In this document: in pieces, positions 1 to 64,000 of the stretch
How the letters are laid out: each line of letters begins with the position of its first letter
Numbering within the stretch: position 1 is the first letter of the stretch
IMG/VR virus record: IMGVR_UViG_3300033067_000910
Coordinates: 6,023 to 70,022 of that record
DNA: 64,000 nucleotides
Strand: one strand, 5' to 3'
Origin: a virus
Lineage: Duplodnaviria; Caudoviricetes
Position numbers and translations under genes: made by a program
Notes under the pieces: model-generated
The model's database searches: none
Seen by the model: only the letters and a program-made list of their open reading frames with translations
What the model was told of the DNA's origin: nothing

Positions 1-1
1 G

Positions 2-352
2 ACTGAGAACAGTCACGTGATCTACAGCGTGTTCGAGCTCAACAAAGAGCCGCCGCTGGAGTACCGCGACGGCATGGCCCAGAAGGACTTCGAGAAATTC
101 TACAGCTATGATCCCAAGAAGCCGCAGGGCGACAAGTGGATCTGGCATGACAAGACCCCCTTCCCGTGGTCCAAGGTGGTCCAGTCCATTCCCCCCGGCT
201 CTCGGCCAGCGTCAGCCGGGGGGCTTATCTCCGCTGCTGAGCGTGTGGCGCAACGCCTGCGTCTGAAAGGCGAGCGGATTAATCGCCCAGCCCCCAACGC
301 CAAGGCTATGAAGAACAGCCTTGAGGACGCTATTCGGAGGATCTTCGGATGA
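2..352 (+). CDS. hypothetical protein, probably 5'-truncated by the window edge
   Basis: Frame is open from base 2; stop overlaps the next start (ATGA at 349-352). Confidence 0.6.
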   Translation, partial: TENSHVIYSVFELNKEPPLEYRDGMAQKDFEKFYSYDPKKPQGDKWIWHDKTPFPWSKVVQSIPPGSRPASAGGLISAAERVAQRLRLKGERINRPAPNAKAMKNSLEDAIRRIFG

Positions 353-633
353 CACGTTACATCTTTGAAGTCATCGTCGACACCGACCAGCCTGTTGAGA
401 ATGTCCAGTATCAGCTGGTGCGTGCGCTAGAGGACAGGGGCCAGCTGATGGATGATGCGGCCACCTTCAAAACAGAGGAGAAGCAATCTATCCGTGACGG
501 CTGGCGTGCGTGGCGCGACATGTTCTGGAACGCGACTATCTGCCGGATTGAGAAATCCAATCCGCCGGTCAGCCGTGTCATGCTGGTGCGTGGCACTTCC
601 TCATCCCGTATCACTGGAGGTAGAGAGGTATGA
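349..633 (+). CDS. hypothetical protein
   Basis: 94-aa ORF coupled by 4-nt overlaps on both sides; upstream GGAGG. Confidence 0.7.
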   Translation: MTRYIFEVIVDTDQPVENVQYQLVRALEDRGQLMDDAATFKTEEKQSIRDGWRAWRDMFWNATICRIEKSNPPVSRVMLVRGTSSSRITGGREV

Positions 634-977
634 ACCCGGAACTCAAGGCCAAGTGGATTGCTGCGCTCCGCTCTGGTGACTATCGGCAAGGACGCGGCAT
701 GCTCAAGTCTGTGTACCGCGAGGATACCTACTGCTGCCTCGGCGTATTGTGCGACGTCAGTGGTATGGGTCGCTGGGTCCACAAGGATGACGATGGTCTC
801 AAGTCAACATACTATGAGTATCACAGTCATTGCAGTGGTGGTCGTCTGCCGTGGGGCATGGGCTCCGACATTGGCCTACCGGCTGAGTCTCAGGAACTGC
901 TTATCAGTATGAACGATACTGACGAGCATCAGAAATCTTTCGACGAGATCGCCGACTACATTGAGAAGAACCTATGA
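630..977 (+). CDS. conserved phage hypothetical protein
   Basis: Motifs KWIAALRSGDYRQG, YCCLGVLCD and SFDEIADYIE are typical of a widespread phage family. Confidence 0.8.
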   Translation: MNPELKAKWIAALRSGDYRQGRGMLKSVYREDTYCCLGVLCDVSGMGRWVHKDDDGLKSTYYEYHSHCSGGRLPWGMGSDIGLPAESQELLISMNDTDEHQKSFDEIADYIEKNL

Positions 978-1486
978 TCTGGCATCACTACTCCATTGGC
1001 GAAGTCCGCCATATCGACCTCAGGAACAAGGGTCAAGCCCGTGACGCCAATTGCAAGCCTGATGGCTTCTGGATCACACCACCCAATCAAGATGACAATT
1101 GGGAAGCGTGGTGCGTGGGTGAGGGCTGGCGCTGTGGTCACCTGACCCATGTTCACGAGGTAGAAATCGATGAGACCACGCTGCTGTGTCTAGGCTCCGC
1201 AGAATCGTTGGATTGGTTTACCGCGAAATACGGTAATGGTCCGCGGTGGAACACCTATATCAAATGGAAAGAAGTAGCTTTGGAGTATAAGGGGATACTG
1301 ATTACTCCCTATATCTGGGATCGTAGGCTGCATGATGGTAGCTTCTGGTACTACGGATGGGACTGTGCCAGCGGGTGTGTCTGGGATGTGAGCGCAATCA
1401 AGGACGTGAGGCTTATCGATGTCAGAGAAGAGACCGAGATACTACGTCGATACGATTCTGATGGAGAGGATGTGCAAGCTGCGTGA
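974..1486 (+). CDS. conserved phage protein, possible ADP-ribosyltransferase-like fold
   Basis: WHHYS...KPDGFWIT...WEAWC...WYYGWDCASGCVWD; coupled ATGA start. The fold call is inference. Confidence 0.65.
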   Translation: MIWHHYSIGEVRHIDLRNKGQARDANCKPDGFWITPPNQDDNWEAWCVGEGWRCGHLTHVHEVEIDETTLLCLGSAESLDWFTAKYGNGPRWNTYIKWKEVALEYKGILITPYIWDRRLHDGSFWYYGWDCASGCVWDVSAIKDVRLIDVREETEILRRYDSDGEDVQAA

Positions 1487-1652
1487 AAAAGGCTGGGCCT
1501 TTCAACGCATAGCTGACGAACTCAGCATTCCGTTGGGTACTGTCTCCTATTCCATATATCGGGCCTATCGGACGGGCCAGTGGAGACCCAACAATCCCAG
1601 ACTCATTCCCCGTGAAAGGCCCGGCTATGTCCGTAGATCCGTACACCCATAG
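1461..1652 (+). CDS. helix-turn-helix DNA-binding protein
   Basis: GWAFQRIADELSIPLGTVSYSI HTH signature. Confidence 0.65.
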   Translation: MERMCKLREKGWAFQRIADELSIPLGTVSYSIYRAYRTGQWRPNNPRLIPRERPGYVRRSVHP

Positions 1653-1932
1653 TGGTGAAGTCCGCACGGACATCTATTGCCACGAATGCACCAAGGATTT
1701 CGTGGCACTTCTCGACTATGACATCGAGGGCAACCACGAGATCATATGTCCACACTGCGGGCATACTCATTTCCGTGTCATCAAAGGTGGCAAGGTAACA
1801 GAGGACCGGCACAACAGTTCGATCGGTGGACCCAACACGAAGCCGCGTCGTGTCTGGAAGCATACCGTGCTGAAGGCACAGACGAACTCGGCCAGTTGGT
1901 TCATCCGTGAGCGCTGGCTGGATAAGCTATGA
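1627..1932 (+). CDS. zinc-ribbon protein
   Basis: CHEC and CPHCGH pairs. Confidence 0.7.
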   Translation: MSVDPYTHSGEVRTDIYCHECTKDFVALLDYDIEGNHEIICPHCGHTHFRVIKGGKVTEDRHNSSIGGPNTKPRRVWKHTVLKAQTNSASWFIRERWLDKL

Positions 1933-2510
1933 GCAGCACTCTCATACCCTTTATCATGAACCAAACCACGAGCAGCACTACGAACACGTTCATACTCAAT
2001 AACGCGACTAGCACTACGAATGTCGTCAATCCTCACAGCATGACGTATTGGTCTAACCAGTACGATGATGCCAAGGACTATGAGTTGATACGGTTGCGGC
2101 AGCACATCCGCGACCTTGAGAATCAGCTGCGTGCGCGTCGCAACAAGTACCTGAACGCTAGCGACATGCTGGAAGAGTTCATGACTTGGTGCGCGGAGGA
2201 TCCACGACTAACTAAGCGAGAGTTCGCTCAGTTACCCATACACCTGTTCATCCAGTGGCTGATCGTACGTGCAGCCGAGAATGACAATGAGCCAATACAG
2301 GAGGAGAAAAGAGCGCTGGAACTGGCGAAGAAGCCAGTCCAACGCTGCGGTCACTGTGGGCGCTACACGGCCCTAGGCATGCCCTACTGTGATAGTGCCC
2401 ACGCGATTGCAGCAAGGCACCGCCAGCGGTCGCGAACAGCCCCGCAGGTAGCAGGTACCGGGCAGCACAGTCTGACCACCCACGGGCCTGCCAGCGGGGC
2501 TATACCATGA
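1929..2510 (+). CDS. hypothetical protein with C-terminal Cys/His cluster
   Basis: 193-aa ORF, ATGA-coupled; CGHC...C..H near the C-terminus. Confidence 0.65.
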   Translation: MSSTLIPFIMNQTTSSTTNTFILNNATSTTNVVNPHSMTYWSNQYDDAKDYELIRLRQHIRDLENQLRARRNKYLNASDMLEEFMTWCAEDPRLTKREFAQLPIHLFIQWLIVRAAENDNEPIQEEKRALELAKKPVQRCGHCGRYTALGMPYCDSAHAIAARHRQRSRTAPQVAGTGQHSLTTHGPASGAIP

Positions 2511-2860
2511 CGAGCACTTGCACCTATTGTGGCTCTCGCGCCTTCACTAAAGATCATACACGACCTCGGTCGTTTGATTGGGTGCAGAAACGCAAGAGAA
2601 CAACAGCAGGAGGTGTACCTTCTTGTGTAGATTGCAATATGATCCTTGGCTCGCGCATCTTTCCAACTATCGATGCACGCAAGGAGTACGTAATCCGTCG
2701 ATTAGAACAGAGATATAAAGCTCTAGGACGGGCCAACTGGACACAAGAAGAGTTGGAAGAACTAGAACCCTCGCTGCGGGCGACAGTACAGGCAGCAATG
2801 AATGCGGCTGAAATCCTTCAGGCGCGTATCACCTTTGGAAAGAATAGGAGATACGGATGA
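2507..2860 (+). CDS. HNH-family endonuclease (zinc-binding type)
   Basis: CTYCG...KDHTRP...SCVDCN motif. Confidence 0.7.
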   Translation: MTSTCTYCGSRAFTKDHTRPRSFDWVQKRKRTTAGGVPSCVDCNMILGSRIFPTIDARKEYVIRRLEQRYKALGRANWTQEELEELEPSLRATVQAAMNAAEILQARITFGKNRRYG

Positions 2861-3117
2861 ACATCATAAATGGCCAAATCTTCTACATGGTAGTCGTAGT
2901 CGATGACATCGACCAAGTCGCAAGAGATGGAGAGTCTCTCAACAACTATGAGCTCTCAGTGTTCCAGGCACGTGACGAAGCCATGCTATATATCCGCGAT
3001 GGCGATAAGCAGATGACTGATGTCTTTGTCATGTTCGAGTGCAGGGCTGTGCTAAAAGCTCACTCCAAGCTAGAAGTAATACCCATTAAAAAGAGCTTGC
3101 CAGACGACGATGAATAA
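2857..3117 (+). CDS. hypothetical protein
   Basis: 86-aa ORF with SD AGGAG, followed by a terminator. Confidence 0.7.
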   Translation: MNIINGQIFYMVVVVDDIDQVARDGESLNNYELSVFQARDEAMLYIRDGDKQMTDVFVMFECRAVLKAHSKLEVIPIKKSLPDDDE

Positions 3118-3161
3118 AGGCGTACTAAGCATGCCCTCCTTGGGGCGTTTCCTCCCAGACT

Positions 3162-3190
3162 GGCCGGGCCTCGTGCCCGGCCTTTTTCTT
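3162..3190 (+). terminator. rho-independent terminator
   Basis: GGCCGGGC-ctcgt-GCCCGGCC followed by TTTTTCTT. Confidence 0.8.
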
Positions 3191-3201
3191 ACGAGGTTAG
3201 C

Positions 3202-3369
3202 ATGACACCCTATGATCCTGACGATCACGAGATACCTGTCCGGTTTCCGGGGGTGGTTGTGGTCATGGTCATCGCATGGATTATTGCCGCTATCATAATC
3301 CTAGCAGCAGGTTCTCGATTTGCGTCCAGTTCCATGGCGTATCAAACTTTAACAGCTGAGGATGAATAA
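3202..3369 (+). CDS. small membrane protein (not in ORF track)
   Basis: 55 aa MTPYDPDD...VVVVMVIAWIIAAIIILAAG with SD GAGG; overlaps the 3' end of the resolvase gene convergently. Confidence 0.35.
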   Translation: MTPYDPDDHEIPVRFPGVVVVMVIAWIIAAIIILAAGSRFASSSMAYQTLTAEDE

Positions 3370-3709
3370 GTTTGAGACCTTTTTCTTGAAGGTCCTTGGC
3401 CAGCTTGCCGGGGGCGATCCACAGTTCATCAACAGGGTCGCCCTTGCGTGGTCCGCCTGCATGCTTCCTCCGCGTGGCGATCCACGTCCTCCCCCCGGCC
3501 CTGTGACGCTTGAGGTGCCACGCCACCTGTTCAGGCCGCAGGTCACAGAGCCAGCCGTCTGTGACTTTGAATTCTATCCAGCCTTCGATACCCTTGTAGC
3601 AATAGTTTGAGTCTGGTATGCCCCTACCAGTCCCCCCGGTCTCTATCGCCTGGAAATGGAAGTGAGGCAACTTCGTGTGAAACAGTTTACGGAGACCACC
3701 GTCGATCAT
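3293..3709 (-). CDS. PD-(D/E)XK nuclease, Holliday junction resolvase / VRR-NUC-like
   Basis: IETG...GIPD...GWIEFK...LRPEQVAW...AGG motif; SD AGGAG. Confidence 0.8.
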   Translation of the reverse strand: MIDGGLRKLFHTKLPHFHFQAIETGGTGRGIPDSNYCYKGIEGWIEFKVTDGWLCDLRPEQVAWHLKRHRAGGRTWIATRRKHAGGPRKGDPVDELWIAPGKLAKDLQEKGLKLIHPQLLKFDTPWNWTQIENLLLGL

Positions 3710-4160
3710 GTATGAACGTCTCCTAAAGTCAGTCAGCTATGTTGGGGATTGCTGGGTCAGTAATCTGAGCAAGGTTGGGATAGGATATGCCAAACTGGAG
3801 GTGAAAGGCAAGACCGTTCGTGCACACCGCGTGATGTACGAATGTACCAAGGGTCCGATTCCGCCGGGTATGGTCGTTCGACATACCTGTGACAATCCAG
3901 CCTGTATTAATCCTGACCATCTTATTATCGGTACTCACAAAGACAATTCACAGGACATGGTCAAGCGTGGGCGGCAAACGATTACCCGCTATGCGGCCTC
4001 ACTGACTGAGGAACAGGTCCGTGATATCAAGCGTAATCCCCAGATGTCAGCTAAAGCTCTAGCCGCCAAGCATGGTGTGACGCAGTGGGCTATTTTCCGT
4101 ATCCGTCGTGGGGATACGTGGGGTCATATCATCCCCATACCCCTTGCGGATCGTAGCTGA
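3708..4160 (+). CDS. HNH homing endonuclease with C-terminal HTH
   Basis: CW...GYA...RAHRVMY...VVRHTCDNPACINPDHL...DN; C-terminal LAAKHGVTQWAI. Confidence 0.85.
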   Translation: MYERLLKSVSYVGDCWVSNLSKVGIGYAKLEVKGKTVRAHRVMYECTKGPIPPGMVVRHTCDNPACINPDHLIIGTHKDNSQDMVKRGRQTITRYAASLTEEQVRDIKRNPQMSAKALAAKHGVTQWAIFRIRRGDTWGHIIPIPLADRS

Positions 4161-4171
4161 ACACTGCCACC
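4159..4171 (+). promoter_or_regulatory. 13-bp motif GAACACTGCCACC, copy 1
   Basis: Identical to the reverse complement of 62469-62481; sits at the HNH stop/intergenic gap about 30 nt before a start codon. Confidence 0.5.
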
Positions 4172-4199
4172 ATAGCCAAGGTAAGGCATGGAGGTAACG

Positions 4200-4415
4200 A
4201 TGTTCATAACCTACACCGTGTCAGTGAGTACTGCCAAGTGGCTTGTGCGGCTCTTGGACGCCGCCCATGTCGAGGGCTACGTTGATCGGTACGAAACCGT
4301 GCCGGATGGTCCCAACGGCGAGGGCATCGAGTTCCGCGTGTACGGCATCCAGAATCACTATGGTGATCTCTTGGTGGCCTGCGCCCGTGAGCTTGCCCGC
4401 AAGGAACGTGCGTGA
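4200..4415 (+). CDS. hypothetical protein
   Basis: SD GGAGGT precedes ATG 4200; GTGA-coupled to the next gene. Confidence 0.65.
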   Translation: MFITYTVSVSTAKWLVRLLDAAHVEGYVDRYETVPDGPNGEGIEFRVYGIQNHYGDLLVACARELARKERA

Positions 4416-4633
4416 TGGTCATCACAACCCGCGAGCAGCGCAAGACACTGTTCAAGATCTATGGGAGGTGCCCTATCTATGCCACGAAAGAAGACGCGCG
4501 CGTCGGCCACCAAATGTCGTACCGCGAATGGCGCAAGCAAGTCCAACCGACTTTCGGTTGTGACGGGGCCGTTGCCGTCGCATGGGCAGGCATGTGGGTC
4601 TGCGTGGAGCGAGACGGATACGCTCACACTTGA
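4412..4633 (+). CDS. conserved phage hypothetical protein
   Basis: 73 aa; TREQRKTLFKIY...AWAGMWVCVERDGYAHT. Confidence 0.7.
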   Translation: MMVITTREQRKTLFKIYGRCPIYATKEDARVGHQMSYREWRKQVQPTFGCDGAVAVAWAGMWVCVERDGYAHT

Positions 4634-4647
4634 AAGGGAGCTACGCT

Positions 4648-4878
4648 ATGAGTACTGGAGAATCCAAGACCCACCCTCACCGGAGTGACCTCCACGACCC
4701 GCAGTATGTGGGTGATGGGGTCTACGCATGGTGGGATGGCTGGCAGGTCTGGCTCTGTGTGGGCCACCACGCCAACGACCCCGTCGTGGCGCTCGAGCCG
4801 AGCGTCATGCACAGTATCCTCCGCTATGGACAGGAGCGCAGCCGTGCCGATCGAGCTGAATCACAAGACGCTGAGTGA
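4648..4878 (+). CDS. conserved phage hypothetical protein
   Basis: YVGDGVY..WDGWQVWL...VALEPSV motif; SD GGGAG. Confidence 0.7.
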   Translation: MSTGESKTHPHRSDLHDPQYVGDGVYAWWDGWQVWLCVGHHANDPVVALEPSVMHSILRYGQERSRADRAESQDAE

Positions 4879-5077
4879 GGCCATCAACTTCCACGAGACG
4901 TGGTTTGAGTACCACATCAACATGGGTCACCTCGCCGTGCGGAATATCTCGGTCATCACGCCCTCCGCCGAAAAGGAGTTCACCCGTGCAGCTATGCACG
5001 CCAATATCCTGCGTGAGCTTCGGTTTCAACAGGCTGTCAGCTATCAAGACCATGCTGACAAACTCATGGGAGCATAA
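4844..5077 (+). CDS. hypothetical protein
   Basis: GTG start after AGGAG, within track ORF 4685-5077. Confidence 0.5.
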   Translation: MPIELNHKTLSEAINFHETWFEYHINMGHLAVRNISVITPSAEKEFTRAAMHANILRELRFQQAVSYQDHADKLMGA

Positions 5078-5078
5078 C

Positions 5079-5488
5079 ATGGGACTCGACATGTACCTGC
5101 GCGGTGAGCGCTTCTACCGCTATCAGAAGAACCCCAAGGACGACAAAGGTCGTCCGATTGTCGAGGAGATTATCGACCTCGGCTATGGCGCGAGCATCCC
5201 AACCTCCACGGCTACATCGTCAAAACTTTTGCCGAAGGTGTCGACGAGTGCCAGAAAATCCACATGGACCGGGACAACCTGATGACACTCAGGCAGGCGG
5301 TCCTCGACAACGATTTACCTGAGACCACGGGGTTTTTCTTTGGTCGCAGCTATCAGCCGGGGGAGGAAGGCTTTGATGAGGAGAAAACGCGGGACCTCAC
5401 AATTATCGAGGGCGCAATTGCGTTCCTTGATGAAGCCGATACCGACGATGCAGCCTACCGCTCCGTCTACTACCAGTCCAGTTGGTAA
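5079..5488 (+). pseudogene. conserved phage protein split by a 1-nt frameshift near 5185
   Basis: MGLDMYL...DLG in one frame continues as WREHPNLHGYIV...ETTGFFFG...YQSSW in the -1 frame. Confidence 0.7.
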
Positions 5489-5606
5489 CGATATCGAACT
5501 CTACAATCACTGGTGCGAAGAAGACTTTATGTCTCGATGTTCTGGTGATTGGGAGTGGGTCGCATTCGCAGCCCGTAAGGTGAACCAATACAGACCGTGG
5601 TAAAAA

Positions 5607-5631
5607 GAGGGGAGCCGTAGGGCTCCCCTTT
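5607..5631. terminator. probable bidirectional terminator between convergent operons
   Basis: AGGGGAGCC-gtag-GGCTCCCCT flanked by an A-run (left) and T-run (right). Confidence 0.75.
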
Positions 5632-5785
5632 AAGTTTGACCATTGGCTTCAACTGAACGGCGGGCAACCCGCCAAGTGATGGGGTCCCTAGTATGAAGTT
5701 ATTGACCTCTGCTATGGTCGGCAGTAGGTCATCTTGACGCCCATGCGCCAAGCCCGTAGCGGCCCCTACAACGGCCGCGAATTGT

Positions 5786-6499
5786 TTAGGCTACCTGCGG
5801 CCCGCCCACCCCGTTCACGGCCGCTGGCGGCGCCCCGCTGCCATTCCTAGCGGCCTGGAAAACCACTTGGCTAACCAGCTTGGGGCTCACGCCATAGATT
5901 TGCGCTATGGAAGCAGGTTTCAGACCGGAGCGATGCAGCGCCAGAATGTTCTCGTTGCGCTCCATCACCGCTGCATTCGGCTTGCGGCCCGGCTTCTGCC
6001 TTGGTATCACCCCCGTGCGCTTGAGATAGCTGCCCAAGTAAATCTTGCTGATCTCAAACTTTTTAGCAAGAGCACCAATATCGGTCTCGCCCTCTTTGTA
6101 AGCCTTGACGGCAAGGTCAATCTTAGGGATGCGGATAGGCTTGGGCTCTGGCTCTGGCTTAATGACCTTGGCCAGCATCTTTTCACGACGCTTGGCCAAA
6201 GCCTCCTCACTGAGCTTAAAGCTCCGCACCTTGGGCTGAGCTACCTCTTCTTCCGGTGTCTCATTCCTGACATGTGCTCCAATACGTTGCACCACATCCG
6301 GGCTGAGATCACCGCCAAAGACCATGCGGTAGTTTCCCATGATAACCTGTGCCTGAGCCAGACCACGCTGGCTCTCAGGATACTGTTTCATCATCAAACG
6401 CAGTACACCGTCAAACCTATCAAGGAGGAAGTGGGCTTGCTTCTCCACCTCCTCCTTACAGATGTCTGCGATGATCTCACGTAGCTGGTTCGGTGTCAT
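5786..6499 (-). CDS. multi-HTH transcriptional regulator-like protein
   Basis: IGALAKKFEISKIYLGSYL and LKPASIAQIYGVSPKLVSQV HTH-like segments. Confidence 0.6.
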   Translation of the reverse strand: MTPNQLREIIADICKEEVEKQAHFLLDRFDGVLRLMMKQYPESQRGLAQAQVIMGNYRMVFGGDLSPDVVQRIGAHVRNETPEEEVAQPKVRSFKLSEEALAKRREKMLAKVIKPEPEPKPIRIPKIDLAVKAYKEGETDIGALAKKFEISKIYLGSYLKRTGVIPRQKPGRKPNAAVMERNENILALHRSGLKPASIAQIYGVSPKLVSQVVFQAARNGSGAPPAAVNGVGGPQVA

Positions 6500-6542
6500 A
6501 GAACCCCCTCATACAACCACCAGCCTAGCCAACATCGCAATA

Positions 6543-7004
6543 TCAGGACAAGTGTGACCAAATCCGCCGAGCCTTAATCGCTTGCACTGTATTTTTCACG
6601 ATACCGTAATCCTCAGCAATCAAACGATACACTCGTCTATCGTCTCGAATAGCCAGCACGTCCTCCGCAGTCAGCTTACTTCCCCTCCCCCGGCTATCCG
6701 CTCTCCGACCGCGCTTTATGCAATCGGCCACATTCTCTTTCTGTGTTCCGATGGTCAGATGCTGAGGATTACAGCAGGCAGTCACGTCACAACGATGCCG
6801 CACGACGAGGTCCGGGGAGACAGGACCGTGACAGGCGATATACATAGCTCGGTGAACACGTACCTTGGGTCCTTCGACTCTAACCTGTCCATATCCGTCT
6901 GCTACATCAGCACCGAGCCAGAGCCAACAACCTGTGTTCGGCTCAGGAATACAGTTAGCGAGAATGCGGTCATGCAGCTTTGAGTCGTGCAGCGGCTTGT
7001 TCAT
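6543..7004 (-). CDS. HNH homing endonuclease with C-terminal HTH
   Basis: PEPNTGCWLW...RVHR...VVRHRCDVTACCNPQHL...EN; overlaps the polymerase 3' end. Confidence 0.85.
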   Translation of the reverse strand: MNKPLHDSKLHDRILANCIPEPNTGCWLWLGADVADGYGQVRVEGPKVRVHRAMYIACHGPVSPDLVVRHRCDVTACCNPQHLTIGTQKENVADCIKRGRRADSRGRGSKLTAEDVLAIRDDRRVYRLIAEDYGIVKNTVQAIKARRIWSHLS

Positions 7005-8913
7005 AGCTGTTCTGCCCTTTCTTCATGCTATCGCCCCATGTAATGCCGACTTCAGCATCCACCACGGTTGGAACACGGAGGGGCACCGTGTTCTCCATGA
7101 TATCTACAATCTGTGTGACTTGTGCCTTGCTCTGAACACTAAAGTCTAACTCGTCGTGCATCTGGAGTCGTGGCATGAGACCCTGCCGCCAGCACTCGCG
7201 CATGACCAGCTTGGTCTGACGGGCGGCGGACCCCTGTATAAGTCTGTTCATACCTTTGTGTGCAAAAGCTCGACGGAGAGTGCCCTGCCATCCTTCAACA
7301 CCATTTTCCTGAAGCCTTAAAGCCTCAGTATACGGTCGAGGGCTTTGCTTGCCAACTTGCCAAAGATTCCAACGACAGCGAGCGCCATCAAGAAGTACAA
7401 CAAATCCCCTAGCTTCGGCACGTCGCATACAGAAGTTAGAAAGCTCCTGGATGAAGGGCATACGCTCGTTATACTGAGCCAGTATTCCACGAGCTTCATC
7501 AATAGAAATACCCAGACTAAACGCCAGCTTGTCCACACCCATACCATAGGCCAACCCCAGATTGATAATTTTGGCTTGTGAGCGGGGAAGACCTGTAAGG
7601 TCTGCGACCCACTGATGGAAGTCTGTGCGCGGGTTCGTATTGTAGGCTTGCACGGCCTCCGCTGCTCCACGCAAGCCAGCGATATCGGCAAAGTGCACAG
7701 TCAGTCTCGGTTCCTGGGCGCTAAAATCTCCGGCCATCCACAAGTCGCCGTGTTCTGGTAGAAAGATGCCACGGATGAGAGGAGCAAGGTCCTCGTCGCG
7801 GGCGGGCATTTGCTGGAGCGGAGGATTGCTGTAGCTAAATCTGTAAGAACGAGTTCCCGAATCGTCTGATCTAAGCTGATGGATTTCGGCGTGGATCCGA
7901 CCACGGTGAGAATTATCCAAGATGTAAGTTCCGATGAACTTTTCTCGCAGATCAGTAAGCTGTCGCCACTGAGCAATGGCACGCGGTATGGGATGGCTGG
8001 ATTTAGCCAATTCTTTAGAAAGGAACTGTCCTTGCTGGGTTTTCTTGGTTCTACCGTAGGGGATGCACAGTGAATCGAAAAGTACCTCGAGGTACTTGGC
8101 GCTCCTAAAATCATCTCCACTTTTTGGCGCTCCCTGAGGCGGGGCTTGGTGCCGTACCAAGGCAAACAGGTCTTCAGTGCGTTGCCTGAGTTGTTCTTGC
8201 ACTTGGATCGCAGCACGGTCGTCTATGAGTAAGCCCTGTTTACGCATAGCAATCGTACACGGAATAAGCTCGACTTCAAGATCGTATGCTTTTTGAACAT
8301 GCTGAAACTCCTCCTCTTTGAGTAAATCATGGTAGAGGAGTAGTGTAGACTTTGTATCCTGCTCAGCGTATGGACCGACAAAACGAGCTGGAAGCTTCCA
8401 CATTTCGTTTTTCGGATCGAGACCGAAAGCCAGCGCCGCTTCACGTAGAAGGCGCTCGTCTTTACACGGTAGCCCACGGCTCTTGCAGAGATTATCAAGT
8501 GAGTATGAGAGCCTATTTTCATCGAGCATCACCGCCATGGCGTGCGTATCCGCAATCGGATACGCATTGGGGTCCATATTCCACGTAGTCAGCCAGCCTA
8601 GGTCGTAAGGCGCGTTATGGAAGACAACGACCTTAGCTCCGAGCATGACTTCGTGGAGCCATGGGCCAACGCGTCCTGGATCCATATTACGAGTATCAGG
8701 ATGAGCGATAGGTAGATACACACTCCTGTCAAGCCAAGCAACAGCGACCCCAAGAATATATCCTCCTGACCACGCCCATCCGGCCCCCATCTCTTTGGCA
8801 AGTCCATCATCTTTGGTCTCCAAGTCCACAGAGATTTCGATACCGGCGGGAATAGAAGGTAGCCCGTCAGGCTCTTTCCAGTCAGTTTTAGGAGGAAACA
8901 GTGTCATTTGCAT
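6970..8913 (-). CDS. polA: DNA polymerase I (family A), Leu762 type
   Basis: 3'-5' exo DLET and FHNAPYD; motif A DFSAQE; motif B RSQAKIINLGLAYG; motif C HDEL. Confidence 0.95.
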   Translation of the reverse strand: MQMTLFPPKTDWKEPDGLPSIPAGIEISVDLETKDDGLAKEMGAGWAWSGGYILGVAVAWLDRSVYLPIAHPDTRNMDPGRVGPWLHEVMLGAKVVVFHNAPYDLGWLTTWNMDPNAYPIADTHAMAVMLDENRLSYSLDNLCKSRGLPCKDERLLREAALAFGLDPKNEMWKLPARFVGPYAEQDTKSTLLLYHDLLKEEEFQHVQKAYDLEVELIPCTIAMRKQGLLIDDRAAIQVQEQLRQRTEDLFALVRHQAPPQGAPKSGDDFRSAKYLEVLFDSLCIPYGRTKKTQQGQFLSKELAKSSHPIPRAIAQWRQLTDLREKFIGTYILDNSHRGRIHAEIHQLRSDDSGTRSYRFSYSNPPLQQMPARDEDLAPLIRGIFLPEHGDLWMAGDFSAQEPRLTVHFADIAGLRGAAEAVQAYNTNPRTDFHQWVADLTGLPRSQAKIINLGLAYGMGVDKLAFSLGISIDEARGILAQYNERMPFIQELSNFCMRRAEARGFVVLLDGARCRWNLWQVGKQSPRPYTEALRLQENGVEGWQGTLRRAFAHKGMNRLIQGSAARQTKLVMRECWRQGLMPRLQMHDELDFSVQSKAQVTQIVDIMENTVPLRVPTVVDAEVGITWGDSMKKGQNSYEQAAARLKAA

Positions 8914-9070
8914 CGCGGCCCCATATCACTCTGTATTGAATGCGGAGAGTATCGCGTGGAATTAGGTTACAGGGTTTCTGCAAGAACTTGGGCTTACCGC
9001 CGATAAAACACCACCTGTCGATTGTGACATAGGCAGTGCTGTGCCAGACGATAAGCCCATTCTCATCCAT
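8888..9070 (-). CDS. small hypothetical protein
   Basis: Fills the gap between dcd and polA; start uncertain. Confidence 0.35.
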   Translation of the reverse strand: MDENGLIVWHSTAYVTIDRWCFIGGKPKFLQKPCNLIPRDTLRIQYRVIWGRDANDTVSS

Positions 9071-9095
9071 ATCGGCAAGAATCCAGTGCTGACCG

Positions 9096-9566
9096 TTACC
9101 TATCCAGACTGGAATTTTCTCGCCTGGAAGGGACGGGTCTGTCTTCTTGGTCCTGATATTTTCCTTGATAACCGAGAACAGGGTGCGTAGTCTGGTGGAA
9201 AATAACCTGAGCAATCGGTTGACCAGCAATGATCTCGAGGGGTTCGTTTCCATGGTACACGAGCTCCAGCGTGAGGTAGCCGCGCCAGCCGGGGTCTAGC
9301 ACCGTATTGAACACCCCTAGTCCTTTGCGGACCAGCGACGATTTGTCATGAACAATACCGACCACGTTGTTCGGCATCGTGAACCGCTCTACGGTACTCG
9401 CCAGCACGAAGTCGCCCTTGTTCAGGATGTACCCCTGTTTGATACAGATATCATAGCACGCTTGACCGAGACCGAAACTTAGCCCGGTCTGTGCATGAAC
9501 TCCGCGACGAACGCATGGCGAAATGATTCCGTACACCTCGATGTCGATGCCGGTCAGAATTGACAT
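9096..9566 (-). CDS. dcd: dCTP deaminase (trimeric dUTPase superfamily)
   Basis: HDKSSLVRKGL, NTVLDPGWRGYLTLEL, IAQVIF, YQGKYQ.Q motifs. Confidence 0.85.
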   Translation of the reverse strand: MSILTGIDIEVYGIISPCVRRGVHAQTGLSFGLGQACYDICIKQGYILNKGDFVLASTVERFTMPNNVVGIVHDKSSLVRKGLGVFNTVLDPGWRGYLTLELVYHGNEPLEIIAGQPIAQVIFHQTTHPVLGYQGKYQDQEDRPVPSRRENSSLDR

Positions 9567-9683
9567 TTTTCAGTTCCTCTAAAATACTGTTCAAAACGTT
9601 CTGCATTCCCAGGATGTGATAAGTCTCCTGACTCATCACGCCGCTGTTCATCACGCTGTGATAGATAGGACTATAGCCGGGCA

Positions 9684-10184
9684 TCATGCCCCGTCCTCCT
9701 CTTGAAAAGCGTGCTTATTGCTGTCTTCACGCGGGACCATAGGCTGTTTCGACGACCACTCGTAGAAAGTGTCGATGGGACCTTTGCTACGGTTGGCTTC
9801 GGCATAGCGCCGGTACTGGTCATGGATGTCGTTGGTATTGGTGATGCTGATTGCGACAGCGGGGTCGGGCTTGTATGTGAATGTGCCACCGAGCGGCGCC
9901 TGCTCATACGCACGCTTCTTTTCATCACTCTCCCCCAACTGCTGACTGATCAGGGTTGCGTAACCAGCCATGTCGTCCCAATGGTCCTTGACGTTAGGGT
10001 CGCCAGTCAGAATCCGTCCTATCTTGTGAGCCTCCATATGGAGCGTCTCACGCTGACAGTCGGTCAGCTTACTCCAGTTGGGTGTACCCATCCAAAGCTG
10101 AAGAGTCTGCTGCGTGATGGCAGCATGCTCGCGGTAATCACCATGTGTCTTGCGGCGCTCGGCCAATAGCTGTTCAGTCGACAA
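9684..10184 (-). CDS. DUF6378-like protein, associated with nucleotide metabolism clusters
   Basis: LAERRKTHGDY...KIGRILTGDP...DHWDDMAGYATL; probable TTG start after AAGGAG. Confidence 0.7.
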   Translation of the reverse strand: MSTEQLLAERRKTHGDYREHAAITQQTLQLWMGTPNWSKLTDCQRETLHMEAHKIGRILTGDPNVKDHWDDMAGYATLISQQLGESDEKKRAYEQAPLGGTFTYKPDPAVAISITNTNDIHDQYRRYAEANRSKGPIDTFYEWSSKQPMVPREDSNKHAFQEEDGA

Positions 10185-10701
10185 AGTCCCACTCCTTTTT
10201 TCGCCACGCGATGTAAGCGGCGGATTCGATAACAATTGACTCAGGGACAGCACCCGCCCATGCCATGTCTTCCATGGCTCTGAGGCAGCGGTCCATGACC
10301 AGTCTGGCAAATTCGTTGCCACGGCGGAGTTCTCCCATACCCCACTCCGCCATCTCAAGTAGCTCGATGTACTTGAGTGTACGGTGCTCAATGTCGCTTA
10401 GCTTTGGCAAGCTCAAAGACATATCAGCCAGTGCTTTTTCTTCAAGCTCATCCATGATCTGCTTAAGCGCCGGATTGTTTTTCTTAACAGGAAAGGGAAT
10501 ATCTCCGACTGCGACCTCCCCCGTGTCATGATGAACGATGTACTCCATCACGTGCTTGGGAACATCCGGCCATAACCGCAGGGTCAGCCGGAGTAGCTGC
10601 CAACAATGTTCCGCCACCGATTGCGGCCTTATATGCGGCCAGACATGATAGCGCATAACCTCCCCGGCCAACCGAGGATCTTTGTTAACCTGAATTGCCA
10701 C
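10174..10701 (-). CDS. HD-domain 5'-deoxynucleotidase / dNTP hydrolase (YfbR-like)
   Basis: RYH...QSVAEH...HHDTGE...GDIP motif; probable GTG start. Confidence 0.85.
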   Translation of the reverse strand: MAIQVNKDPRLAGEVMRYHVWPHIRPQSVAEHCWQLLRLTLRLWPDVPKHVMEYIVHHDTGEVAVGDIPFPVKKNNPALKQIMDELEEKALADMSLSLPKLSDIEHRTLKYIELLEMAEWGMGELRRGNEFARLVMDRCLRAMEDMAWAGAVPESIVIESAAYIAWRKKEWDFVD

Positions 10702-11087
10702 GTCGCCACCTTCTGATTGCTGTCCTCGTGACACCATATCGCCGAGCGAGATGAAGTACGGGTTCTGTTGATTTTGCTATCTCTGCCCGTTGTATCCACG
10801 CCTTTGAGGTTGGTTCGTCTCTTGCGACTACAGTCCGCACGATTGTCGGCATTTGATCCTATCGTTAGGTGTTCTGGATTGACGCAGATACACACGTCAC
10901 AACGATGCATGACTAGCATACCTTCTGGTACAGGACCGTAGTGTTGCTCATAACTGTATCGATGAGCATACAGCATGGTTCCGTCGCACCAAAAGTGGGG
11001 ATAGCCTGATTTATGGACTGATGCATCCCACAGCCAGCATCCTGAGTTTGGCTCGGGACTCACCTTACTCAGGAACCTCGGTATCAT
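10685..11087 (-). pseudogene. HNH homing endonuclease with frameshifted HTH tail
   Basis: Nuclease domain (PEPNSGCWLW, AHRYSY, MHRCD...NPEHL) in one frame; HTH PVLHLARRYGVTRTAIRRW lies in the +1 frame (10685-10852). Confidence 0.7.
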
Positions 11088-11256
11088 TCTTCCTCCGATG
11101 ACGTTCTTGTAGGACGGTATCCGGGGTGGCCGGGGAGTGCAGGTCCGATTTGCAGTCTCGGCAGACGAACTGACGCTGGGTGACTATGGTGTTTTCCAGC
11201 ACTCCCTTGACCGTGAACTCAGCTATTCTTTTTGACTTGCACTTCGGACATTCCAT
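11065..11256 (-). CDS. small zinc-ribbon protein
   Basis: MECPKC...CRDC. Confidence 0.55.
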   Translation of the reverse strand: MECPKCKSKRIAEFTVKGVLENTIVTQRQFVCRDCKSDLHSPATPDTVLQERHRRKNDTEVPE

Positions 11257-11441
11257 TTGGGAGCCCAATCCTGGAATTCGTTGAAGCACTCGGGACACAT
11301 GTCTCGGTCTTCGATAAATCCGAATTTAGGTGGTTTCAGTGGTGGCACAAAATCGAATCTTACTCTGTACCACTCTCGTTGATCATCTTTTGATGACTGT
11401 TTACACCAGTCGCAGACATGATATTCGACTTTCATTTCCAT
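11223..11441 (-). CDS. small zinc-binding protein
   Basis: CDWC...DMCPEC; SD GAGG. Confidence 0.6.
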   Translation of the reverse strand: MEMKVEYHVCDWCKQSSKDDQREWYRVRFDFVPPLKPPKFGFIEDRDMCPECFNEFQDWAPKWNVRSASQKE

Positions 11442-11484
11442 TCCTCAATAACGTCGACGAACCGTAACCGTAAGAGAACTCATT

Positions 11485-11625
11485 TCACATCCCCATCGCC
11501 ATGAATGCTGCGGTGATACCGAGCCAAAGCACTCCACTCACCGATGCAGCGAGAGCATAAACATCTACCCACGAGAGAAGTATGCTCCCCAAGACTAGCA
11601 CCATAGTCACGTCGCTAGGTTCCAT
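11485..11625 (-). CDS. small membrane protein
   Basis: 46 aa, two hydrophobic segments. Confidence 0.45.
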   Translation of the reverse strand: MEPSDVTMVLVLGSILLSWVDVYALAASVSGVLWLGITAAFMAMGM

Positions 11626-12586
11626 GGCTTGCCCTCTCACCAATATAGTTCTCTGCGACCAGCCGCCAGTCGGTGGCCTTGCATTTCTCAAGTTCATAAC
11701 GCGCACCCTCGTAGTCTTTTTGCTTGAATCGAATATGAGTATTGTACAGAGGCACCGCCACATCATCCCACCATTTGTCAGCGTAGATACCCTCTACGCC
11801 GTTGAAATCAATGAACTGCTGGCAATCAAACAGGAATTTGACACCACCGGGGGTAGGATACGGCTCGCACAGCTTCATAGAGTACGCATCGTATTTCGCT
11901 TCGCCACCTATCTTGGCCATGGTATCCACATACGCATGGAAGTTGTTGCTGATCTGGTAGTACACCCCGACAGGAATATCTAGCGTAGCTGCTATCCATT
12001 CTTGTAAGAATGACATATGAACGGCGTTGGCTCCATAGGCTCCCCATATCATATCGTTGGACCTGTTGCACACTGTCATGTCGAGCTCGCCATCGACTAT
12101 GCGGAAATAGATATGAGTGTTACAGGGTTTGTCTTTGACAGTAGGACTGACTTCGAGATCACACGTAGGGTCCCACATGGTGAGAACAGCTTGACGCGTA
12201 TACTGGCTCTGTTGGAACATGCCAACAATATGTGCGAGTTGATCAGTACCGAAATGGCTTCGCCAACGGAAACCATAAGCTCCGTGCATGACTCCCATAT
12301 CTTCTCCGAAACGTGCACTAAAGTCGTGCACAAAGCGGTCGAGCCAACGAGCATCGTTCTGGCCCGCCAGCATCCAGATGCTTTCGAAGAAGTGGAAGAA
12401 GGGATTGGCATTTCGCCTCCGGTCGAAAAGTACCCTCTCCGTTGGGTGCGTGTACTGAGTAGTGACCGGCTCCTCGAAAACCATCACATCGCCAGCCCTG
12501 CTCGGCTCTCGCACACCATGCTGTTCAAGCAAATGCCATCCCTGCTTGTATGCGTCATTCACGTTCCGAGCTTTGATTATTTTCAC
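11615..12586 (-). CDS. dUMP hydroxymethylase (thymidylate-synthase superfamily)
   Basis: NPFFHFFES, GAYGFRWR, DKPCN (catalytic Cys), RSNDMIWGAYGAN with Asn at the dUMP-specificity position; resembles the YuA/M6-type enzyme. Confidence 0.85.
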   Translation of the reverse strand: MKIIKARNVNDAYKQGWHLLEQHGVREPSRAGDVMVFEEPVTTQYTHPTERVLFDRRRNANPFFHFFESIWMLAGQNDARWLDRFVHDFSARFGEDMGVMHGAYGFRWRSHFGTDQLAHIVGMFQQSQYTRQAVLTMWDPTCDLEVSPTVKDKPCNTHIYFRIVDGELDMTVCNRSNDMIWGAYGANAVHMSFLQEWIAATLDIPVGVYYQISNNFHAYVDTMAKIGGEAKYDAYSMKLCEPYPTPGGVKFLFDCQQFIDFNGVEGIYADKWWDDVAVPLYNTHIRFKQKDYEGARYELEKCKATDWRLVAENYIGERASHGT

Positions 12587-12912
12587 TTGCGTCCACCTCC
12601 GTCAGAGCCATGACCACCATGGCCGCTATCACCACCACGAGGACCACCACAGTCTGGCCCGCCGTTATCACCACCTCCGCCATTGTCACCTCCATTGCCG
12701 CCGCTAGGTGGTCCGCTAGGTGGCCCCGCCGGAGGGCCTGCGGGCGGCGCTGGCGGGCGCGAAGCGGGCGGCTGCGCCCCCTGTACCTGCCGCCATCCGT
12801 TGCCGTTGTACGGCCCCGGCAGGGGGCAGTGATTAACCCAGATGATACCGGGTGGAGGGTATCTCAACTGCTGAATACAGTAATCCGTCCAGTCAACAGG
12901 TAGATCAGCCAT
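12583..12912 (-). CDS. Pro/Gly-rich low-complexity protein
   Basis: PPAGPP repeats then GGDNGG repeats; start and stop abut both neighbours. Confidence 0.55.
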   Translation of the reverse strand: MADLPVDWTDYCIQQLRYPPPGIIWVNHCPLPGPYNGNGWRQVQGAQPPASRPPAPPAGPPAGPPSGPPSGGNGGDNGGGGDNGGPDCGGPRGGDSGHGGHGSDGGGRK

Positions 12913-13316
12913 TACTTGCCTCTCTTTATCTGACTGACTCGCGTTTGATTGATACCATAAGCCGCAGCGATTTTATACTGAGGTCGTGGATCTGTCTTAA
13001 TGGCGAGCCTTTGTTCTGGTGTCAGCTTAGTATATCCGTGACGACCTTTTCGTGCGCAATCCGACATATTGTCCGTCTGAGTGCCTGCAAAAAGATGGTC
13101 AGGGTTACAACACAAAGGAACATCACATTTATGACAGACGAACAAATCTGTCCTGCCGTGTAAGCGTTCCCATACTTCCTTATGAACGCGAACGGTACAA
13201 CCGTCAACACGCATGACACCGTACCCGTGGCTCGCACCACCTGTCCAGAGCCAGCACCCAGAGTTAGGTTCTGGGCTGACCCTTTCCCAGATATCAAGCA
13301 GCGTTGCCGGTAGCAT
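12912..13316 (-). CDS. HNH homing endonuclease with C-terminal HTH
   Basis: VSPEPNSGCWLW, RVH, VCHKCDVPLCCNPDHL...DN. Confidence 0.85.
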   Translation of the reverse strand: MLPATLLDIWERVSPEPNSGCWLWTGGASHGYGVMRVDGCTVRVHKEVWERLHGRTDLFVCHKCDVPLCCNPDHLFAGTQTDNMSDCARKGRHGYTKLTPEQRLAIKTDPRPQYKIAAAYGINQTRVSQIKRGK

Positions 13317-14091
13317 GAACCCTCACATGATGGTTGAAGGCTTTTTTCCAAAATATAGTCACCTCTGTGCGGGTACCGAACGCTCCACCTGTTTTGTTCA
13401 CTTTCTGCCGCAAACGCACATAGCCCCCATGTAACTCTGCGAGTTTGTGCGCTGCTGCGTCGTGTACAGCATGTGTCCTATAGGTGCTGCAACCCCCTGC
13501 CATGTTCGTCATGGTCTGGTCTTGCGCGTACCCGGTGAGTAGGAGATTAGGATGGCCCTTCTTGAGTAGTTGAAGGAGAATATCGAAATCCTCCATAACC
13601 TCCACGCGCCCATGCTCACACTCCAAAAAATCCTTTTTCTTGAACCCCAGAGTGCGGATGATTCGGGTATTTTCCTCGTTCTTGTATGAGCGAGTATTAA
13701 AGCCCTGTCGTGGCGCGATTCCCACTGCGCAGTAGTCTCCCATAAGGTGACGCCACACTTCGTCAAGCATTCTGCCAACGTCATCTTGCGTAGCTTTCAC
13801 TAGAGACCAGCTATCGGAACGCTCACGACGGAAGAAGGTGATATCGTCGTCCAGCATTAGAAATGTGGACGATTCACACGACTCGCCTATAGCCTGCCTA
13901 ACCTTGGCTATACCTTTTTCTTTGAATGCGTGGACTCGCACCCCGACCGGCATCTGCCGTTTGTAACTTTCGAGGTGCACATCATCCGCATCGCAAGCGA
14001 TACGGATATGCGGACGCCAACGCTCTGGGATACTATCCACCAATGCCGCCGCATGACCGGGTCGGGCTAGACTTGGTATCCAGATTTCCAT
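13294..14091 (-). CDS. GT-A fold DNA glycosyltransferase, TAGT/GREB1-like (JGT-related) family
   Basis: IPS..R, MLDDD, MEDFDILLQLL..G..N, GGCSTYRT, RTEVTIFWKKA motifs. Confidence 0.8.
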   Translation of the reverse strand: MEIWIPSLARPGHAAALVDSIPERWRPHIRIACDADDVHLESYKRQMPVGVRVHAFKEKGIAKVRQAIGESCESSTFLMLDDDITFFRRERSDSWSLVKATQDDVGRMLDEVWRHLMGDYCAVGIAPRQGFNTRSYKNEENTRIIRTLGFKKKDFLECEHGRVEVMEDFDILLQLLKKGHPNLLLTGYAQDQTMTNMAGGCSTYRTHAVHDAAAHKLAELHGGYVRLRQKVNKTGGAFGTRTEVTIFWKKAFNHHVRVHATGNAA

Positions 14092-14363
14092 TAGATTCCC
14101 CTTCCTGGAACGTAGAGACAGTAGGTGATCACACCATTATGGCACCAGTGGAACTGATTGTCAACCGATTGCCGTATCCTGCCATCACCATACTTCATCA
14201 GATCACCGTTGGGAAGCGTGTATCCCCCCGGCCCTTCCTTGATTTCGTTGACCGGTGCGCAGTCTTTATCCGAGCAACAGTCGTGGTCGTACCAGCTATG
14301 CGCCTTAGCTGAAGTGGGGAGCAGGGTTATTCCTGCGATCAGCATCACGAAAATAAGCCTCAT
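14091..14363 (-). CDS. secreted cysteine-rich small protein
   Basis: Signal peptide ending A-K-A, then HSWY..DCCSDKDCAPV...HWC...CLYVP. Confidence 0.75.
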   Translation of the reverse strand: MRLIFVMLIAGITLLPTSAKAHSWYDHDCCSDKDCAPVNEIKEGPGGYTLPNGDLMKYGDGRIRQSVDNQFHWCHNGVITYCLYVPGRGI

Positions 14364-14637
14364 CCATGATCTCCCAGTCCGCAGCCAGAAGGTCGGTCTG
14401 ACTGGCGAGCCATGGTACCGCAGTTCCTTGGACGGTGTACATCAGAATGTAAGGCTGATGTACAATAGCTTCCGGAAGGCCGGGGAGCATGACGTGGCTG
14501 GGATTCTTGTGGAGATGCAGGAACATGTTGGCACCGTTCCAACCTGTTCGGCGGATCTTGCGCCCCATACGTAGTGCGACCAGCGCCGCACTGAAATCGA
14601 CAGGGCCTTCATGTTTATAGATCTTGCTCATATCCAC
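14305..14637 (-). CDS. DUF2829 / Tad2-like anti-defence sponge protein
   Basis: FSAAL.ALRMGRKIRRTGWNG..MF...PYI...VPWLASQTDLLAADW matches the DUF2829 pattern. Confidence 0.8.
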   Translation of the reverse strand: MDMSKIYKHEGPVDFSAALVALRMGRKIRRTGWNGANMFLHLHKNPSHVMLPGLPEAIVHQPYILMYTVQGTAVPWLASQTDLLAADWEIMDEAYFRDADRRNNPAPHFS

Positions 14638-14888
14638 CTCGTATGGTGCGGGCGTGCGTTGAATACAGGACGTTTCTCTAACTGAAGATTACGTTCGCAG
14701 ATTTTACATCTACCTCTAGCACTCGTCCAACCCCGTAGGATACTGAAATGATTGCCGTTACTGCGGTTCCATCCATAATCACACATGGGCCAATAATTTC
14801 CGGCGGCTGTCACGGCATAGATATGAGATCTAACCGTATCTGGATTGTTACGGTCAGCCCCATCTATGTATCGGACAACCTTGCTCAT
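14628..14888 (-). CDS. hypothetical protein
   Basis: 86 aa, coupled to neighbours; WPMCDYGWNRS...C..C. Confidence 0.65.
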   Translation of the reverse strand: MSKVVRYIDGADRNNPDTVRSHIYAVTAAGNYWPMCDYGWNRSNGNHFSILRGWTSARGRCKICERNLQLEKRPVFNARPHHTRWI

Positions 14889-15088
14889 GGATACCCCGCT
14901 ATCCTAGCAGCTTCTGGAGATGTGTAACCTAACCGACGCAGGAACATATACAGATCGTCAGGCTTGCCCTTGGCCTCATATACGTACATACCGAGGGCCT
15001 TAGTCATGAACTTAAGTTCATGGATACCGAAAGCCCCAGCACGACCAATATCGCGTGGTCCAGACACAGAGAACCGAATCTTGATCAT
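14885..15088 (-). CDS. hypothetical protein
   Basis: MIKIRF start overlaps the upstream stop. Confidence 0.55.
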   Translation of the reverse strand: MIKIRFSVSGPRDIGRAGAFGIHELKFMTKALGMYVYEAKGKPDDLYMFLRRLGYTSPEAARIAGYP

Positions 15089-15291
15089 AGATGTTTCTCT
15101 ATGGCATAACAGATTCCGGCTACCATGAAGGCCAAGCCTGCAATGATCAAAGGAAAGTAGAAAGGTAGAAGAACCCACCACCATGACCAGTCTATAAATC
15201 CGGCCAACTTGAGACCAAGAAACAGAAGCCCTAGCAACATCAAGAAGGAGACACCTCCTTGACTCGCAGCCGTAGATTTCGCAGGATGCAT
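15085..15291 (-). CDS. small phage membrane protein
   Basis: LLFLGLKLAGFIDWSWWWVLLPF, a widespread phage transmembrane motif. Confidence 0.75.
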   Translation of the reverse strand: MHPAKSTAASQGGVSFLMLLGLLFLGLKLAGFIDWSWWWVLLPFYFPLIIAGLAFMVAGICYAIEKHL

Positions 15292-15293
15292 TG

Positions 15294-15581
15294 TTATTTC
15301 TCCTTGATGAGGGCACGGATGCGGGCGGCGAGAGCCTTGTGGTAAGCGCGGAGCCTATCGTTGACGTAGGTCTTCGGCGGATGGTCGTTGTAAGCGGACT
15401 GTAGCGTCTCTCCTTCCGGGCCTTCGTCGTCGGCCAATGCCTCGACCTTGTCCGCCGCCTGCCTCAGCCCCTCCGCACGCGCCTGTGCGAGTTCGGCGGC
15501 GATGGCTGTTGCGGCTTGGTCGTAGTCGCACTCGCCCCAGAGGAGCGTAAGCATCTCCCTCGCCCTCTCCCGATCACTCAT
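15294..15581 (-). CDS. hypothetical protein
   Basis: MSDRERAR start after GGAGG. Confidence 0.6.
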   Translation of the reverse strand: MSDRERAREMLTLLWGECDYDQAATAIAAELAQARAEGLRQAADKVEALADDEGPEGETLQSAYNDHPPKTYVNDRLRAYHKALAARIRALIKEK

Positions 15582-15955
15582 GGCCGGCCTCCATGGCTGC
15601 GAGTGCAGCGCCACCATTCGGCGACGTAGTCCTTGTCGTGCCACATCGCGTTGCCGGCGAACTCCTGCTGGTACGTTTCGCGCGCCTGAACATGGCTCAC
15701 GATCCGGCCGCCGATGACGTTGGCAGATGAGCCCGGCTCCGCCCCGGGAGCGTACCAGCCCGTCCGCGTCTCCACTTCAGACAACGCCCGCTCTTCGTCG
15801 TAGGGGCCAATCTCTGAGGCGAGGCAGTTGTCGCAGTGGTAGGGGCCGCACTGCTGCATCCCGACGCCGATGTCCACGAAGTCCGCCCGGCAAACGGTTT
15901 TGCAGTACGGGCAATTCCGTGTTGGCTCGTGCTTGCCGTAGCTATATCCGCCCAT
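15578..15955 (-). CDS. Cys-rich hypothetical protein
   Basis: CPYC...ADFVDIGVGMQQCGPYHCDNC; start after GGAGGCCGGTG. Confidence 0.65.
   Translation of the reverse strand: MGGYSYGKHEPTRNCPYCKTVCRADFVDIGVGMQQCGPYHCDNCLASEIGPYDEERALSEVETRTGWYAPGAEPGSSANVIGGRIVSHVQARETYQQEFAGNAMWHDKDYVAEWWRCTRSHGGRP
15584..15611. repeat. 28-bp direct repeat, copy 1
   Basis: CCGGCCTCCATGGCTGCGAGTGCAGCGC, identical to 16184-16211. Confidence 0.9.
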
Positions 15956-16181
15956 CACCGGCCTCCCGTGCAGCGAGCATGGCGTCGGCCACCTGATAAG
16001 CGCGCCCGGCAATCTCGGCCGGTCCATAGGCGATGCCGGTTGTCCCGCTGTAGGCAGCCATTCCGGTAGCAACCTGCCCCGCGAACCAGTCGCGCAGCGT
16101 CATGCCAGAGCAGCCAGAATGAATGCCGGGCACCTCAGAGAAGGGAAACGCCGGTCCGCCGTCGTTGATCTCACTTGCCAT
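15942..16181 (-). CDS. conserved phage hypothetical protein
   Basis: GGPAFP...GMTLRDWFAG...AY..ADAML.AR family motif. Confidence 0.8.
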   Translation of the reverse strand: MASEINDGGPAFPFSEVPGIHSGCSGMTLRDWFAGQVATGMAAYSGTTGIAYGPAEIAGRAYQVADAMLAAREAGDGRI

Positions 16182-16983
16182 CACCGGCCTCCATGGCTGC
16201 GAGTGCAGCGCGGGCGATGTCTTTCAACGCCTGTGCAGTGATCCGCCAAGGCTCTGTCGCGTTGAACTCCACGATCTCCCGCAGCGCCTCCCGCGCCTTC
16301 TCCAGCGCGGCTTCGGCACGCTCGGCTCGTTTGGACTGGTTCGCGGCCATTCTGCCCCACATGCCGGGTGCAGCAGCCTTCGGCTCGTCCCGCTCCTTCT
16401 CGACCTCAGCAAGGCGGGCCTCGGCGACGGTGGCGCGGGTTTCCGCCTCATCGCAACGTTCGCCCCGCATTCGCCAGCTACGCTCTAAGTCATCCCGCTC
16501 CCTCGCCACGCGGGCGAGGAGGTCGGCGGCTTGACGGGCTACATTGGCCGCCAGCGCGCAATCCGGGCTGGTGCAGCTCGAACGGAAGGCCCGCAAATCG
16601 AGGCGGTTGGCGTCTTCCTCCAGCCTCTCCACCATCCTCGCCACCTCCTCGTCCGTGGCGGCAGGGGCGGGCGGGGTGGCCTGCGCGTGCTTCACGATCA
16701 TGCGGATTTCGTGGATCGACAGCTTCTGTCGGGCGCGGGCGAGTTCCGGGTCAGCCAGAATGCGATCCCACGCATCGCCGCGTTCGGCAGGGCTGGCGGG
16801 CGGGGTGGCTGCGCGCATGTCCCAATCCTCCGTGCGGTCACGGCGGGCAAGGTTTCGGCGCGGCTCGGCAGGGCTGGCGACTTTCGGCTTGCACCGAAAG
16901 TCCTCACACTCCGACATCTCACGCGGCCCTGCCCCGCAGAACTCGCAGAAGCGGTACGGCTCGGCAGGGGTGGTCATGGTCAT
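16171..16983 (-). CDS. modular Ala-rich hypothetical protein (Ea22/ead-like architecture)
   Basis: Segments joined by repeated (T)P(P)ASPAE-type linkers; GC-rich. Confidence 0.65.
   Translation of the reverse strand: MTMTTPAEPYRFCEFCGAGPREMSECEDFRCKPKVASPAEPRRNLARRDRTEDWDMRAATPPASPAERGDAWDRILADPELARARQKLSIHEIRMIVKHAQATPPAPAATDEEVARMVERLEEDANRLDLRAFRSSCTSPDCALAANVARQAADLLARVARERDDLERSWRMRGERCDEAETRATVAEARLAEVEKERDEPKAAAPGMWGRMAANQSKRAERAEAALEKAREALREIVEFNATEPWRITAQALKDIARAALAAMEAGDGK
16184..16211. repeat. 28-bp direct repeat, copy 2
   Basis: Identical to 15584-15611, 600 bp away. Confidence 0.9.
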
Positions 16984-17124
16984 CGATCTCCTAAAAGGTG
17001 CCGGTCGCGCTTAGGCGAGTACGAAACCAAGCCACCGGCTGACGGGGTTTTTTCAGCATGAGGCACTCACCGTCTAATCCTCGTCCGGACCTATCCCAAA
17101 GGGACCCCTCCGGCTGGGGGTATA

Positions 17125-17574
17125 TCAGAGACCGTACTTGCTCGGGTCGATACCAACGACCTTGGCAATCTGAGCCAGTTCCTTCTTCTCGGCATCACCG
17201 ATATCACCGTCCGCCATGGCAACGTCAGCCGCCACAAGGAAAATATCCTCGCTGACAGCGACACCACCGGCCCGGCTCACAGCCTCTTCAATCTCGCGGC
17301 GCAACTGCACCTTGCCGCTGAAGCTACCCGGACGCTTGTTCACGAACTTGGTCCAGCAGTTGGCGACATCAACGGGGGTGAACCCTGCCTCCACCACGGA
17401 CTTGTTGTTCTGGATCGCCTCTATAGCTTCCTGCTCCTCCTTGGAGTCCAGGCTGTTATCGGCGTAGGCCACCAGCACGGCGGAGGCAACGATGCCCTCC
17501 AGCACGTCGAGGTTGCCCTTGTACTTCGCCGCGTTCTGAATCTTCTTTACCGCATTGCCAAAGCCGAACATCAT
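17125..17574 (-). CDS. terB: TerB-family (tellurite resistance) protein
   Basis: VLVAYADNSLDSKE and VAMADGDIGDAEK metal-binding motifs. Confidence 0.8.
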   Translation of the reverse strand: MMFGFGNAVKKIQNAAKYKGNLDVLEGIVASAVLVAYADNSLDSKEEQEAIEAIQNNKSVVEAGFTPVDVANCWTKFVNKRPGSFSGKVQLRREIEEAVSRAGGVAVSEDIFLVAADVAMADGDIGDAEKKELAQIAKVVGIDPSKYGL

Positions 17575-17581
17575 AGTCTCC

Positions 17582-17704
17582 TTATTTAGTGCGCTCAGTC
17601 CAGCGCACTGCCTTTGAGGTCACCTTCACTGTCCAGTACAGGATGGTCCCCAAACCGATCAAGGACAGAATGTCCTGAAACTTTGAAATAAGTGCCCAGA
17701 TCAT
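17582..17704 (-). CDS. small membrane protein (not in ORF track)
   Basis: 40 aa MIWALISKFQDILSLIGLGTILYW...; ATGA-coupled to the glycosylase stop. Confidence 0.5.
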   Translation of the reverse strand: MIWALISKFQDILSLIGLGTILYWTVKVTSKAVRWTERTK

Positions 17705-18096
17705 GGCCACACATAGGGCAGGTCCGGTGACTCGGTCCAGCCGTACCGCCCGTAAAAGGCTGGATCCTTACGCAGCAGGTTGCTGCGATGGGACGCATGG
17801 AACGCTTCATCGCCGAACCATGGGGGAAGAGGGCTACCCGGTCGGAACGTGAACTCTATCGTGTTCTTGTAGTTCCTGACGGTAGTCCACTCAAGTACGC
17901 AGTAGTACCCGTAGTTCTCCAGAGCAGCCTCGTAGCCCATCCACATCTTGCAGGCTGGGTGATTAGCCCACCCACCTCCGCCATTGCGGAGTGTGTTCAG
18001 AATTTGCTTGGCTTCTAGCCGTTGCTTCCCGAGCCGCTTGGTATCAAGAACATGCGTGCTGCGCTCAAAGTCTGCATAGGGTAAGAAAGTTTGCAT
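17701..18096 (-). CDS. pyrimidine-dimer DNA glycosylase-like protein (DenV/MSMEG_6728 family)
   Basis: MQTFLPY...LDTKRLGKQRLE..QIL...WANHPA..MW.G...PPWFGD...HASHRSNLLRKDP..Y. Confidence 0.85.
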   Translation of the reverse strand: MQTFLPYADFERSTHVLDTKRLGKQRLEAKQILNTLRNGGGGWANHPACKMWMGYEAALENYGYYCVLEWTTVRNYKNTIEFTFRPGSPLPPWFGDEAFHASHRSNLLRKDPAFYGRYGWTESPDLPYVWP

Positions 18097-18152
18097 GGCA
18101 CCCCCTTGGCGTACAGCACACGCTAGGCGTGTTCACAGGGTCTACACAAGTC

Positions 18153-18758
18153 CTACCTGTGTGCATATGCATCCTTCTTTAGCCGTATTGCAGAAACGGT
18201 ACCTTCCCGGATACCGTAACGCTCCGCTATTACCGAGCGAGACTCTTTAGACGCACGGATGGCGGCAAGGTTTTCGTCAGAGAGTTTAGTGCAACGAGCA
18301 CGCAGAGCGGCAGCTTGTTTTGCCTCAGCAGTTTTACGTGTCTCGTCAGACCAAGTTGCGCGTCCCAGTTTTCCTGAGGCATGTTGCAGCTTTGCACGTT
18401 CAGCTAATGCTTCTCGTGCGCCGGGGGTCATAAGATACGCTCGTCGAGCTTCACGTTGTTTCTTTATCGTCGCATCCGTATGCTTCCAACCTTTACAACT
18501 CTGACCGATAAGGTCGGTCTGTTTATCCGCCCATATCTGTTCTTTCTCGCGTAGCTCCTTCGTCGAACACTCTTCCAGTATTTCAAAGGTAAAGGCTTGT
18601 TCTCCGTCTCTGTTAAAAAGTTCTTGTAGTCGCACGCAGTGATGAGAATTAGAGCGTAACATCACGCGATGCCAATATCGTCTCTTGCTTATCTCTTCAC
18701 TACTGCCAACATAGACCGCACCGCTGATGTGACGGAAGGCATAGACACCGGAAGCCAT
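18153..18758 (-). CDS. GIY-YIG homing endonuclease with C-terminal HTH
   Basis: GVY...YVGSS...R...FEILEEC...E motif; SD AAGGAG before ATG 18758. Confidence 0.85.
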   Translation of the reverse strand: MASGVYAFRHISGAVYVGSSEEISKRRYWHRVMLRSNSHHCVRLQELFNRDGEQAFTFEILEECSTKELREKEQIWADKQTDLIGQSCKGWKHTDATIKKQREARRAYLMTPGAREALAERAKLQHASGKLGRATWSDETRKTAEAKQAAALRARCTKLSDENLAAIRASKESRSVIAERYGIREGTVSAIRLKKDAYAHR

Positions 18759-18771
18759 ATTTTTCTCCTTG

Positions 18772-19695
18772 TCACCACCCCCGATATAGGTTACGTGGTT
18801 TGCCTTGGCCCTGCAACACCCTACGGTACTTATCATACTCACAAAGAGTGTGCTCCACGTCGCGCATATCCCAATACGGCTTACCCCAGAAAGCAGGGTC
18901 GTAGTCATCATCCATATTGATATCATTCATAAGATGGTAGATCATACGGATACACTCTCCCGGGGGCCACGGAATAGAGACACCACGCTCGGTCACAGCA
19001 GAGTCGCCTTTGTAAAGCCTGAGCAGCCCGCGCTTGGCACCGGGGCCGGGATTGCACCATGTCATGATATCCGGAGCGCTCTCCAGCAGTGGCGTATGAT
19101 ACAGATCCGTTATCACTTCATAAGCCATGAACGGACCCATGTGCTTCTCGGCTTTTAACCGATGCCATGCCTCCTCAAGAGTGCGTTGCTTGCCGTTGAA
19201 GTAGTCTCTCCAGTGTGCTCGCTTCTTATTGATTTCATCTACGCAATGGAGGACACCCTTGAGTTTGTCCATCCCGGCTGGACTTGTGATAATATACGCT
19301 CCCGTCGTGAACGGTCCGCTACCAAGCGCAGCACGCACTCCTCGCTCGATGTCAGCGGATGTGGCCCTAGCTTCAAGATACGCCCCGCCCACGTCACCTC
19401 CAACGAGACTATCCTGTTGGTTGAAGATGACCTCACCTGTCTCGATTCGATTAAACCAGCGGAAGAGGACAGTGGCCATGAACACATGAGGTGTGGCATT
19501 GAATCTCTCTCTGACATTCTTAGCGTACCAGACAGTCGTCTTGTCCAATTCTCTAAAGACATTCGTAAACGAATACCTTTGGAGAACATGGTCATCCGTC
19601 CACGGCTTGGGCTCGCCGCGCTGGCGTGCGTGCCAGATATTATGGCGCAGCGTGGCAAAGAGCTTGAACGTTTCATAGTTCGGTGTTAGAGGCAT
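18772..19695 (-). CDS. alpha-glutamyl/putrescinyl thymine pyrophosphorylase clade 1 (aGPT-Pplase1; amino acid/amine:DNA transferase)
   Basis: WTDDHVLQRYSFTNVFRELD, GPFMAYE..TDL, GPGAKRGL, DVEHTLCEYDKY motifs. Confidence 0.85.
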   Translation of the reverse strand: MPLTPNYETFKLFATLRHNIWHARQRGEPKPWTDDHVLQRYSFTNVFRELDKTTVWYAKNVRERFNATPHVFMATVLFRWFNRIETGEVIFNQQDSLVGGDVGGAYLEARATSADIERGVRAALGSGPFTTGAYIITSPAGMDKLKGVLHCVDEINKKRAHWRDYFNGKQRTLEEAWHRLKAEKHMGPFMAYEVITDLYHTPLLESAPDIMTWCNPGPGAKRGLLRLYKGDSAVTERGVSIPWPPGECIRMIYHLMNDINMDDDYDPAFWGKPYWDMRDVEHTLCEYDKYRRVLQGQGKPRNLYRGW

Positions 19696-20114
19696 TTGTC
19701 TCTCCTGAGTTCTTCCAGGCGGGTGCGGATGTTGTCGAAATCATCAACAATCATAAGCCGTGGTTTCGGAGGTGTAGGTATCTCTGTATCAGGTGCTACC
19801 GGAGGCTGGGCTGTACCGTTCTGTAGAAATCCATGGAGAAAACTCATGCCGGGAATAGGCTGTGCATCCGACGGTCTGGTGATACCACCATCGTAGACGG
19901 GGCCGTTCGCCTCCTTGGTAAAAAGAGGGTCGTTGGGAATAGTACCCGGATGAATAGTATTTCCCTGAGAGATTTGTTCTGAAATAGACTCTCGCAACAC
20001 ACGATTCAAACCTACGTCCGCAAAGTAGATCCACCCCAAGCCTACGTCCATACCCACATTGAAAGTGAAAGACTTTGCCTTCAGGCTGCAATCAACGATC
20101 ATTGGGTTCTCCAT
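19686..20114 (-). CDS. hypothetical protein
   Basis: ORF abutting the aGPT-Pplase1 gene; start uncertain. Confidence 0.55.
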   Translation of the reverse strand: MENPMIVDCSLKAKSFTFNVGMDVGLGWIYFADVGLNRVLRESISEQISQGNTIHPGTIPNDPLFTKEANGPVYDGGITRPSDAQPIPGMSFLHGFLQNGTAQPPVAPDTEIPTPPKPRLMIVDDFDNIRTRLEELRRDKCL

Positions 20115-20171
20115 ATGATTAGGGCCTCCGGTTCGCACCGAAGGCCCTCTTCACCTGACGTCTCGCAACCG

Positions 20172-20897
20172 TCAAGCGGCCTCAGCCGTCTCGTCCTCGG
20201 CGGCCACAGCGGGGGCAGGAGACAGCGAGATGAAACCGCGCTTCACGTCCCACGCGAGGTCATCAGAGAGCTTGTCCGCACCCTCCGGGCCGAGAGCATC
20301 GACCAGCGCGGTCTTGAGCTCACCGATGGTGATGCCATCACGGTAGCACGCGAAGCGCGCGGCCGAAGCATTGCGCTTCGGGTTATTCTCACCACCGTAC
20401 TGCTTGCCTTCCTTGTCGGCCAGCAGTGTCACGACCTGCGAGTCATGATACTTGGACTTGCCACCGCGCTTCTTGGCGACGGGGGTCTCGGTCGTCTCGG
20501 CAGCTTCCTTCTTCTTCCTAGCCATCTTATTAAACTCCGGTGCTTTCGTTGTTTGCCTGTCGCTTACGATCAGGTTGCAGATTTCCTTAGGGTCTTTCGG
20601 TACGGGCTTGGCTTCACGTTGTAGCGTCTTCCATATCAGCTCGCAGTAGCTTTCCAGTAGTGGACGAGGCTTTGCGAACTCTTTATCAACATCCTCAGCC
20701 AGAGAAGTTAATCCTAATCGTCTCGCCAAATCCGATAGCTCTAATCGGTTGTAGAGACGCTCAACGTCCTTGCCTGACCCAATAATCGCATCACCATACT
20801 GAGTTAGAGGGTGCTCATCAGCAGCATCAAAAGTCTCATGCCGCCAGAGGTCTCCGCGTCCCATACGTGTGATTACGACTATCACCTCACACCCCAA
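20172..20897 (-). CDS. phage protein with basic NPKR...RF..Y...DLAWD C-terminal domain, putative DNA-binding
   Basis: Lys-rich linker, then NPKRNASAARFACYRDGITIGEL...DDLAWDVKRGFI. Confidence 0.7.
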   Translation of the reverse strand: MGCEVIVVITRMGRGDLWRHETFDAADEHPLTQYGDAIIGSGKDVERLYNRLELSDLARRLGLTSLAEDVDKEFAKPRPLLESYCELIWKTLQREAKPVPKDPKEICNLIVSDRQTTKAPEFNKMARKKKEAAETTETPVAKKRGGKSKYHDSQVVTLLADKEGKQYGGENNPKRNASAARFACYRDGITIGELKTALVDALGPEGADKLSDDLAWDVKRGFISLSPAPAVAAEDETAEAA

Positions 20898-20933
20898 CTG
20901 CTAACTCCGTCAGTATACCAAGGGTCAAGCTGA

Positions 20934-22475
20934 CTATGCAAACTCAAAATGGCGGTGCGTCTTAGGTTTTATTATCTGGAGGGTGTTGCGTGCTCGGGTC
21001 GTGGCGACATACCAAACCCGACACTCATCCTCTGGACTCTCGTGCATCTCCTGATGAGTACGCTGTGCCATATCAGTCAGGAGAACCACCTTGGACGCCT
21101 CGCCACCTTTCATCCCATGAATGGTACTCAGCCTTATGTTAGGGGCCTTGCGCAGAGCCGCTTTGTTCCGCCGCAGCACAGCCCGGACGTATTGCTTTTC
21201 GAAGTCTGTCAGCTTGTCCAAAGCCTCGAACCACGGCGGGGTACCCTCCACCATTAACCCCCCCCGGTCACGCAGAGACTGCATGTCAACAGTCTCCTCA
21301 TCGCCGTAGCCGGGGAGGGCCTTGTGGCCGTACTTGATGCGCGAGCGTGAGCCCATGGACTCGTACATCTTACGCGCATCTTGAATCGTTATGGATTCGC
21401 CACGGGTGAGCGCGGTCCAAGAAAGAATGGCCGCCACTGTGTCGGCGTGGACACTTCTGCTACCGCGATACTCGTACAGATAGCCCGAGCTTCTAATCTC
21501 TTTTTCAATCCCTCGCAGCAGAATATTGTTGCGGGCGAGTACCAAGATACTCTCGTCTGCACTGAGATCGACTTCTTCAAAGTCAGCGAGCCAGTCCACA
21601 CGTCCTTCGTCTGGTCTGGGGTTCCACACCTTTGGTCGTCTATGTCGCACTCGGCTGATAACTCCGTCGGCGACTCGTTGGATAGCTTTTGGCACTCTCC
21701 AGGATTGTTGTAATACACGAGCGTCCCCTTCCATATTGATGAGGTGCTCAACGTCAGCACCTGCCCATCTGTAAATAGCTTGATCATCGTCACCGGCTAC
21801 GATAACCCGGCGAGCTGTCGAGGCCAGCTTGTTGACTACCTTCCACTGAAGAGGACTCAGATCCTGAGCCTCGTCTACAAACAGAACATCTATTCTAGGT
21901 TGGAACCCGCGTTCGATAAAGAGAGCGAGCATGTCCGTGTAATCGAGCATATTTCTCTGCTCTTTGTACCGTCGTAAAGCAGTAGAGACTCTGTCCACCT
22001 CCCACCAAGAGAGGTCATCGTCGTATGAGTCATATTGTTTGCGAAGAGGAATGCACCGGACCCTACTGAGATTTTCCATAAATAGGATGCGGTCGCCCTT
22101 TTCGAAACCGAAGCTGCCACCTTCTTCAAGACTTATGTGCTCCGATACGGGGATACCGATGAGGTCTCCGAACTCTTTGAGGCGCTTGCCTTGGAGTACG
22201 TCTGCGGACTTAAGACCGAGGGCTCGGAAACAAAGGCTATGCAGAGTTTTGAAATAGGGAAAGTCTGACTGTTGGAGAGCAAATCGTTCAGCAGCTCGAT
22301 GAATGGCTTCTGCTGCTGCCCGTTTGGTAAAAGAGACGTAGGCAATTCGATCAGGAGGCGTTCCTCGCTCAAGCTCTTCCTCCACTAGTCCGAGAAGTGT
22401 AGTGGTTTTGCCAGTCCCAGGAGGACCGAATACGAGTTCTCGTGCCATGCCGTCCAGCTTTAGTTGGCTTCGCAC
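20934..22475 (-). CDS. superfamily 1 (UvrD/Rep-like) helicase
   Basis: GPPGTGKTT, VDEAQD, GDDDQAIY, STIHGMKGGEA, YVATTRAR. Confidence 0.9.
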   Translation of the reverse strand: MRSQLKLDGMARELVFGPPGTGKTTTLLGLVEEELERGTPPDRIAYVSFTKRAAAEAIHRAAERFALQQSDFPYFKTLHSLCFRALGLKSADVLQGKRLKEFGDLIGIPVSEHISLEEGGSFGFEKGDRILFMENLSRVRCIPLRKQYDSYDDDLSWWEVDRVSTALRRYKEQRNMLDYTDMLALFIERGFQPRIDVLFVDEAQDLSPLQWKVVNKLASTARRVIVAGDDDQAIYRWAGADVEHLINMEGDARVLQQSWRVPKAIQRVADGVISRVRHRRPKVWNPRPDEGRVDWLADFEEVDLSADESILVLARNNILLRGIEKEIRSSGYLYEYRGSRSVHADTVAAILSWTALTRGESITIQDARKMYESMGSRSRIKYGHKALPGYGDEETVDMQSLRDRGGLMVEGTPPWFEALDKLTDFEKQYVRAVLRRNKAALRKAPNIRLSTIHGMKGGEASKVVLLTDMAQRTHQEMHESPEDECRVWYVATTRARNTLQIIKPKTHRHFEFA

Positions 22476-22487
22476 CCTCTGTGCAAG

Positions 22488-22694
22488 TCAGATAAGTTCT
22501 TTCTCCTTGGCCAGCCATTCGCTGATAGTCATCGTAGCATACTTGGGATCCTCGTCGCTGATCTCCATACTAACCACCTGAGACTTAGGGATCCAAATCT
22601 CACGGTCATCGTCCTCAGTAACGAGATATGCCTTGGGCGTCTCGTACTTGATCCGCACCATGAAATCAATGTTTTTGCTGTCCACTCGGCTCAT
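22488..22694 (-). CDS. conserved small phage protein
   Basis: ETPKAYL...WIPKSQV...ISEWLAKEK family motif. Confidence 0.8.
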   Translation of the reverse strand: MSRVDSKNIDFMVRIKYETPKAYLVTEDDDREIWIPKSQVVSMEISDEDPKYATMTISEWLAKEKELI

Positions 22695-22863
22695 TTTCTC
22701 TGCTCCAACGGTCTGCTATCTCCCGCAAGGTGTGCGGCATGATGAAGTTGCTGAGGTCCGTCATGTTGATGAACCGCACCTCGTAGAACCCTTCCTTGTG
22801 AAACACAATCAGCATACGGGGGCAGTCACACGCCACATGCTCCGCGTCTTCGTCTTCATTCAT
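22666..22863 (-). CDS. hypothetical protein
   Basis: 65 aa, ATGA-coupled to primase. Confidence 0.5.
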   Translation of the reverse strand: MNEDEDAEHVACDCPRMLIVFHKEGFYEVRFINMTDLSNFIMPHTLREIADRWSRENEPSGQQKH

Positions 22864-24416
22864 ATCGGGATCTCTTGGATCTGGTGTATCTGATGGGGCT
22901 CAAGCTGAATAGAGAACAGGGTGCCGGGCACCCACCAGACATTGACCCCCTTACCATTCAGGTTAAGGAAGTCGCGACTACCACCCTCAGCCTTTATTTT
23001 CATCGAGACTTGTGGGCGGGTATATGTTTCGAACTTCTTGCGCTGTAGATGGTCCATGAAGTCTTTGAGCCTGAACCAGTACCGATTGGTCTGCTCATCG
23101 TACCAGACTTTGCCGAGAAGGATCTCTTCCCGCACTTGAGCAGAGTGCTTATCGGTGCAAAACTTCTCCATGTGCTCAAGGAACACTCCTGTCGTGCTGA
23201 TTTCTGGTGGCGCATCGATGATGTTGGCCTTGGCCATCATCCTGTTGACCTGATTAGTCCAGTCCTCTTGCTTGCACGGGGGCATAGTGATGAGGCATTG
23301 CTCAAGCGCAGCAATAGCAAAGTAACGGAAGTTGGATAGCGTGGCGCTATCACACTCTACCACGTTGCGCTTGGCGTTGTCCATGTCCAGAGTCACGAAA
23401 AACAGTTTAGGTTCTGAGTCTAGCACAGAAATGGTGCTGATGACAGCGGCTGCTGTCCCTCCACCAACACCATACTTCATACGTCTACAGGATTGCTTGT
23501 CGCAGTAACTCTTGATGGGTTCGTCACCGCACCTGTAGTGATAGTCCTTACGCTTGAGACTCGTTTTGACGGAGTGCACCTCCCCGCTATCCAGCGGCGG
23601 GTCCATGAACCTGCGGTTCCAGTCCTCTACCTTGGCTTCCCATTCCTCAGGGAACTTTTTCTTGGCCAACGTACCGAGGGCAAACAGACCACCGTTCCGA
23701 GTGCCGGGGGGAAACCCTTGCGTCGCTAGGATGCGGACGCATGGTGGTCCCTCTTCCAAATCTTCAATAGGATCGAACTGAGCTTCGCTACCGATGTCGG
23801 CGAAGTCATCGTAGTCGATAACACGTTTCTCAGCGTAGTCCAAGAACTCAGAAAGCGAGAGTTGTCGTTGATCGGAGGTGATGCAAAATCTATCGGTATT
23901 CCTAGATGCGTAGTATGGCATGTTAAGCCATGAACCAAGGTCACCTTTGTCGAATAGGACTTGGGTTTGCTTGGGAAAGATTTCGCTATCTGTCTTGCCC
24001 AGAATGAGCGCCATCTTTGATATCTTTTCCCGCATGGATGCGGCGGGAACGGCAGGCTGTACGAATAGAAAGACGTGTGCTCCACCAGATTTAGAGCGGC
24101 ACACGACAACAGGAAAATTGTTTTTCTCACAAAGACCCGCAATGTACGAATGGTTGAGACCAGCATAGTCGTCGATATCCAGACAGCCCCAGAACGAGTT
24201 ATAGTCCTCATCGATGTTCATAATACCCAAGGCACGCTCGCCATCAAGGTGTTGCTGCCACACCTCTTCTGTGATGGGTTCTCGAACTGTCTTGGCTGAC
24301 CTCTTGATCTCCTTCTTAACCGCGCCCGGTCGCGTTTCTGTCTTACCGTGCGTGCCGTGCGCCTCCATATAGCCGGCGAACAGCTTCATCATGCGCTGAG
24401 CGTCGCTCGCTGACAT
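22860..24416 (-). CDS. archaeo-eukaryotic-type primase with PriCT domain
   Basis: WGCLDIDDY, RSKSGGAHVFLF, PPCVRIL...GTRNGGLF. Confidence 0.85.
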   Translation of the reverse strand: MSASDAQRMMKLFAGYMEAHGTHGKTETRPGAVKKEIKRSAKTVREPITEEVWQQHLDGERALGIMNIDEDYNSFWGCLDIDDYAGLNHSYIAGLCEKNNFPVVVCRSKSGGAHVFLFVQPAVPAASMREKISKMALILGKTDSEIFPKQTQVLFDKGDLGSWLNMPYYASRNTDRFCITSDQRQLSLSEFLDYAEKRVIDYDDFADIGSEAQFDPIEDLEEGPPCVRILATQGFPPGTRNGGLFALGTLAKKKFPEEWEAKVEDWNRRFMDPPLDSGEVHSVKTSLKRKDYHYRCGDEPIKSYCDKQSCRRMKYGVGGGTAAAVISTISVLDSEPKLFFVTLDMDNAKRNVVECDSATLSNFRYFAIAALEQCLITMPPCKQEDWTNQVNRMMAKANIIDAPPEISTTGVFLEHMEKFCTDKHSAQVREEILLGKVWYDEQTNRYWFRLKDFMDHLQRKKFETYTRPQVSMKIKAEGGSRDFLNLNGKGVNVWWVPGTLFSIQLEPHQIHQIQEIPI

Positions 24417-24437
24417 GGTGTTTCCTCGTGGAAAGGT

Positions 24438-24464
24438 GGGCCGGTGTGGGTTTCACACCGGCCC
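24438..24464 (-). terminator. intergenic hairpin / possible terminator
   Basis: GGGCCGGTGTG-ggttt-CACACCGGCCC; short U tract on the minus strand. Confidence 0.5.
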
Positions 24465-24491
24465 CGACGACATACCGACAGGGGAGGGGGT

Positions 24492-25298
24492 TTAGATCGG
24501 AATGCCGTCGTCTTCAACCGAGGACGGAGCCGCCTCGGAATCCACCATGTCACCAGTCTTGAGCTCGCCCTTCTTCCAGGCTTCGAACAAGGTCTTGCCC
24601 GCGAGGATCTTGTCCATCTCGGTCAGAGCGCCTTGGTCCTCGAACTCGTAGTTGTACCAGTCACCCTTATCGTTCTGCGCCCACTTGGTCTTCATGAGAT
24701 AGCTGCGGCCGAAGGCCGGATAGGTGGCACCGTTCGGCAGCTTGAGGCTGTTGCGCAGCGTCATCCAGCGACGGCTGGCCTGCCAAGCGGATTTCGCCAT
24801 GGCCAAGACGCCGGGGGCCAGCGTATCGTACATGAGGACGAAGTGCATGCCGGTCTCAAGGAGCTCGTTGCCATTGGAAAGCACGAGCACATTGCGATCG
24901 TTACGCTTGCCCCGGCGGTCGATACCGCTCTCCCATTCATGGGTAGCAACCGGAGGCTTTGCTGTGCCGCCACCCTGTCGCGGCTCCCACTCAACCCAGA
25001 CAGCCTTATAGGCGCAAGGGATGATACGGACACCAGCGTTCTCGGCGTCGTACAGGGTATTGGTAGAGGTGTTGAGGATCATACCAGCCTCAGCACCGTT
25101 GATGTACGCGGGGTCCTTCTTATTGACCTGCGGGCTGTTCTTCTGAAGAACACGCAACCAAGGCAGAACGTTATCGCTCGCTGCCGTGGAGTTACCGGCC
25201 CCAGCCTCCTGCTGAAGAAGGCTCAGGACGTCATCATCGGTGGCAGTCACAAGGTCCTGCTTGCCGGATGTGACGGTAACTGCTCCAGTCTTTGCCAT
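24492..25298 (-). CDS. putative single-stranded DNA-binding/annealing protein
   Basis: LPWLRVLQKNSPQV, aromatic beta-rich core, acidic C-terminal tail (EDDGIPI). Confidence 0.7.
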   Translation of the reverse strand: MAKTGAVTVTSGKQDLVTATDDDVLSLLQQEAGAGNSTAASDNVLPWLRVLQKNSPQVNKKDPAYINGAEAGMILNTSTNTLYDAENAGVRIIPCAYKAVWVEWEPRQGGGTAKPPVATHEWESGIDRRGKRNDRNVLVLSNGNELLETGMHFVLMYDTLAPGVLAMAKSAWQASRRWMTLRNSLKLPNGATYPAFGRSYLMKTKWAQNDKGDWYNYEFEDQGALTEMDKILAGKTLFEAWKKGELKTGDMVDSEAAPSSVEDDGIPI

Positions 25299-25299
25299 A

Positions 25300-25899
25300 T
25301 TACTTCTTCCTCTTCTTAATCTTCACAATTCGTCCGATAGTCGCGCCTAGTAGATCGAGCGGCAATGCAACCCCAGCCTCAGTCTGCTCACGAACAAAGG
25401 CCGTCAAGGTGTTCCAAGGGACACCCAGCTTGGATTGCAGATCAACCTTCACCTTGTTTGCCGACACGAAAGCCGCTATGCGATCCTGCAATTTCTTGCC
25501 GAACTCATAGTCTCCCCTGTTGAGGCTGATGGTGATGGTCAATTTGATGAGACTCTCGTGGCCGTTAGCCTCGAGCCAGTCAAAAGCCTGAGCTTGTTTT
25601 TCTTCCGGGATGTTTGCATGGTAGTATGGCTCTACCACCATGTCCACTCCATGCTCGGGAAGTCCGACCTTGTCCAACCCAATCTGGTCGAAATATGTCG
25701 GGAGCTTACGCTGGACGAGCTCCTTACGCGCGTCCTTTGCTTCTTGAAGCTGTCGCTCCAGCTGAGTAATGCTATGGTCTACGAGATAGAGCTCTTCGGC
25801 TAGCTGCCGGGCCTCTGCTAGTGCGGCGTCTGCCGGGGGCGTGGCTTTGATAGCCGCAGCCTCCGCTTGGAGGAACTCGGTAAGGTCTGCCATCTGCAT
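25300..25899 (-). CDS. conserved phage replication-module protein
   Basis: Coiled-coil N-terminus; AFDWLEANGH...VPWNTLTAFVREQ motif. Confidence 0.75.
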   Translation of the reverse strand: MQMADLTEFLQAEAAAIKATPPADAALAEARQLAEELYLVDHSITQLERQLQEAKDARKELVQRKLPTYFDQIGLDKVGLPEHGVDMVVEPYYHANIPEEKQAQAFDWLEANGHESLIKLTITISLNRGDYEFGKKLQDRIAAFVSANKVKVDLQSKLGVPWNTLTAFVREQTEAGVALPLDLLGATIGRIVKIKKRKK

Positions 25900-26195
25900 G
25901 CCGTGTTGGAGTGCCGGGAGGAATGCACCCTAGGCACTGTCGCGTCCTCCCTGCAAGCACAAAAGTAGTAGTACGTATGTGGCGAGACTATTGCCAGCGG
26001 CCCACTGGCGCGGTCGCGTCTATCTGTGCCTCCGTACGTGTACGCGCATACGCAGGCAGGCATACACAGATAGATGCGGACACGCGCGCGGACACGGCGC
26101 GACCCTCTATTCTTTATTCCCCGGACAAACCCCCGCTTGTCAAGAGCCTATGACATTGCCTAGCGTAATCCCCCTACCACTTAGGAGGTACTCCT

Positions 26196-26804
26196 ATGTC
26201 TGATGACAATGGTAAGATCCGATACCTCACACGCCCAGACCATATCTACGATGACAGAGAAGAAGAAGAGCACCGCAAAGAAAACTCATTGGAATATTGT
26301 GCTTGGCGCTCTATGAAACGAAGAGTCGCAGGGGAGTCACAAAAGAAACGCGCGGCGAAATACGTAGGCGTACCTCTGGACTGGCGTGTTCGTGATTACT
26401 TCGTGCAATTTTATTGGAATATCGGTGACGCCCCCGGCAGGATTTATTTCGTAGAGTACGGTGATGACAGAGGATTTACGTATGATAACATATTCTGGAT
26501 GTCGCATTTTGAAGAGAGTATCGTTAGGCGTATGATAGATAACGATTTCTTACAAAACAGAACACAGCCTCGTGAAAATTTTATCAAAGAGTTTGAAAGC
26601 TATTCCAAGTGGAAATTACCGCATCTGGCACTAGTCACCCCGCTCCAGTCCTATTACGAGAGGAAATTCCGTGAACACAAAGTACGAGTTTCTCACCCAG
26701 CCCTACGAGCATCAGAAGGAAGCCTTGCGGCGAGGATGGAACAAAGAGGGCTTCGGGTTCTTCCTGGACATGGGGGCGGGGAAGACAAAGACGGCGATAG
26801 ATAA
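26196..26804 (+). CDS. degenerate HNH-like protein
   Basis: SD AGGAGGT; EYCAWRSMKRR...F.QF...IGDAP...DNIFW resembles the phage YxxWxxMKxRC HNH family without clear catalytic residues. Confidence 0.55.
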   Translation: MSDDNGKIRYLTRPDHIYDDREEEEHRKENSLEYCAWRSMKRRVAGESQKKRAAKYVGVPLDWRVRDYFVQFYWNIGDAPGRIYFVEYGDDRGFTYDNIFWMSHFEESIVRRMIDNDFLQNRTQPRENFIKEFESYSKWKLPHLALVTPLQSYYERKFREHKVRVSHPALRASEGSLAARMEQRGLRVLPGHGGGEDKDGDR

Positions 26805-28113
26805 TTTCTCAATCCTGTTCGAACAGCACATGGTCAACCGTGTGCTGGTGACCTCTAACAAGGGATCGTACGCGGGATGGGCGCAGCGCGAGATACCTAA
26901 GCACTGCCCGGTAGAGAAACGACTGGTCCACCTCTGGCGGGGTTTGACCACGCGCAAGGAGAAGGATGAGCTCCTGCACTTCTTGACCAGCCCGGACGAG
27001 GACACGCTGAAGATCCTCGTCATGAATGTGGAGGCGCTCTCGTCCAAGGGCAAGGCGCTGGACCTCTGCGAGAACTTTCTCAGCAAGGGCAAAAGCATGA
27101 TGATTGTGGACGAAAGCACCACGATCAAGAATCCTTCCGCTCAGCGTACCAAGAATGTGATGTACCTTGGCAAACTCGCCCATTATAGACGGGTCTTGAC
27201 AGGCTCCCCGGTCACACGCAGCCCGCTGGATCTGTACAGTCAGATGAGCTTCATAGTGCCGGGGAGTGTGGGTAGTTCCTACTTCAGTTTCCGGGCCAAG
27301 TATGCAGTCATGCAGAAGAAAAACTTTGGTGGCCGTGATATCCAGATTGTGGTAGGCTACCAGAACATTGATAGTCTGGTTGAGAAGATCAAGCCCCATA
27401 TGATCAGGGTTAAGAAGGAGGACTGCCTTGATCTACCGCCGAAGGTTTTTACGCAGAGAGATGTCGAGCTCACAGAAGAGCAGATCAAACTCTACGAAGA
27501 CATCAAGAAGAGTGCCTATACTCTTTTGGATGGGCAAGCTGAAGTCTCAGCCATGGCTGTCATCACACAGATCCTACGCTTGCACCAGATCTGCTGCGGG
27601 CATCTTGTTGATGACGTCGGTAACGTACATCCTATTCGTAATAATCGTATTCAGGCGCTAATGGACGTACTCGAGGAGACCGAAGGCAGTGCCATCATAT
27701 GGACCAATTATCGATACGATGTTACAGCAATTTGTGCTGAACTGCGTAGAGTCTACGGACACGAGAGCGTGGTTCAATATGATGGATCAGTCAACGATGA
27801 CGACCGCCACGCTGCCATCGAAAAATTCCAGTCAAATCGAGCGCGATTTTTCGTCGGTACTGTTGCAACTGGCGGATACGGAATTACCCTTACCGCTGCG
27901 TCAACGGTCGTATATTACTCGAACTCTTATGATCTCGAAAAGAGAGCACAGTCTGAGGACCGCGCGCACCGTATCGGGCAGAACAAGAGCGTTACTTACG
28001 TCGACCTTGTCTGTCCCGGCACTGTCGATGAAAAAATCATAGCCGCCCTGCGTCAGAAAATCAACATGGCCAGTCTGCTCATGGGAGATGGATACAAGCA
28101 ATGGTTGATTTAA
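26671..28113 (+). CDS. SNF2-like (superfamily 2) helicase
   Basis: MGAGKT, VDEST, LTGSP, GGYGITLTAA, QSEDRAHRIGQ. Confidence 0.92.
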   Translation: MNTKYEFLTQPYEHQKEALRRGWNKEGFGFFLDMGAGKTKTAIDNFSILFEQHMVNRVLVTSNKGSYAGWAQREIPKHCPVEKRLVHLWRGLTTRKEKDELLHFLTSPDEDTLKILVMNVEALSSKGKALDLCENFLSKGKSMMIVDESTTIKNPSAQRTKNVMYLGKLAHYRRVLTGSPVTRSPLDLYSQMSFIVPGSVGSSYFSFRAKYAVMQKKNFGGRDIQIVVGYQNIDSLVEKIKPHMIRVKKEDCLDLPPKVFTQRDVELTEEQIKLYEDIKKSAYTLLDGQAEVSAMAVITQILRLHQICCGHLVDDVGNVHPIRNNRIQALMDVLEETEGSAIIWTNYRYDVTAICAELRRVYGHESVVQYDGSVNDDDRHAAIEKFQSNRARFFVGTVATGGYGITLTAASTVVYYSNSYDLEKRAQSEDRAHRIGQNKSVTYVDLVCPGTVDEKIIAALRQKINMASLLMGDGYKQWLI

Positions 28114-28230
28114 TATATTTCTTCGGCGAAGAAACTGTTGCTATCCTGCCACATTGGTACGCTATGGCTGTATTGCCCCTCTTATGGGAAGAGGGCTATA
28201 TTGGTGCAATGCAGCGTAAAGGAGTTCCCT

Positions 28231-28431
28231 ATGACCAAGCTCGTCGTGAAGCATGACCCTTACCCGGATAAGGCCCCCGTCGTGAGTGGCAAGTTCCCGG
28301 GAGCCAAAGAGTTCGGTATCAAGGTGACTCAGCACCGGCTAGCACCGGGCGCTCCGTGGGTCAGTCTGCCGAGAATCTCCGCACTGGAAAGTGAGCCGTC
28401 TGAGAACCGCCGCCCTGTGAAGATGCGGTGA
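28231..28431 (+). CDS. hypothetical protein
   Basis: SD AAAGGAG before ATG 28231; GTGA-coupled. Confidence 0.6.
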   Translation: MTKLVVKHDPYPDKAPVVSGKFPGAKEFGIKVTQHRLAPGAPWVSLPRISALESEPSENRRPVKMR

Positions 28432-28715
28432 GCCAGACGGCCCAAGTTGCGGCGGGGAAGAAGGCAGAAACCCGCCGAGCCAAAAAGGAGTGTGAGATGA
28501 GTTTCCCAAGCTGGCTCAACAATTTCCTCGTGAACATATTGTTCTACGGGATGTGCATCGGTATCGTTGGCGGGTATATTCGCTACCATATGTGGGCGAA
28601 GAAACATCCGCCGGAACCCGCTGGGATGACCCGGTGGAACCATGCAGAAGAAGCCCTAGGGCATGCCGTGCTCTGGGGCTTCATCATATTCATAGTCATC
28701 ATGATAGTTCTCTAG
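28428..28715 (+). CDS. two-TM membrane protein
   Basis: Two hydrophobic segments. Confidence 0.6.
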   Translation: MSQTAQVAAGKKAETRRAKKECEMSFPSWLNNFLVNILFYGMCIGIVGGYIRYHMWAKKHPPEPAGMTRWNHAEEALGHAVLWGFIIFIVIMIVL

Positions 28716-29161
28716 AACCCAAACGTCTTGTGTTCTAGAGCTTTGATCCGCTCGTCATAGTTGCGGTCTTTTTCATCTCGACGCGCAAATTGCTCGTCTC
28801 TTAGCTTAGACCACATGACGCTCTCTTCTTTATCCAGCTTCTCTCTGTTGAGCGCTTTGATATCAAGAGCCGTGCGTTCTAGTTCGCTTTTAACCGGACT
28901 CCATAGAGCCACACCTAGCGATCCTAGAATAGCAACGATGAGCATGGCCCCGCTAATCAGCACGGGCCAGTTGGTCTTGGAGCCGCTCTCTAGCTTGGAT
29001 CCCAAGGCGTTGATCGCAGCGGTAACATTCTGGAACTCAGACTTGGTATCAGCTGCGAGACCACGTAGGTTCGCATCTAACGCTCGAAACTGGACTTCAA
29101 GTCCAGTGACGCGAGAGTCAATTCCAGCGACGTGGTCCGCCGTCTCTTTCGGTAGCTGCAT
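28712..29161 (-). CDS. coiled-coil single-TM protein
   Basis: Heptad-rich ends around TNWPVLISGAMLIVAILGSLGVALW. Confidence 0.65.
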   Translation of the reverse strand: MQLPKETADHVAGIDSRVTGLEVQFRALDANLRGLAADTKSEFQNVTAAINALGSKLESGSKTNWPVLISGAMLIVAILGSLGVALWSPVKSELERTALDIKALNREKLDKEESVMWSKLRDEQFARRDEKDRNYDERIKALEHKTFGF

Positions 29162-29168
29162 GGTAGTC

Positions 29169-31622
29169 TCACTGTTCGGGCTCATTGGCGTTCTCGAGTC
29201 CTTCGTGAGTACCTACCGCCGCTCCGGTTGCCTGACTAGTCAACCCACCGAACAGCTTCTGCACCGTCTCACGCTTGGGGCGGTTCTGAAGTTCCTTCCA
29301 CTTCTCGGGATCTGCAAGCGCTTCCTGCAGAATAGATTTGGCACGCTCACGAATACCACTTGTTACAGCATTATCGACCCAATGACCAATCCTGTGCCCT
29401 CCGAGACCCCCGGCCACGCCGAGCGCTCCCATGGCAACTTCACCCGTCAATCCCACGAGACCGTGACCACTCAGACCGGCAATAGCCCCGAGAGCAGTCA
29501 TGGCAGCAGCACCAAGATGGCCGGGGAGGCTGGAGCCGTAGAGGAGTGTGCCGAGTCTGCCGTGTTGGGTCAGACCCTTGATGGTGTCCCCACCGGGTTC
29601 GCCCTTGGGCGCGAGGGCCTGAAGCTGGCGCGCGGCCTTCTCGATCTCATCCATCTGTGGCTTATTCCCCGCCTTGGTCGCTAGAGCATCCAGCGTCGAG
29701 CGGTTCTTATCCACGAAACGGATGAAGTTATCCGGGCTCTGAGTACGTAACCTCTCCCACGTGGACATCATCTGCTGGTCACCAGACAGATTCTTGAACG
29801 TCTGTAGCTTCTGCTCCAGACCTGGGATCTGTTTGATGGTGTCGTAATTCTTAGCGATGTAGGCGTCAACTTGCTTGGGCGAGACAATACCACCGCCCTT
29901 GGTCAGTTCCGATAGATGCCAGTCATGGAACTGATTGACCAGCCCCATGTTCTGACCTACGGCACTCATCAACTCACGAGTACGCTGCGGAGAATCGGCA
30001 CTTCTAAAGGTACGGTCCAGCAGAGCCTCGGGCGCAAGCTCGGGATTGGAAGCAACACGGTTGAACTTGTTGCCCCAATCGTCGTGATACTTCTTGGTCG
30101 CCGCGACAGCGTCATTCCATTTCTGAACGCTACCTTTCTTATCGCCAAACAGATAGTTACCCTTGTCGATCATGACATCGCGGATCCGGTCAGCGGCTGC
30201 TCCGTACATCTTAGCATCGGTGGCGCTCTCCGTATCGCGCGCCATCTCAAGGAGCTTAGACCGTGTATCCTGCCATGCACCGGGGTCGGCGACCTTGCCA
30301 TTCATACTCCGACGGAAATTGGTCATGCCGTCCTGAAACACCTGTTTCATGGCACGCTTGGCATCACCTTCTGGCAGGTTGTTGAAGTAGTCGGTGATTC
30401 CGTTACGGACCTTATTGAAGTAGATGCCGCCGCCCGTCTGGCGCCAATCATCCCATTTGGCGCGTTCGGCTTGCTTGTCCGCATCACGCATCGTGCTGAC
30501 GATAGCGTTGGTGCGTCCCGAGACCTGTCCCTGCGTCGCAGCGTCTACCGTACCGAGCGCCGCCTGACGCGCACCTTCAGCAGCACTGCCGAGTGCTCCG
30601 GTCTGTGACTGAGCTTCTGTGTTCCAAGCCTTGGTATTCTGCTCAGATGCCGCACCCATCTCATCGCTGGCACCGAGCTTCTTGCTGAGTGCAGCCACGC
30701 CCTCGTCACGTAGAAGATTAGGTGTCGTGGGGTTATACCTCGGAACCTTGGCCGGACTATCCATCACGGCATTAGGATTGCGAGGAGCTTCGCGCACCAC
30801 GTTAGCCGCGACATCCTGTGCCGCAGTCTCGCGACCACTCGGTAGCACACGAGTCCGCACACCCTCAGCCGCCACGTTGGCGGCCAGAGGTACAGCGATA
30901 CCCGCTGCCATCGCAGCGAAGGGGTTGCCCGTATCCTCACCCACCTTCTGAGCCACGGCGCCGCTCGCCGCCTGACCTAGCTGAGCCAGACCAGCGTTAC
31001 GAGCAGCCTTGCCCGTCAGCGTCTTGCCAATCGTAGCCGGATTAGGTGTGAGGAGAGCCTCCAGACCCGTCTGAGCCATCCTCCCGGCCTGCCCGACGAA
31101 GCCGGGGGAGACGGGGTCGTACTGACCCACATAGGGGCGGACGTAGCCCTGATAGATGTCCTCGCCAGTAGGAATCTGCTGAACGAATTCCGGCCACATT
31201 TTGCGATTGGCTTCGTAGCGATCGCGCCACGTCTTATCCGCATCTTCCGTCTGGGGCAGACCTACGGCTCCGGCCACTTGATCGTAACCAGAGGCCAAAC
31301 CGGCTGCACCGAGGTCCACCATTTCACGAGCGTTGCCGACCATGCCGGGGATGTTGGTCAGCACTCGCCCGGCAGCAGTCAGCGCGCCCTTCTTCTGTGC
31401 CCAATCCCAGCTATCATCCGGCCGCGGATCCAGCAGTTTAGGATTGGCAGGATACGGCGAGCCCGGCTGACCCGGCTGTGGTGCGCCTTGAGGAGAGGTC
31501 GTAGCTGCGATGAGCTCGTCCTTGGTCAGCCCAAGACGCTTCGCATTCTCCTTGGTAGGGGCGAGATCTTGCTGCTGATCAGGAGCGGCGGTCGTAGCTG
31601 CGATGAGCTCGTCCTTGGTCAT
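29169..31622 (-). CDS. putative DNA-ejection (internal virion) protein
   Basis: Large Ala/Gly-rich helical protein at the end of the tail operon; ATG 31622 is ATGA-coupled to the upstream stop. Confidence 0.6.
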   Translation of the reverse strand: MTKDELIAATTAAPDQQQDLAPTKENAKRLGLTKDELIAATTSPQGAPQPGQPGSPYPANPKLLDPRPDDSWDWAQKKGALTAAGRVLTNIPGMVGNAREMVDLGAAGLASGYDQVAGAVGLPQTEDADKTWRDRYEANRKMWPEFVQQIPTGEDIYQGYVRPYVGQYDPVSPGFVGQAGRMAQTGLEALLTPNPATIGKTLTGKAARNAGLAQLGQAASGAVAQKVGEDTGNPFAAMAAGIAVPLAANVAAEGVRTRVLPSGRETAAQDVAANVVREAPRNPNAVMDSPAKVPRYNPTTPNLLRDEGVAALSKKLGASDEMGAASEQNTKAWNTEAQSQTGALGSAAEGARQAALGTVDAATQGQVSGRTNAIVSTMRDADKQAERAKWDDWRQTGGGIYFNKVRNGITDYFNNLPEGDAKRAMKQVFQDGMTNFRRSMNGKVADPGAWQDTRSKLLEMARDTESATDAKMYGAAADRIRDVMIDKGNYLFGDKKGSVQKWNDAVAATKKYHDDWGNKFNRVASNPELAPEALLDRTFRSADSPQRTRELMSAVGQNMGLVNQFHDWHLSELTKGGGIVSPKQVDAYIAKNYDTIKQIPGLEQKLQTFKNLSGDQQMMSTWERLRTQSPDNFIRFVDKNRSTLDALATKAGNKPQMDEIEKAARQLQALAPKGEPGGDTIKGLTQHGRLGTLLYGSSLPGHLGAAAMTALGAIAGLSGHGLVGLTGEVAMGALGVAGGLGGHRIGHWVDNAVTSGIRERAKSILQEALADPEKWKELQNRPKRETVQKLFGGLTSQATGAAVGTHEGLENANEPEQ
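31497..31621. repeat. two identical 32-bp repeats (31497-31528, 31590-31621) encoding (M/L)TKDELIAATT
   Basis: GGTCGTAGCTGCGATGAGCTCGTCCTTGGTCA occurs twice, 93 bp apart. Confidence 0.9.
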
Positions 31623-33622
31623 TTCACCGCTCGCTGTGTGTTGGGCTTGTTGAAGTTGTTCATCACCCACCCATCTTTCTCACCCTTGTACGTCGCGGTA
31701 CCTTGCGGGGTGTTGATGGTCGTACCTGTCGTGGGATTGTCCGGGATGAGCGACGGGTCATAGTACTCGGCAGGGATGGGCGTCTGTGCTCCCTTGGAGA
31801 CAGTCGTCATCATCTCTCGCTTATAGTACGTGTCATAGTGATTGTTCTTGACCCATTCGTTGGTGAACCCGTTGATGTCTGTATCATAGGGGTTTGCCTT
31901 CATGTGTTCAGACAGGGCGCGGTTGTAGTCGGCCGCGTACTTGGTCGCAGAAGTCAGGTTTGCCATGATAGCGCGGTTCGCTTCAGGCTGCATAGAGGGG
32001 TTATAGGTCGCCGTCTGGAAGCCCTGAATCTCAGAGACCAGCACACGACCACCCATCTTCTGCACATCGTCGAACACCTGACGCATCGAGAGCTTCATCA
32101 GCTGCTGATAATCTTCAGGGTTCCAGCCTGCGGTGCTTTCAACCTTGAGACCAAGGATGCGAGCATACTCAACTACCTTGCCCTTCCAAGAACCCGCGCC
32201 GGTCTGGTAATCCTTGAGTAGACGCTTGCCTTCCTCGGCGTCATGGATGGCCTTGTCCAGCTTGGTCAGTTGCTCGGTGTTCTTGGCGCGGGTCTCCATA
32301 AGATCCTTAGCGGCAAGCTCACCCACCTTGCCGGGTCCTGCTTCAGCAGGGGATGCAGGCTGTGAACCGGGCACGGTCTCGCCCTCCGGCACCTTGACAC
32401 CGGGCGGGACATATCCGGGCGCGTTAGCCTGATCGATAACGCTCTGCTCTGTGACCCACTGTTCCGGTCCGAGACCGTTAGTACCGGGCTGAACCTGTTT
32501 GACGAGCTTCTGTTCAGACTTGGCCCGCTCCTCACCTTTCTGCGTGGCATATTTCAGGTTGCCCTGAGCCTGCGGGTCCTGCTGACCATAGCCAACGAGG
32601 ACTTTGTTATTGGGATCCCAATAGTAGCCCTTATCAGTAAACTGCTTCATATACTCCTGGCCGACCTTGGCGTAAGCCGCAGCCTTCTCAGAACCACGAT
32701 AGTTCTGACCCATGGCCGCAATCTGCGACATGGCATCAAGCTGACGTGCCTGCGCCGCCGTAGGACGATAGCCCGTAACACCGCCACCGAGATTGACCGG
32801 ACCGGGTGCCCACTGCTGCGGCACCTTGAGAGGTGTGACGGCAGGAGCCTGAGCAATGTCCACCGGAGGCGGCTGAATAGTGCTCAGATCAGGAGCAGGT
32901 GGATTCGACTGCACAACCTGTGACTGTGCCGTAGGTTTGCTCGCAGCTTCGGCGACTGCCGCAGCCGCAGGAGCAACGTCAGCGGGTCCGGGCGGAACAA
33001 CAGGAGTAGCCGAAGGTACCGCTGCTGCCGGCGGGGGCAGGTCCGCCGCTGCGGTCGCACTCGACGAGACAGGCGATGAGGTAGCAGGCTCGGCAGCGTC
33101 CGCCTGCGGCCCTACTGCCTTAGCCCCTGCCCCGACCGCCTTTGCTCCTGCTGGCGTTCCGCCGCCGGGCGGTGCCCCCAGCATGAATTGGCTATCCGCA
33201 CGAGAAGACAGGGCATCACTCAGTGCCTTCATCCCCACGGCAGGGGTCTGAAGCATCTGGAGCTTGCGGTCCACCAACTCGTTACCAAGATTCGCCTTGG
33301 CCACACCGATCTTAGCCATCATCGCAGCGCGCTGGAGTTCAGCCTCGCGACCGCTCTGGATGACAGGGATTGCGCCGCTCATCGCACTGGACAGGCTTTC
33401 GCCAAAAGATCCAGTCCGCGTCGGTGCACCAAGGCCAGCGGCGAACGCCATTAACGGCAAATTGACCATGCCGTTACCGCTCTGCTGATTCTGCAGAGTA
33501 CCGAGGTACTGACCTAGAGCTGAGTTGCTCTGGTCATACGAAGTCTGCGCAGCGGAATTACCCTGCGAGAACAGATCCGATAGAGCAGATTCGTACGTGT
33601 TAGGATCCAGCAACGACGGCAT
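31619..33622 (-). CDS. putative DNA-ejection (internal virion) protein
   Basis: 667 aa, Ala/Pro-rich linker plus helical C-domain; position in a podovirus-type operon. Confidence 0.6.
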   Translation of the reverse strand: MPSLLDPNTYESALSDLFSQGNSAAQTSYDQSNSALGQYLGTLQNQQSGNGMVNLPLMAFAAGLGAPTRTGSFGESLSSAMSGAIPVIQSGREAELQRAAMMAKIGVAKANLGNELVDRKLQMLQTPAVGMKALSDALSSRADSQFMLGAPPGGGTPAGAKAVGAGAKAVGPQADAAEPATSSPVSSSATAAADLPPPAAAVPSATPVVPPGPADVAPAAAAVAEAASKPTAQSQVVQSNPPAPDLSTIQPPPVDIAQAPAVTPLKVPQQWAPGPVNLGGGVTGYRPTAAQARQLDAMSQIAAMGQNYRGSEKAAAYAKVGQEYMKQFTDKGYYWDPNNKVLVGYGQQDPQAQGNLKYATQKGEERAKSEQKLVKQVQPGTNGLGPEQWVTEQSVIDQANAPGYVPPGVKVPEGETVPGSQPASPAEAGPGKVGELAAKDLMETRAKNTEQLTKLDKAIHDAEEGKRLLKDYQTGAGSWKGKVVEYARILGLKVESTAGWNPEDYQQLMKLSMRQVFDDVQKMGGRVLVSEIQGFQTATYNPSMQPEANRAIMANLTSATKYAADYNRALSEHMKANPYDTDINGFTNEWVKNNHYDTYYKREMMTTVSKGAQTPIPAEYYDPSLIPDNPTTGTTINTPQGTATYKGEKDGWVMNNFNKPNTQRAVK

Positions 33623-35339
33623 TGCCCGGCCTCATGAAGCGAGAAGTATTGCCGAGCCATGACTGCATATTGGTCCGATTCTGACCAATCCAGTCATGCA
33701 TCGACTGCTGATTAGCATTGAGTGTCGATTTCAACTGGCCAAGCCAAGAGTTACGTGCATCCCGCATAGCAATAGGATCAAATCCATTGCTGAAATCGGG
33801 CATCTGCATCTGAGGCATAGGCTGCATCGTGGGGAACGGCGCCATCTGCGGAGCCGTGGGGAACGTAGGCGGAGTAGGAACGTTCGGAGTCGTGGTCATC
33901 CCCCCGGCCTGCGGAGCCGTCGGATAGGTCTGAGGCTGAAGCTGCGAGAGATAAGACCTCACATCCGGGCGGGGTTGAACCCACGGCTGGACCGGGGAGG
34001 CCCCTCCACGCCAATTGTTAAAGGACTGATAGCCCGGTCCAGGCTGACCGTTGGTGCTAGATGCAGAGAAGCTGGCGTTGCTCACTGCATTTGATGCAGC
34101 GGGTGCACCGACAGTACCGCCATCAGCATATGCGCCTGCGATAGGATCGGGTGTGCTATTCAGTAGACCGCTGGCAGCGAGTGCTCGCAGAATGGAGGTC
34201 TTGTCCTCTGGCATCTGCGTAGGCTGATAGTCGTTGGGGTCGTACGGCACATAAGTCGGCTGACTGTCTTCTTTAGACATAACCATCCGTCGCGCCGCTT
34301 CCTTGGCGCTATCAGAGATACGACCACCGTCCTTGAGACCAAGAGCCTTGCTGAGACTAAGTGCGCCGAGACCAGCGCTGGCAATCTGTGCAAGCGGGGA
34401 AGCCGTCATGGTACCCTGATAGGGTGCGGTCTGTGACGTCTGCGTGCTGGCAAAGCTGGAGTATGGTGTACCGCGAGCTATATCGCTCAAGAAGCCCACC
34501 TGCTGATAGGGATAGTTCCGCTGATCAAGGAAATCGCTATAGGCCGTGTCCAGATTTTTCTGAACCTGATTCTGCTGCGTTGTGCCAACAGCCTCTAGCG
34601 CGGCTGCGTCCTTGAGAGCACTGGACTGACCGATCTGACCCAGCACGCCAGCATTATAGCCGAGGTTACCCATGTTCTGCTGCTGCGCAGCCGTGAGGTT
34701 GCCTGCTACCTGACCTAGACCAGCCAAGCGAGATTGATCTGCCTGGAAATTAGATGAAGCCTGTCCAAAACCCTGATTGAGATTCTGGCTCTGCTGTTCC
34801 AGAAGCTGGCTCTGAAGATTCTCCAGTGTGTTGCCGACGGCACGAGTCTGTCCAGCACTGCCGAACTGTCCAGCACGGGTGAATGTATCGTTGACTTGTG
34901 GTAGAAGATACTGGTTCAGGTTGCGTCCAGCCTGAGCGGCCAGCGCATCGTTAACCTGCTGGATGTACGGGCTCATGTACGAGTTGACAGTGCCCGTATT
35001 GTTGAATGTACCGCTGGCCTGCCCCATGTATGAGCTTGCAGCACCTAGAGGATTTAGCCCCATGGCACTGCTGATGGCACCTTGACCCTGATCATAAGCA
35101 GGTTCCCACATACCCGCGCTATCACGCGTCATCTGGAAAGCATTCTGCTGATCATTATTCAGACTAGCGACACGTGGCCCTTCGTATGCCTGATAAGGCT
35201 GACCGGCAACGCTAGCGGCTTTAGTGACGATACCCTGCGTATAGTCGCTGAGCCATTGTGGCAATCCTGTAGTCGATTTGCCATAAGTCGTGACAGAAGC
35301 AGGCGGTTTGCCGTTGAAAAGAAAATCAGCGACGGCCAT
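33600..35339 (-). CDS. putative DNA-ejection/pilot protein
   Basis: Gln/Gly-rich, YQAYEGPRVA, YMSPYIQQV, hydrophobic LAQIASAGLGALSL, KDGG and YADGG motifs. Confidence 0.65.
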   Translation of the reverse strand: MAVADFLFNGKPPASVTTYGKSTTGLPQWLSDYTQGIVTKAASVAGQPYQAYEGPRVASLNNDQQNAFQMTRDSAGMWEPAYDQGQGAISSAMGLNPLGAASSYMGQASGTFNNTGTVNSYMSPYIQQVNDALAAQAGRNLNQYLLPQVNDTFTRAGQFGSAGQTRAVGNTLENLQSQLLEQQSQNLNQGFGQASSNFQADQSRLAGLGQVAGNLTAAQQQNMGNLGYNAGVLGQIGQSSALKDAAALEAVGTTQQNQVQKNLDTAYSDFLDQRNYPYQQVGFLSDIARGTPYSSFASTQTSQTAPYQGTMTASPLAQIASAGLGALSLSKALGLKDGGRISDSAKEAARRMVMSKEDSQPTYVPYDPNDYQPTQMPEDKTSILRALAASGLLNSTPDPIAGAYADGGTVGAPAASNAVSNASFSASSTNGQPGPGYQSFNNWRGGASPVQPWVQPRPDVRSYLSQLQPQTYPTAPQAGGMTTTPNVPTPPTFPTAPQMAPFPTMQPMPQMQMPDFSNGFDPIAMRDARNSWLGQLKSTLNANQQSMHDWIGQNRTNMQSWLGNTSRFMRPGNAVVAGS

Positions 35340-36571
35340 CAGTTAACTCCGAGATATTCGAGTGGAGGGAGGGCATCAGGACTGATTTTGCCCTTGGCCA
35401 GCGCCGTACCCTTCTGCTGCCTTATCGCTTCACGCATCTGATCCAGACGTTCCGCACCCGCGTCATTATCGCCATCACCCAAGAGTGAGACCGTCTCCGC
35501 GTCAATGACATACTCGCCTTTAGATAAGAGAGCAGGAACGTTATCAGATCTGCCGCCACTACCAGACAACACGTGACCCACAAAAGGATGAGTACCTCCA
35601 GCATCAACTTCGCCTCCTTCAGCATAGGGCTGAACAGTCGGCAATTGATTGTTGGTGAAGAACTCTTTCTTACCCGGTCGCTCACCATAAGTGTAGTAAT
35701 CAACAGCAGGAATCTGACCACTCAGATTCTGACGTTCAAAGGCTACAGGCTTAAGATGAGATCCGTAATTTGGATTACCGTCGTCTTCTGACCCCATAGG
35801 GTCATAGGTCTGTTGTTTATTCTTACCCCCTAAAGAAGACATAGCCGCCAGCCCCATCATTCCAGGTACAAGCAAGCTATTAAGACCGGAGCCTCCGCCG
35901 TTACTGTCGTTACCACCAAAGAAGCTGCTGAATAGACCACCACTGTTAGAGGATGGTGTATTCGTGCCAGTAACCGGGACAACCTTGCCCGTAGTTGGAT
36001 CATACCCTAAGGGGTTTCCGGCACCTCCAGCGGCTCCAGAACCATTTGATCCAAGCAAGGAGCCGAGATAAGATGTAATCGTCGGTTGATTTTGCAGCCC
36101 GAAGGCATCGCCGAATGCTGTTCCGCTGAGCGCATTACCGATGTAGGGTGCTGCCACTCCACCGAGTAGGGCTCCCTGTAGAGCTCCGCTACTTCCTCCT
36201 GTGAGTGCTCCAATGCCGCCTCCGACAAGGGCATTTCCAAGGAGGCTAGAAGCACCAGAAGAAAGACCAAAACTGCCAAGCAAGCTGCCGACAGTAGGGC
36301 CGAGAGCAACAGCCCCGACAGTAGAAGCAACCGGAGCAACCCATTCATTCTTGCTCAACCATTTCTTGAGACCAGATAGGAAGAACTCCGGAGCACCTGT
36401 ATGGGGATTGAACGTAGGCTCACCCCACGCAGAGACAAGCTCTTTGTATTCGCTAGGATTGACATGAATAATCATGGAGTCGCCGTAGCGACCCTTGGAT
36501 GCGACTTCTTTGGCTTTGCCAACAGAGCCGCCCTTGGCGTAGGTTTCTGCGTCTCGCAGCGCGATTTTCAT
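35339..36571 (-). CDS. putative internal virion protein
   Basis: YAKGG...GRYGDSMIIHV...NPHTGAPEFF; Gly-rich TM-like block; YAEGG...GRSDNVPALLSKGEYV. Confidence 0.7.
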   Translation of the reverse strand: MKIALRDAETYAKGGSVGKAKEVASKGRYGDSMIIHVNPSEYKELVSAWGEPTFNPHTGAPEFFLSGLKKWLSKNEWVAPVASTVGAVALGPTVGSLLGSFGLSSGASSLLGNALVGGGIGALTGGSSGALQGALLGGVAAPYIGNALSGTAFGDAFGLQNQPTITSYLGSLLGSNGSGAAGGAGNPLGYDPTTGKVVPVTGTNTPSSNSGGLFSSFFGGNDSNGGGSGLNSLLVPGMMGLAAMSSLGGKNKQQTYDPMGSEDDGNPNYGSHLKPVAFERQNLSGQIPAVDYYTYGERPGKKEFFTNNQLPTVQPYAEGGEVDAGGTHPFVGHVLSGSGGRSDNVPALLSKGEYVIDAETVSLLGDGDNDAGAERLDQMREAIRQQKGTALAKGKISPDALPPLEYLGVN

Positions 36572-36816
36572 GGAAGGACCTCACACATCCGCTGCGCCCA
36601 TCCTCGCCAGTCATCGTATTGATACGGGTCCGGCAGAGATATTACACTGATACCAACCAACTTGACAATATTGACCGCGTAGTTCTGCCATTGATCATCA
36701 TTGTCATCGAATCGTCCGACCTGTCCGTACACTTCAAAATACGGAACCATGCGGTCAAACCAATCCCGGACTTCGATAACATCATCCGGCCATATCTTGC
36801 CAGCGCTAACCGCCAT
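36568..36816 (-). CDS. conserved virion-operon protein
   Basis: 82 aa, Trp-rich, PDPYQYDDWRGWA. Confidence 0.7.
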   Translation of the reverse strand: MAVSAGKIWPDDVIEVRDWFDRMVPYFEVYGQVGRFDDNDDQWQNYAVNIVKLVGISVISLPDPYQYDDWRGWAQRMCEVLP

Positions 36817-38347
36817 AGCCGAGCACCTTGGCTGTTTCAGGTTGGATCATGATGATAATCTTGCCGAGAAAATAGTTACCGCCGAGCAGGTTGCTGTCGA
36901 ACTTGAAACTAACGATTCTATGTGTGTTTCGGATAGGGATAACCTGCTGGATGGTGGTCGGGGAGACGTAGATGGTGTAGTCAGTCTCGATTGCAGTGCT
37001 GCGAGCATTTGAGCGACCAACCACCGTGAGTATCATGTTGCCAGACTGATCTAAGTCCGGCTCCATGCGCGTAATCATCATATCACGGTCCATGGCGTTC
37101 TGCGGCAGATCAATAAACGATATCTCTTTGGTTTGAACATAGCTTTCGATTGCCGCAGTCACCGCGCCATCAATACGGTCCAAGCCATATTCGTGCTGCC
37201 AGAGTACATAATTCAGCGACGTAGAGTCCTGCACTACACCAGCCATGATAGGATAGCTGTAGACAACAGGATATTGACCCCATGCTCGACCGCTATCGGG
37301 CAGAATGGTATCGTACCAGCAGTTTTCACGATAGTTGAATACGAGAGCATGTGTGCATTCGGTAGCGTTCCCATAAGGGAAGCACCACCAGATCTCACCA
37401 TATTTGGGAACCTTCGTAGCGTACACCTTCTGACGCTGTGCCATATTGATGTTGTCGAAGAACCAGTTTAACGACTGGACATTGGGAATTTCACGGATAA
37501 CCCCATTGAAGCTGAGAAAGCGGTCGACTCCGGCCCAATAATAGATACCATCGTGTTCGATAACACTGGCGGCGGAGAGAATTGATGAGTTTGTAGTAAG
37601 TTCGTCGAACTGCCATGTCCCACTGGTCGTGGAGGTAAAGGTAGCACGAACAACGGCGTCCAAACTCCATAGGAGAAATCCCGGACCGGACGAGGAACCA
37701 CGAAGCGGCAAGCCACGGACGATCTTTTGAGAGGTGACATAGCCTGATCCCGAACCTACGTTAGTCCAATCTGTCGCATTGCCGGGTACGTTCCACTGAA
37801 CGAAACCGTCAGAACCAAAGAATATGATATAAGGGTGAACTACGACAACTCCCCCGCTCATAGCGGTAGCTGTCGTATCTGCCATGGCCGCAGCGAAGTT
37901 GGTCATTTCGCCGTACCACAACTTTGTCGTCGTGCTGCTGCTGATGTCAGCAGCATTCGGTGCGGCATGAGCTACGATGTAGGTTTTGTTGACGACCGTA
38001 TCACGATAGACGTCAAACTGCCACATATTGTTTGGATCGCTGACAAATCCAGCGGGTGTTCGTGTAGTAAGCGTGGAGACATTGCCCGCATTGTCAATCG
38101 TCATTGCGTTCAATTGCGTGGCAAAGCCGAGATGAAGATAATTAAATCCCGCCTTGCTCCACATGTAGCCGCCCCGCACGATGCTGGGGAGCAGCTTGGT
38201 CAGCACTCTGTAGCCGCCCATCTTGCGGGCACGACCGTTCTGCCAACGTGCCCATTTGCCATCAACAAATGAGTCACAGTCGAACTGAGTCCCATCCCTC
38301 TGGATGCCAGACTTAATGTCGAGAACAAGGGGTTGTGCTTCAGGCAT
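36806..38347 (-). CDS. tail tubular protein B / nozzle (beta-propeller)
   Basis: 513 aa, beta-rich repeats, YGEIWWCFP; position after the fibre gene. Confidence 0.7.
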   Translation of the reverse strand: MPEAQPLVLDIKSGIQRDGTQFDCDSFVDGKWARWQNGRARKMGGYRVLTKLLPSIVRGGYMWSKAGFNYLHLGFATQLNAMTIDNAGNVSTLTTRTPAGFVSDPNNMWQFDVYRDTVVNKTYIVAHAAPNAADISSSTTTKLWYGEMTNFAAAMADTTATAMSGGVVVVHPYIIFFGSDGFVQWNVPGNATDWTNVGSGSGYVTSQKIVRGLPLRGSSSGPGFLLWSLDAVVRATFTSTTSGTWQFDELTTNSSILSAASVIEHDGIYYWAGVDRFLSFNGVIREIPNVQSLNWFFDNINMAQRQKVYATKVPKYGEIWWCFPYGNATECTHALVFNYRENCWYDTILPDSGRAWGQYPVVYSYPIMAGVVQDSTSLNYVLWQHEYGLDRIDGAVTAAIESYVQTKEISFIDLPQNAMDRDMMITRMEPDLDQSGNMILTVVGRSNARSTAIETDYTIYVSPTTIQQVIPIRNTHRIVSFKFDSNLLGGNYFLGKIIIMIQPETAKVLGYGG

Positions 38348-38350
38348 TGA

Positions 38351-38461
38351 TCAGCATTTCGTCTTATTGTACACGCACTTGACGCCAAGATAGAGATCAC
38401 TACCTTCTTGTCGACAAGCAGCAGTACCGAGCAGTATCGCGAGGATAAGAAGATATTTCAT
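38351..38461 (-). CDS. small lipoprotein (not in ORF track)
   Basis: MKYLLILAILLGTAAC-RQEGSDLYLGVKCVYNKTKC, 36 aa with lipobox. Confidence 0.6.
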   Translation of the reverse strand: MKYLLILAILLGTAACRQEGSDLYLGVKCVYNKTKC

Positions 38462-38464
38462 GGC

Positions 38465-40312
38465 TTACTCCACCACGATGAAGTAGAAGGCGAAGTCAGT
38501 GTCGCCCGCACCGTTAGAGCGAGTGCGAATACCAAATTGCGTCGTTGTTTTCGACACGCTAGTGTTTTCGGCGGCGATACCCTGGACGCCGATGCACATG
38601 GCGATGATGGCGTAGTTCGTGTCAGGCATTGTCGGGACGGTTATCGTGTACTGACCAGTGGCTGTGCGAGAGCATGAGACACTACTGCTGCTCGCATTGA
38701 CGGCGCCACCCGAAGAGATGTAACCCCACGCACGGATTGGGTTGATAATATTCAGTGTGACAGATCCGGACGAGCCACCGCCAGATAGACCCGTACCAGC
38801 ATTCACGGCAGTGATGGTGCCTGTGAACGAATTAGTCAGCACCGTACCGACCATTGATAGGCCGGATAGGGTGATGTCTGTAATGGTTGCGCTTGATGCT
38901 CCAGAACCAAGCAGTCGGCCGTTACCACCCATGGAGCCGAGCGTGATGGTGCGGTTGGCCGACAGGTCGCCGCCGCCCGACGTATAGCCGGAGGTGAGGA
39001 CCGAGCGGCCCGTGCCAATCTGAGTCCACACGGCGGCGGCATTGGCCGCTACGAAAATAGCGTCACCTACCGTAGTGGATCCCAGCGTGGTACGAGCCGA
39101 GGCTGCGGTCGCCGCAGTGAACAAGCTATCGCCCACCGCACCGCTGCCGATAGCGGTGCGAGCCGCCGCCGTAGTCGCTGCGGTGAACACGGCATTGCCG
39201 ATGGATGTAGCACCCAGATTGGTACGTGCCGAGCTAGCTGTCGTAGCTCCTGTACCCCCGTCGACCACTGCCAGAGGACTAGCGAAACTGCCGGTGTCAG
39301 CATCTACAACGCCGGAGCCATCCGTATACAGGATGTACCTACTACCAGTCGGGACAACGACCCCGCTCCCAGCCGCTGTCTTGACAGTGAGGGTAAATGC
39401 ACCTGTCGTCGAGTTGTCTATCCAATACTGAGCGACCGTAGTTGGGACAATGATATTCCTCGCACCCGTGAGAGTGCCTGTGAGCTTGTAGCCCACTTGG
39501 TTGAGCTGACCCGCCGAGAGCGTGTAGTCGCCGGTTCCGCTGACGTCGATAGATAACAGTGCGAAGGAGCCACCCGACAACGCCCTGCCGTATCCGAATG
39601 TGTACCATCCGGTGCCATCGCACATGAACCATGCAGACTCACCTACGGCAAGAGTGAAACTGGTTGCAGATCCATTGATTACGTCCGAGCCTGCGCGATT
39701 AACAGCTAGAGACCCAGAACCACTGTTGCGAATGCAGAAATAGAATCCATTGGTCGCGGTACCTGCTTGAATCAGCGTAACAGTACCACTACCACCAGTC
39801 CAGTTCTTATAACGAGCACGGTCAGACGTACCGATAGTGTAGTTCGTATTGAGACTGTCGACAGGGGCGTCAAGCGTAAGTAGACTGCCCGCAGCGATAA
39901 GACCGGTTCCAGCGAGGCTCGCCGCATTGACGGAAGCAGAGCCAGCACCCATCTGAAAGATGAGCCACGTTCCCGCTGCGGTAGAGTTGTCCTTGCAGAC
40001 AAAGATCCACGCTGCTCCTGCCGCAACCGTAGCCCTGACAGTACCGCCAGCATCTTTAACGAAATAACTGTTGGAGCCAGAATTGTAGAAAGTGACAGCA
40101 TACCCCGTAGAAATACCTACGGCGGAAGCCATGGTGATATTGACACTGGAGGCTGTCGTGATGATATCCATCACAGCGCCAGCAACATTCCCCCCGGCAT
40201 TGGCTTCACGAGGCCACACCAAAGTCGCATCGACCGCCGTGGTCAGGGTGTTATAGCTCACATCACCGGGGAGGATAGTCCCGCCACCGAAAACCTGCGA
40301 ATAAGAGGGCAT
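38465..40312 (-). CDS. tail fibre/spike protein
   Basis: 615 aa, Thr/Gly/Ala-rich; GGTGATTASSARTNLG fibre motif; C-terminal receptor-binding-like domain. Confidence 0.75.
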   Translation of the reverse strand: MPSYSQVFGGGTILPGDVSYNTLTTAVDATLVWPREANAGGNVAGAVMDIITTASSVNITMASAVGISTGYAVTFYNSGSNSYFVKDAGGTVRATVAAGAAWIFVCKDNSTAAGTWLIFQMGAGSASVNAASLAGTGLIAAGSLLTLDAPVDSLNTNYTIGTSDRARYKNWTGGSGTVTLIQAGTATNGFYFCIRNSGSGSLAVNRAGSDVINGSATSFTLAVGESAWFMCDGTGWYTFGYGRALSGGSFALLSIDVSGTGDYTLSAGQLNQVGYKLTGTLTGARNIIVPTTVAQYWIDNSTTGAFTLTVKTAAGSGVVVPTGSRYILYTDGSGVVDADTGSFASPLAVVDGGTGATTASSARTNLGATSIGNAVFTAATTAAARTAIGSGAVGDSLFTAATAASARTTLGSTTVGDAIFVAANAAAVWTQIGTGRSVLTSGYTSGGGDLSANRTITLGSMGGNGRLLGSGASSATITDITLSGLSMVGTVLTNSFTGTITAVNAGTGLSGGGSSGSVTLNIINPIRAWGYISSGGAVNASSSSVSCSRTATGQYTITVPTMPDTNYAIIAMCIGVQGIAAENTSVSKTTTQFGIRTRSNGAGDTDFAFYFIVVE

Positions 40313-40959
40313 TACGGCTTCCTCCGGGACGTGGTACGGTCTACGATCTTTTCCAGATCCTCACCGTTAAGAGAGCCCATACGTTGAGCGTAATCATCAG
40401 TCCATATCTGTGTGCGTGGATCATCTCGCAAATACTTGGAGAGTTCCATCATGCACGCAGCGAATAGCACTTCGGGCGCGTAGTCTGTCCACCAATTCGT
40501 CTGATTAGAATCAGCCAAATAGGGTGGAAGCTGATAATAATTCAACTCAAACGGATAGGCTAGGTCGGGCGTCGGCGCCACAATGAAATGTTCGTAGTCA
40601 TAGTCCGCGTAAAATTGAGGAGCTCCCGTAACGGTATCATCCGGAAAGACCATACGGATGTATTCGTAACTACGAGGAAACAACGGGTTCCTTGTATTGT
40701 AGCCTGTCCCAGACCCATAATTAAGACTGACCGTCTCGCGCCAGCGGTCTGGTTTCTGATAGACATTGGTGCTGCCCGAGAAAGTTGCCGTGACCGGGAT
40801 GAGCATCACCTGCACCTTGCAGTCGCGCCCGACAATACGCTCTGCACGGTTGATGATAGTCGGAATCTGATCATAGGTCGTAACGTCATTGCTGCCGCCA
40901 CGTTCTACGTAGCTCTGAAGGTCTGCCACGAGAGTGGCATATGTCATCGTTACTGCCAT
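40312..40959 (-). CDS. head-tail adaptor / tail tubular protein
   Basis: MTYATL...I..AE..V..D...APTPD..Y..EL.YY motif typical of podovirus adaptors. Confidence 0.7.
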   Translation of the reverse strand: MAVTMTYATLVADLQSYVERGGSNDVTTYDQIPTIINRAERIVGRDCKVQVMLIPVTATFSGSTNVYQKPDRWRETVSLNYGSGTGYNTRNPLFPRSYEYIRMVFPDDTVTGAPQFYADYDYEHFIVAPTPDLAYPFELNYYQLPPYLADSNQTNWWTDYAPEVLFAACMMELSKYLRDDPRTQIWTDDYAQRMGSLNGEDLEKIVDRTTSRRKP

Positions 40960-41189
40960 GACTTACACCCTAGAGCCTGACCCACTGCATTATATTCTCT
41001 AATCGATTGTACTGTTTCTGGAGCGTCATGCTTGGCGGAATAGCGAATAGGCTTGGCCACCATGCAGAACGGGAGAGTACTCTCCCCCTCAGTGAGAGGG
41101 AGAGCTGTTGTCCCGGTTGAAAGGGTCCTGATCCACGCGCACCCCGCCACCGTTGCGCACAGCAGCGATAGCAGAGTTAGCTTTATCAA
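40950..41189 (-). CDS. o-spanin (Rz1-like lipoprotein)
   Basis: Lipobox VAGC; C..AKPI...ET...I..YNA.G..LGC; overlaps the i-spanin; TTG start inferred. Confidence 0.7.
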   Translation of the reverse strand: MIKLTLLSLLCATVAGCAWIRTLSTGTTALPLTEGESTLPFCMVAKPIRYSAKHDAPETVQSIREYNAVGQALGCKSWQ

Positions 41190-41325
41190 GATCTGTAGAC
41201 CAGTTTCGCATCGAGACATTAATCCTCTCCAGATCGGCTGCGTCCACGGCCTGTCTTTTCGCTGCCATCACTAGCAACAGCCTCGCGATATCCAGCAGAC
41301 CGACAATGAGCGCAGCCCAATTCAT
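41089..41325 (-). CDS. i-spanin (Rz-like)
   Basis: N-terminal TM helix then helical domain; sits in the lysis cassette. Confidence 0.7.
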   Translation of the reverse strand: MNWAALIVGLLDIARLLLVMAAKRQAVDAADLERINVSMRNWSTDLDKANSAIAAVRNGGGVRVDQDPFNRDNSSPSH

Positions 41326-41498
41326 GCTTTTGGCTTACTATTGATCTTCTGGACTACAGACCAGACACCGATCACGATGACGCCAACGGCACCGAGCAAC
41401 GTATTGACCGTATCGCCGTCAGCATAGCCCATCTTGATGGCCCATGCGCCAGCAGTCGCAGCCAGAATCGTGCGGACGACACCCCAGATCGCTTCCAT
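41322..41498 (-). CDS. holin (not in ORF track)
   Basis: 58 aa, two TM segments and a basic C-terminus (QKINSKPKA), directly after the endolysin. Confidence 0.75.
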   Translation of the reverse strand: MEAIWGVVRTILAATAGAWAIKMGYADGDTVNTLLGAVGVIVIGVWSVVQKINSKPKA

Positions 41499-41984
41499 TT
41501 AAGCCTCCGTAACAGACTTCAGCGCACCTGCGACTGAAGTAGGCATAGTGTTGAGGTACACTGGAACCCCGATAGGCCAACGGTATCCACCGATGTCCTT
41601 CAGCTTGAACTCCGCGATGGATACCGAGTTGTTCTGGTTCCCACCGAGGAGATAAATCTTACCGCCAGTCTGCCCGACCACAAAGCCGACATGGCCTCCC
41701 CCGCCCTTGCGGGTTTTCCATGCGATACAACCATAGACAGGAATATTCTGTTGAACACCCCAATTCTTGTAATCTAAAGCCCACAGACTTCCTGTGGATT
41801 TAAGACCCGCTTTGACAAGACAGTGTCCGACGAAAGCAGAGCACCACGCAGTCTCATCATCCTTAACTTCAGGATGCCCAACCGTGTTGAACATCTGCAC
41901 GATGGTCTTGTTGTGCTGAGGGCCGGGGAGTTCCTTTAGGCCCAGATAGCTCTGTGCGATAGCGATCCACGGTGGTTGATTCAT
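41499..41984 (-). CDS. endolysin, NlpC/P60-like (TIGR02594 family)
   Basis: PPWIAIA..YLG..E..G, DETAWCSAFV, GGGHVGF...LLGGNQNNSV. Confidence 0.85.
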   Translation of the reverse strand: MNQPPWIAIAQSYLGLKELPGPQHNKTIVQMFNTVGHPEVKDDETAWCSAFVGHCLVKAGLKSTGSLWALDYKNWGVQQNIPVYGCIAWKTRKGGGGHVGFVVGQTGGKIYLLGGNQNNSVSIAEFKLKDIGGYRWPIGVPVYLNTMPTSVAGALKSVTEA

Positions 41985-42253
41985 GACCGCTCACTCCTTA
42001 GAGTGTCGGGAAGGTTAGCGCCAGTAGGTTCAAGGGGAGTATCAGGACGAACAAACTTAAGACTGATATCGGCGTCAGCAGGCGCGAAAGGAAGTCGCCA
42101 AGGATCGTATTCATCGGAGTCCTTTTCGCATACCATTAGACCCGGAGTGTTACCGTCCGGGCGGAGATCGTCTAGCGAGAACTTTTTCTTGCACCGGTCG
42201 CAGATACCGATACCAAGGGTGGTCCTGCCACGAGTGTCGAGAAACTTGCTCAT
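41981..42253 (-). CDS. conserved zinc-ribbon virion-operon protein
   Basis: GICDRC...GLMVC...D..DP. Confidence 0.75.
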   Translation of the reverse strand: MSKFLDTRGRTTLGIGICDRCKKKFSLDDLRPDGNTPGLMVCEKDSDEYDPWRLPFAPADADISLKFVRPDTPLEPTGANLPDTLRSERS

Positions 42254-43233
42254 GCCGTGTACGCCGATAGATCTACATTGATCATGAACGGACCTGGATC
42301 TTCCTCATTGGCCTGCGCCTCGTTGAAAGTCTGCACGGCCAACGGTTGAATCATGCTGAGTCTGTTGGGGTCCGACTCTGGTATATCCATGATAAGATAG
42401 ACGGCGAGGTTATTCACCAACGCCGACCACCAATTCTGTGGAATCTCTGGGTTCTGCAGGAACGTGCCTGGATCCATGATATGACGTCGACGCCAGACCA
42501 CGAGCATGTTGTCGGCATTATTCGGCGTGGGCCAGAGGTACATGGAGGGCGTCAGCCCGCGATAGTACCACCACTGCGTCGGCCTGCCTGTGAACGTCTT
42601 ATCTGGATACGAAGTGTACGTGTCCTGATTAACCGGCACGATAGTGATCTCATTAGGTGAATTACCAAGATACGTGCTGACTACGCTGATGGCAGCAGCC
42701 GTGGTCTCGCGCCAGCGATAATAAAGATATGACGTACCGTTATCGACATCAACCCAACGACGACTGTTCGCCGTATACGTGTAGCTATCACCGGGATAGA
42801 GCGTGGTCCACGCCAAGGCGTCGTTAGAGCCTTCAATCGTAATAGAGAACGTGCCGCCCGCCGACAGAGTGATACCGAACGTCGTAACCTTGGTCGCTGT
42901 GCTGAGAGTGATCGTATAGCGATCAGAAGCGGCAACACCTGTGCCGCTGACCTGAGTCATGGTGCGGTGCATCGCATTCATGACATCGATAGTGCCAGAC
43001 GGTAGCTGCACAATAGCCTGTCCCACCACGTAAGGTAAGACGACTTTCTCGACACACCAAAGCTGAATACCCTTGTTCGTCCATTCCGTAAACAGGAGAG
43101 CGAGGTCCTGCTTCGCAATGGTTAACATCTCGCCGGTGATTTTCTGTGCAGGAATACCTGCACGGCGAAATGCCATATCAAGGATATTGGCGTTGGTGAG
43201 CGCAGTGCTGCCGATAAGGCCCGAGGTTGCCAA
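42250..43233 (-). CDS. tail tubular protein A / adaptor with inserted beta-sandwich
   Basis: AFRRAGI...LLFTEWTNKGIQLW...GRPTQWW...YLWPTP; TTG start inferred after GAGAGG (track gives ATG 43254). Confidence 0.7.
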   Translation of the reverse strand: MATSGLIGSTALTNANILDMAFRRAGIPAQKITGEMLTIAKQDLALLFTEWTNKGIQLWCVEKVVLPYVVGQAIVQLPSGTIDVMNAMHRTMTQVSGTGVAASDRYTITLSTATKVTTFGITLSAGGTFSITIEGSNDALAWTTLYPGDSYTYTANSRRWVDVDNGTSYLYYRWRETTAAAISVVSTYLGNSPNEITIVPVNQDTYTSYPDKTFTGRPTQWWYYRGLTPSMYLWPTPNNADNMLVVWRRRHIMDPGTFLQNPEIPQNWWSALVNNLAVYLIMDIPESDPNRLSMIQPLAVQTFNEAQANEEDPGPFMINVDLSAYTA

Positions 43234-43447
43234 TGCTGATGCCCTCTCATTCAAGCATCAGCCAACCGCTCAGAGGCAGGCTCAATGCAACACATTACCA
43301 CTTGTGTTCACACGCCGACAAGTGCCAGCATATAGAGGCTTACGTCCACCCCCGGCGTCGCTGCGGGCTAGCGGCTACGGTTCACAGCTGGGGGAGGGGA
43401 GGCGGGACTACTGAACGGACACCCGCCAACTCACCCGCGAGCGTAAG

Positions 43448-43702
43448 TTACTTACACCTTCCACCCTTTTTGTAACCCGCTGGGGAGGCGCCCTGTGGCA
43501 CGGCAGCAAAGCCGGTACCCCTACCCGCCGCCCCCTTGGTCAAGGCCGCCAGTGGGCTCGCCAGCCCGGCCAGCGGGGTCGCCATGGGGGCCTTGGCCAC
43601 CACCGGCTTTTTTGGCGGCTTGGCATTGGTCGTGACAGGATGACCACGGCGTTTCATACCGGGGACACCACGCATTGCTCCGAGCTTACCCATATCAATC
43701 AT
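43448..43702 (-). CDS. small basic protein ending GYKKGGRCK
   Basis: 84 aa, Lys/Ala/Pro-rich. Confidence 0.65.
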   Translation of the reverse strand: MIDMGKLGAMRGVPGMKRRGHPVTTNAKPPKKPVVAKAPMATPLAGLASPLAALTKGAAGRGTGFAAVPQGASPAGYKKGGRCK

Positions 43703-45962
43703 CCGTCTGTTTGGTTACGCCGATCTGTGGATAATAGACAGTAATGGTCAGAAATCTACCCGTGACGTATTTACCACCAACTGAGTAGATAGTCGTCCCA
43801 CCACCTCCGCTCGCATCGCTTGTATCATTCGCATTACCAGACTCAGCAACAAAAGCCACGAGCGTGGCTGTATTGGTCTGAGTATCTAGCGCCGAAGCTG
43901 ATTCAGCAATGTTGACTGCGATACTGAGAGCAGCGCTTTGAAGATCAGCAGCGCTCGCAACTTCAGCAACATCGACATTATATGTCGCACCCTGTAGGGC
44001 TGACAAATCGACAGCATTGCCCGCCTCAGAGATCGTCATATTCATGACGATGTTGGCGAGGATAGTCTCAGCCGCTGCCAGTGTTTCAGAGACACTGACG
44101 GGCATGACCATATTGGCGGTAGACGTGTCAGAAGCCGTTCCGCTCTCGCTACATACTCCGAAAATGCTGAGTGCGCAGGCCGGGGAGTCGCTTGCGCTCA
44201 GGGTCTCTGCGACACTGGCCAACAGGAGCAACCCACCCGTGATGGTATCGACAGCCGAACCACTTTCGGATACGGAAACAGGTATGATCAGATTACCATT
44301 CGCCGTATCACTGGCGCTGCCGCTTTCAGTAACCGTGCCGACTAGGACCATGTTATTCGTGATGGTCTCAGCAGCAGTCGCAGTTTCCGACATCGTAGCC
44401 ACAAGGGTCATGATGTTGGTAATGGTCTCCAGCGCAGAAGCCGTCTCGCTGACCGTGACGGGCATGGTCACCGCAGCAGTGACAGTCTCATTCGCTGTAA
44501 CTGTCTCCGGCATATTGACAGACATGATCAGAGCGCCAGATATCGTCTCTAGTGCGGATGCTGTCTCGGCAAGGGTGACCGGCATGGTCATAGTGACAGT
44601 TATGGTCTCTGCCGCCGTTGCCGTCTCCGACAGGCTGACATTGATAACGGTGCCACCACCGACTTGCGGAAACCAGAGAAATGCATTCGGTTGCCATGCT
44701 TGTGAAAGATCTGCACCTGTTGCGGGGGTAGATACAGATAACACGATCATCGCTGCGCTCATATTCGTCTGAGCATTGTATTGTTGAGTAGCGATGATAG
44801 GCCAACGCCCCGAAACAGAATCGTCGAAGGATCCGATATATCCTACGACGCTGGCAGAGCTCTGCTGAACACTGACTGAAGTGTAGGCGGGTGGAACGAT
44901 ATAGCCGGAGTTTGTACTCCCACTGTCAGAAGCAGCGATAATAGCAGACAGACTATAATCTGCAGAGGCAGTACCGCTTGTCAGTGTTAGTGATGTAGAG
45001 GACGCGCCAGACGTAGCCGTGGCATTGGTGTCGTAACCGCTTAACCCAGAGAACTCAACAGCAACGACATTTATCTGAGAACTACCCGCAGATGCGGTAG
45101 CCGTGATTGTAAAACTGGCTCCTGTCGACGTAACAGGGGCAGTCCACAATTCAACCGTAGCCAGACCTGTGGTTTGCTGAGCGCGACGAGTCCACGTATT
45201 GCTCTTGTTATCCGTGACAGTACCCGTGACAGCGGCAGAGCCGTTGTACAGCGCCACCCAAGCGACAAGGAGGTTGCCGCTTGTCGGATTGGTATTGAAT
45301 ACCGATGTGGTACTCGTGACCGCAGCCGCGCGACCTTCTACCGATGCCTGAATTGCACGAATACGCGGCGCAGGAGAATTGATTTCATAGAACCCTACAG
45401 GAGGTTCATACGTCCACGTACCGGCTGTGAAGCGCAGCGTGCCTTGGTCGGCCCGGTTAGGGTTGGCCGAAGTAACGATAACCTTGCGAGCACCTGCTGA
45501 TCCTAACAGTCCAGAGACGCTGATTCCTCCAGTCCCCGTGGCAGGATTAGCCGTAGACGAGTTATTCCAATTGCCACCGTCTACCTTAATCCAGATAAGC
45601 TTATTATCGTCATCCCATGCGGTGCAGATTACCGCACCAACATAGTTACCGAGACCTATGGTCGTAACGACAGCGTTATTGAACCAGACGGTACCTGCTT
45701 CAGAATAATATCCCCAGCTATCCGTCGTGTTTCCTGGAAAGCTGGTCAGCGAAGCGCTGGTCGTAGCGATACCGACAGCAAGAGCTTCTTGTCCCGGTGT
45801 GCGGTTATTGACTACCCATTCAAAATATACTTTTCCAGATACAGTGTCAACAGAACGAGCATCAAAATACGTGACCGCCGCGCCAGTAGACTGCCACGTC
45901 AGATTATTATTTGAAAGAGTTATCGATGCGGATTTATCCGAAGGATTGAGTGATGTAGTCAC
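43695..45962 (-). CDS. fibre-like virion protein: SPRY/ConA-like N-domain plus about 14 x 20-aa repeats
   Basis: LNPSDK...ITLSNNNL...GKVYFE...GIA...DSWGY SPRY signature; E-[TS]-x-[ST]-A-x-[ED]-T repeats with period 20. Confidence 0.75.
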   Translation of the reverse strand: MTTSLNPSDKSASITLSNNNLTWQSTGAAVTYFDARSVDTVSGKVYFEWVVNNRTPGQEALAVGIATTSASLTSFPGNTTDSWGYYSEAGTVWFNNAVVTTIGLGNYVGAVICTAWDDDNKLIWIKVDGGNWNNSSTANPATGTGGISVSGLLGSAGARKVIVTSANPNRADQGTLRFTAGTWTYEPPVGFYEINSPAPRIRAIQASVEGRAAAVTSTTSVFNTNPTSGNLLVAWVALYNGSAAVTGTVTDNKSNTWTRRAQQTTGLATVELWTAPVTSTGASFTITATASAGSSQINVVAVEFSGLSGYDTNATATSGASSTSLTLTSGTASADYSLSAIIAASDSGSTNSGYIVPPAYTSVSVQQSSASVVGYIGSFDDSVSGRWPIIATQQYNAQTNMSAAMIVLSVSTPATGADLSQAWQPNAFLWFPQVGGGTVINVSLSETATAAETITVTMTMPVTLAETASALETISGALIMSVNMPETVTANETVTAAVTMPVTVSETASALETITNIMTLVATMSETATAAETITNNMVLVGTVTESGSASDTANGNLIIPVSVSESGSAVDTITGGLLLLASVAETLSASDSPACALSIFGVCSESGTASDTSTANMVMPVSVSETLAAAETILANIVMNMTISEAGNAVDLSALQGATYNVDVAEVASAADLQSAALSIAVNIAESASALDTQTNTATLVAFVAESGNANDTSDASGGGGTTIYSVGGKYVTGRFLTITVYYPQIGVTKQTDD

Positions 45963-45964
45963 AC

Positions 45965-46501
45965 CTACCTCTTGGTTAGAGTGGCGTGTAAATCCTGAGC
46001 GGCTTCTTTGTAAAAACTGACCGCAAAAGACTGAAACTCAGGGTTGCGTGTCAGCAGTGAATTGTGCAAGGAATATCCCCACGTAGTGGTAAAGTCGCAA
46101 GTATAGCCACCGGGCCAGTTTTGACCATCAGAATGAGGAGCATTCGTATCGCGCCACTGCTTGTCTAAGTAGTAGAACGTAAACTCGCTCACCGGAGGCC
46201 ACTGGTGAGTAGGATCACCGTAAGCACGACAGGAACCCCAATGCGGAGTGATGATAGCAGCCTGCCCACCCGTTTTGAGGATACGATAAAGCTGATTAAA
46301 GAAAAGACATCGCTGCATAGCAGTCAGATGCTCTACGAAGTGGCTTGCATGGGCCTCCTCAACAGAATCATCTTCAAACTGGTTCCAAAAGTGTGGATCG
46401 GTCACGTCGCCTACGATGTCAACACCCTCAAAGGGGTATTGATCGACACCCGTGAACTCGGCTTTTTTATTCGGACCACACCCAAAATCGAGCTTCACCA
46501 C
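45965..46501 (-). CDS. class I SAM-dependent methyltransferase
   Basis: LDFGCG, GVD, DIVGDV, DSVEE...SHFVEHL, YRILK.GG...TPH...DPTH. Confidence 0.88.
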   Translation of the reverse strand: MVKLDFGCGPNKKAEFTGVDQYPFEGVDIVGDVTDPHFWNQFEDDSVEEAHASHFVEHLTAMQRCLFFNQLYRILKTGGQAAIITPHWGSCRAYGDPTHQWPPVSEFTFYYLDKQWRDTNAPHSDGQNWPGGYTCDFTTTWGYSLHNSLLTRNPEFQSFAVSFYKEAAQDLHATLTKR

Positions 46502-47208
46502 ACAATCTCCGTAGAGGAATCATAATGACCGACGAGAACGCTACAGTCGACAGCGCACCTGTATCCGTGCTTCCTAAAATCGTTCCAGGCATAGAGATCT
46601 TGAGTGCCAACTCCCTCTGCCCCGGCAATCGTCTTGAACCATGGCTTACGAAGACGATCATCCTTGAACATGGAGATGCGCCAGAGGTTGAAACCCATTC
46701 CCGTGCCGCAACATTCGAGAAGCTTCCCCGGCTCTGGCGGTTGCGGACGGAAGTTAACAATCGGATCTTTTGGATCACCCCAGATTTGGGGCTGACCACC
46801 CTCACCTTTGGTCCAATACAGTCCTCCAATACACGACAACTCCGGATGAGCTTCCATCTGTTTGATGAGTTCGATCACCCCGTCAGCCGGGGGGATGTTG
46901 TCGTGCTCGATCGTCAGGATGAATTCCCAAGTGGAAAGCTCCGGATGCGCAAGGACCTGCTCTATAGCGTTGTTGTACGCTTCACCCACTTCTTGTCCAA
47001 GGGCGAGCATACGGAACACGGGTTGATTCGGTGGAAAGATAAGTGACCAATGAGTGAGAGCAACCTTAGTCGGAATATCCCGTGCCGCAGGCATGATGAC
47101 TACGATGCGCTGCTTCTTCCAGCTAGCGCCCTCGAGGATGCGCTGGAACGAGTTCTCGATATTCTCGTTATGCTTGCCGACACCAATGGTGACGAGTTCG
47201 GGTTTCAT
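46495..47208 (-). CDS. GT2-like (GT-A) glycosyltransferase
   Basis: IVVIMP, AYNNAI, ILTIEHD (DxD variant), GTGMGFNL, PWF, TQD..., D..V.VGH. Confidence 0.75.
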   Translation of the reverse strand: MKPELVTIGVGKHNENIENSFQRILEGASWKKQRIVVIMPAARDIPTKVALTHWSLIFPPNQPVFRMLALGQEVGEAYNNAIEQVLAHPELSTWEFILTIEHDNIPPADGVIELIKQMEAHPELSCIGGLYWTKGEGGQPQIWGDPKDPIVNFRPQPPEPGKLLECCGTGMGFNLWRISMFKDDRLRKPWFKTIAGAEGVGTQDLYAWNDFRKHGYRCAVDCSVLVGHYDSSTEIVW

Positions 47209-48074
47209 CAGAAGGTACCCTTCATGAACACAATCTGCGGTGGACGCATCTGAGCGGAAGCCGTTTCGCGAATATCAGAGATACCCACACTCGCAGGTAG
47301 TGCTGTGGAAGTAGTGGTCCACACGCCGTGACCAGCAGAGAGCTGAGCAGAACCTGCGGTCAGGGTAGAGCCAAAGAACCCGTTGACACCCGAGTTCACC
47401 TGTGAAGCCAGCATCTGAGACGCAGAGAAAGCGCCGCCCGCTGTAGTGGTGCGGCTCAGGATACCAATGACGGCACCCGGAAATCCCTGGAAAGTCGTAG
47501 TCCACGGGAAAGAGATAATACGGAGACCCGTGATGAGCGAGTTCTGACCCGTTCCCTGGAATGACTGTGACGTAGATCCAGAGGTAGAACCCCACAACGA
47601 GAGGGAACTTCCGCTGAATGTATAGATGCCAACATGGAATGAGAGTGTGACGGTACCCGTCTGACCAGTAGTGGCCGATGCCTGAATAGGCATGACGATA
47701 CGGTCAAACTGGATATCGGGCATATTCCAGCGTTGAAGATGCAGAGAGCCTTGGCCCACCTGTCCCGCAACCATCGGACTCTCTTTAAACTCATTGTAGG
47801 CGGTTGCCAGAGAAGGTCCGCTAATGATCAAAGAGCTGTTAGAGATACCAAGTTGAACACCACCAGCACCAGAAAAACGGAGCTGAGTACCTGTGAATGT
47901 AGATTGATTGATTGTATTTCCAGTGAGAGTAAAAGCGAGGATGTGGCCGCTATTCCAGTCAGACGGACGCGGCACGGCAGTCGCTGCGATTGTGGAAGTG
48001 GTAGTACCATTCCAGATCGTAGCTGTGCCGGTCGCATCCGCCTGTGTATTCGAGAAAGCATGCGTTACAAGCAT
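47208..48074 (-). CDS. putative virion structural protein
   Basis: 288 aa, Ser/Thr/Gly-rich, beta-rich. Confidence 0.65.
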   Translation of the reverse strand: MLVTHAFSNTQADATGTATIWNGTTTSTIAATAVPRPSDWNSGHILAFTLTGNTINQSTFTGTQLRFSGAGGVQLGISNSSLIISGPSLATAYNEFKESPMVAGQVGQGSLHLQRWNMPDIQFDRIVMPIQASATTGQTGTVTLSFHVGIYTFSGSSLSLWGSTSGSTSQSFQGTGQNSLITGLRIISFPWTTTFQGFPGAVIGILSRTTTAGGAFSASQMLASQVNSGVNGFFGSTLTAGSAQLSAGHGVWTTTSTALPASVGISDIRETASAQMRPPQIVFMKGTF

Positions 48075-48077
48075 GAC

Positions 48078-48701
48078 TTACAGCGCCAGTGAATACGTCA
48101 CATTGAGCGTATCACCGCTGACTACCGCACGGGAGCCACCGGAGAACGTGCCCGTTGAAAGCAGCACACCCGGAGAGGCCGCTGTGTCGGACTTAGTCGT
48201 GACAGCCGAAGCACCAATGGCGAGGAATACACCCGTGATGGTGGCCGAGCCGTTGATGTTGAAAGCCACGGCGGATGACGTCGCCTTGGAGCCAGCCGAC
48301 GCAGCCGAGAAGGACGGGGTCGGCCTGTTCGCATTGGAATAGACGACACTTTCGACCTGCGGCGACGGGGTCGCATACGTGCTGGAGGCGTTACCCACGG
48401 TCGTGTGCAGACCCATACCGATAGCGGCATAGGCAGCACCCAGACCCAGAAACTTGTCGAGCATGGCATTCTTGCCCTCGGTCGTAACCGTATTCGGGCA
48501 TTCGACAGCCCATTTCAGCTTGCCATTTTTATCATAGCAAGTGACATGGAAGATACCTTTCGGGTTAAGGAAATCCTCAACCCGCTGGTTCATGATAAGG
48601 CTAGCCCCAGCCTGTGCTGTAGCATTCGCCTTTTCGGACTGAGCCGTGGCCGCAGCCCTGAGTGCCTTCAGGAAATTGAAGGTGTAAGTGACGATTTTCA
48701 T
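48078..48701 (-). CDS. conserved virion structural protein
   Basis: G..KW.....NTVT.EGKN..L...R.V.SGDTLNVTY motif. Confidence 0.7.
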   Translation of the reverse strand: MKIVTYTFNFLKALRAAATAQSEKANATAQAGASLIMNQRVEDFLNPKGIFHVTCYDKNGKLKWAVECPNTVTTEGKNAMLDKFLGLGAAYAAIGMGLHTTVGNASSTYATPSPQVESVVYSNANRPTPSFSAASAGSKATSSAVAFNINGSATITGVFLAIGASAVTTKSDTAASPGVLLSTGTFSGGSRAVVSGDTLNVTYSLAL

Positions 48702-49261
48702 TCCACCCTCACAGCCTGAATAGAGTTCATGAGGTTTGCGTAAGCATCCTCATACTTCTTGCGAGCCTCCAGTGCCGCCAGCTTTTCGGCATCTGCGTCA
48801 GCCTGTGCTTTCTCAGCTGCGGCGGTTGCTTTCTTGAGCTCGGCAGTGGCCTTTTTGGACTCAGCTGCTGATGCTTTAGCCTCAGCCGTGGCGTCAGCCA
48901 CCTGCTGATCAAAAGCCGCTGTGCGAGCTTTGAGGTCGGCCTCTTGAACTTGAAGGGCATTGACTCGGGCATTGATCCCATCCTGAGCCTTTGTCGTGAG
49001 TTCGTCTGCCGTCTGCTGAGCATTCGCAATGATTTCAGCAGCCTTAGCCTTTGCCTTATCGAGGACATCCTTGGCCTTAGCTCTGGCATCCGTTGCTTCG
49101 TCAAAAGCGTCTTTCGCCGCCTTGCCGAAATTGAAAGCGGCAACCGCCTCTTCCATTGCAGTCTTAGCCGCATAGAACGAGTCCATGCGAGCAGTGAAGT
49201 TAGCACCACCCTGAGCGATTACATCGAGTTCAGAGGGGCCATTATCAGCAGAAACGCCCAT
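48698..49261 (-). CDS. Ala/Lys-rich coiled-coil protein
   Basis: 187 aa, heptad-rich. Confidence 0.7.
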   Translation of the reverse strand: MGVSADNGPSELDVIAQGGANFTARMDSFYAAKTAMEEAVAAFNFGKAAKDAFDEATDARAKAKDVLDKAKAKAAEIIANAQQTADELTTKAQDGINARVNALQVQEADLKARTAAFDQQVADATAEAKASAAESKKATAELKKATAAAEKAQADADAEKLAALEARKKYEDAYANLMNSIQAVRVE

Positions 49262-49264
49262 GGC

Positions 49265-49588
49265 TTACCCCGATGTATCGGTCGCCTGAATAACGGTCAG
49301 CGTGATGCTGCCTGTATTCGCGGCGGCATTGAGACGAATGGCGGAGACAGGAAAAGCGTAGTTGCCATCCTTATTCGCCGTCTGAGCAGTCAATCCGGTA
49401 TTGGGGTACCAAGTCGGAGTGACCGTTGTGTCCCAGATGTCGTCGAACGTGTGCTCCACCGTGTAGGTACCCGTTGCAGAAACAACGACACCCATACCCA
49501 CGTTGAAGGGGTTCTGATTGACATCCATAGGGATGGGGGCCGTAGCCCCCGTCGCCGATCCAGTTAAGGACCTTGTGACCCTGCGCAT
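49265..49588 (-). CDS. putative structural protein
   Basis: YTVEHTFDD...P.SAIRLN motif in the capsid operon. Confidence 0.7.
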   Translation of the reverse strand: MRRVTRSLTGSATGATAPIPMDVNQNPFNVGMGVVVSATGTYTVEHTFDDIWDTTVTPTWYPNTGLTAQTANKDGNYAFPVSAIRLNAAANTGSITLTVIQATDTSG

Positions 49589-49603
49589 AGCAGCCCTCCC
49601 GGA

Positions 49604-50320
49604 TTACAGAGCACCGTTAAGGGCAGCGAACGTAGCGTTAGGACCAACCTGAAGACCCGTCAACATGATACCAATGACGAGACGACGGACACCGTTGGAG
49701 GCGTTAGCCGAGGGAGTGTACATTCCACGAGCGTCGGTCGTAGAGGCCGTGGCCGGGGAGGTAGCGTCCGCAGCGACGAAGGTGCCTGCATCCGAAGCCA
49801 GCGTGGAGTTCCACTTGACCGAGGCGATGTAGGCCACGTTCGAGACCACCACAGGCAGGCCAAAACGGTCAGAGCTACCCACCGAGAGGTTGCCCGCCAT
49901 GGTGGCTGAGACCACCACCGACGTCACCGTCTTGAACGCTTTATCGAAGATAACGGTAGAGGTACCGTTCAGCGTCTTGACAGCGGTGATCGTATAACCG
50001 TTGATATCGGTACCCGTCAGGGTCACGGTCTGCGTGGTGTCGCCAGCGTTGGAGCTGACAATGTTGGGGCAGCGGGCAACATCAAGGGTCGCAACGCCAC
50101 CGGAGGCGGAGGCACCGTTGATGAGGGCTGAGACGTTGGTTCCGGAGATGGCCTGAGCAGCACACACCGCAGTTGCGGACAGAGTCGCTGGGACAATGTC
50201 GTAAACGTAGATACGACCAAGAGGGCCAAAACCACGAGAAGGAGGAGCGGACCCAGCGGCTCCCTGCGTCTGGCGGCCGAGGACCGGGCCAAGCCAGAGA
50301 TCATCATCAAACTGCGGCAT
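49604..50320 (-). CDS. putative minor capsid/decoration protein
   Basis: Follows the major capsid gene; KAFKTVTSV motif; beta-rich. Confidence 0.65.
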   Translation of the reverse strand: MPQFDDDLWLGPVLGRQTQGAAGSAPPSRGFGPLGRIYVYDIVPATLSATAVCAAQAISGTNVSALINGASASGGVATLDVARCPNIVSSNAGDTTQTVTLTGTDINGYTITAVKTLNGTSTVIFDKAFKTVTSVVVSATMAGNLSVGSSDRFGLPVVVSNVAYIASVKWNSTLASDAGTFVAADATSPATASTTDARGMYTPSANASNGVRRLVIGIMLTGLQVGPNATFAALNGAL

Positions 50321-50368
50321 TGTCTTCTCCTTGAAGAGCTTGACGTATAGAGGGTATCGTGCGCCGAA

Positions 50369-50390
50369 GGGAGGGGCTTGAACCCCTCCC
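50369..50390 (-). terminator. hairpin after the major capsid gene
   Basis: GGGAGGGG-cttgaa-CCCCTCCC; weak U tract. Confidence 0.4.
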
Positions 50391-50404
50391 CCAAGCGGTC
50401 CGGC

Positions 50405-51319
50405 TTAGGTGCCGGGCGTACCGAAGATCGAACGCCAGTCGGTCCAGCCGATGTCATAGCGCTCGGTAGCCTTGTAGCGCATGGAGTCGGTGTCGAAGTC
50501 ACCTTCCATACCCTTTTGCAGCGGACGACGCATCATCAGCTTCAGACCCTCGGGCGCATCCGTCTGGACCCACCACGCCGTAGCGGAGGTGAGACGCGAC
50601 AAGTTGGCCTGACCCTGCTTCAGCAGACCCATCGAGTTGATGGGGTTGATGTCGTTGTTCGCCGTACCGGTGCGCAGCACCGATTTCAGGATAACCTCGC
50701 CCTGGAACACGTTGCTCGGAGAGAGCACGAGCTGAACAGGGGTGAGGTTGATGCGCTTGCCGTTCGCGTCCGTAGCGTTACGGATCTGAATCAGCATCTG
50801 CTCCAGAGAGGTCTGGGACAGAGCAGCCGAGGTCGTCAGCTGGTTCGAAGACGTACCCGTCACAGTCGGATGCGAGGTAGAGATGAGCGAAGCACCATCG
50901 CCACCAAGATACGAGCCGTTGAAGGCACGGTTCAGGATGTTAGCTGCCAGCGTCTCCTTAGTCTCGATCAGCGACTGAGCGAGGTGACGGGAGTACGTGG
51001 AGCCAATACGGATGTGGTCGCCGTCTTCGACAAGGACCTGCGTGAGAGCGAAGCCCAGACCGTAGACGCGGTACACATACCGCTTGATGTAGAGCACACC
51101 ACCCTGCTCATAGGTGACCGGCATACCGTCCGGAAGCTCCGGAGCGGTGCCGAACCCGTACAGGACAGGCTCTTCGTGATAGGCGCGCGGAGTGCCGGTG
51201 ACCTGACGGAACACCTGCTTCCACTCGTCTGCACGCTGGTCGTAGATACCGTTGAACTCTTCCGTGAGAATCGGCTCGACGATTGCACGAAAGTCGGTAC
51301 TGCGCATCGGGACTGCCAT
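50405..51319 (-). CDS. major capsid protein (HK97 fold)
   Basis: 304 aa; GFG.APE...G....Y...YGLGFALT..L.EDG...AANILNRAF...DG..L.S..HP; highly biased codon usage. Confidence 0.88.
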   Translation of the reverse strand: MAVPMRSTDFRAIVEPILTEEFNGIYDQRADEWKQVFRQVTGTPRAYHEEPVLYGFGTAPELPDGMPVTYEQGGVLYIKRYVYRVYGLGFALTQVLVEDGDHIRIGSTYSRHLAQSLIETKETLAANILNRAFNGSYLGGDGASLISTSHPTVTGTSSNQLTTSAALSQTSLEQMLIQIRNATDANGKRINLTPVQLVLSPSNVFQGEVILKSVLRTGTANNDINPINSMGLLKQGQANLSRLTSATAWWVQTDAPEGLKLMMRRPLQKGMEGDFDTDSMRYKATERYDIGWTDWRSIFGTPGT

Positions 51320-51332
51320 CGGTCAATCTCCC

Positions 51333-51908
51333 TTAGACTGCGACTTTGTTGGAGATGTACTGATGACGCGCGATCTGCACGTTGACAACCGTAAAGGCGT
51401 CACCCCACGCATTGCCCGGATCAAGGAACAGGTCGATGATACGGAACTGACCCTGCACGCCGACGCCCTTGAGCGAAGCGGAAAGAGTCGACTGCGAGGT
51501 ACCTGTGTAGACCGAGCCGTTGGAGACGTTCGAGACGTCTGCCTGATCGCCACGCGCGGTCGCAGCGACGGAGCCGTCGGCCTGGACCTTATAGACGATG
51601 TCTGGATCGGTATACACATAGGCGGTGCAGGTTCCAGCGTCGTAGGTCGCCGCAGCGGGCCAGTTCGGCTGGATGATCGGGCGACCACCACCGGCAGGAG
51701 TATACTGGACACCGGCGAAAACACCGAGAATATCGGCGTTCGAAGTGCCAGCGGTAATCGTACCGTTGGTGTTCAGGATGACCGGCATACCCGCGTAGAT
51801 CGCGGTACCGTATGTAGAAGCGATGCCGTCCGGAAAAGCCTGCGCCCGAATGAGACCACTCGGGTGATAGATAGGCTTGAAACCGAACGGGGCGTTGACA
51901 GCAGACAT
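51333..51908 (-). CDS. capsid decoration/cement protein
   Basis: NAPFGFKP...GVF.G..Y...DPDIVY.VQ motif; directly upstream of the capsid gene. Confidence 0.7.
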   Translation of the reverse strand: MSAVNAPFGFKPIYHPSGLIRAQAFPDGIASTYGTAIYAGMPVILNTNGTITAGTSNADILGVFAGVQYTPAGGGRPIIQPNWPAAATYDAGTCTAYVYTDPDIVYKVQADGSVAATARGDQADVSNVSNGSVYTGTSQSTLSASLKGVGVQGQFRIIDLFLDPGNAWGDAFTVVNVQIARHQYISNKVAV

Positions 51909-51911
51909 TGC

Positions 51912-52454
51912 TTACCCCGTGAAAGTTGGAGGTTTGACAGATTGACGCAGGGTCTGCATTCCGTCGTATTCCTCAAGATCCGCTTCAACGGCCTGTGCAT
52001 CCGCACGCATCCGATCAACCTGTTGCTTCAACGTCTCTTCCTGACGCAGGGGCTCTTTATGATGCATCTCTGTCATATAGAGCTGGTAGAGCGTCTCTGG
52101 AAGTTTGAATGCCATCATCTCATTGATAGTGATGACATCACCGAACGACGTTCCGCGCTGCACCGAAGTCTCATGAAAATTGAATTCGGGCAGTTCTTCG
52201 GGACGGATGGGGGTATAGCCAAGGCGCATGCGCTGGACAATGCTATCACGACTGTTATTGGCGGCGAGCCAACAGACGTGAAACCCCTTGATGGGAGGAA
52301 TATCGGGCAGGATCGCCTGCGAGTACATTCCCCGGAGAAGCTCCACACGAGCAGCGTCGGAAATCTCAACATTCTGAGTGACGGCAAGATCACTCGCAGC
52401 GTGAGCAGTACGATTGTCTGCTTCGGGCTTCTTCAAACGGTTATCTTCGGCCAT
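51912..52454 (-). CDS. conserved head-operon protein
   Basis: PPIKGFHVCW...RMRLGY.P motif. Confidence 0.7.
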   Translation of the reverse strand: MAEDNRLKKPEADNRTAHAASDLAVTQNVEISDAARVELLRGMYSQAILPDIPPIKGFHVCWLAANNSRDSIVQRMRLGYTPIRPEELPEFNFHETSVQRGTSFGDVITINEMMAFKLPETLYQLYMTEMHHKEPLRQEETLKQQVDRMRADAQAVEADLEEYDGMQTLRQSVKPPTFTG

Positions 52455-52464
52455 GGTACGCTCC

Positions 52465-53412
52465 TTATCCAGCGCGCCGCTGATTCTGCTTATCGAAATC
52501 CTTGTAGGCTTTGATCATTCGCGCCTTGCGATCGGGATCTTCCCATGCGCCAGCGTCCTTGATAGCCTGGACTCTTTCAGCAGAGAGTTGGAAATTGTCA
52601 CCCTTGGCACCGCCAGCGGCTCCAGCCACCGGAGGACCGCCCCTCTTGGGGGGAGGCGACAGCTTGGCAATGGCTTCACCAGAACGTTTAGAAAGCTCAC
52701 GCCAGAATTCACGTGTGTTGGGGTCCTTGCCCTCACGCATCAAGGTCTGTTCAGCCTGACGAGTGGCGGTGGACCGGGGGTCCGTGGAGTTGTAGTCGAA
52801 CCAAGGATTCGCTGCGGCCCATTCCTGCGCCAAGCTGCGCGCCACGGGCGCGTCCTGCTGCTGTCGCGTTTCCTGGACCTGCTGAGTGGCACCAGCGGTC
52901 GGGCGCTGTCCACCCTGCTGCAACCTACCTATTTCGCGCTCCAGGGCTGTCTGAGCCCTGCTGGCCTCGTCACGGTATCGGAGCGCCTTGGTCAGTGCTT
53001 CGCCATCACCGCGATTCGTAGCATCTGCAATCTGCTGTTCCGCTACCTGAAGATGCTGTTTAGCCCATCCGAGACGCTGCTCTACAGACTGAGCATAGGT
53101 CTGCTGGACGGTGCCGCCCATGGATTCAAGGATAGCGCGGATCTGACGATTGTCTTCGCGAAGCTGATGAAGCTCGGCCTGTGTCCGCTCACGGGCGGCA
53201 CGCTGACGCTCTTTTCGACGCTGACGTCGAGCACGAGCCTCTTCCTGTGGGTCTTCAATCTGTTCGTGAGCGACGCGTAGGTCTTCACCTTCGTCGTCAT
53301 CGTCGTCTTCGTCTGCGAGACTGGCAGGGGTATTTCCTGCGTCATCCCCTGCCTCCTGATTATTCTCAGGAGCAAGCTCTTCGTTCTGGTCGTCTTCGAG
53401 ATCGGCACTCAT
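52465..53412 (-). CDS. scaffolding protein
   Basis: Acidic N-terminus, coiled coil, WAAANPWF, C-terminal LSAERVQAIKDAG. Confidence 0.7.
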   Translation of the reverse strand: MSADLEDDQNEELAPENNQEAGDDAGNTPASLADEDDDDDEGEDLRVAHEQIEDPQEEARARRQRRKERQRAARERTQAELHQLREDNRQIRAILESMGGTVQQTYAQSVEQRLGWAKQHLQVAEQQIADATNRGDGEALTKALRYRDEASRAQTALEREIGRLQQGGQRPTAGATQQVQETRQQQDAPVARSLAQEWAAANPWFDYNSTDPRSTATRQAEQTLMREGKDPNTREFWRELSKRSGEAIAKLSPPPKRGGPPVAGAAGGAKGDNFQLSAERVQAIKDAGAWEDPDRKARMIKAYKDFDKQNQRRAG

Positions 53413-53828
53413 CCCATGTATCCTCTCATCGCGAGGGGGTCATGCACGATACCAAGAACCTCATGGTCCTTAAGCATCGTGAATTCCGCCTTGACGTCTT
53501 CGGACACCTTGATGGTGTACCTGTCGCCAAGATACTTAGGGACACGAACGTAATCGCCGACCTTGTACCAAGCTCCTTCTTTCCAGGACTCGCCCGTTGA
53601 GCGATTCTTGAAAGCTAGCTGTCCGAGTGCGACGACCTTGGCCACCTGACAGTTGTCTCCCATGGTGGCCTGTGCGTTGAGCGAGATTACAAGACCCGAT
53701 TTGGTCTTGGTAGGCTCATTGCGGATCTGCAAGAGCACGCGCTCACCAAGAGGCGTCATACCCGGATTAACATCCGGAAAGGCCTCTTCCAGTGATTGGT
53801 CAAATGTGACCCTAGCGACGGCGTTCAA
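53409..53828 (-). CDS. groES: GroES-like co-chaperonin
   Basis: PLGERVLL...KTKSGL...KVVALG...KVGDYV...LKDHEVLGIV. Confidence 0.85.
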   Translation of the reverse strand: MNAVARVTFDQSLEEAFPDVNPGMTPLGERVLLQIRNEPTKTKSGLVISLNAQATMGDNCQVAKVVALGQLAFKNRSTGESWKEGAWYKVGDYVRVPKYLGDRYTIKVSEDVKAEFTMLKDHEVLGIVHDPLAMRGYMG

Positions 53829-54013
53829 AGATGCTTTTCCTTCTCATCTGCCTCTTCAAGGAGCGAGCGGATCGCTTGCTTGGCGAGTTCCAGACCAGCA
53901 TACTTGCCAGTCTGGGTCCCGTGATCAAATGGATCCTTCGCCGGCTGTTTCATCGACTCGGTTGCAATCTCGAGTTGCAATAGTTCGAGTCGTCGAATCA
54001 ACACTTCAAGCAT
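53825..54013 (-). CDS. conserved small protein
   Basis: 62 aa; G.Y.GL..A...I motif; coupled to groES. Confidence 0.65.
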   Translation of the reverse strand: MLEVLIRRLELLQLEIATESMKQPAKDPFDHGTQTGKYAGLELAKQAIRSLLEEADEKEKHL

Positions 54014-54042
54014 GATATAGTGACCTGTCTATACTTGACAAG

Positions 54043-54258
54043 TCACTTTTTCTTGCCATGAATCGGATGCATGTTCTTGGTCGTCCCCGGCACATTGTTT
54101 GCGGATTTCTTGCCAGCATATCCGCTCATATTGGACGCAGTGCCCTTGACGTTGCCGGACTTGGCGCCGTACGAGATAGAATTGCCGGGGGCACAGAGCT
54201 TCTTACCCTGACCCGTGGCCAGAAGGTTGTGCGAAGTAACCTTGGGGAGCGACATCAT
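54043..54258 (-). CDS. small basic protein
   Basis: 71 aa, coupled to the portal stop. Confidence 0.6.
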   Translation of the reverse strand: MMSLPKVTSHNLLATGQGKKLCAPGNSISYGAKSGNVKGTASNMSGYAGKKSANNVPGTTKNMHPIHGKKK

Positions 54259-56777
54259 TCTTCTCCTAGTGAATTACCGTTCTGCAGATTGGTACGCATA
54301 TCGTTCTCGATCTTCTCGTGAGCGATGTGCATGGCAGTCGCGTTATCCTCTGCATTGATATCGCGCTTGGTTTGGTCCTCCATGGTCTGGAGAGCCAGTT
54401 CCTTCTGAATATTCTTCTCAGCAGTGGCCGCCGTAAGCTGCGCAGTGGCCGTAGCTGTCTGCTGCTGAGTCTTGGCAGTCTGCAGACGAACAACGTTGTC
54501 GGTCTGCTTGTCCTTGGACTGCTGAGCAATCTTGGCCTGCTCCGTGTCGTTCTGCATCTTGGCAACCTGGAGGGTCGCTGCGGCAGGATCCATCGGAGGC
54601 GGTGGCATATTCTGCTGAATAAATGTCTGAGCCTGCTGGATGATGGGCGGAATGCCTTGGAAAGCCTTCTCAACATCCGGCACGACAAGCTGGCTCGCCA
54701 TGGCCAGAAGCTGTTCGAACTGGTTATCGACCTCGTCGTCTTTGAGCTTCATAACTACTTCTGGCTCCATGCCGAGCTGTTGAGAGACAATCTCATAGAC
54801 ATGGGTTAAGTAGTAGAACGTAATGTGCTCAGCGATGTGGTCGAGCATAGCTGGAATGAACTTGGGGGCGATGATAGGATTCATCCCCAAGAAAGGCGAT
54901 TTCATGAAGTCCAGATGTATCTGGATGTGCGCAAGATGGTCCTGCTGCGGGAACGCCACCACCGGCTGGCCACGACTGGCGGCGATATTCTCGTTGATGG
55001 CGTTGAGCTTGTTGGCTTCAGGCTTAGGAACGAGAAGCGCTTTGGCATTGGGAATCTTGGCGTCTTCAAGCAGCCGCTCCTCAACGGCTCGGGGGTCATA
55101 CAAGCCCGGCACTACCATCTGACGCTGAGCGATGAATTGAGACTGAGTCGCACGCTGAACGGCGCTGAATACATTAGGATCAGACACCGGAATAACGTCG
55201 ATAGGACCCTCAAAATCCTCGCGACGAACCATCAACTCGCCAGTTTCGTCATAAACGATGCGTTCGACGATATTTTGACGATTGAGGCGGTGCATAACCT
55301 TAAGCAGACGACCAAACGCGTCGTGATTACGAGCATGGATCGCCGAAAACACGGTCATGCCTTGTTCGATCAACGCGAGCGTTGTTCCAACAGGCATATT
55401 CGTGCCCATCTTGTCCGGCAAATCCTCCATGGACGTGCGGACCACACCCCGGCCAGCTTCTGTGAGCATGCCGAGGAGTTCGAGAAGTACATTGCTAGGT
55501 GGATTTGCCGGGATGGGCATCACCACCTTGCGAATATCGGGATCGGTGGAGGCTACAGCCCCTTCGATCTCCTTAATTTCGCCCGGAATAATGTCAGCGT
55601 TCTGCCCACCCTTACCACCGCCCTTCAGCTTGAGAGCCGCCTGAGCGTTATTGAGGTGAGCTGAGTCTAGAATTGCGCGCAGAGCACCCGTGGAAGCGGC
55701 GGACAAACCCCCGATTAGATGAGGAAGACCGATAGGGTAAGGCCCACGGAACGGCTGGAAAGGGAATTCAACGATATGCTCAAGCGCAAGGCGCTTTTCA
55801 TCGTTTTCTTCCCAATTTCGATAGACTGCAAGCACTCGCTTGCTGATTTTATCGATAGTGATGATGTAGGGACTAGGGAAATCACCCTCGATAGTCCAGA
55901 AAGTCTGAACTTCATAAATTTCGCGAGTGCCATCCTCATTAGTGGCTTCGGGTTCAGCCCCCTGTACCTTGTCGATAGCCGCTTGAGTCTGAGTCTCATC
56001 CGGCAGAGGTGCGCTAAGGTCACCGATATCGACGTACAGTCCGCTCTGAACACGACGCTGAAACTCATATTTAGTCAAAATCTGACGATGTGTGATTCTT
56101 TCAGCACCAAGGAAACTGTTAGCAGAGTACGGCAGAATAAGATCATCAATGTAGATGATCAACGGACGAATGCGGTCCTGCGGTACGTCCCAATACATCT
56201 TGACGTAGAAGGCGCCACCCAAAGGCTCTTGTGTCAGACCCTGCTCCAACTCGCCACGGAACTCGGGCATCTCCTGTGTGAGCTGCCAATTCAGATAACG
56301 AGTCTTGCGCTTGGCCTTATCGACCTTATCCTTAGTGACCTCACCTGGAATAAAGTCCTTGACCGGTCCCTGTGCCGAGCGCGGGAAGAGTTCTCCGATG
56401 ATTTTGGCGGAAAAATCAATACACGCCTCAGTCATCATAGGATGAACAACTTTGGAGGCTCCACGGAACTTGGCACCACCCGGAGCATCATTACCGAAAC
56501 CCGTGCGCCGAATACCCTCGGCATAGATTTTGTCACGCCCTTCACGAACCGAGACATCTTTCTCGATAAGCTCGCTAATCTCCATTCCGATCTTGTTTAG
56601 TTCAGGACTAGGAATAGATTCAGCTAGGTTGGCGTAAAACTCCGGATTTTCATCCACAGGTGTCGGTCTGTCATCGAATTTGACAGTAGCCGACCCGTCT
56701 TCATTCTCGAGAATATCCGAGATGGGAAAATGCTTGTCGTCATCCTCATCAGGGACGGCGCTGTTATCGTCGTTCAT
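54255..56777 (-). CDS. portal protein
   Basis: 840 aa; VVHPMMTEAC..F, KMYWD, GLPHLIGGL, DSAHLNN; Gln-rich tail. Confidence 0.88.
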   Translation of the reverse strand: MNDDNSAVPDEDDDKHFPISDILENEDGSATVKFDDRPTPVDENPEFYANLAESIPSPELNKIGMEISELIEKDVSVREGRDKIYAEGIRRTGFGNDAPGGAKFRGASKVVHPMMTEACIDFSAKIIGELFPRSAQGPVKDFIPGEVTKDKVDKAKRKTRYLNWQLTQEMPEFRGELEQGLTQEPLGGAFYVKMYWDVPQDRIRPLIIYIDDLILPYSANSFLGAERITHRQILTKYEFQRRVQSGLYVDIGDLSAPLPDETQTQAAIDKVQGAEPEATNEDGTREIYEVQTFWTIEGDFPSPYIITIDKISKRVLAVYRNWEENDEKRLALEHIVEFPFQPFRGPYPIGLPHLIGGLSAASTGALRAILDSAHLNNAQAALKLKGGGKGGQNADIIPGEIKEIEGAVASTDPDIRKVVMPIPANPPSNVLLELLGMLTEAGRGVVRTSMEDLPDKMGTNMPVGTTLALIEQGMTVFSAIHARNHDAFGRLLKVMHRLNRQNIVERIVYDETGELMVRREDFEGPIDVIPVSDPNVFSAVQRATQSQFIAQRQMVVPGLYDPRAVEERLLEDAKIPNAKALLVPKPEANKLNAINENIAASRGQPVVAFPQQDHLAHIQIHLDFMKSPFLGMNPIIAPKFIPAMLDHIAEHITFYYLTHVYEIVSQQLGMEPEVVMKLKDDEVDNQFEQLLAMASQLVVPDVEKAFQGIPPIIQQAQTFIQQNMPPPPMDPAAATLQVAKMQNDTEQAKIAQQSKDKQTDNVVRLQTAKTQQQTATATAQLTAATAEKNIQKELALQTMEDQTKRDINAEDNATAMHIAHEKIENDMRTNLQNGNSLGEE

Positions 56778-59404
56778 GCCACGTCCTCGAAGAAGCTATG
56801 CTCAGGGTGTTCGCCATACGAGGCAAAATCCACTGCTGGAATATACCGCCTGTTGGTTTGGTTTGACAAGTTAGAATCAGAGACAACAGGGGAGGTTACA
56901 TCAGGAACATCCGTTGTAGTCTGCGTTGGAGACCAATTCTTGATCGGCATCCAGGTTCCTTCCGTTCCAGCCTTAGCTAACCGTTGTAGATTCTGAACTG
57001 CATCCGTCCCGTTTTCACCACCAATACGATCTAGACCCAGAGCGGTAATATCCCCGGGATTATCTGCCATATGCTGAATAAGGGATTTTCCGGTCAGAGC
57101 CTTTGCCCCAAGATTAGCGGCCATAAAGAGCGGAGCAAACGGACCCATCATGATTGGCATTGCGATATTTGCCACCATGGGAAGGGCCTGCATGATCTTT
57201 TTATCGATATCACTCGTACCTTCCAACGGACTGATTTGCTCACCAGACACAATCTTGCGCTGTACCTCGCTCTCCTGAGGTGTAAGGGTGCTACCGCCCG
57301 CAGCAGTACCCGCCGGACGGTCTCCACGCATACCTTCCGGCTGCGGATTAACCATTCGACCCGTTCCCCAATCGCGATAACTCGTAAGCCCTGCCGGCGG
57401 ACTGTAGCTGTTGGCATCACCAGCCATAGCCATCTGAGCAAATCGAGGAACACCCTCCACGTTAGCCGTACCGACTATCTGAGCTCCGAAAGGATTTTTC
57501 ATATCCCCTACCGGGATGCCGGGGGAGATTGCAAAACCGTCGGCTGCGGGCGATCCGGAAAGGAAATCGCGCGCCAACGCAGGCAGCGGCGGAGCACGAA
57601 GCTCTACCTGCTCCTTTGGATCATAAGATATAGTAGATCCTTCCGGCACATCTGCGGTGGGTGCCCGGACGCTACTCAACGGATCATAGCTCGGTGTGAT
57701 GGATCTGACAGTCGACGGATCTACATAATTAGGAGTTACCTGAATTCGTTCAGTCTGTACCTGTTTAGGCAGACTCGGCACTGCGATAGAAGACAAAGGA
57801 TCATAGTTCGGAACAGACGGCGTCGGTGTCGGCGTAAAAGGATGATCAGGCTGCTGAAAATCAGCACGAGCCCACGCCGGGGTATTGCTGACCGGATGCG
57901 CTAGGGGAGACGCAGGCATTACCGACGGAACAGCCAGACTCGCGAATACAGGTGCGGAAGATAAGTTGAATCCAGAATTCATATCGCTGGAAACAGAAGA
58001 TGATCCAGCGGAATAAGAAGGATTATTGTATGTTCCAGCCGCATTAGACAGTCGATTATAATGCGTATCGGCCGCCTTGCTGTAGTTACCATTCTGACCC
58101 AGAGACGACAACGGCGTGTTGTATCCCTTCCAATTTTCAGGACGTTCATACGCGGCGGTAGCTAAATCTGCTCTAGTCGGATCAGAACCACTAAGATCGT
58201 TCTGCGCCGTGGCAAAATTAGAAGTCAGCAGACCGTGTCCGGGGGTGCCGTAGCTGTAACCGACGTATTGTGCCTGTTTCTGGACGTTATCCAGATTGCT
58301 GGGCAGACCGTTCGTATAGTCTGTCATCTGTGCGTATCGCGCAGGAGACCATTGCGCTAGACCCGCATGAACACCTGCCTGTGTATTCTCGGCATCAGCT
58401 AAACCTTTGCTCTCCGCCATGACGCGGGCTGTGATCTTATCGATACCATAACCGGAATAGGACTGACCCGCAGCCGCAGAGCCGATTTTGACGTTATCGC
58501 GAATAATACGCGCACGAGCATTCATGGCATCGAGATCAGTGCCCGTCTGCCAATTATCCGGAGCTTCGGTTAACGCCTTGTTAAGATCTGCCTGAGCGTG
58601 CGCGCTACTCCCCCAATAAGGGGTAGGCGTCGCAGGATGGGCAGGTTGAAAATTAACCGAACTGGCCTGCTGATCTTCCGTATTTACCGCATTACTGTGA
58701 TCCCAGCTAGGCGGAGCAGCGGCACTCGGTGCAGAATAGAAATCATTGACCGTCGGGGTCGGAGTGGGCGAGTAATTTATATTCGCAAACGTGGGCTGTT
58801 CCGTCGCTGCCGGTGTGGGGGTAGGCGTCGGAGTCGGCGTATAGCTGAAATTTGCGAATGTGGGTTGTTCTGCGGGCGTTGTCTGCTGACCAGTAGAACT
58901 CAGAATACCTGTCGCAGCATCTGCAGGATTACCGGAGACCGCAACGGGTTTAGACCAGCTTGCACCGAAATTAGTGTTGCCTCCACCACCGATAGCACGA
59001 CCGTTATTATCGTATCCCGGTCCCATGCCGAAACCGTTTCCGAAATCGATATTCGTGTTGATACCGGGCATGACCATACCACCCCATGGGTCGGCTGCGC
59101 TCATGCCGTTCATCCATGAATAATCCCCCGCAGAGGATCCCGGACGCGAGTTATCCGCAAAACCACCTTCTGCGAACTTCTTAGGCTGTTCTAGTTCGGG
59201 TAGAGGAAGCCATCGGTTTTTAGGGCGGGCAGAATCCATAATCATTTGATGAGGATCACCTGTATCTCGCCATAGACGAGCTTTTTGATCTCCATCTAGA
59301 ATATTACGATGGGGACGAATATCATCGGGATTGACCGAACCGCCCTCTTTATATTTGCGACCCGGGAATGCTGCAATCAGGTCGCGAAAATCTATGGAGC
59401 GCAT
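56774..59404 (-). CDS. large low-complexity virion protein with a lysozyme-like domain
   Basis: RVMAES.G...GLAQW.PAR...QAQY resembles phage tail lysozyme; PT repeats; YKEGG and FAEGG motifs. Confidence 0.6.
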   Translation of the reverse strand: MRSIDFRDLIAAFPGRKYKEGGSVNPDDIRPHRNILDGDQKARLWRDTGDPHQMIMDSARPKNRWLPLPELEQPKKFAEGGFADNSRPGSSAGDYSWMNGMSAADPWGGMVMPGINTNIDFGNGFGMGPGYDNNGRAIGGGGNTNFGASWSKPVAVSGNPADAATGILSSTGQQTTPAEQPTFANFSYTPTPTPTPTPAATEQPTFANINYSPTPTPTVNDFYSAPSAAAPPSWDHSNAVNTEDQQASSVNFQPAHPATPTPYWGSSAHAQADLNKALTEAPDNWQTGTDLDAMNARARIIRDNVKIGSAAAGQSYSGYGIDKITARVMAESKGLADAENTQAGVHAGLAQWSPARYAQMTDYTNGLPSNLDNVQKQAQYVGYSYGTPGHGLLTSNFATAQNDLSGSDPTRADLATAAYERPENWKGYNTPLSSLGQNGNYSKAADTHYNRLSNAAGTYNNPSYSAGSSSVSSDMNSGFNLSSAPVFASLAVPSVMPASPLAHPVSNTPAWARADFQQPDHPFTPTPTPSVPNYDPLSSIAVPSLPKQVQTERIQVTPNYVDPSTVRSITPSYDPLSSVRAPTADVPEGSTISYDPKEQVELRAPPLPALARDFLSGSPAADGFAISPGIPVGDMKNPFGAQIVGTANVEGVPRFAQMAMAGDANSYSPPAGLTSYRDWGTGRMVNPQPEGMRGDRPAGTAAGGSTLTPQESEVQRKIVSGEQISPLEGTSDIDKKIMQALPMVANIAMPIMMGPFAPLFMAANLGAKALTGKSLIQHMADNPGDITALGLDRIGGENGTDAVQNLQRLAKAGTEGTWMPIKNWSPTQTTTDVPDVTSPVVSDSNLSNQTNRRYIPAVDFASYGEHPEHSFFEDVA

Positions 59405-59408
59405 GGGG

Positions 59409-60893
59409 CTACTCTGCGTAGGGGTTGGCGTACCGCTTGACCGGCTCGTCTTCGTCTTCCTTGGGTCGCGGAGTGACTGTAATCAGCTGACGATCCACTA
59501 CGTAGCGAACACCTTGAACGCAGGCATCCATAAGGTCGTCGTGCTTGATTGATCCTTCGCCGCTGTACGTGCAAAGCTGAGGTATTAGACCAGAATCCCC
59601 GCGTGCATCAGTCTCATACCAGCTTTTCGGCTGACCTGGGAACCTTTCGCTCTCTACGAGCCAGACATACCCGTGCGAAAAGATGTGGCTGACGGCGTGT
59701 AGACGATCCAATTTCTTCGCTTTTCCCGGGTTGTAAGCATACGCGAAGATATTTTCGCGTGCAAGCATTTGCCGCAGGGAGATACCAGACCCGCGGTCTT
59801 CGATCAGCAAAACGTCAGGACGTTTTCCCGAATCGGGGATGTAATTGGGGCCGAATTGAGGGCGGATGGCGGGCTTCTTAAGCTCGCCATACTCCACCTG
59901 CATCTCCTTTTTAGTCCGCTCGATCAGGTCTGGGAGGCCAATTTTGTCCTGCCAGCAATCCAAAATCATAATTCCTGGCTCACCTTTGTCATCACGAAAG
60001 AAACCGAGCACAACGCAGGCGCTATAATCTGGATCTCCCGACTTTTTGTCTCGGGTGTACTCGGTAAATGCCGTGTCGAGACTCACAATGACGAGAGAAA
60101 ACTCTGGCAGGGGTTTGTAATGGGGCCAGAGCTTGAACCAAGACCGCTGGATGATACCGGCTTCTTCAGGGTTGATGACTTCAGCGTCAATTTCCTGTCG
60201 TCCAAGTTTCGTCCCCTTATACTTGAGGATGCTATCGCGGAACGTGGGTGCCAGATTCTTGAGATTGACGTAGGTAGACGCACGGGTGACGATCGTGTCC
60301 TTGCCATCGGACACGGGATCTCCGATCTTAATCTCCCTTTTGAGGAGATGGAGGATGAGTTCCTTGGGTTTGGGAGTCGTTGTGGCTAGCAGCCTCGGTC
60401 GTTGACCAAGGCGCAGGCCAAACATCATCATGTCGAAGGCGGCTCGGTCGTCGACCCACGCTGCAAACTCATCAGCCCACGCTCTATGGAACTGAGGGCC
60501 TCTGAAACGCTCTGGTTCAGACGCGGCGATCCCTTTGAACATAGAATCGTTAACAAGAACGAGTTCGTGCAGAGATCGATTGTAGTGTTTAATGAGTTTA
60601 CTTGGGATAACGTTAAGGAGCCCCGAATCGCCTTCAAAGCACGTATCGCGGATATCACCTGACGTAGGGGCTGCAACGAGGTTTCTAGATCCTGCATCAC
60701 GCCAAGCCTCCCATCCCAACCATTCCGCTGCACCACGAGTCTTCCCCGCCCCACGGCCCGCCAGAGAGAGCCAGATGGTCCAGTCGCCAGCCGGGGGGAC
60801 CTGATGGGCGTGCCGATCATGACGCCATCTCCGCTGCCAATCCAGAGCAAGCAGATCGAAGTCGTTGACTTTCTGGAGAGGGGTGTGGCGCAT
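59409..60893 (-). CDS. terL: terminase large subunit
   Basis: GRGAGKT (Walker A), RGPQFHRAWADE (Walker B), TTTP, SLDTA and HDDLMD nuclease motifs. Confidence 0.93.
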   Translation of the reverse strand: MRHTPLQKVNDFDLLALDWQRRWRHDRHAHQVPPAGDWTIWLSLAGRGAGKTRGAAEWLGWEAWRDAGSRNLVAAPTSGDIRDTCFEGDSGLLNVIPSKLIKHYNRSLHELVLVNDSMFKGIAASEPERFRGPQFHRAWADEFAAWVDDRAAFDMMMFGLRLGQRPRLLATTTPKPKELILHLLKREIKIGDPVSDGKDTIVTRASTYVNLKNLAPTFRDSILKYKGTKLGRQEIDAEVINPEEAGIIQRSWFKLWPHYKPLPEFSLVIVSLDTAFTEYTRDKKSGDPDYSACVVLGFFRDDKGEPGIMILDCWQDKIGLPDLIERTKKEMQVEYGELKKPAIRPQFGPNYIPDSGKRPDVLLIEDRGSGISLRQMLARENIFAYAYNPGKAKKLDRLHAVSHIFSHGYVWLVESERFPGQPKSWYETDARGDSGLIPQLCTYSGEGSIKHDDLMDACVQGVRYVVDRQLITVTPRPKEDEDEPVKRYANPYAE

Positions 60894-60954
60894 GCGGGTT
60901 ATTCTTCGACGTCGTCGTCGAGATCTTCGTCATCCATGGGATCAAAGGGCGGCA

Positions 60955-61332
60955 TCATTGGACTTGCGGCTTTCCTTCGGGCTCGAGGGTCTTGGCGAGC
61001 TCTTCGAGGAGCTCATCGCGACCTTGGAAATTGAGGTTGACCGTGGTTTTGGAGTCTTGCTGCTTCTGCGGTTCCTGCCAACCGGCTTGGGTGCGGAGCC
61101 AGAAGATGGCGGCGCTCGTCGCTACACGGGGGTCACCCGTGGTAGCGATGGTGAACAGCCTGCCAGCCACTTTTGCAATCGCATCTGTATGAGCGTGTTG
61201 GAGTTCTTCTGCATAGATGTTGCGGAGCTCCTCCACATGCAAATTCAGTTTCTTTGCGATGTATGCGTCGTCACACCCGAAGGCTTTCAGGTTCATGACT
61301 TGGTTGGCGGAGTCTTTGGTCTTGGCGTGCAT
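60955..61332 (-). CDS. terS: terminase small subunit
   Basis: HTH-like N-terminus, YAEEL...AKVAGRLF..A..G...AAIFWLRTQAGW.E motif; adjacent to terL. Confidence 0.8.
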   Translation of the reverse strand: MHAKTKDSANQVMNLKAFGCDDAYIAKKLNLHVEELRNIYAEELQHAHTDAIAKVAGRLFTIATTGDPRVATSAAIFWLRTQAGWQEPQKQQDSKTTVNLNFQGRDELLEELAKTLEPEGKPQVQ

Positions 61333-61580
61333 GAGGCGCAGGATATGTCAGGCCGTCGGTAGCTGACAAGGGTAAAGCTACGACTCCTGCATCGAGGACA
61401 TTCGAGCAAGAAATGGAAAACGCGCCACTCAGTCTTGCTGATCAGGAACCCGCATGTCTGACATTTGCGCATCGAAATACTCGTTGACTTGTTGATCCCA
61501 TGGGGTGTTGCGGCGGTCGAGTTCGTCGGCGATGACGCGGAGGTTGTCAGCGCTCCTCGAGCGTGATAAATGGAGCGTTC

Positions 61581-61778
61581 TCAATCACTTTTGAGCGGTA
61601 CGCTCGCAAATGCTCCGTGTTTCTTGAGGACGACGACTCGCCGTTTGTCTTTGGTGAGGGGTTCTGAGTGTTTGACATAGAATCTCTCGGCGTGTTCGGC
61701 GCAGTAGGATCCGCGGGCGATGGGTTCGGCGCAGCCGGGATGGCGGCAAGGGGGGGGCATTGGGGTTGGATTCTCCAT
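61581..61778 (-). CDS. small Cys/His protein (GcrA C-terminal-like CxxP...SYCxxH)
   Basis: CRHPGC...GSYCAEHAERFY. Confidence 0.55.
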   Translation of the reverse strand: MENPTPMPPPCRHPGCAEPIARGSYCAEHAERFYVKHSEPLTKDKRRVVVLKKHGAFASVPLKSD

Positions 61779-61911
61779 GTAGAACCCCCTCCCGCTCCGG
61801 GGGGATGGAGGGGAGGGGGTCTTGGGGCGGGTACGGATGGTACTAGGGGGAGAGCCTAGGATGACGAATCAAGGATCCACCCATTCCCCCGGTGCGCGCC
61901 CAAGGGCGGGG

Positions 61912-62151
61912 TTATGCGTTGACGTCGATGCCGATGGCCATGAGGGAATTCATGACCATCTTGCGGGCATTGTCGACCTCAGTCACGATGGTGCTGAGCA
62001 TGAGTTTGGTGCGGTAGGAGCCCTCGGTGAAGAGCACGTCGACCTCTACGGGGATGTCTCCGGCCTGGAGACGCTGGGTTAGCTGGTCGAACTCGCTCGA
62101 GAGATTCTTGTAGTCTTCGACGAGGGCAAGGATCTGGCTGAGAGGGGTCAT
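61912..62151 (-). CDS. hypothetical protein
   Basis: MTPLSQIL start after AGGAG. Confidence 0.6.
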   Translation of the reverse strand: MTPLSQILALVEDYKNLSSEFDQLTQRLQAGDIPVEVDVLFTEGSYRTKLMLSTIVTEVDNARKMVMNSLMAIGIDVNA

Positions 62152-62164
62152 GGCTGGGGTGCTC

Positions 62165-62437
62165 CTAGTGGCGGTAGTCGCCGAAGGTAAGGATACCTGC
62201 GTCGACCATGTCCTGCAAGCGGGCACTGGCCTCGGATTGAGCAGCATTGAGAGATCGCTGAATGCTGTCATCAGTCGCGTCAACGACCTTGGCGACCAAG
62301 AAGGCATGGGTGAACGCAATGTGGGCGAAAATCTGGCTGCGACGTACATCTACGTCCCCTGTGGGGTGGTTTACGACGGTTAGGAACATCTCCCGCATAC
62401 CTTCGGAGATCTCCATGGTATATTGCTTCTCGTCCAT
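62165..62437 (-). CDS. hypothetical protein
   Basis: MDEKQY start after GAGG. Confidence 0.6.
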   Translation of the reverse strand: MDEKQYTMEISEGMREMFLTVVNHPTGDVDVRRSQIFAHIAFTHAFLVAKVVDATDDSIQRSLNAAQSEASARLQDMVDAGILTFGDYRH

Positions 62438-62468
62438 GTGGGCCTCGGTACATTTGTGTACGGTATAA

Positions 62469-62481
62469 GGTGGCAGTGTTC
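62469..62481 (-). promoter_or_regulatory. 13-bp motif GAACACTGCCACC, copy 2
   Basis: Exact reverse-complement match to 4159-4171; a partial copy ACACTGCCA lies about 35 nt upstream. Confidence 0.5.
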
Positions 62482-62926
62482 GGTATAGGATGTAAAGCGG
62501 AGACTTGGCAGTGTGGGTTATCGAAAATATAATATATGGCGAAGGGTCCAGATAAATGGGACCCGTCCCCCCGCCCTCGCTCACGGGGGTTCACTCCCCT
62601 CACTCACTCGGCGTACTCCCCCGCGTCGGCTCGCTCCCTCCAGCTCAAAAGTTATACCTCCGAAGTGGTATACCTCGTTCGTTCGGCCTACCTCTTCCGA
62701 CGTACCACTAATGATCCGTTAACCATAATCCAAAGCGGTATGCCAACTACCTCTTCTGCGCTTGCACAAGGCCACGGATCCGTGCTTATATGGGGATGCT
62801 TGGTGCAGCGCAGCGGCAGGGCTTCGGCCCCCCGCATGGGCACCGACGGGCTCTTTCTCATCGCTAGCGCGCTACGCACGGGCACAAGCCCGTCGTGTGT
62901 AACGCGCATACCTTGGAGTACACACC

Positions 62927-63370
62927 ATGTCCAAGTCCAGCACCGTTACGAAGTCCGCCCCTGCCAAGCCCGCCACGGCCCCCGTTGCGGCGCAGGCCAC
63001 GGCCCCCGCCAAGCCCGCGTCCACGGCCCCTGCTGTGCCCCCGCTGGCCAGCACCACAAGCAAGCGCTGGGTCGCTGCGCACTATGTGGCGCCAAACCTC
63101 GTGGTCGCCGCCGTCCGGTCCAATGCCAAGCGCGGCGACAGCCGCTTGCGGTACGAGGGTTACAAGGTGGGCGAGACAGTCGCGTGGCACTTGGCGCAGG
63201 CCAAGACCAAGCCAAGCGCCTTCCCGCATATGGGCGACTTCAAGTGGGACATCAATCCCAACCGTAAGGGCGGCGCCAGCATCACACTGGTAACGCCCGA
63301 GGAGTGGTCCCGTCAGAACAATAAGCCGGTTGCAACCGGCCTCAACCTCACCAACGGCAACACAAAGTAA
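62927..63370 (+). CDS. Ala/Pro/Lys-rich protein, paralogue of the 20172-20897 C-terminal domain
   Basis: NAKRGDSRLRYEGYKVGETV...GDFKWDI; SD GGAG; followed by a terminator. Confidence 0.7.
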   Translation: MSKSSTVTKSAPAKPATAPVAAQATAPAKPASTAPAVPPLASTTSKRWVAAHYVAPNLVVAAVRSNAKRGDSRLRYEGYKVGETVAWHLAQAKTKPSAFPHMGDFKWDINPNRKGGASITLVTPEEWSRQNNKPVATGLNLTNGNTK

Positions 63371-63382
63371 ATACTCGTTTCG

Positions 63383-63414
63383 GCCCCCGTGCTACCAAGC
63401 ACGGGGGTCTTTTT
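63383..63414 (+). terminator. rho-independent terminator
   Basis: GCCCCCGTGCT-acca-AGCACGGGGGT followed by CTTTTT. Confidence 0.8.
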
Positions 63415-63435
63415 GCGTCCGCTACCTCGAAAGGA

Positions 63436-63480
63436 GTACCACGATGGAAAGAGGTACCACGAACGACGTACCACGAACGA
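63436..63480 (+). repeat. GTACCACGA x3, including a tandem 13-mer GTACCACGAACGA x2
   Basis: Copies start at 63436, 63454 and 63468. Confidence 0.8.
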
Positions 63481-64000
63481 ACGAAGTATCCACAGATCGA
63501 GCGAGTGGATTGAATTGAGATTGCGATTTGATTTTGAACGACGTCCCGAGCGAATAGAAAACCGAATCACTGACTGAATCGCCGACAGAAAGGACAGGAG
63601 GCCAAGGTATCTCCTCCGCGCCGGCTGACGACATAAATGATGTTGCTAATCGGCAGAGAAACGCCTAGCGTTTATAGTTCCCAACCAAATCAGCATGAGT
63701 TCTGACCCGCGCCATGCGGGTATCGTTCTCATGCGCATAACGTACATTATGGAACTGTCCCTCTGTCCGGGGGGCCGGGGGGATAACGCACGCTCGTGAT
63801 GATGTGCAATTGATCATCTTGAGCGGCGCGCGACACGATCGACAGCCTATTACTTTCGGATGACCCTCGTATGTCATTGCAATTGCTGGACATATGAGTA
63901 AGACGTATTGATATCGCGGAAAAACCCCACTTTGACATGTTACGGTCATTAACATCATGAATAGAACGCGACAATCGCAGGCCATACGACAGTCTCCCCC

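What the first reader, a model, noticed from the sequence alone, without database searches (positions are those of the whole stretch)
9096..19695. Candidate new thymidine hypermodification: 5-hmdU synthesis + base-J-type glycosyltransferase + aGPT-Pplase1, with no visible 5-hmdU DNA kinase or TET/JBP
Seen: one minus-strand operon carries a dCTP deaminase (9096), DUF6378-like gene, HD nucleotidase (10174), dUMP hydroxymethylase (11615; Asn at the dUMP-specificity site), TAGT/GREB1-like glycosyltransferase (13294) and aGPT-Pplase1 (18772). Established: in SP10, phiW-14, ViI and M6, T is pre-replicatively replaced by 5-hmdU, which a P-loop 5-hmdU DNA kinase phosphorylates before an aGPT-Pplase adds an amino acid or amine. 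TAGT-family enzymes include the kinetoplastid base-J glucosyltransferase and phage enzymes that normally partner TET dioxygenases. Here the only Walker-A proteins I can find are the two helicases and TerL, and no 2OG-Fe(II) TET/JBP gene is visible. Inference: the phage may make a glycosylated 5-hmU (a phage base J) from pre-replicative 5-hmdU, and the aGPT-Pplase1 may use a different leaving group or donor, or give a doubly modified base.
Basis: partly seen in the sequence, partly recalled or inferred. Interest (0 to 1): 0.9.

Follow-up and report, generated by a model that had tools for sequence, protein, structure and literature searches.

The report
Kinase-free phage thymine glycosylation module
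This phage carries genes that should replace thymine in its DNA with hydroxymethyluracil and then probably attach a sugar, without the DNA kinase that every characterised thymine-hypermodifying phage uses. The same gene set recurs in many relatives, some of them cultured, so the predicted base can be tested.

Summary
The minus-strand replication module encodes:
- a dCTP-deaminase-fold protein;
- an HD nucleotidase;
- a thymidylate-synthase homolog with the full dUMP-hydroxymethylase residue signature;
- an intact TAGT-family GT-A glycosyltransferase;
- a PF18723 protein (old name aGPT-Pplase1, now called HMUDK_hel in Pfam).

The complete 70-kb genome has no 5-hmdU DNA kinase, no amino-acid:DNA transferase and no TET/JBP gene.

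The arrangement is not unique. In 50 related virus records, 23 carry the glycosyltransferase and 21 of those lack the kinase. The cultured phages PhiJL001 and LuckyBarnes have the same kinase-free set. phiRSL1 matches both the glycosyltransferase and PF18723, but I did not test it for the kinase. This scan had already flagged the same theme on other DNA.

Most likely product: glycosylated 5-hydroxymethyluracil, a base-J-like base made from pre-replicative 5-hmdU.

PF18723 has no demonstrated activity. Here it travels with the hydroxymethylase whatever the partner enzyme is (kinase, GT-A, GT-B or methyltransferase). It keeps an invariant Cys-Glu motif like the clade-2 catalytic site.

I rate this a new variant of a known kind, of moderate-to-high interest. 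The chemistry is untested.

The parts
6970..8913 (-). Family A DNA polymerase with 3'-5' exonuclease. It closes the module and must accept 5-hmdUTP.
   Evidence: PF00476 4.6e-44 and PF01612. It holds the syntenic end position in 62 of 88 related loci.
9096..9566 (-). dCTP deaminase / dUTPase-fold enzyme that supplies deoxyuridine nucleotides.
   Evidence: PF22769 3e-21; phrog_1663 4e-46. Its cluster c35 was found only in GT-A-type loci, 9 of 9.
9684..10170 (-). DUF6378 small protein. It occupies the slot that DUF3310 holds in most relatives. Function unknown.
   Evidence: PF19905 1.6e-5, below the cut-off; phrog_17775 2.7e-20 on residues 71-152 of the 9684-10391 ORF. The start coordinate is inferred.
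10174..10737 (-). HD-domain 5'-deoxynucleotidase (YfbR-like), probably clearing thymidine nucleotides.
   Evidence: PF12917 2.4e-9, PF13023 3.8e-8, phrog_6047 1.4e-33. The homologous cluster c9 follows the ThyS homolog in 42 loci.
10629..11087 (-). HNH homing endonuclease (mobile insert).
   Evidence: PF13392 9.6e-11; phrog_3593 2e-26.
11615..12586 (-). dUMP hydroxymethylase (thymidylate synthase homolog).
   Evidence: PF00303 1.9e-17; phrog_5131 9e-99. In the alignment to L. casei TS, Cys155 is the catalytic Cys, Asp152 sits at the E. coli L143 position, Asp178 corresponds to D169 and Asn187 to N177. Criteria are from PMC13326640.
12912..13316 (-). HNH homing endonuclease (mobile insert).
   Evidence: PF13392 4.8e-8; phrog_1872 2.5e-29.
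13294..14091 (-). TAGT-family GT-A glycosyltransferase, the predicted DNA sugar transferase.
   Evidence: PF20691 2.4e-15; phrog_842 1.5e-40. Asp81-Asp82-Asp83 are invariant, Glu167/Asp168/Asp170 nearly invariant, and Gly199-Gly200...Arg205 invariant. AF2 pLDDT 94; GT-A fold matches to TarP and K4CP at E 1e-7.
17701..18096 (-). DenV-like pyrimidine-dimer DNA glycosylase homolog. It co-occurs with the GT-A variant of the module.
   Evidence: PF03013 1e-18. Its cluster c28 is in 9 GT-A loci and 2 others.
18153..18926 (-). GIY-YIG homing endonuclease (mobile insert). Its long ORF overlaps the 3' end of the PF18723 gene.
   Evidence: PF01541 1.8e-6; phrog_314 2e-15.
18772..19695 (-). PF18723 protein (aGPT-Pplase1 / HMUDK_hel): a helix-hairpin-helix glycosylase-like paralog of the amino-acid:DNA transferases. 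Its step in the pathway is unknown.
   Evidence: PF18723 8.3e-44. AF2 pLDDT 93.9. Best structural match is PaMx11 gp46 (8z2n), Z 11.2, rmsd 4.0 over 227 residues. Cys285, Glu286, Asp51, Arg48, Arg79, Asn82, Asp197 and Asp209 are invariant in all partner classes.
20172..20897 (-). Conserved two-domain protein of no known family (cluster c17). It usually sits between the helicase and PF18723, directly or one to a few short ORFs away.
   Evidence: No Pfam or PHROG hit. It is in 15 loci, 14 of them GT-A type. Its GGKS string is not conserved, so it is not a P-loop.
20934..22475 (-). UvrD-type helicase, the upstream border of the module.
   Evidence: PF00580 2.2e-33.

Best explanation
The locus is a thymidine-replacement and glycosylation pathway that works without a DNA kinase.

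Pre-replicative steps. The dCTP-deaminase-fold enzyme feeds deoxyuridine nucleotides to a dUMP hydroxymethylase that makes 5-hmdUMP. The HD nucleotidase depletes competing thymidine nucleotides. Host kinases raise 5-hmdUMP to the triphosphate, and the phage PolA incorporates it in place of T. The enzyme identities are shown by homology and diagnostic residues. The flux is inferred.

Post-replicative step. The TAGT-family GT-A transferase moves a sugar from a host NDP-sugar onto the hydroxymethyl oxygen of 5-hmU in DNA, giving a base-J-like glycosyl-hmU. This is inferred from family, intact catalytic motifs and conserved gene order.

PF18723. This protein is a constant companion of the hydroxymethylase rather than of the kinase. 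It is probably an enzyme, because it keeps an invariant Cys-Glu pair and acidic residues like the catalytic site of the related amino-acid:DNA transferases. It acts on 5-hmU or its nucleotide in a step common to all these pathways, and that step is not known.
For: - Gene identities.
- Hydroxymethylase signature (Cys, Asp at the L143 position, Asp169 kept, Asn177 kept): with criteria from PMC13326640. The same signature occurs in 66-68 of 68 ThyS homologs next to PF18723.
- Glycosyltransferase: over the Pfam cut-off, DDD and EDxD motifs conserved, confident GT-A model.
- Kinase, AADT and TET absent from the complete genome.
- Recurrence: 23 of 50 related whole records carry TAGT and 21 of those lack the kinase. 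The same kinase model finds 12 kinases among the 27 TAGT-negative records (Fisher p 0.01, not corrected for relatedness).
- The same ThyS-GT-GT-PF18723 operon without a kinase is in the unrelated actinophage LuckyBarnes and in PhiJL001.
- PF18723 partners interleave on its tree, and its invariant residues are the same in every partner class.
Against: - No chemistry exists for this phage or, in the library I could search, for any phage with this set. I found no report of glycosyl-hmU in a phage.
- The sugar acceptor could be a derivative of hmU rather than hmU itself.
- GT-A enzymes of this fold also glycosylate teichoic acids (TarP, TarS), so a DNA acceptor is inferred from context only.
- Two GT-A relatives (L004, L045) do carry a kinase, so the two branches are not strictly exclusive.
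- The role assigned to PF18723 is vague.
- About ten small ORFs in the module have no annotation.
Confidence: 0.6

Rival explanations
1. Linker-plus-sugar model. PF18723 first replaces or extends the hydroxymethyl group with a hydroxylated linker, acting either on DNA or on the mononucleotide. The glycosyltransferase then decorates that linker, as in the SP-15 / YerA41 type of T-modification. The product is then not base J.
For: - A 2026 paper reports that SP15-like phages with heavily glycosylated T attached through a linker include members that carry aGPT-Pplase1 while no 5-hmdU DNA kinase was detected (PMC13697223).
- EP_H11 has the same PF18723-ThyS-HD core.
- PF18723 keeps an AADT-like Cys motif (DVEHTLCE against EVETILCK).
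- It is fused to MazG and to thymidylate-kinase-like domains in cellular organisms.
- It resembles the nucleotide-acting QNG1 fold at Z about 10.
- This model gives both conserved enzymes a job.
Against: - M6 carries PF18723, yet only 5-NedU and T are reported in its DNA, and gp55 was not needed in vitro (PMC8989533).
- No linker-donor biosynthesis genes are visible in this genome.
- EP_H11 has a P-loop AAA_28 protein between PF18723 and ThyS, so it may not be kinase-free.
- Z about 11 for an all-helical model is below the level at which the tool says a match is safe.
Confidence: 0.2
2. PF18723 is not a chemical step. It is a 5-hmU-recognising, base-flipping DNA-binding subunit that presents the base to whichever decorating enzyme the phage carries: kinase, GT-A, GT-B or methyltransferase. 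The product here is then simple glycosyl-hmU.
For: - It has a helix-hairpin-helix glycosylase-like fold.
- It is fused to the verified DNA kinase in SP10 gp186 (PMC5889632) and to PF02223-type kinases in metagenomes. This is why Pfam now calls it the kinase's helical domain.
- It was dispensable in vitro, where substrate is in excess.
- Its partners all act on the hydroxyl and swap repeatedly on its tree.
Against: An invariant Cys-Glu pair and several invariant Asp/Arg residues in all 80 sequences examined are more than a binding module usually needs. No fusion to a glycosyltransferase was found. The complex prediction could not be run.
Confidence: 0.25
3. The pathway is canonical after all. 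An unrecognised, highly divergent kinase, or a host kinase, phosphorylates 5-hmU, and PF18723 transfers an amine. The glycosyltransferase would then be a separate, additional modification.
For: - PF18748 missed the divergent kinase of L004 that a custom model found, so Pfam alone is not exhaustive.
- Several ORFs (19686-20138, 16171-16983, 14885-15316 and others) have no family.
Against: - The custom kinase model, run unfiltered on all six frames, found nothing in this genome. It found nothing in 21 of 23 GT-A relatives either.
- None of the unannotated ORFs is conserved across relatives except c17, which has no P-loop.
- No AADT or PLP, radical-SAM or FAD tailoring enzyme is present.
Confidence: 0.07
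4. The glycosyltransferase does not act on DNA. It could, for example, modify a host surface polymer, as TarP does. In that case the virion DNA carries plain 5-hmU, or whatever PF18723 makes from it.
For: The best solved-structure matches are wall-teichoic-acid and polysaccharide GT-A enzymes.
Against: - The Pfam family is the DNA-linked TAGT family, and the PHROG family is the one that phage records label 'beta-glucosyl-HMC-alpha-glucosyltransferase'.
- The gene sits between PF18723 and the hydroxymethylase inside the replication module in 25 loci. It is fused into a ThyS-GT-GT-PF18723 operon in an unrelated Gram-positive phage.
Confidence: 0.08

Closest known systems
Thymidine hypermodification clusters of Pseudomonas phage M6 / Sphaerotilus phage SN1 (Yuavirus), PaMx11, ViI, PhiW-14 and SP10
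   Same: - The replication-module synteny matches in the Yuavirus cluster I examined (SN1): helicase ... PF18723 - x - dUMP hydroxymethylase - HD nucleotidase ... PolA.
- Both use pre-replicative 5-hmdU.
- The PF18723 protein is 33-34% identical to the M6/SN1 one.
   Different: - There is no P-loop 5-hmdU DNA kinase, no amino-acid:DNA transferase (PF18724) and no PLP, radical-SAM, FAD or acetyltransferase tailoring enzyme.
- A TAGT glycosyltransferase sits in the slot where SN1 has Nmad5.
- A dCTP deaminase replaces the dCMP deaminase.
Alphaproteobacteria phage PhiJL001 (Keylargovirus, Mesyanzhinovviridae) gp19-gp22-gp24
   Same: This is the closest cultured relative. PF18723 is 46% identical and the glycosyltransferase 40.5%. 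The order PF18723 - GT - hydroxymethylase - PolA is the same, and it too has no kinase by either model.
   Different: - The window's module is interrupted by three homing endonucleases and about 4.7 kb of accessory genes (TerB, Tad2-like, DenV-like, unknowns).
- PhiJL001 uses a dCMP deaminase.
- I found no report on the chemistry of PhiJL001 DNA. The 2005 genome paper is not in the library.
Base J pathway of kinetoplastids (JBP1/2 hydroxylases plus the JGT glucosyltransferase)
   Same: The predicted end product is of the same type: a sugar on the hydroxymethyl group of 5-hmU. Pfam's TAGT family (TET-Associated Glycosyltransferase) matches the window's enzyme above its cut-off. Held here is only that phage GT-A DNA transferases match JGT structurally at about 9% sequence identity.
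   Different: The 5-hmU is made before replication by a thymidylate synthase homolog, so replacement can be genome-wide rather than about 1% and site-specific. There is no TET/JBP dioxygenase. A PF18723 protein is present, which kinetoplastid J synthesis is not known to need.
T-even phage 5-hmC glucosylation and the metaviromic GT-A + ThyS or TET pathways (Pyle et al., bioRxiv 10.1101/2023.12.21.572611)
   Same: The logic is the same: a hydroxymethylpyrimidine made by a ThyS homolog is then glycosylated on DNA by a phage GT. GT-A hits next to ThyS homologs were already counted in metaviromes.
   Different: The base here is U-derived (Asn at position 177, dCTP deaminase), not C-derived. Only cytosine products have been shown chemically in that work. 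PF18723 is not part of those descriptions.
SP15-like phages (SP-15, YerA41, RP13, EP_H11) with glycosylated T attached through a linker
   Same: They have a ThyS homolog, a dCTP deaminase and aGPT-Pplase1, with no canonical 5-hmdU DNA kinase detected, and glycosylated T has been shown by mass spectrometry in YerA41 (PMC13697223). EP_H11 has the PF18723 - x - ThyS - HD order.
   Different: - They are large myoviruses with UDG-fused SP15-type polymerases and extensive sugar-nucleotide gene sets.
- EP_H11's PF18723 is only 24.5% identical.
- EP_H11 has a P-loop protein in the cluster and a weak GT-B-like match (E 0.01, below the cut-off) beside PF18723; I did not test it for TAGT.

Membership tests
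dUMP hydroxymethylase (thymidylate synthase superfamily) | Pfam Thymidylat_synt match above the cut-off, and the catalytic Cys (E. coli C146) | tested here: met
   63.7 bits against 24.3. Cys155 aligns with the catalytic Cys of L. casei TS.
dUMP hydroxymethylase (thymidylate synthase superfamily) | Asn at the N177 position (dUMP rather than dCMP) | tested here: met
   Asn187 in 'GAN' aligns with the Asn of 'PFN'. The criterion is from PMC13326640.
dUMP hydroxymethylase (thymidylate synthase superfamily) | Acidic residue at the L143 position (hydroxymethyl rather than methyl product), and Asp kept at D169 (so not a 5-hydroxy synthase) | tested here: met
   Asp152 and Asp178.
dUMP hydroxymethylase (thymidylate synthase superfamily) | Makes 5-hmdUMP from dUMP and methylene-tetrahydrofolate | not testable with these tools
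   Needs an enzyme assay or expression followed by nucleoside LC-MS.
TAGT (PF20691) GT-A DNA glycosyltransferases | Profile match above the curated cut-off over the whole model | tested here: met
   57.5 bits against 27.5, model positions 1-205 of 205.
TAGT (PF20691) GT-A DNA glycosylases | GT-A fold with a DxD metal/nucleotide-sugar motif | tested here: met
   AF2 pLDDT 94. Foldseek matches TarP and K4CP at E 1e-7. Asp81-83 are invariant in 23 homologs.
TAGT (PF20691) GT-A DNA glycosyltransferases | The acceptor is a hydroxymethylpyrimidine in DNA | not testable with these tools
   Only gene context supports it.
PF18723 (aGPT-Pplase clade 1 / HMUDK_hel) | Profile match above the cut-off | tested here: met
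   150.5 bits against 25. The SN1 aGPT-Pplase1 scores on the same model.
PF18723 (aGPT-Pplase clade 1 / HMUDK_hel) | Helix-hairpin-helix glycosylase-like all-helical fold related to the AADT enzymes | tested here: inconclusive
   The best match is PaMx11 gp46 at Z 11.2, followed by QNG1 and the Ogg, AlkA and EndoIII glycosylases at Z 8-10. Foldseek gave E 0.015, prob 0.98. hhalign to an AADT profile gave only a 33-column local match, prob 1.8%. The tool warns that Z below about 13 is unsafe for helical proteins.
Amino-acid:DNA transferase (PF18724, aGPT-Pplase clade 2) | Profile match to PF18724 | tested here: not met
   The 18772-19695 protein has no PF18724 hit. Nothing in the genome matches at E<=1.
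Canonical 5-HMUDK-dependent thymidine hypermodification system | P-loop 5-hmdU DNA kinase present | tested here: not met
   PF18748, PF18747, PF18751 and the custom kinase HMM are all negative on the complete genome. The same custom model finds 14 kinases in the 50 relatives.
Canonical 5-HMUDK-dependent thymidine hypermodification system | Pre-replicative 5-hmdU supply (hydroxymethylase, deaminase, nucleotidase) | tested here: met
Base J system | TET/JBP thymine hydroxylase | tested here: not met
   PF12851 is absent at E<=1.
Base J system | Glucosyl-hydroxymethyluracil in DNA | not testable with these tools
   Needs mass spectrometry of virion DNA.

The most novel reading that the evidence does not exclude
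PF18723 is a kinase-independent enzyme that uses its invariant cysteine to activate 5-hydroxymethyluracil (in DNA or as the nucleotide) and install a new substituent. The glycosyltransferase, or in other phages a methyltransferase, GT-B or kinase, then elaborates that substituent. This phage's DNA would then carry a thymine derivative of a chemical type not yet described. It would also give a function to an enzyme family with about 2000 homologs at E<=1e-5 that has had none since it was named.
Probability: 0.2. Interest if true: 0.85.

Novelty: new variant of a known kind. Interest (0 to 1): 0.55.

Why it matters
Every biochemically solved thymidine hypermodification (M6, ViI, PaMx11, PhiW-14, SP10, SH-Ab 15599) starts with phosphorylation of 5-hmU in DNA. 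This locus and its many relatives show a widespread branch that drops the kinase and puts a glycosyltransferase in its place.

If the product is glycosyl-hmU, phages make base J, or a close analogue, genome-wide by a route unrelated to the kinetoplastid one. That would bear on restriction evasion, on type IV restriction specificity, and on tools for labelling 5-hmU.

The survey also narrows the open question of what PF18723 (aGPT-Pplase1) does. It follows the hydroxymethylase, not the kinase, and it keeps a catalytic-looking Cys-Glu site whatever the partner. Kinase-free cultured phages such as PhiJL001 and LuckyBarnes are therefore clean systems in which to find its activity.

Tried and rejected
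- Complex prediction of PF18723 with the glycosyltransferase: tried six times. The machine was unreachable each time, so there is no result.
- Near-identity DNA search of the region against cultured phages: no match.
- Profile search of PF18723 against solved-structure sequences: only noise, E>0.5.
- hhalign of the PF18723 profile against an AADT profile: a 33-column local match at probability 1.8%. Homology therefore rests on structure and two short collinear motifs.
- The 20172-20897 protein as a hidden P-loop kinase because of its GGKS string: rejected. The string lies in a low-complexity linker and is not conserved in 15 homologs.
- The 19686-20138 ORF, which sits in the slot that the kinase holds in M6/SN1: it has no P-loop, no family and no homolog in relatives.
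- The ThyS homolog as a 5-hydroxy-dCMP synthase (RB69/DLP3 type) or a dCMP hydroxymethylase: rejected, because D169 and N177 are kept.
- Iyer et al. 2013 and the 2005 PhiJL001 genome paper could not be read, as they are not held. What they predicted is cited from memory or second hand only.
- ORF clusters c21, c45 and c84 in the survey are antisense artefacts of ThyS, PF18723 and GT genes in GC-rich loci. Locus-based counts are therefore slight underestimates. The whole-record Pfam counts are not affected.

Full report
**What is there**

The window is bases 6023-70022 of a 70,022-base IMG/VR virus record that CheckV rates 100% complete. The finding covers part of a minus-strand replication and nucleotide-metabolism module. 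The module runs from a primase (22860-24416) and a UvrD helicase (20934-22475) down to a family A polymerase (6970-8913).

- a dCTP-deaminase-fold protein (9096-9566);
- a DUF6378 protein;
- an HD/YfbR-like nucleotidase (10174-10737);
- a thymidylate synthase homolog (11615-12586);
- a TAGT-family glycosyltransferase (13294-14091);
- a PF18723 protein (18772-19695).

Current Pfam calls PF18723 'HMUDK_hel, 5-hmdU DNA kinase helical domain'. It is the same family as the older aGPT-Pplase1: the SN1 gene annotated under the old name scores 1e-55 on it. SN1's aGPT-Pplase2 scores on PF18724, now named 'ADDT', and its kinase scores on PF18748.

The module also holds three HNH and one GIY-YIG homing endonucleases, a DenV-like glycosylase, TerB, a Tad2-like protein and several ORFs with no family.

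**The hydroxymethylase**

I aligned the protein to Lactobacillus casei thymidylate synthase. It has the catalytic Cys, Asp at the position of E. coli L143, Asp at D169 and Asn at N177. A 2026 study sets out what these positions mean (PMC13326640):
- Asn177 marks dUMP rather than dCMP substrates.
- An acidic residue at position 143 goes with hydroxymethyl rather than methyl products.
- D169N marks 5-hydroxy-dCMP synthases.

By these criteria the enzyme is a dUMP hydroxymethylase. The same four residues occur in 66 to 68 of the 68 ThyS homologs that lie beside a PF18723 gene in related loci.

**The glycosyltransferase**

The TAGT match covers the whole Pfam model, at 57.5 bits against a cut-off of 27.5. 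In an alignment with 22 homologs the DDD motif and a Gly-Gly...Arg motif are invariant, and an E-D-x-D motif is nearly so. The AlphaFold model is confident (pLDDT 94) and is a GT-A fold. Its best matches are chondroitin polymerase, TarP and TarS. These are the same structural neighbours reported for phage GT-A DNA glycosyltransferases. The gene looks intact and functional.

**The missing kinase**

The whole genome gives no match, even at E<=1, to any of these:
- PF18748, PF18747 and PF18751, the three kinase families;
- PF18724 (AADT);
- PF18746 (aGPT-Pplase3);
- PF12851 (TET/JBP).

Pfam proved insensitive to one divergent kinase in a relative. I therefore built a model from the 21 P-loop proteins (cluster c13) that sit next to PF18723 in related loci. 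I ran it without filters on all six frames. The best hit had E 2.4, which is noise. The first 6 kb outside the window hold nothing relevant.

**How common the arrangement is**

I fetched 88 viral loci that encode relatives of the PF18723 protein and clustered their ORFs.

PF18723 lies within a few genes of the ThyS homolog in 68 of them, and is often directly adjacent. The genes around this pair vary:
- a P-loop kinase with or without AADT, FAD or radical-SAM enzymes (the M6/PaMx11 type);
- a TAGT GT-A (25 loci);
- an FkbM methyltransferase plus a GT-B;
- a class I methyltransferase;
- little else.

On 50 whole records, 23 have TAGT above the cut-off and 14 have the kinase by the custom model. 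Only 2 have both. So 21 of 23 TAGT carriers lack the kinase, against 15 of 27 non-carriers. The odds ratio is 0.12 and Fisher p is 0.01. This test is not corrected for shared ancestry.

In TAGT-type loci the usual order is primase - helicase - c17 - PF18723 - (dCTP deaminase, UDG-like, DenV-like) - GT - ThyS - HD - DUF3310 - PolA. The window follows this order.

The closest cultured relative, PhiJL001, has gp19 (PF18723), gp22 (GT) and gp24 (ThyS) and no kinase. The unrelated Gram-positive phage LuckyBarnes has a compact ThyS-GT-GT-PF18723 operon, also without the kinase. That argues for functional coupling rather than mere common descent. phiRSL1 matches both proteins, but I did not test it for the kinase.

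**What PF18723 might be**

Its AlphaFold model is confident (pLDDT 93.9). The best solved-structure match is the PaMx11 5-PmdU glycinyltransferase gp46. Foldseek gives E 0.015, prob 0.98. VIA-align gives Z 11.2, rmsd 4.0 over 227 residues. Next come the queuine-salvage hydrolase QNG1 and helix-hairpin-helix DNA glycosylases at Z 8-10. For an all-helical protein these scores are suggestive, not safe.

Two short motifs are collinear between the families. One is a G-x-F/W-x-A/G-Y/F-E/K-V stretch. The other is the cysteine motif, DVEHTLCE in PF18723 against EVETILCK in AADT. In clade-2 enzymes that Cys is catalytic, and the Glu four residues before it, with a Thr, binds the metal (PMC8989533; PMC13458397).

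In PF18723, Cys285, Glu286, Asp51, Arg48, Arg79, Asn82, Asp197 and Asp209 are invariant in every partner class. On a quick maximum-likelihood tree the partner classes interleave. The GT-A label needs at least 5 changes. The careful tree search did not finish, so this is the quick tree.

Long fused forms join PF18723 to thymidylate-kinase-like P-loop domains, MazG, a C5 DNA methyltransferase or a chromodomain.

Taken together, PF18723 behaves like an enzyme tied to 5-hmU itself, not to the phosphorylated intermediate. Published work has shown no activity for it, and M6 gp55 was dispensable in vitro. I cannot say what step it performs.

**Most likely mechanism, and alternatives**

The best-supported reading is pre-replicative replacement of T by 5-hmU, followed by direct glycosylation of the hydroxymethyl group. 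This gives a base-J-like nucleotide across the genome (confidence about 0.6).

The main rival comes from a 2026 report on SP15-like phages. There T carries sugars through a linker. Some of those phages encode aGPT-Pplase1, and no 5-hmdU DNA kinase was detected (PMC13697223). On this reading PF18723 would install a linker and the GT would decorate it (about 0.2).

Three further readings remain:
- PF18723 is a pure recognition subunit. This is compatible with the main model.
- A hidden kinase exists (about 0.07).
- The GT has a non-DNA acceptor (about 0.08).

**Comparison with what is known**

The hydroxymethylase, HD nucleotidase and PF18723 match the M6-type clusters. The defining kinase and AADT are tested and absent, so I do not file this as a member of that system.

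The end product would resemble kinetoplastid base J, but no TET/JBP is present.

GT-A enzymes next to ThyS homologs have been counted in metaviromes, but only cytosine products have been shown chemically. I found no report of glycosyl-hmU in a phage in the searchable library. Subscription journals and Iyer et al. 2013 are not held.

This scan's own earlier notes describe the same kinase-free GT + PF18723 + hydroxymethylase theme in RSL1-like giant phages and in a marine myovirus. The idea is therefore not new to the scan.
- the quantified survey of partner classes;
- the residue-level checks;
- the LuckyBarnes and PhiJL001 test cases.

**Verdict**

This is a new variant of a known kind of system. 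It is common in nature, chemically uncharacterised and directly testable in cultured phages. Interest 0.55.

Noticed in passing
window 6543-7004, 10629-11087, 12912-13316 (HNH) and 18153-18926 (GIY-YIG): Four homing-endonuclease genes are scattered through one 13-kb nucleotide-metabolism module. Each sits beside a conserved enzyme gene (PolA, HD, GT and ThyS, PF18723). The three HNH proteins cluster together.
   Followed up: partly
window 20172-20897: A conserved two-domain protein with no Pfam or PHROG family (cluster c17) usually lies between the UvrD helicase and PF18723, directly or a few short ORFs away. It is in 15 loci, 14 of them the GT-A type. It has an N-terminal domain, a Lys/Ala/Glu-rich linker and a C-terminal NPKR...F..Y.DGMT...WD..KGFI domain.
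   Followed up: partly
window 17701-18096; L016, L019, L021, L030, L035, L048, L051, L052: A DenV-like (Pyr_excise) gene co-occurs with the GT-A variant of the module: 9 GT-A loci against 2 others. An earlier scan note on another genome reports the same trio. Why a pyrimidine-dimer glycosylase homolog should travel with a DNA glycosyltransferase is unexplained.
   Followed up: partly
L064, L070, L071, L076, L083-L091 (class I methyltransferase - PF18723 - ThyS); L036-L047 (PF18723 - FkbM methyltransferase - DUF3310 - GT-B - ThyS): Two further partner classes of PF18723 have neither a kinase nor a GT-A. They point to other undescribed 5-hmU derivatives, for example O-methylated or GT-B-glycosylated ones.
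   Followed up: partly
L004 11238-13530; L045 11043-13392: Two relatives combine a divergent P-loop kinase, missed by PF18748, with TAGT glycosyltransferases. In L004 a radical-SAM/SPASM protein is present as well. This is a possible hybrid pathway.
   Followed up: partly
P0121-P0161 (metagenomic proteins): PF18723 occurs fused to thymidylate-kinase-like domains, to MazG plus MazG_C (including in Planctomycetes MAGs), to a C5 DNA methyltransferase, and in fungi to a chromodomain.
   Followed up: no
window 9096-9566 against relatives: The dCTP-deaminase-fold gene (cluster c35) was seen only in GT-A-type loci, 9 of 9. PhiJL001 and SN1 use a dCMP deaminase instead.
   Followed up: no
The 237-aa 'GT' has no Pfam hit at E<=0.01, and the methyltransferase matches only weakly (2e-4, below the cut-off).
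   Followed up: partly
window 12583-12912: A 109-aa Gly/Pro-rich ORF lies between the HNH gene and the hydroxymethylase. It has no family and no homolog in relatives, and it may not be a real gene.
   Followed up: no
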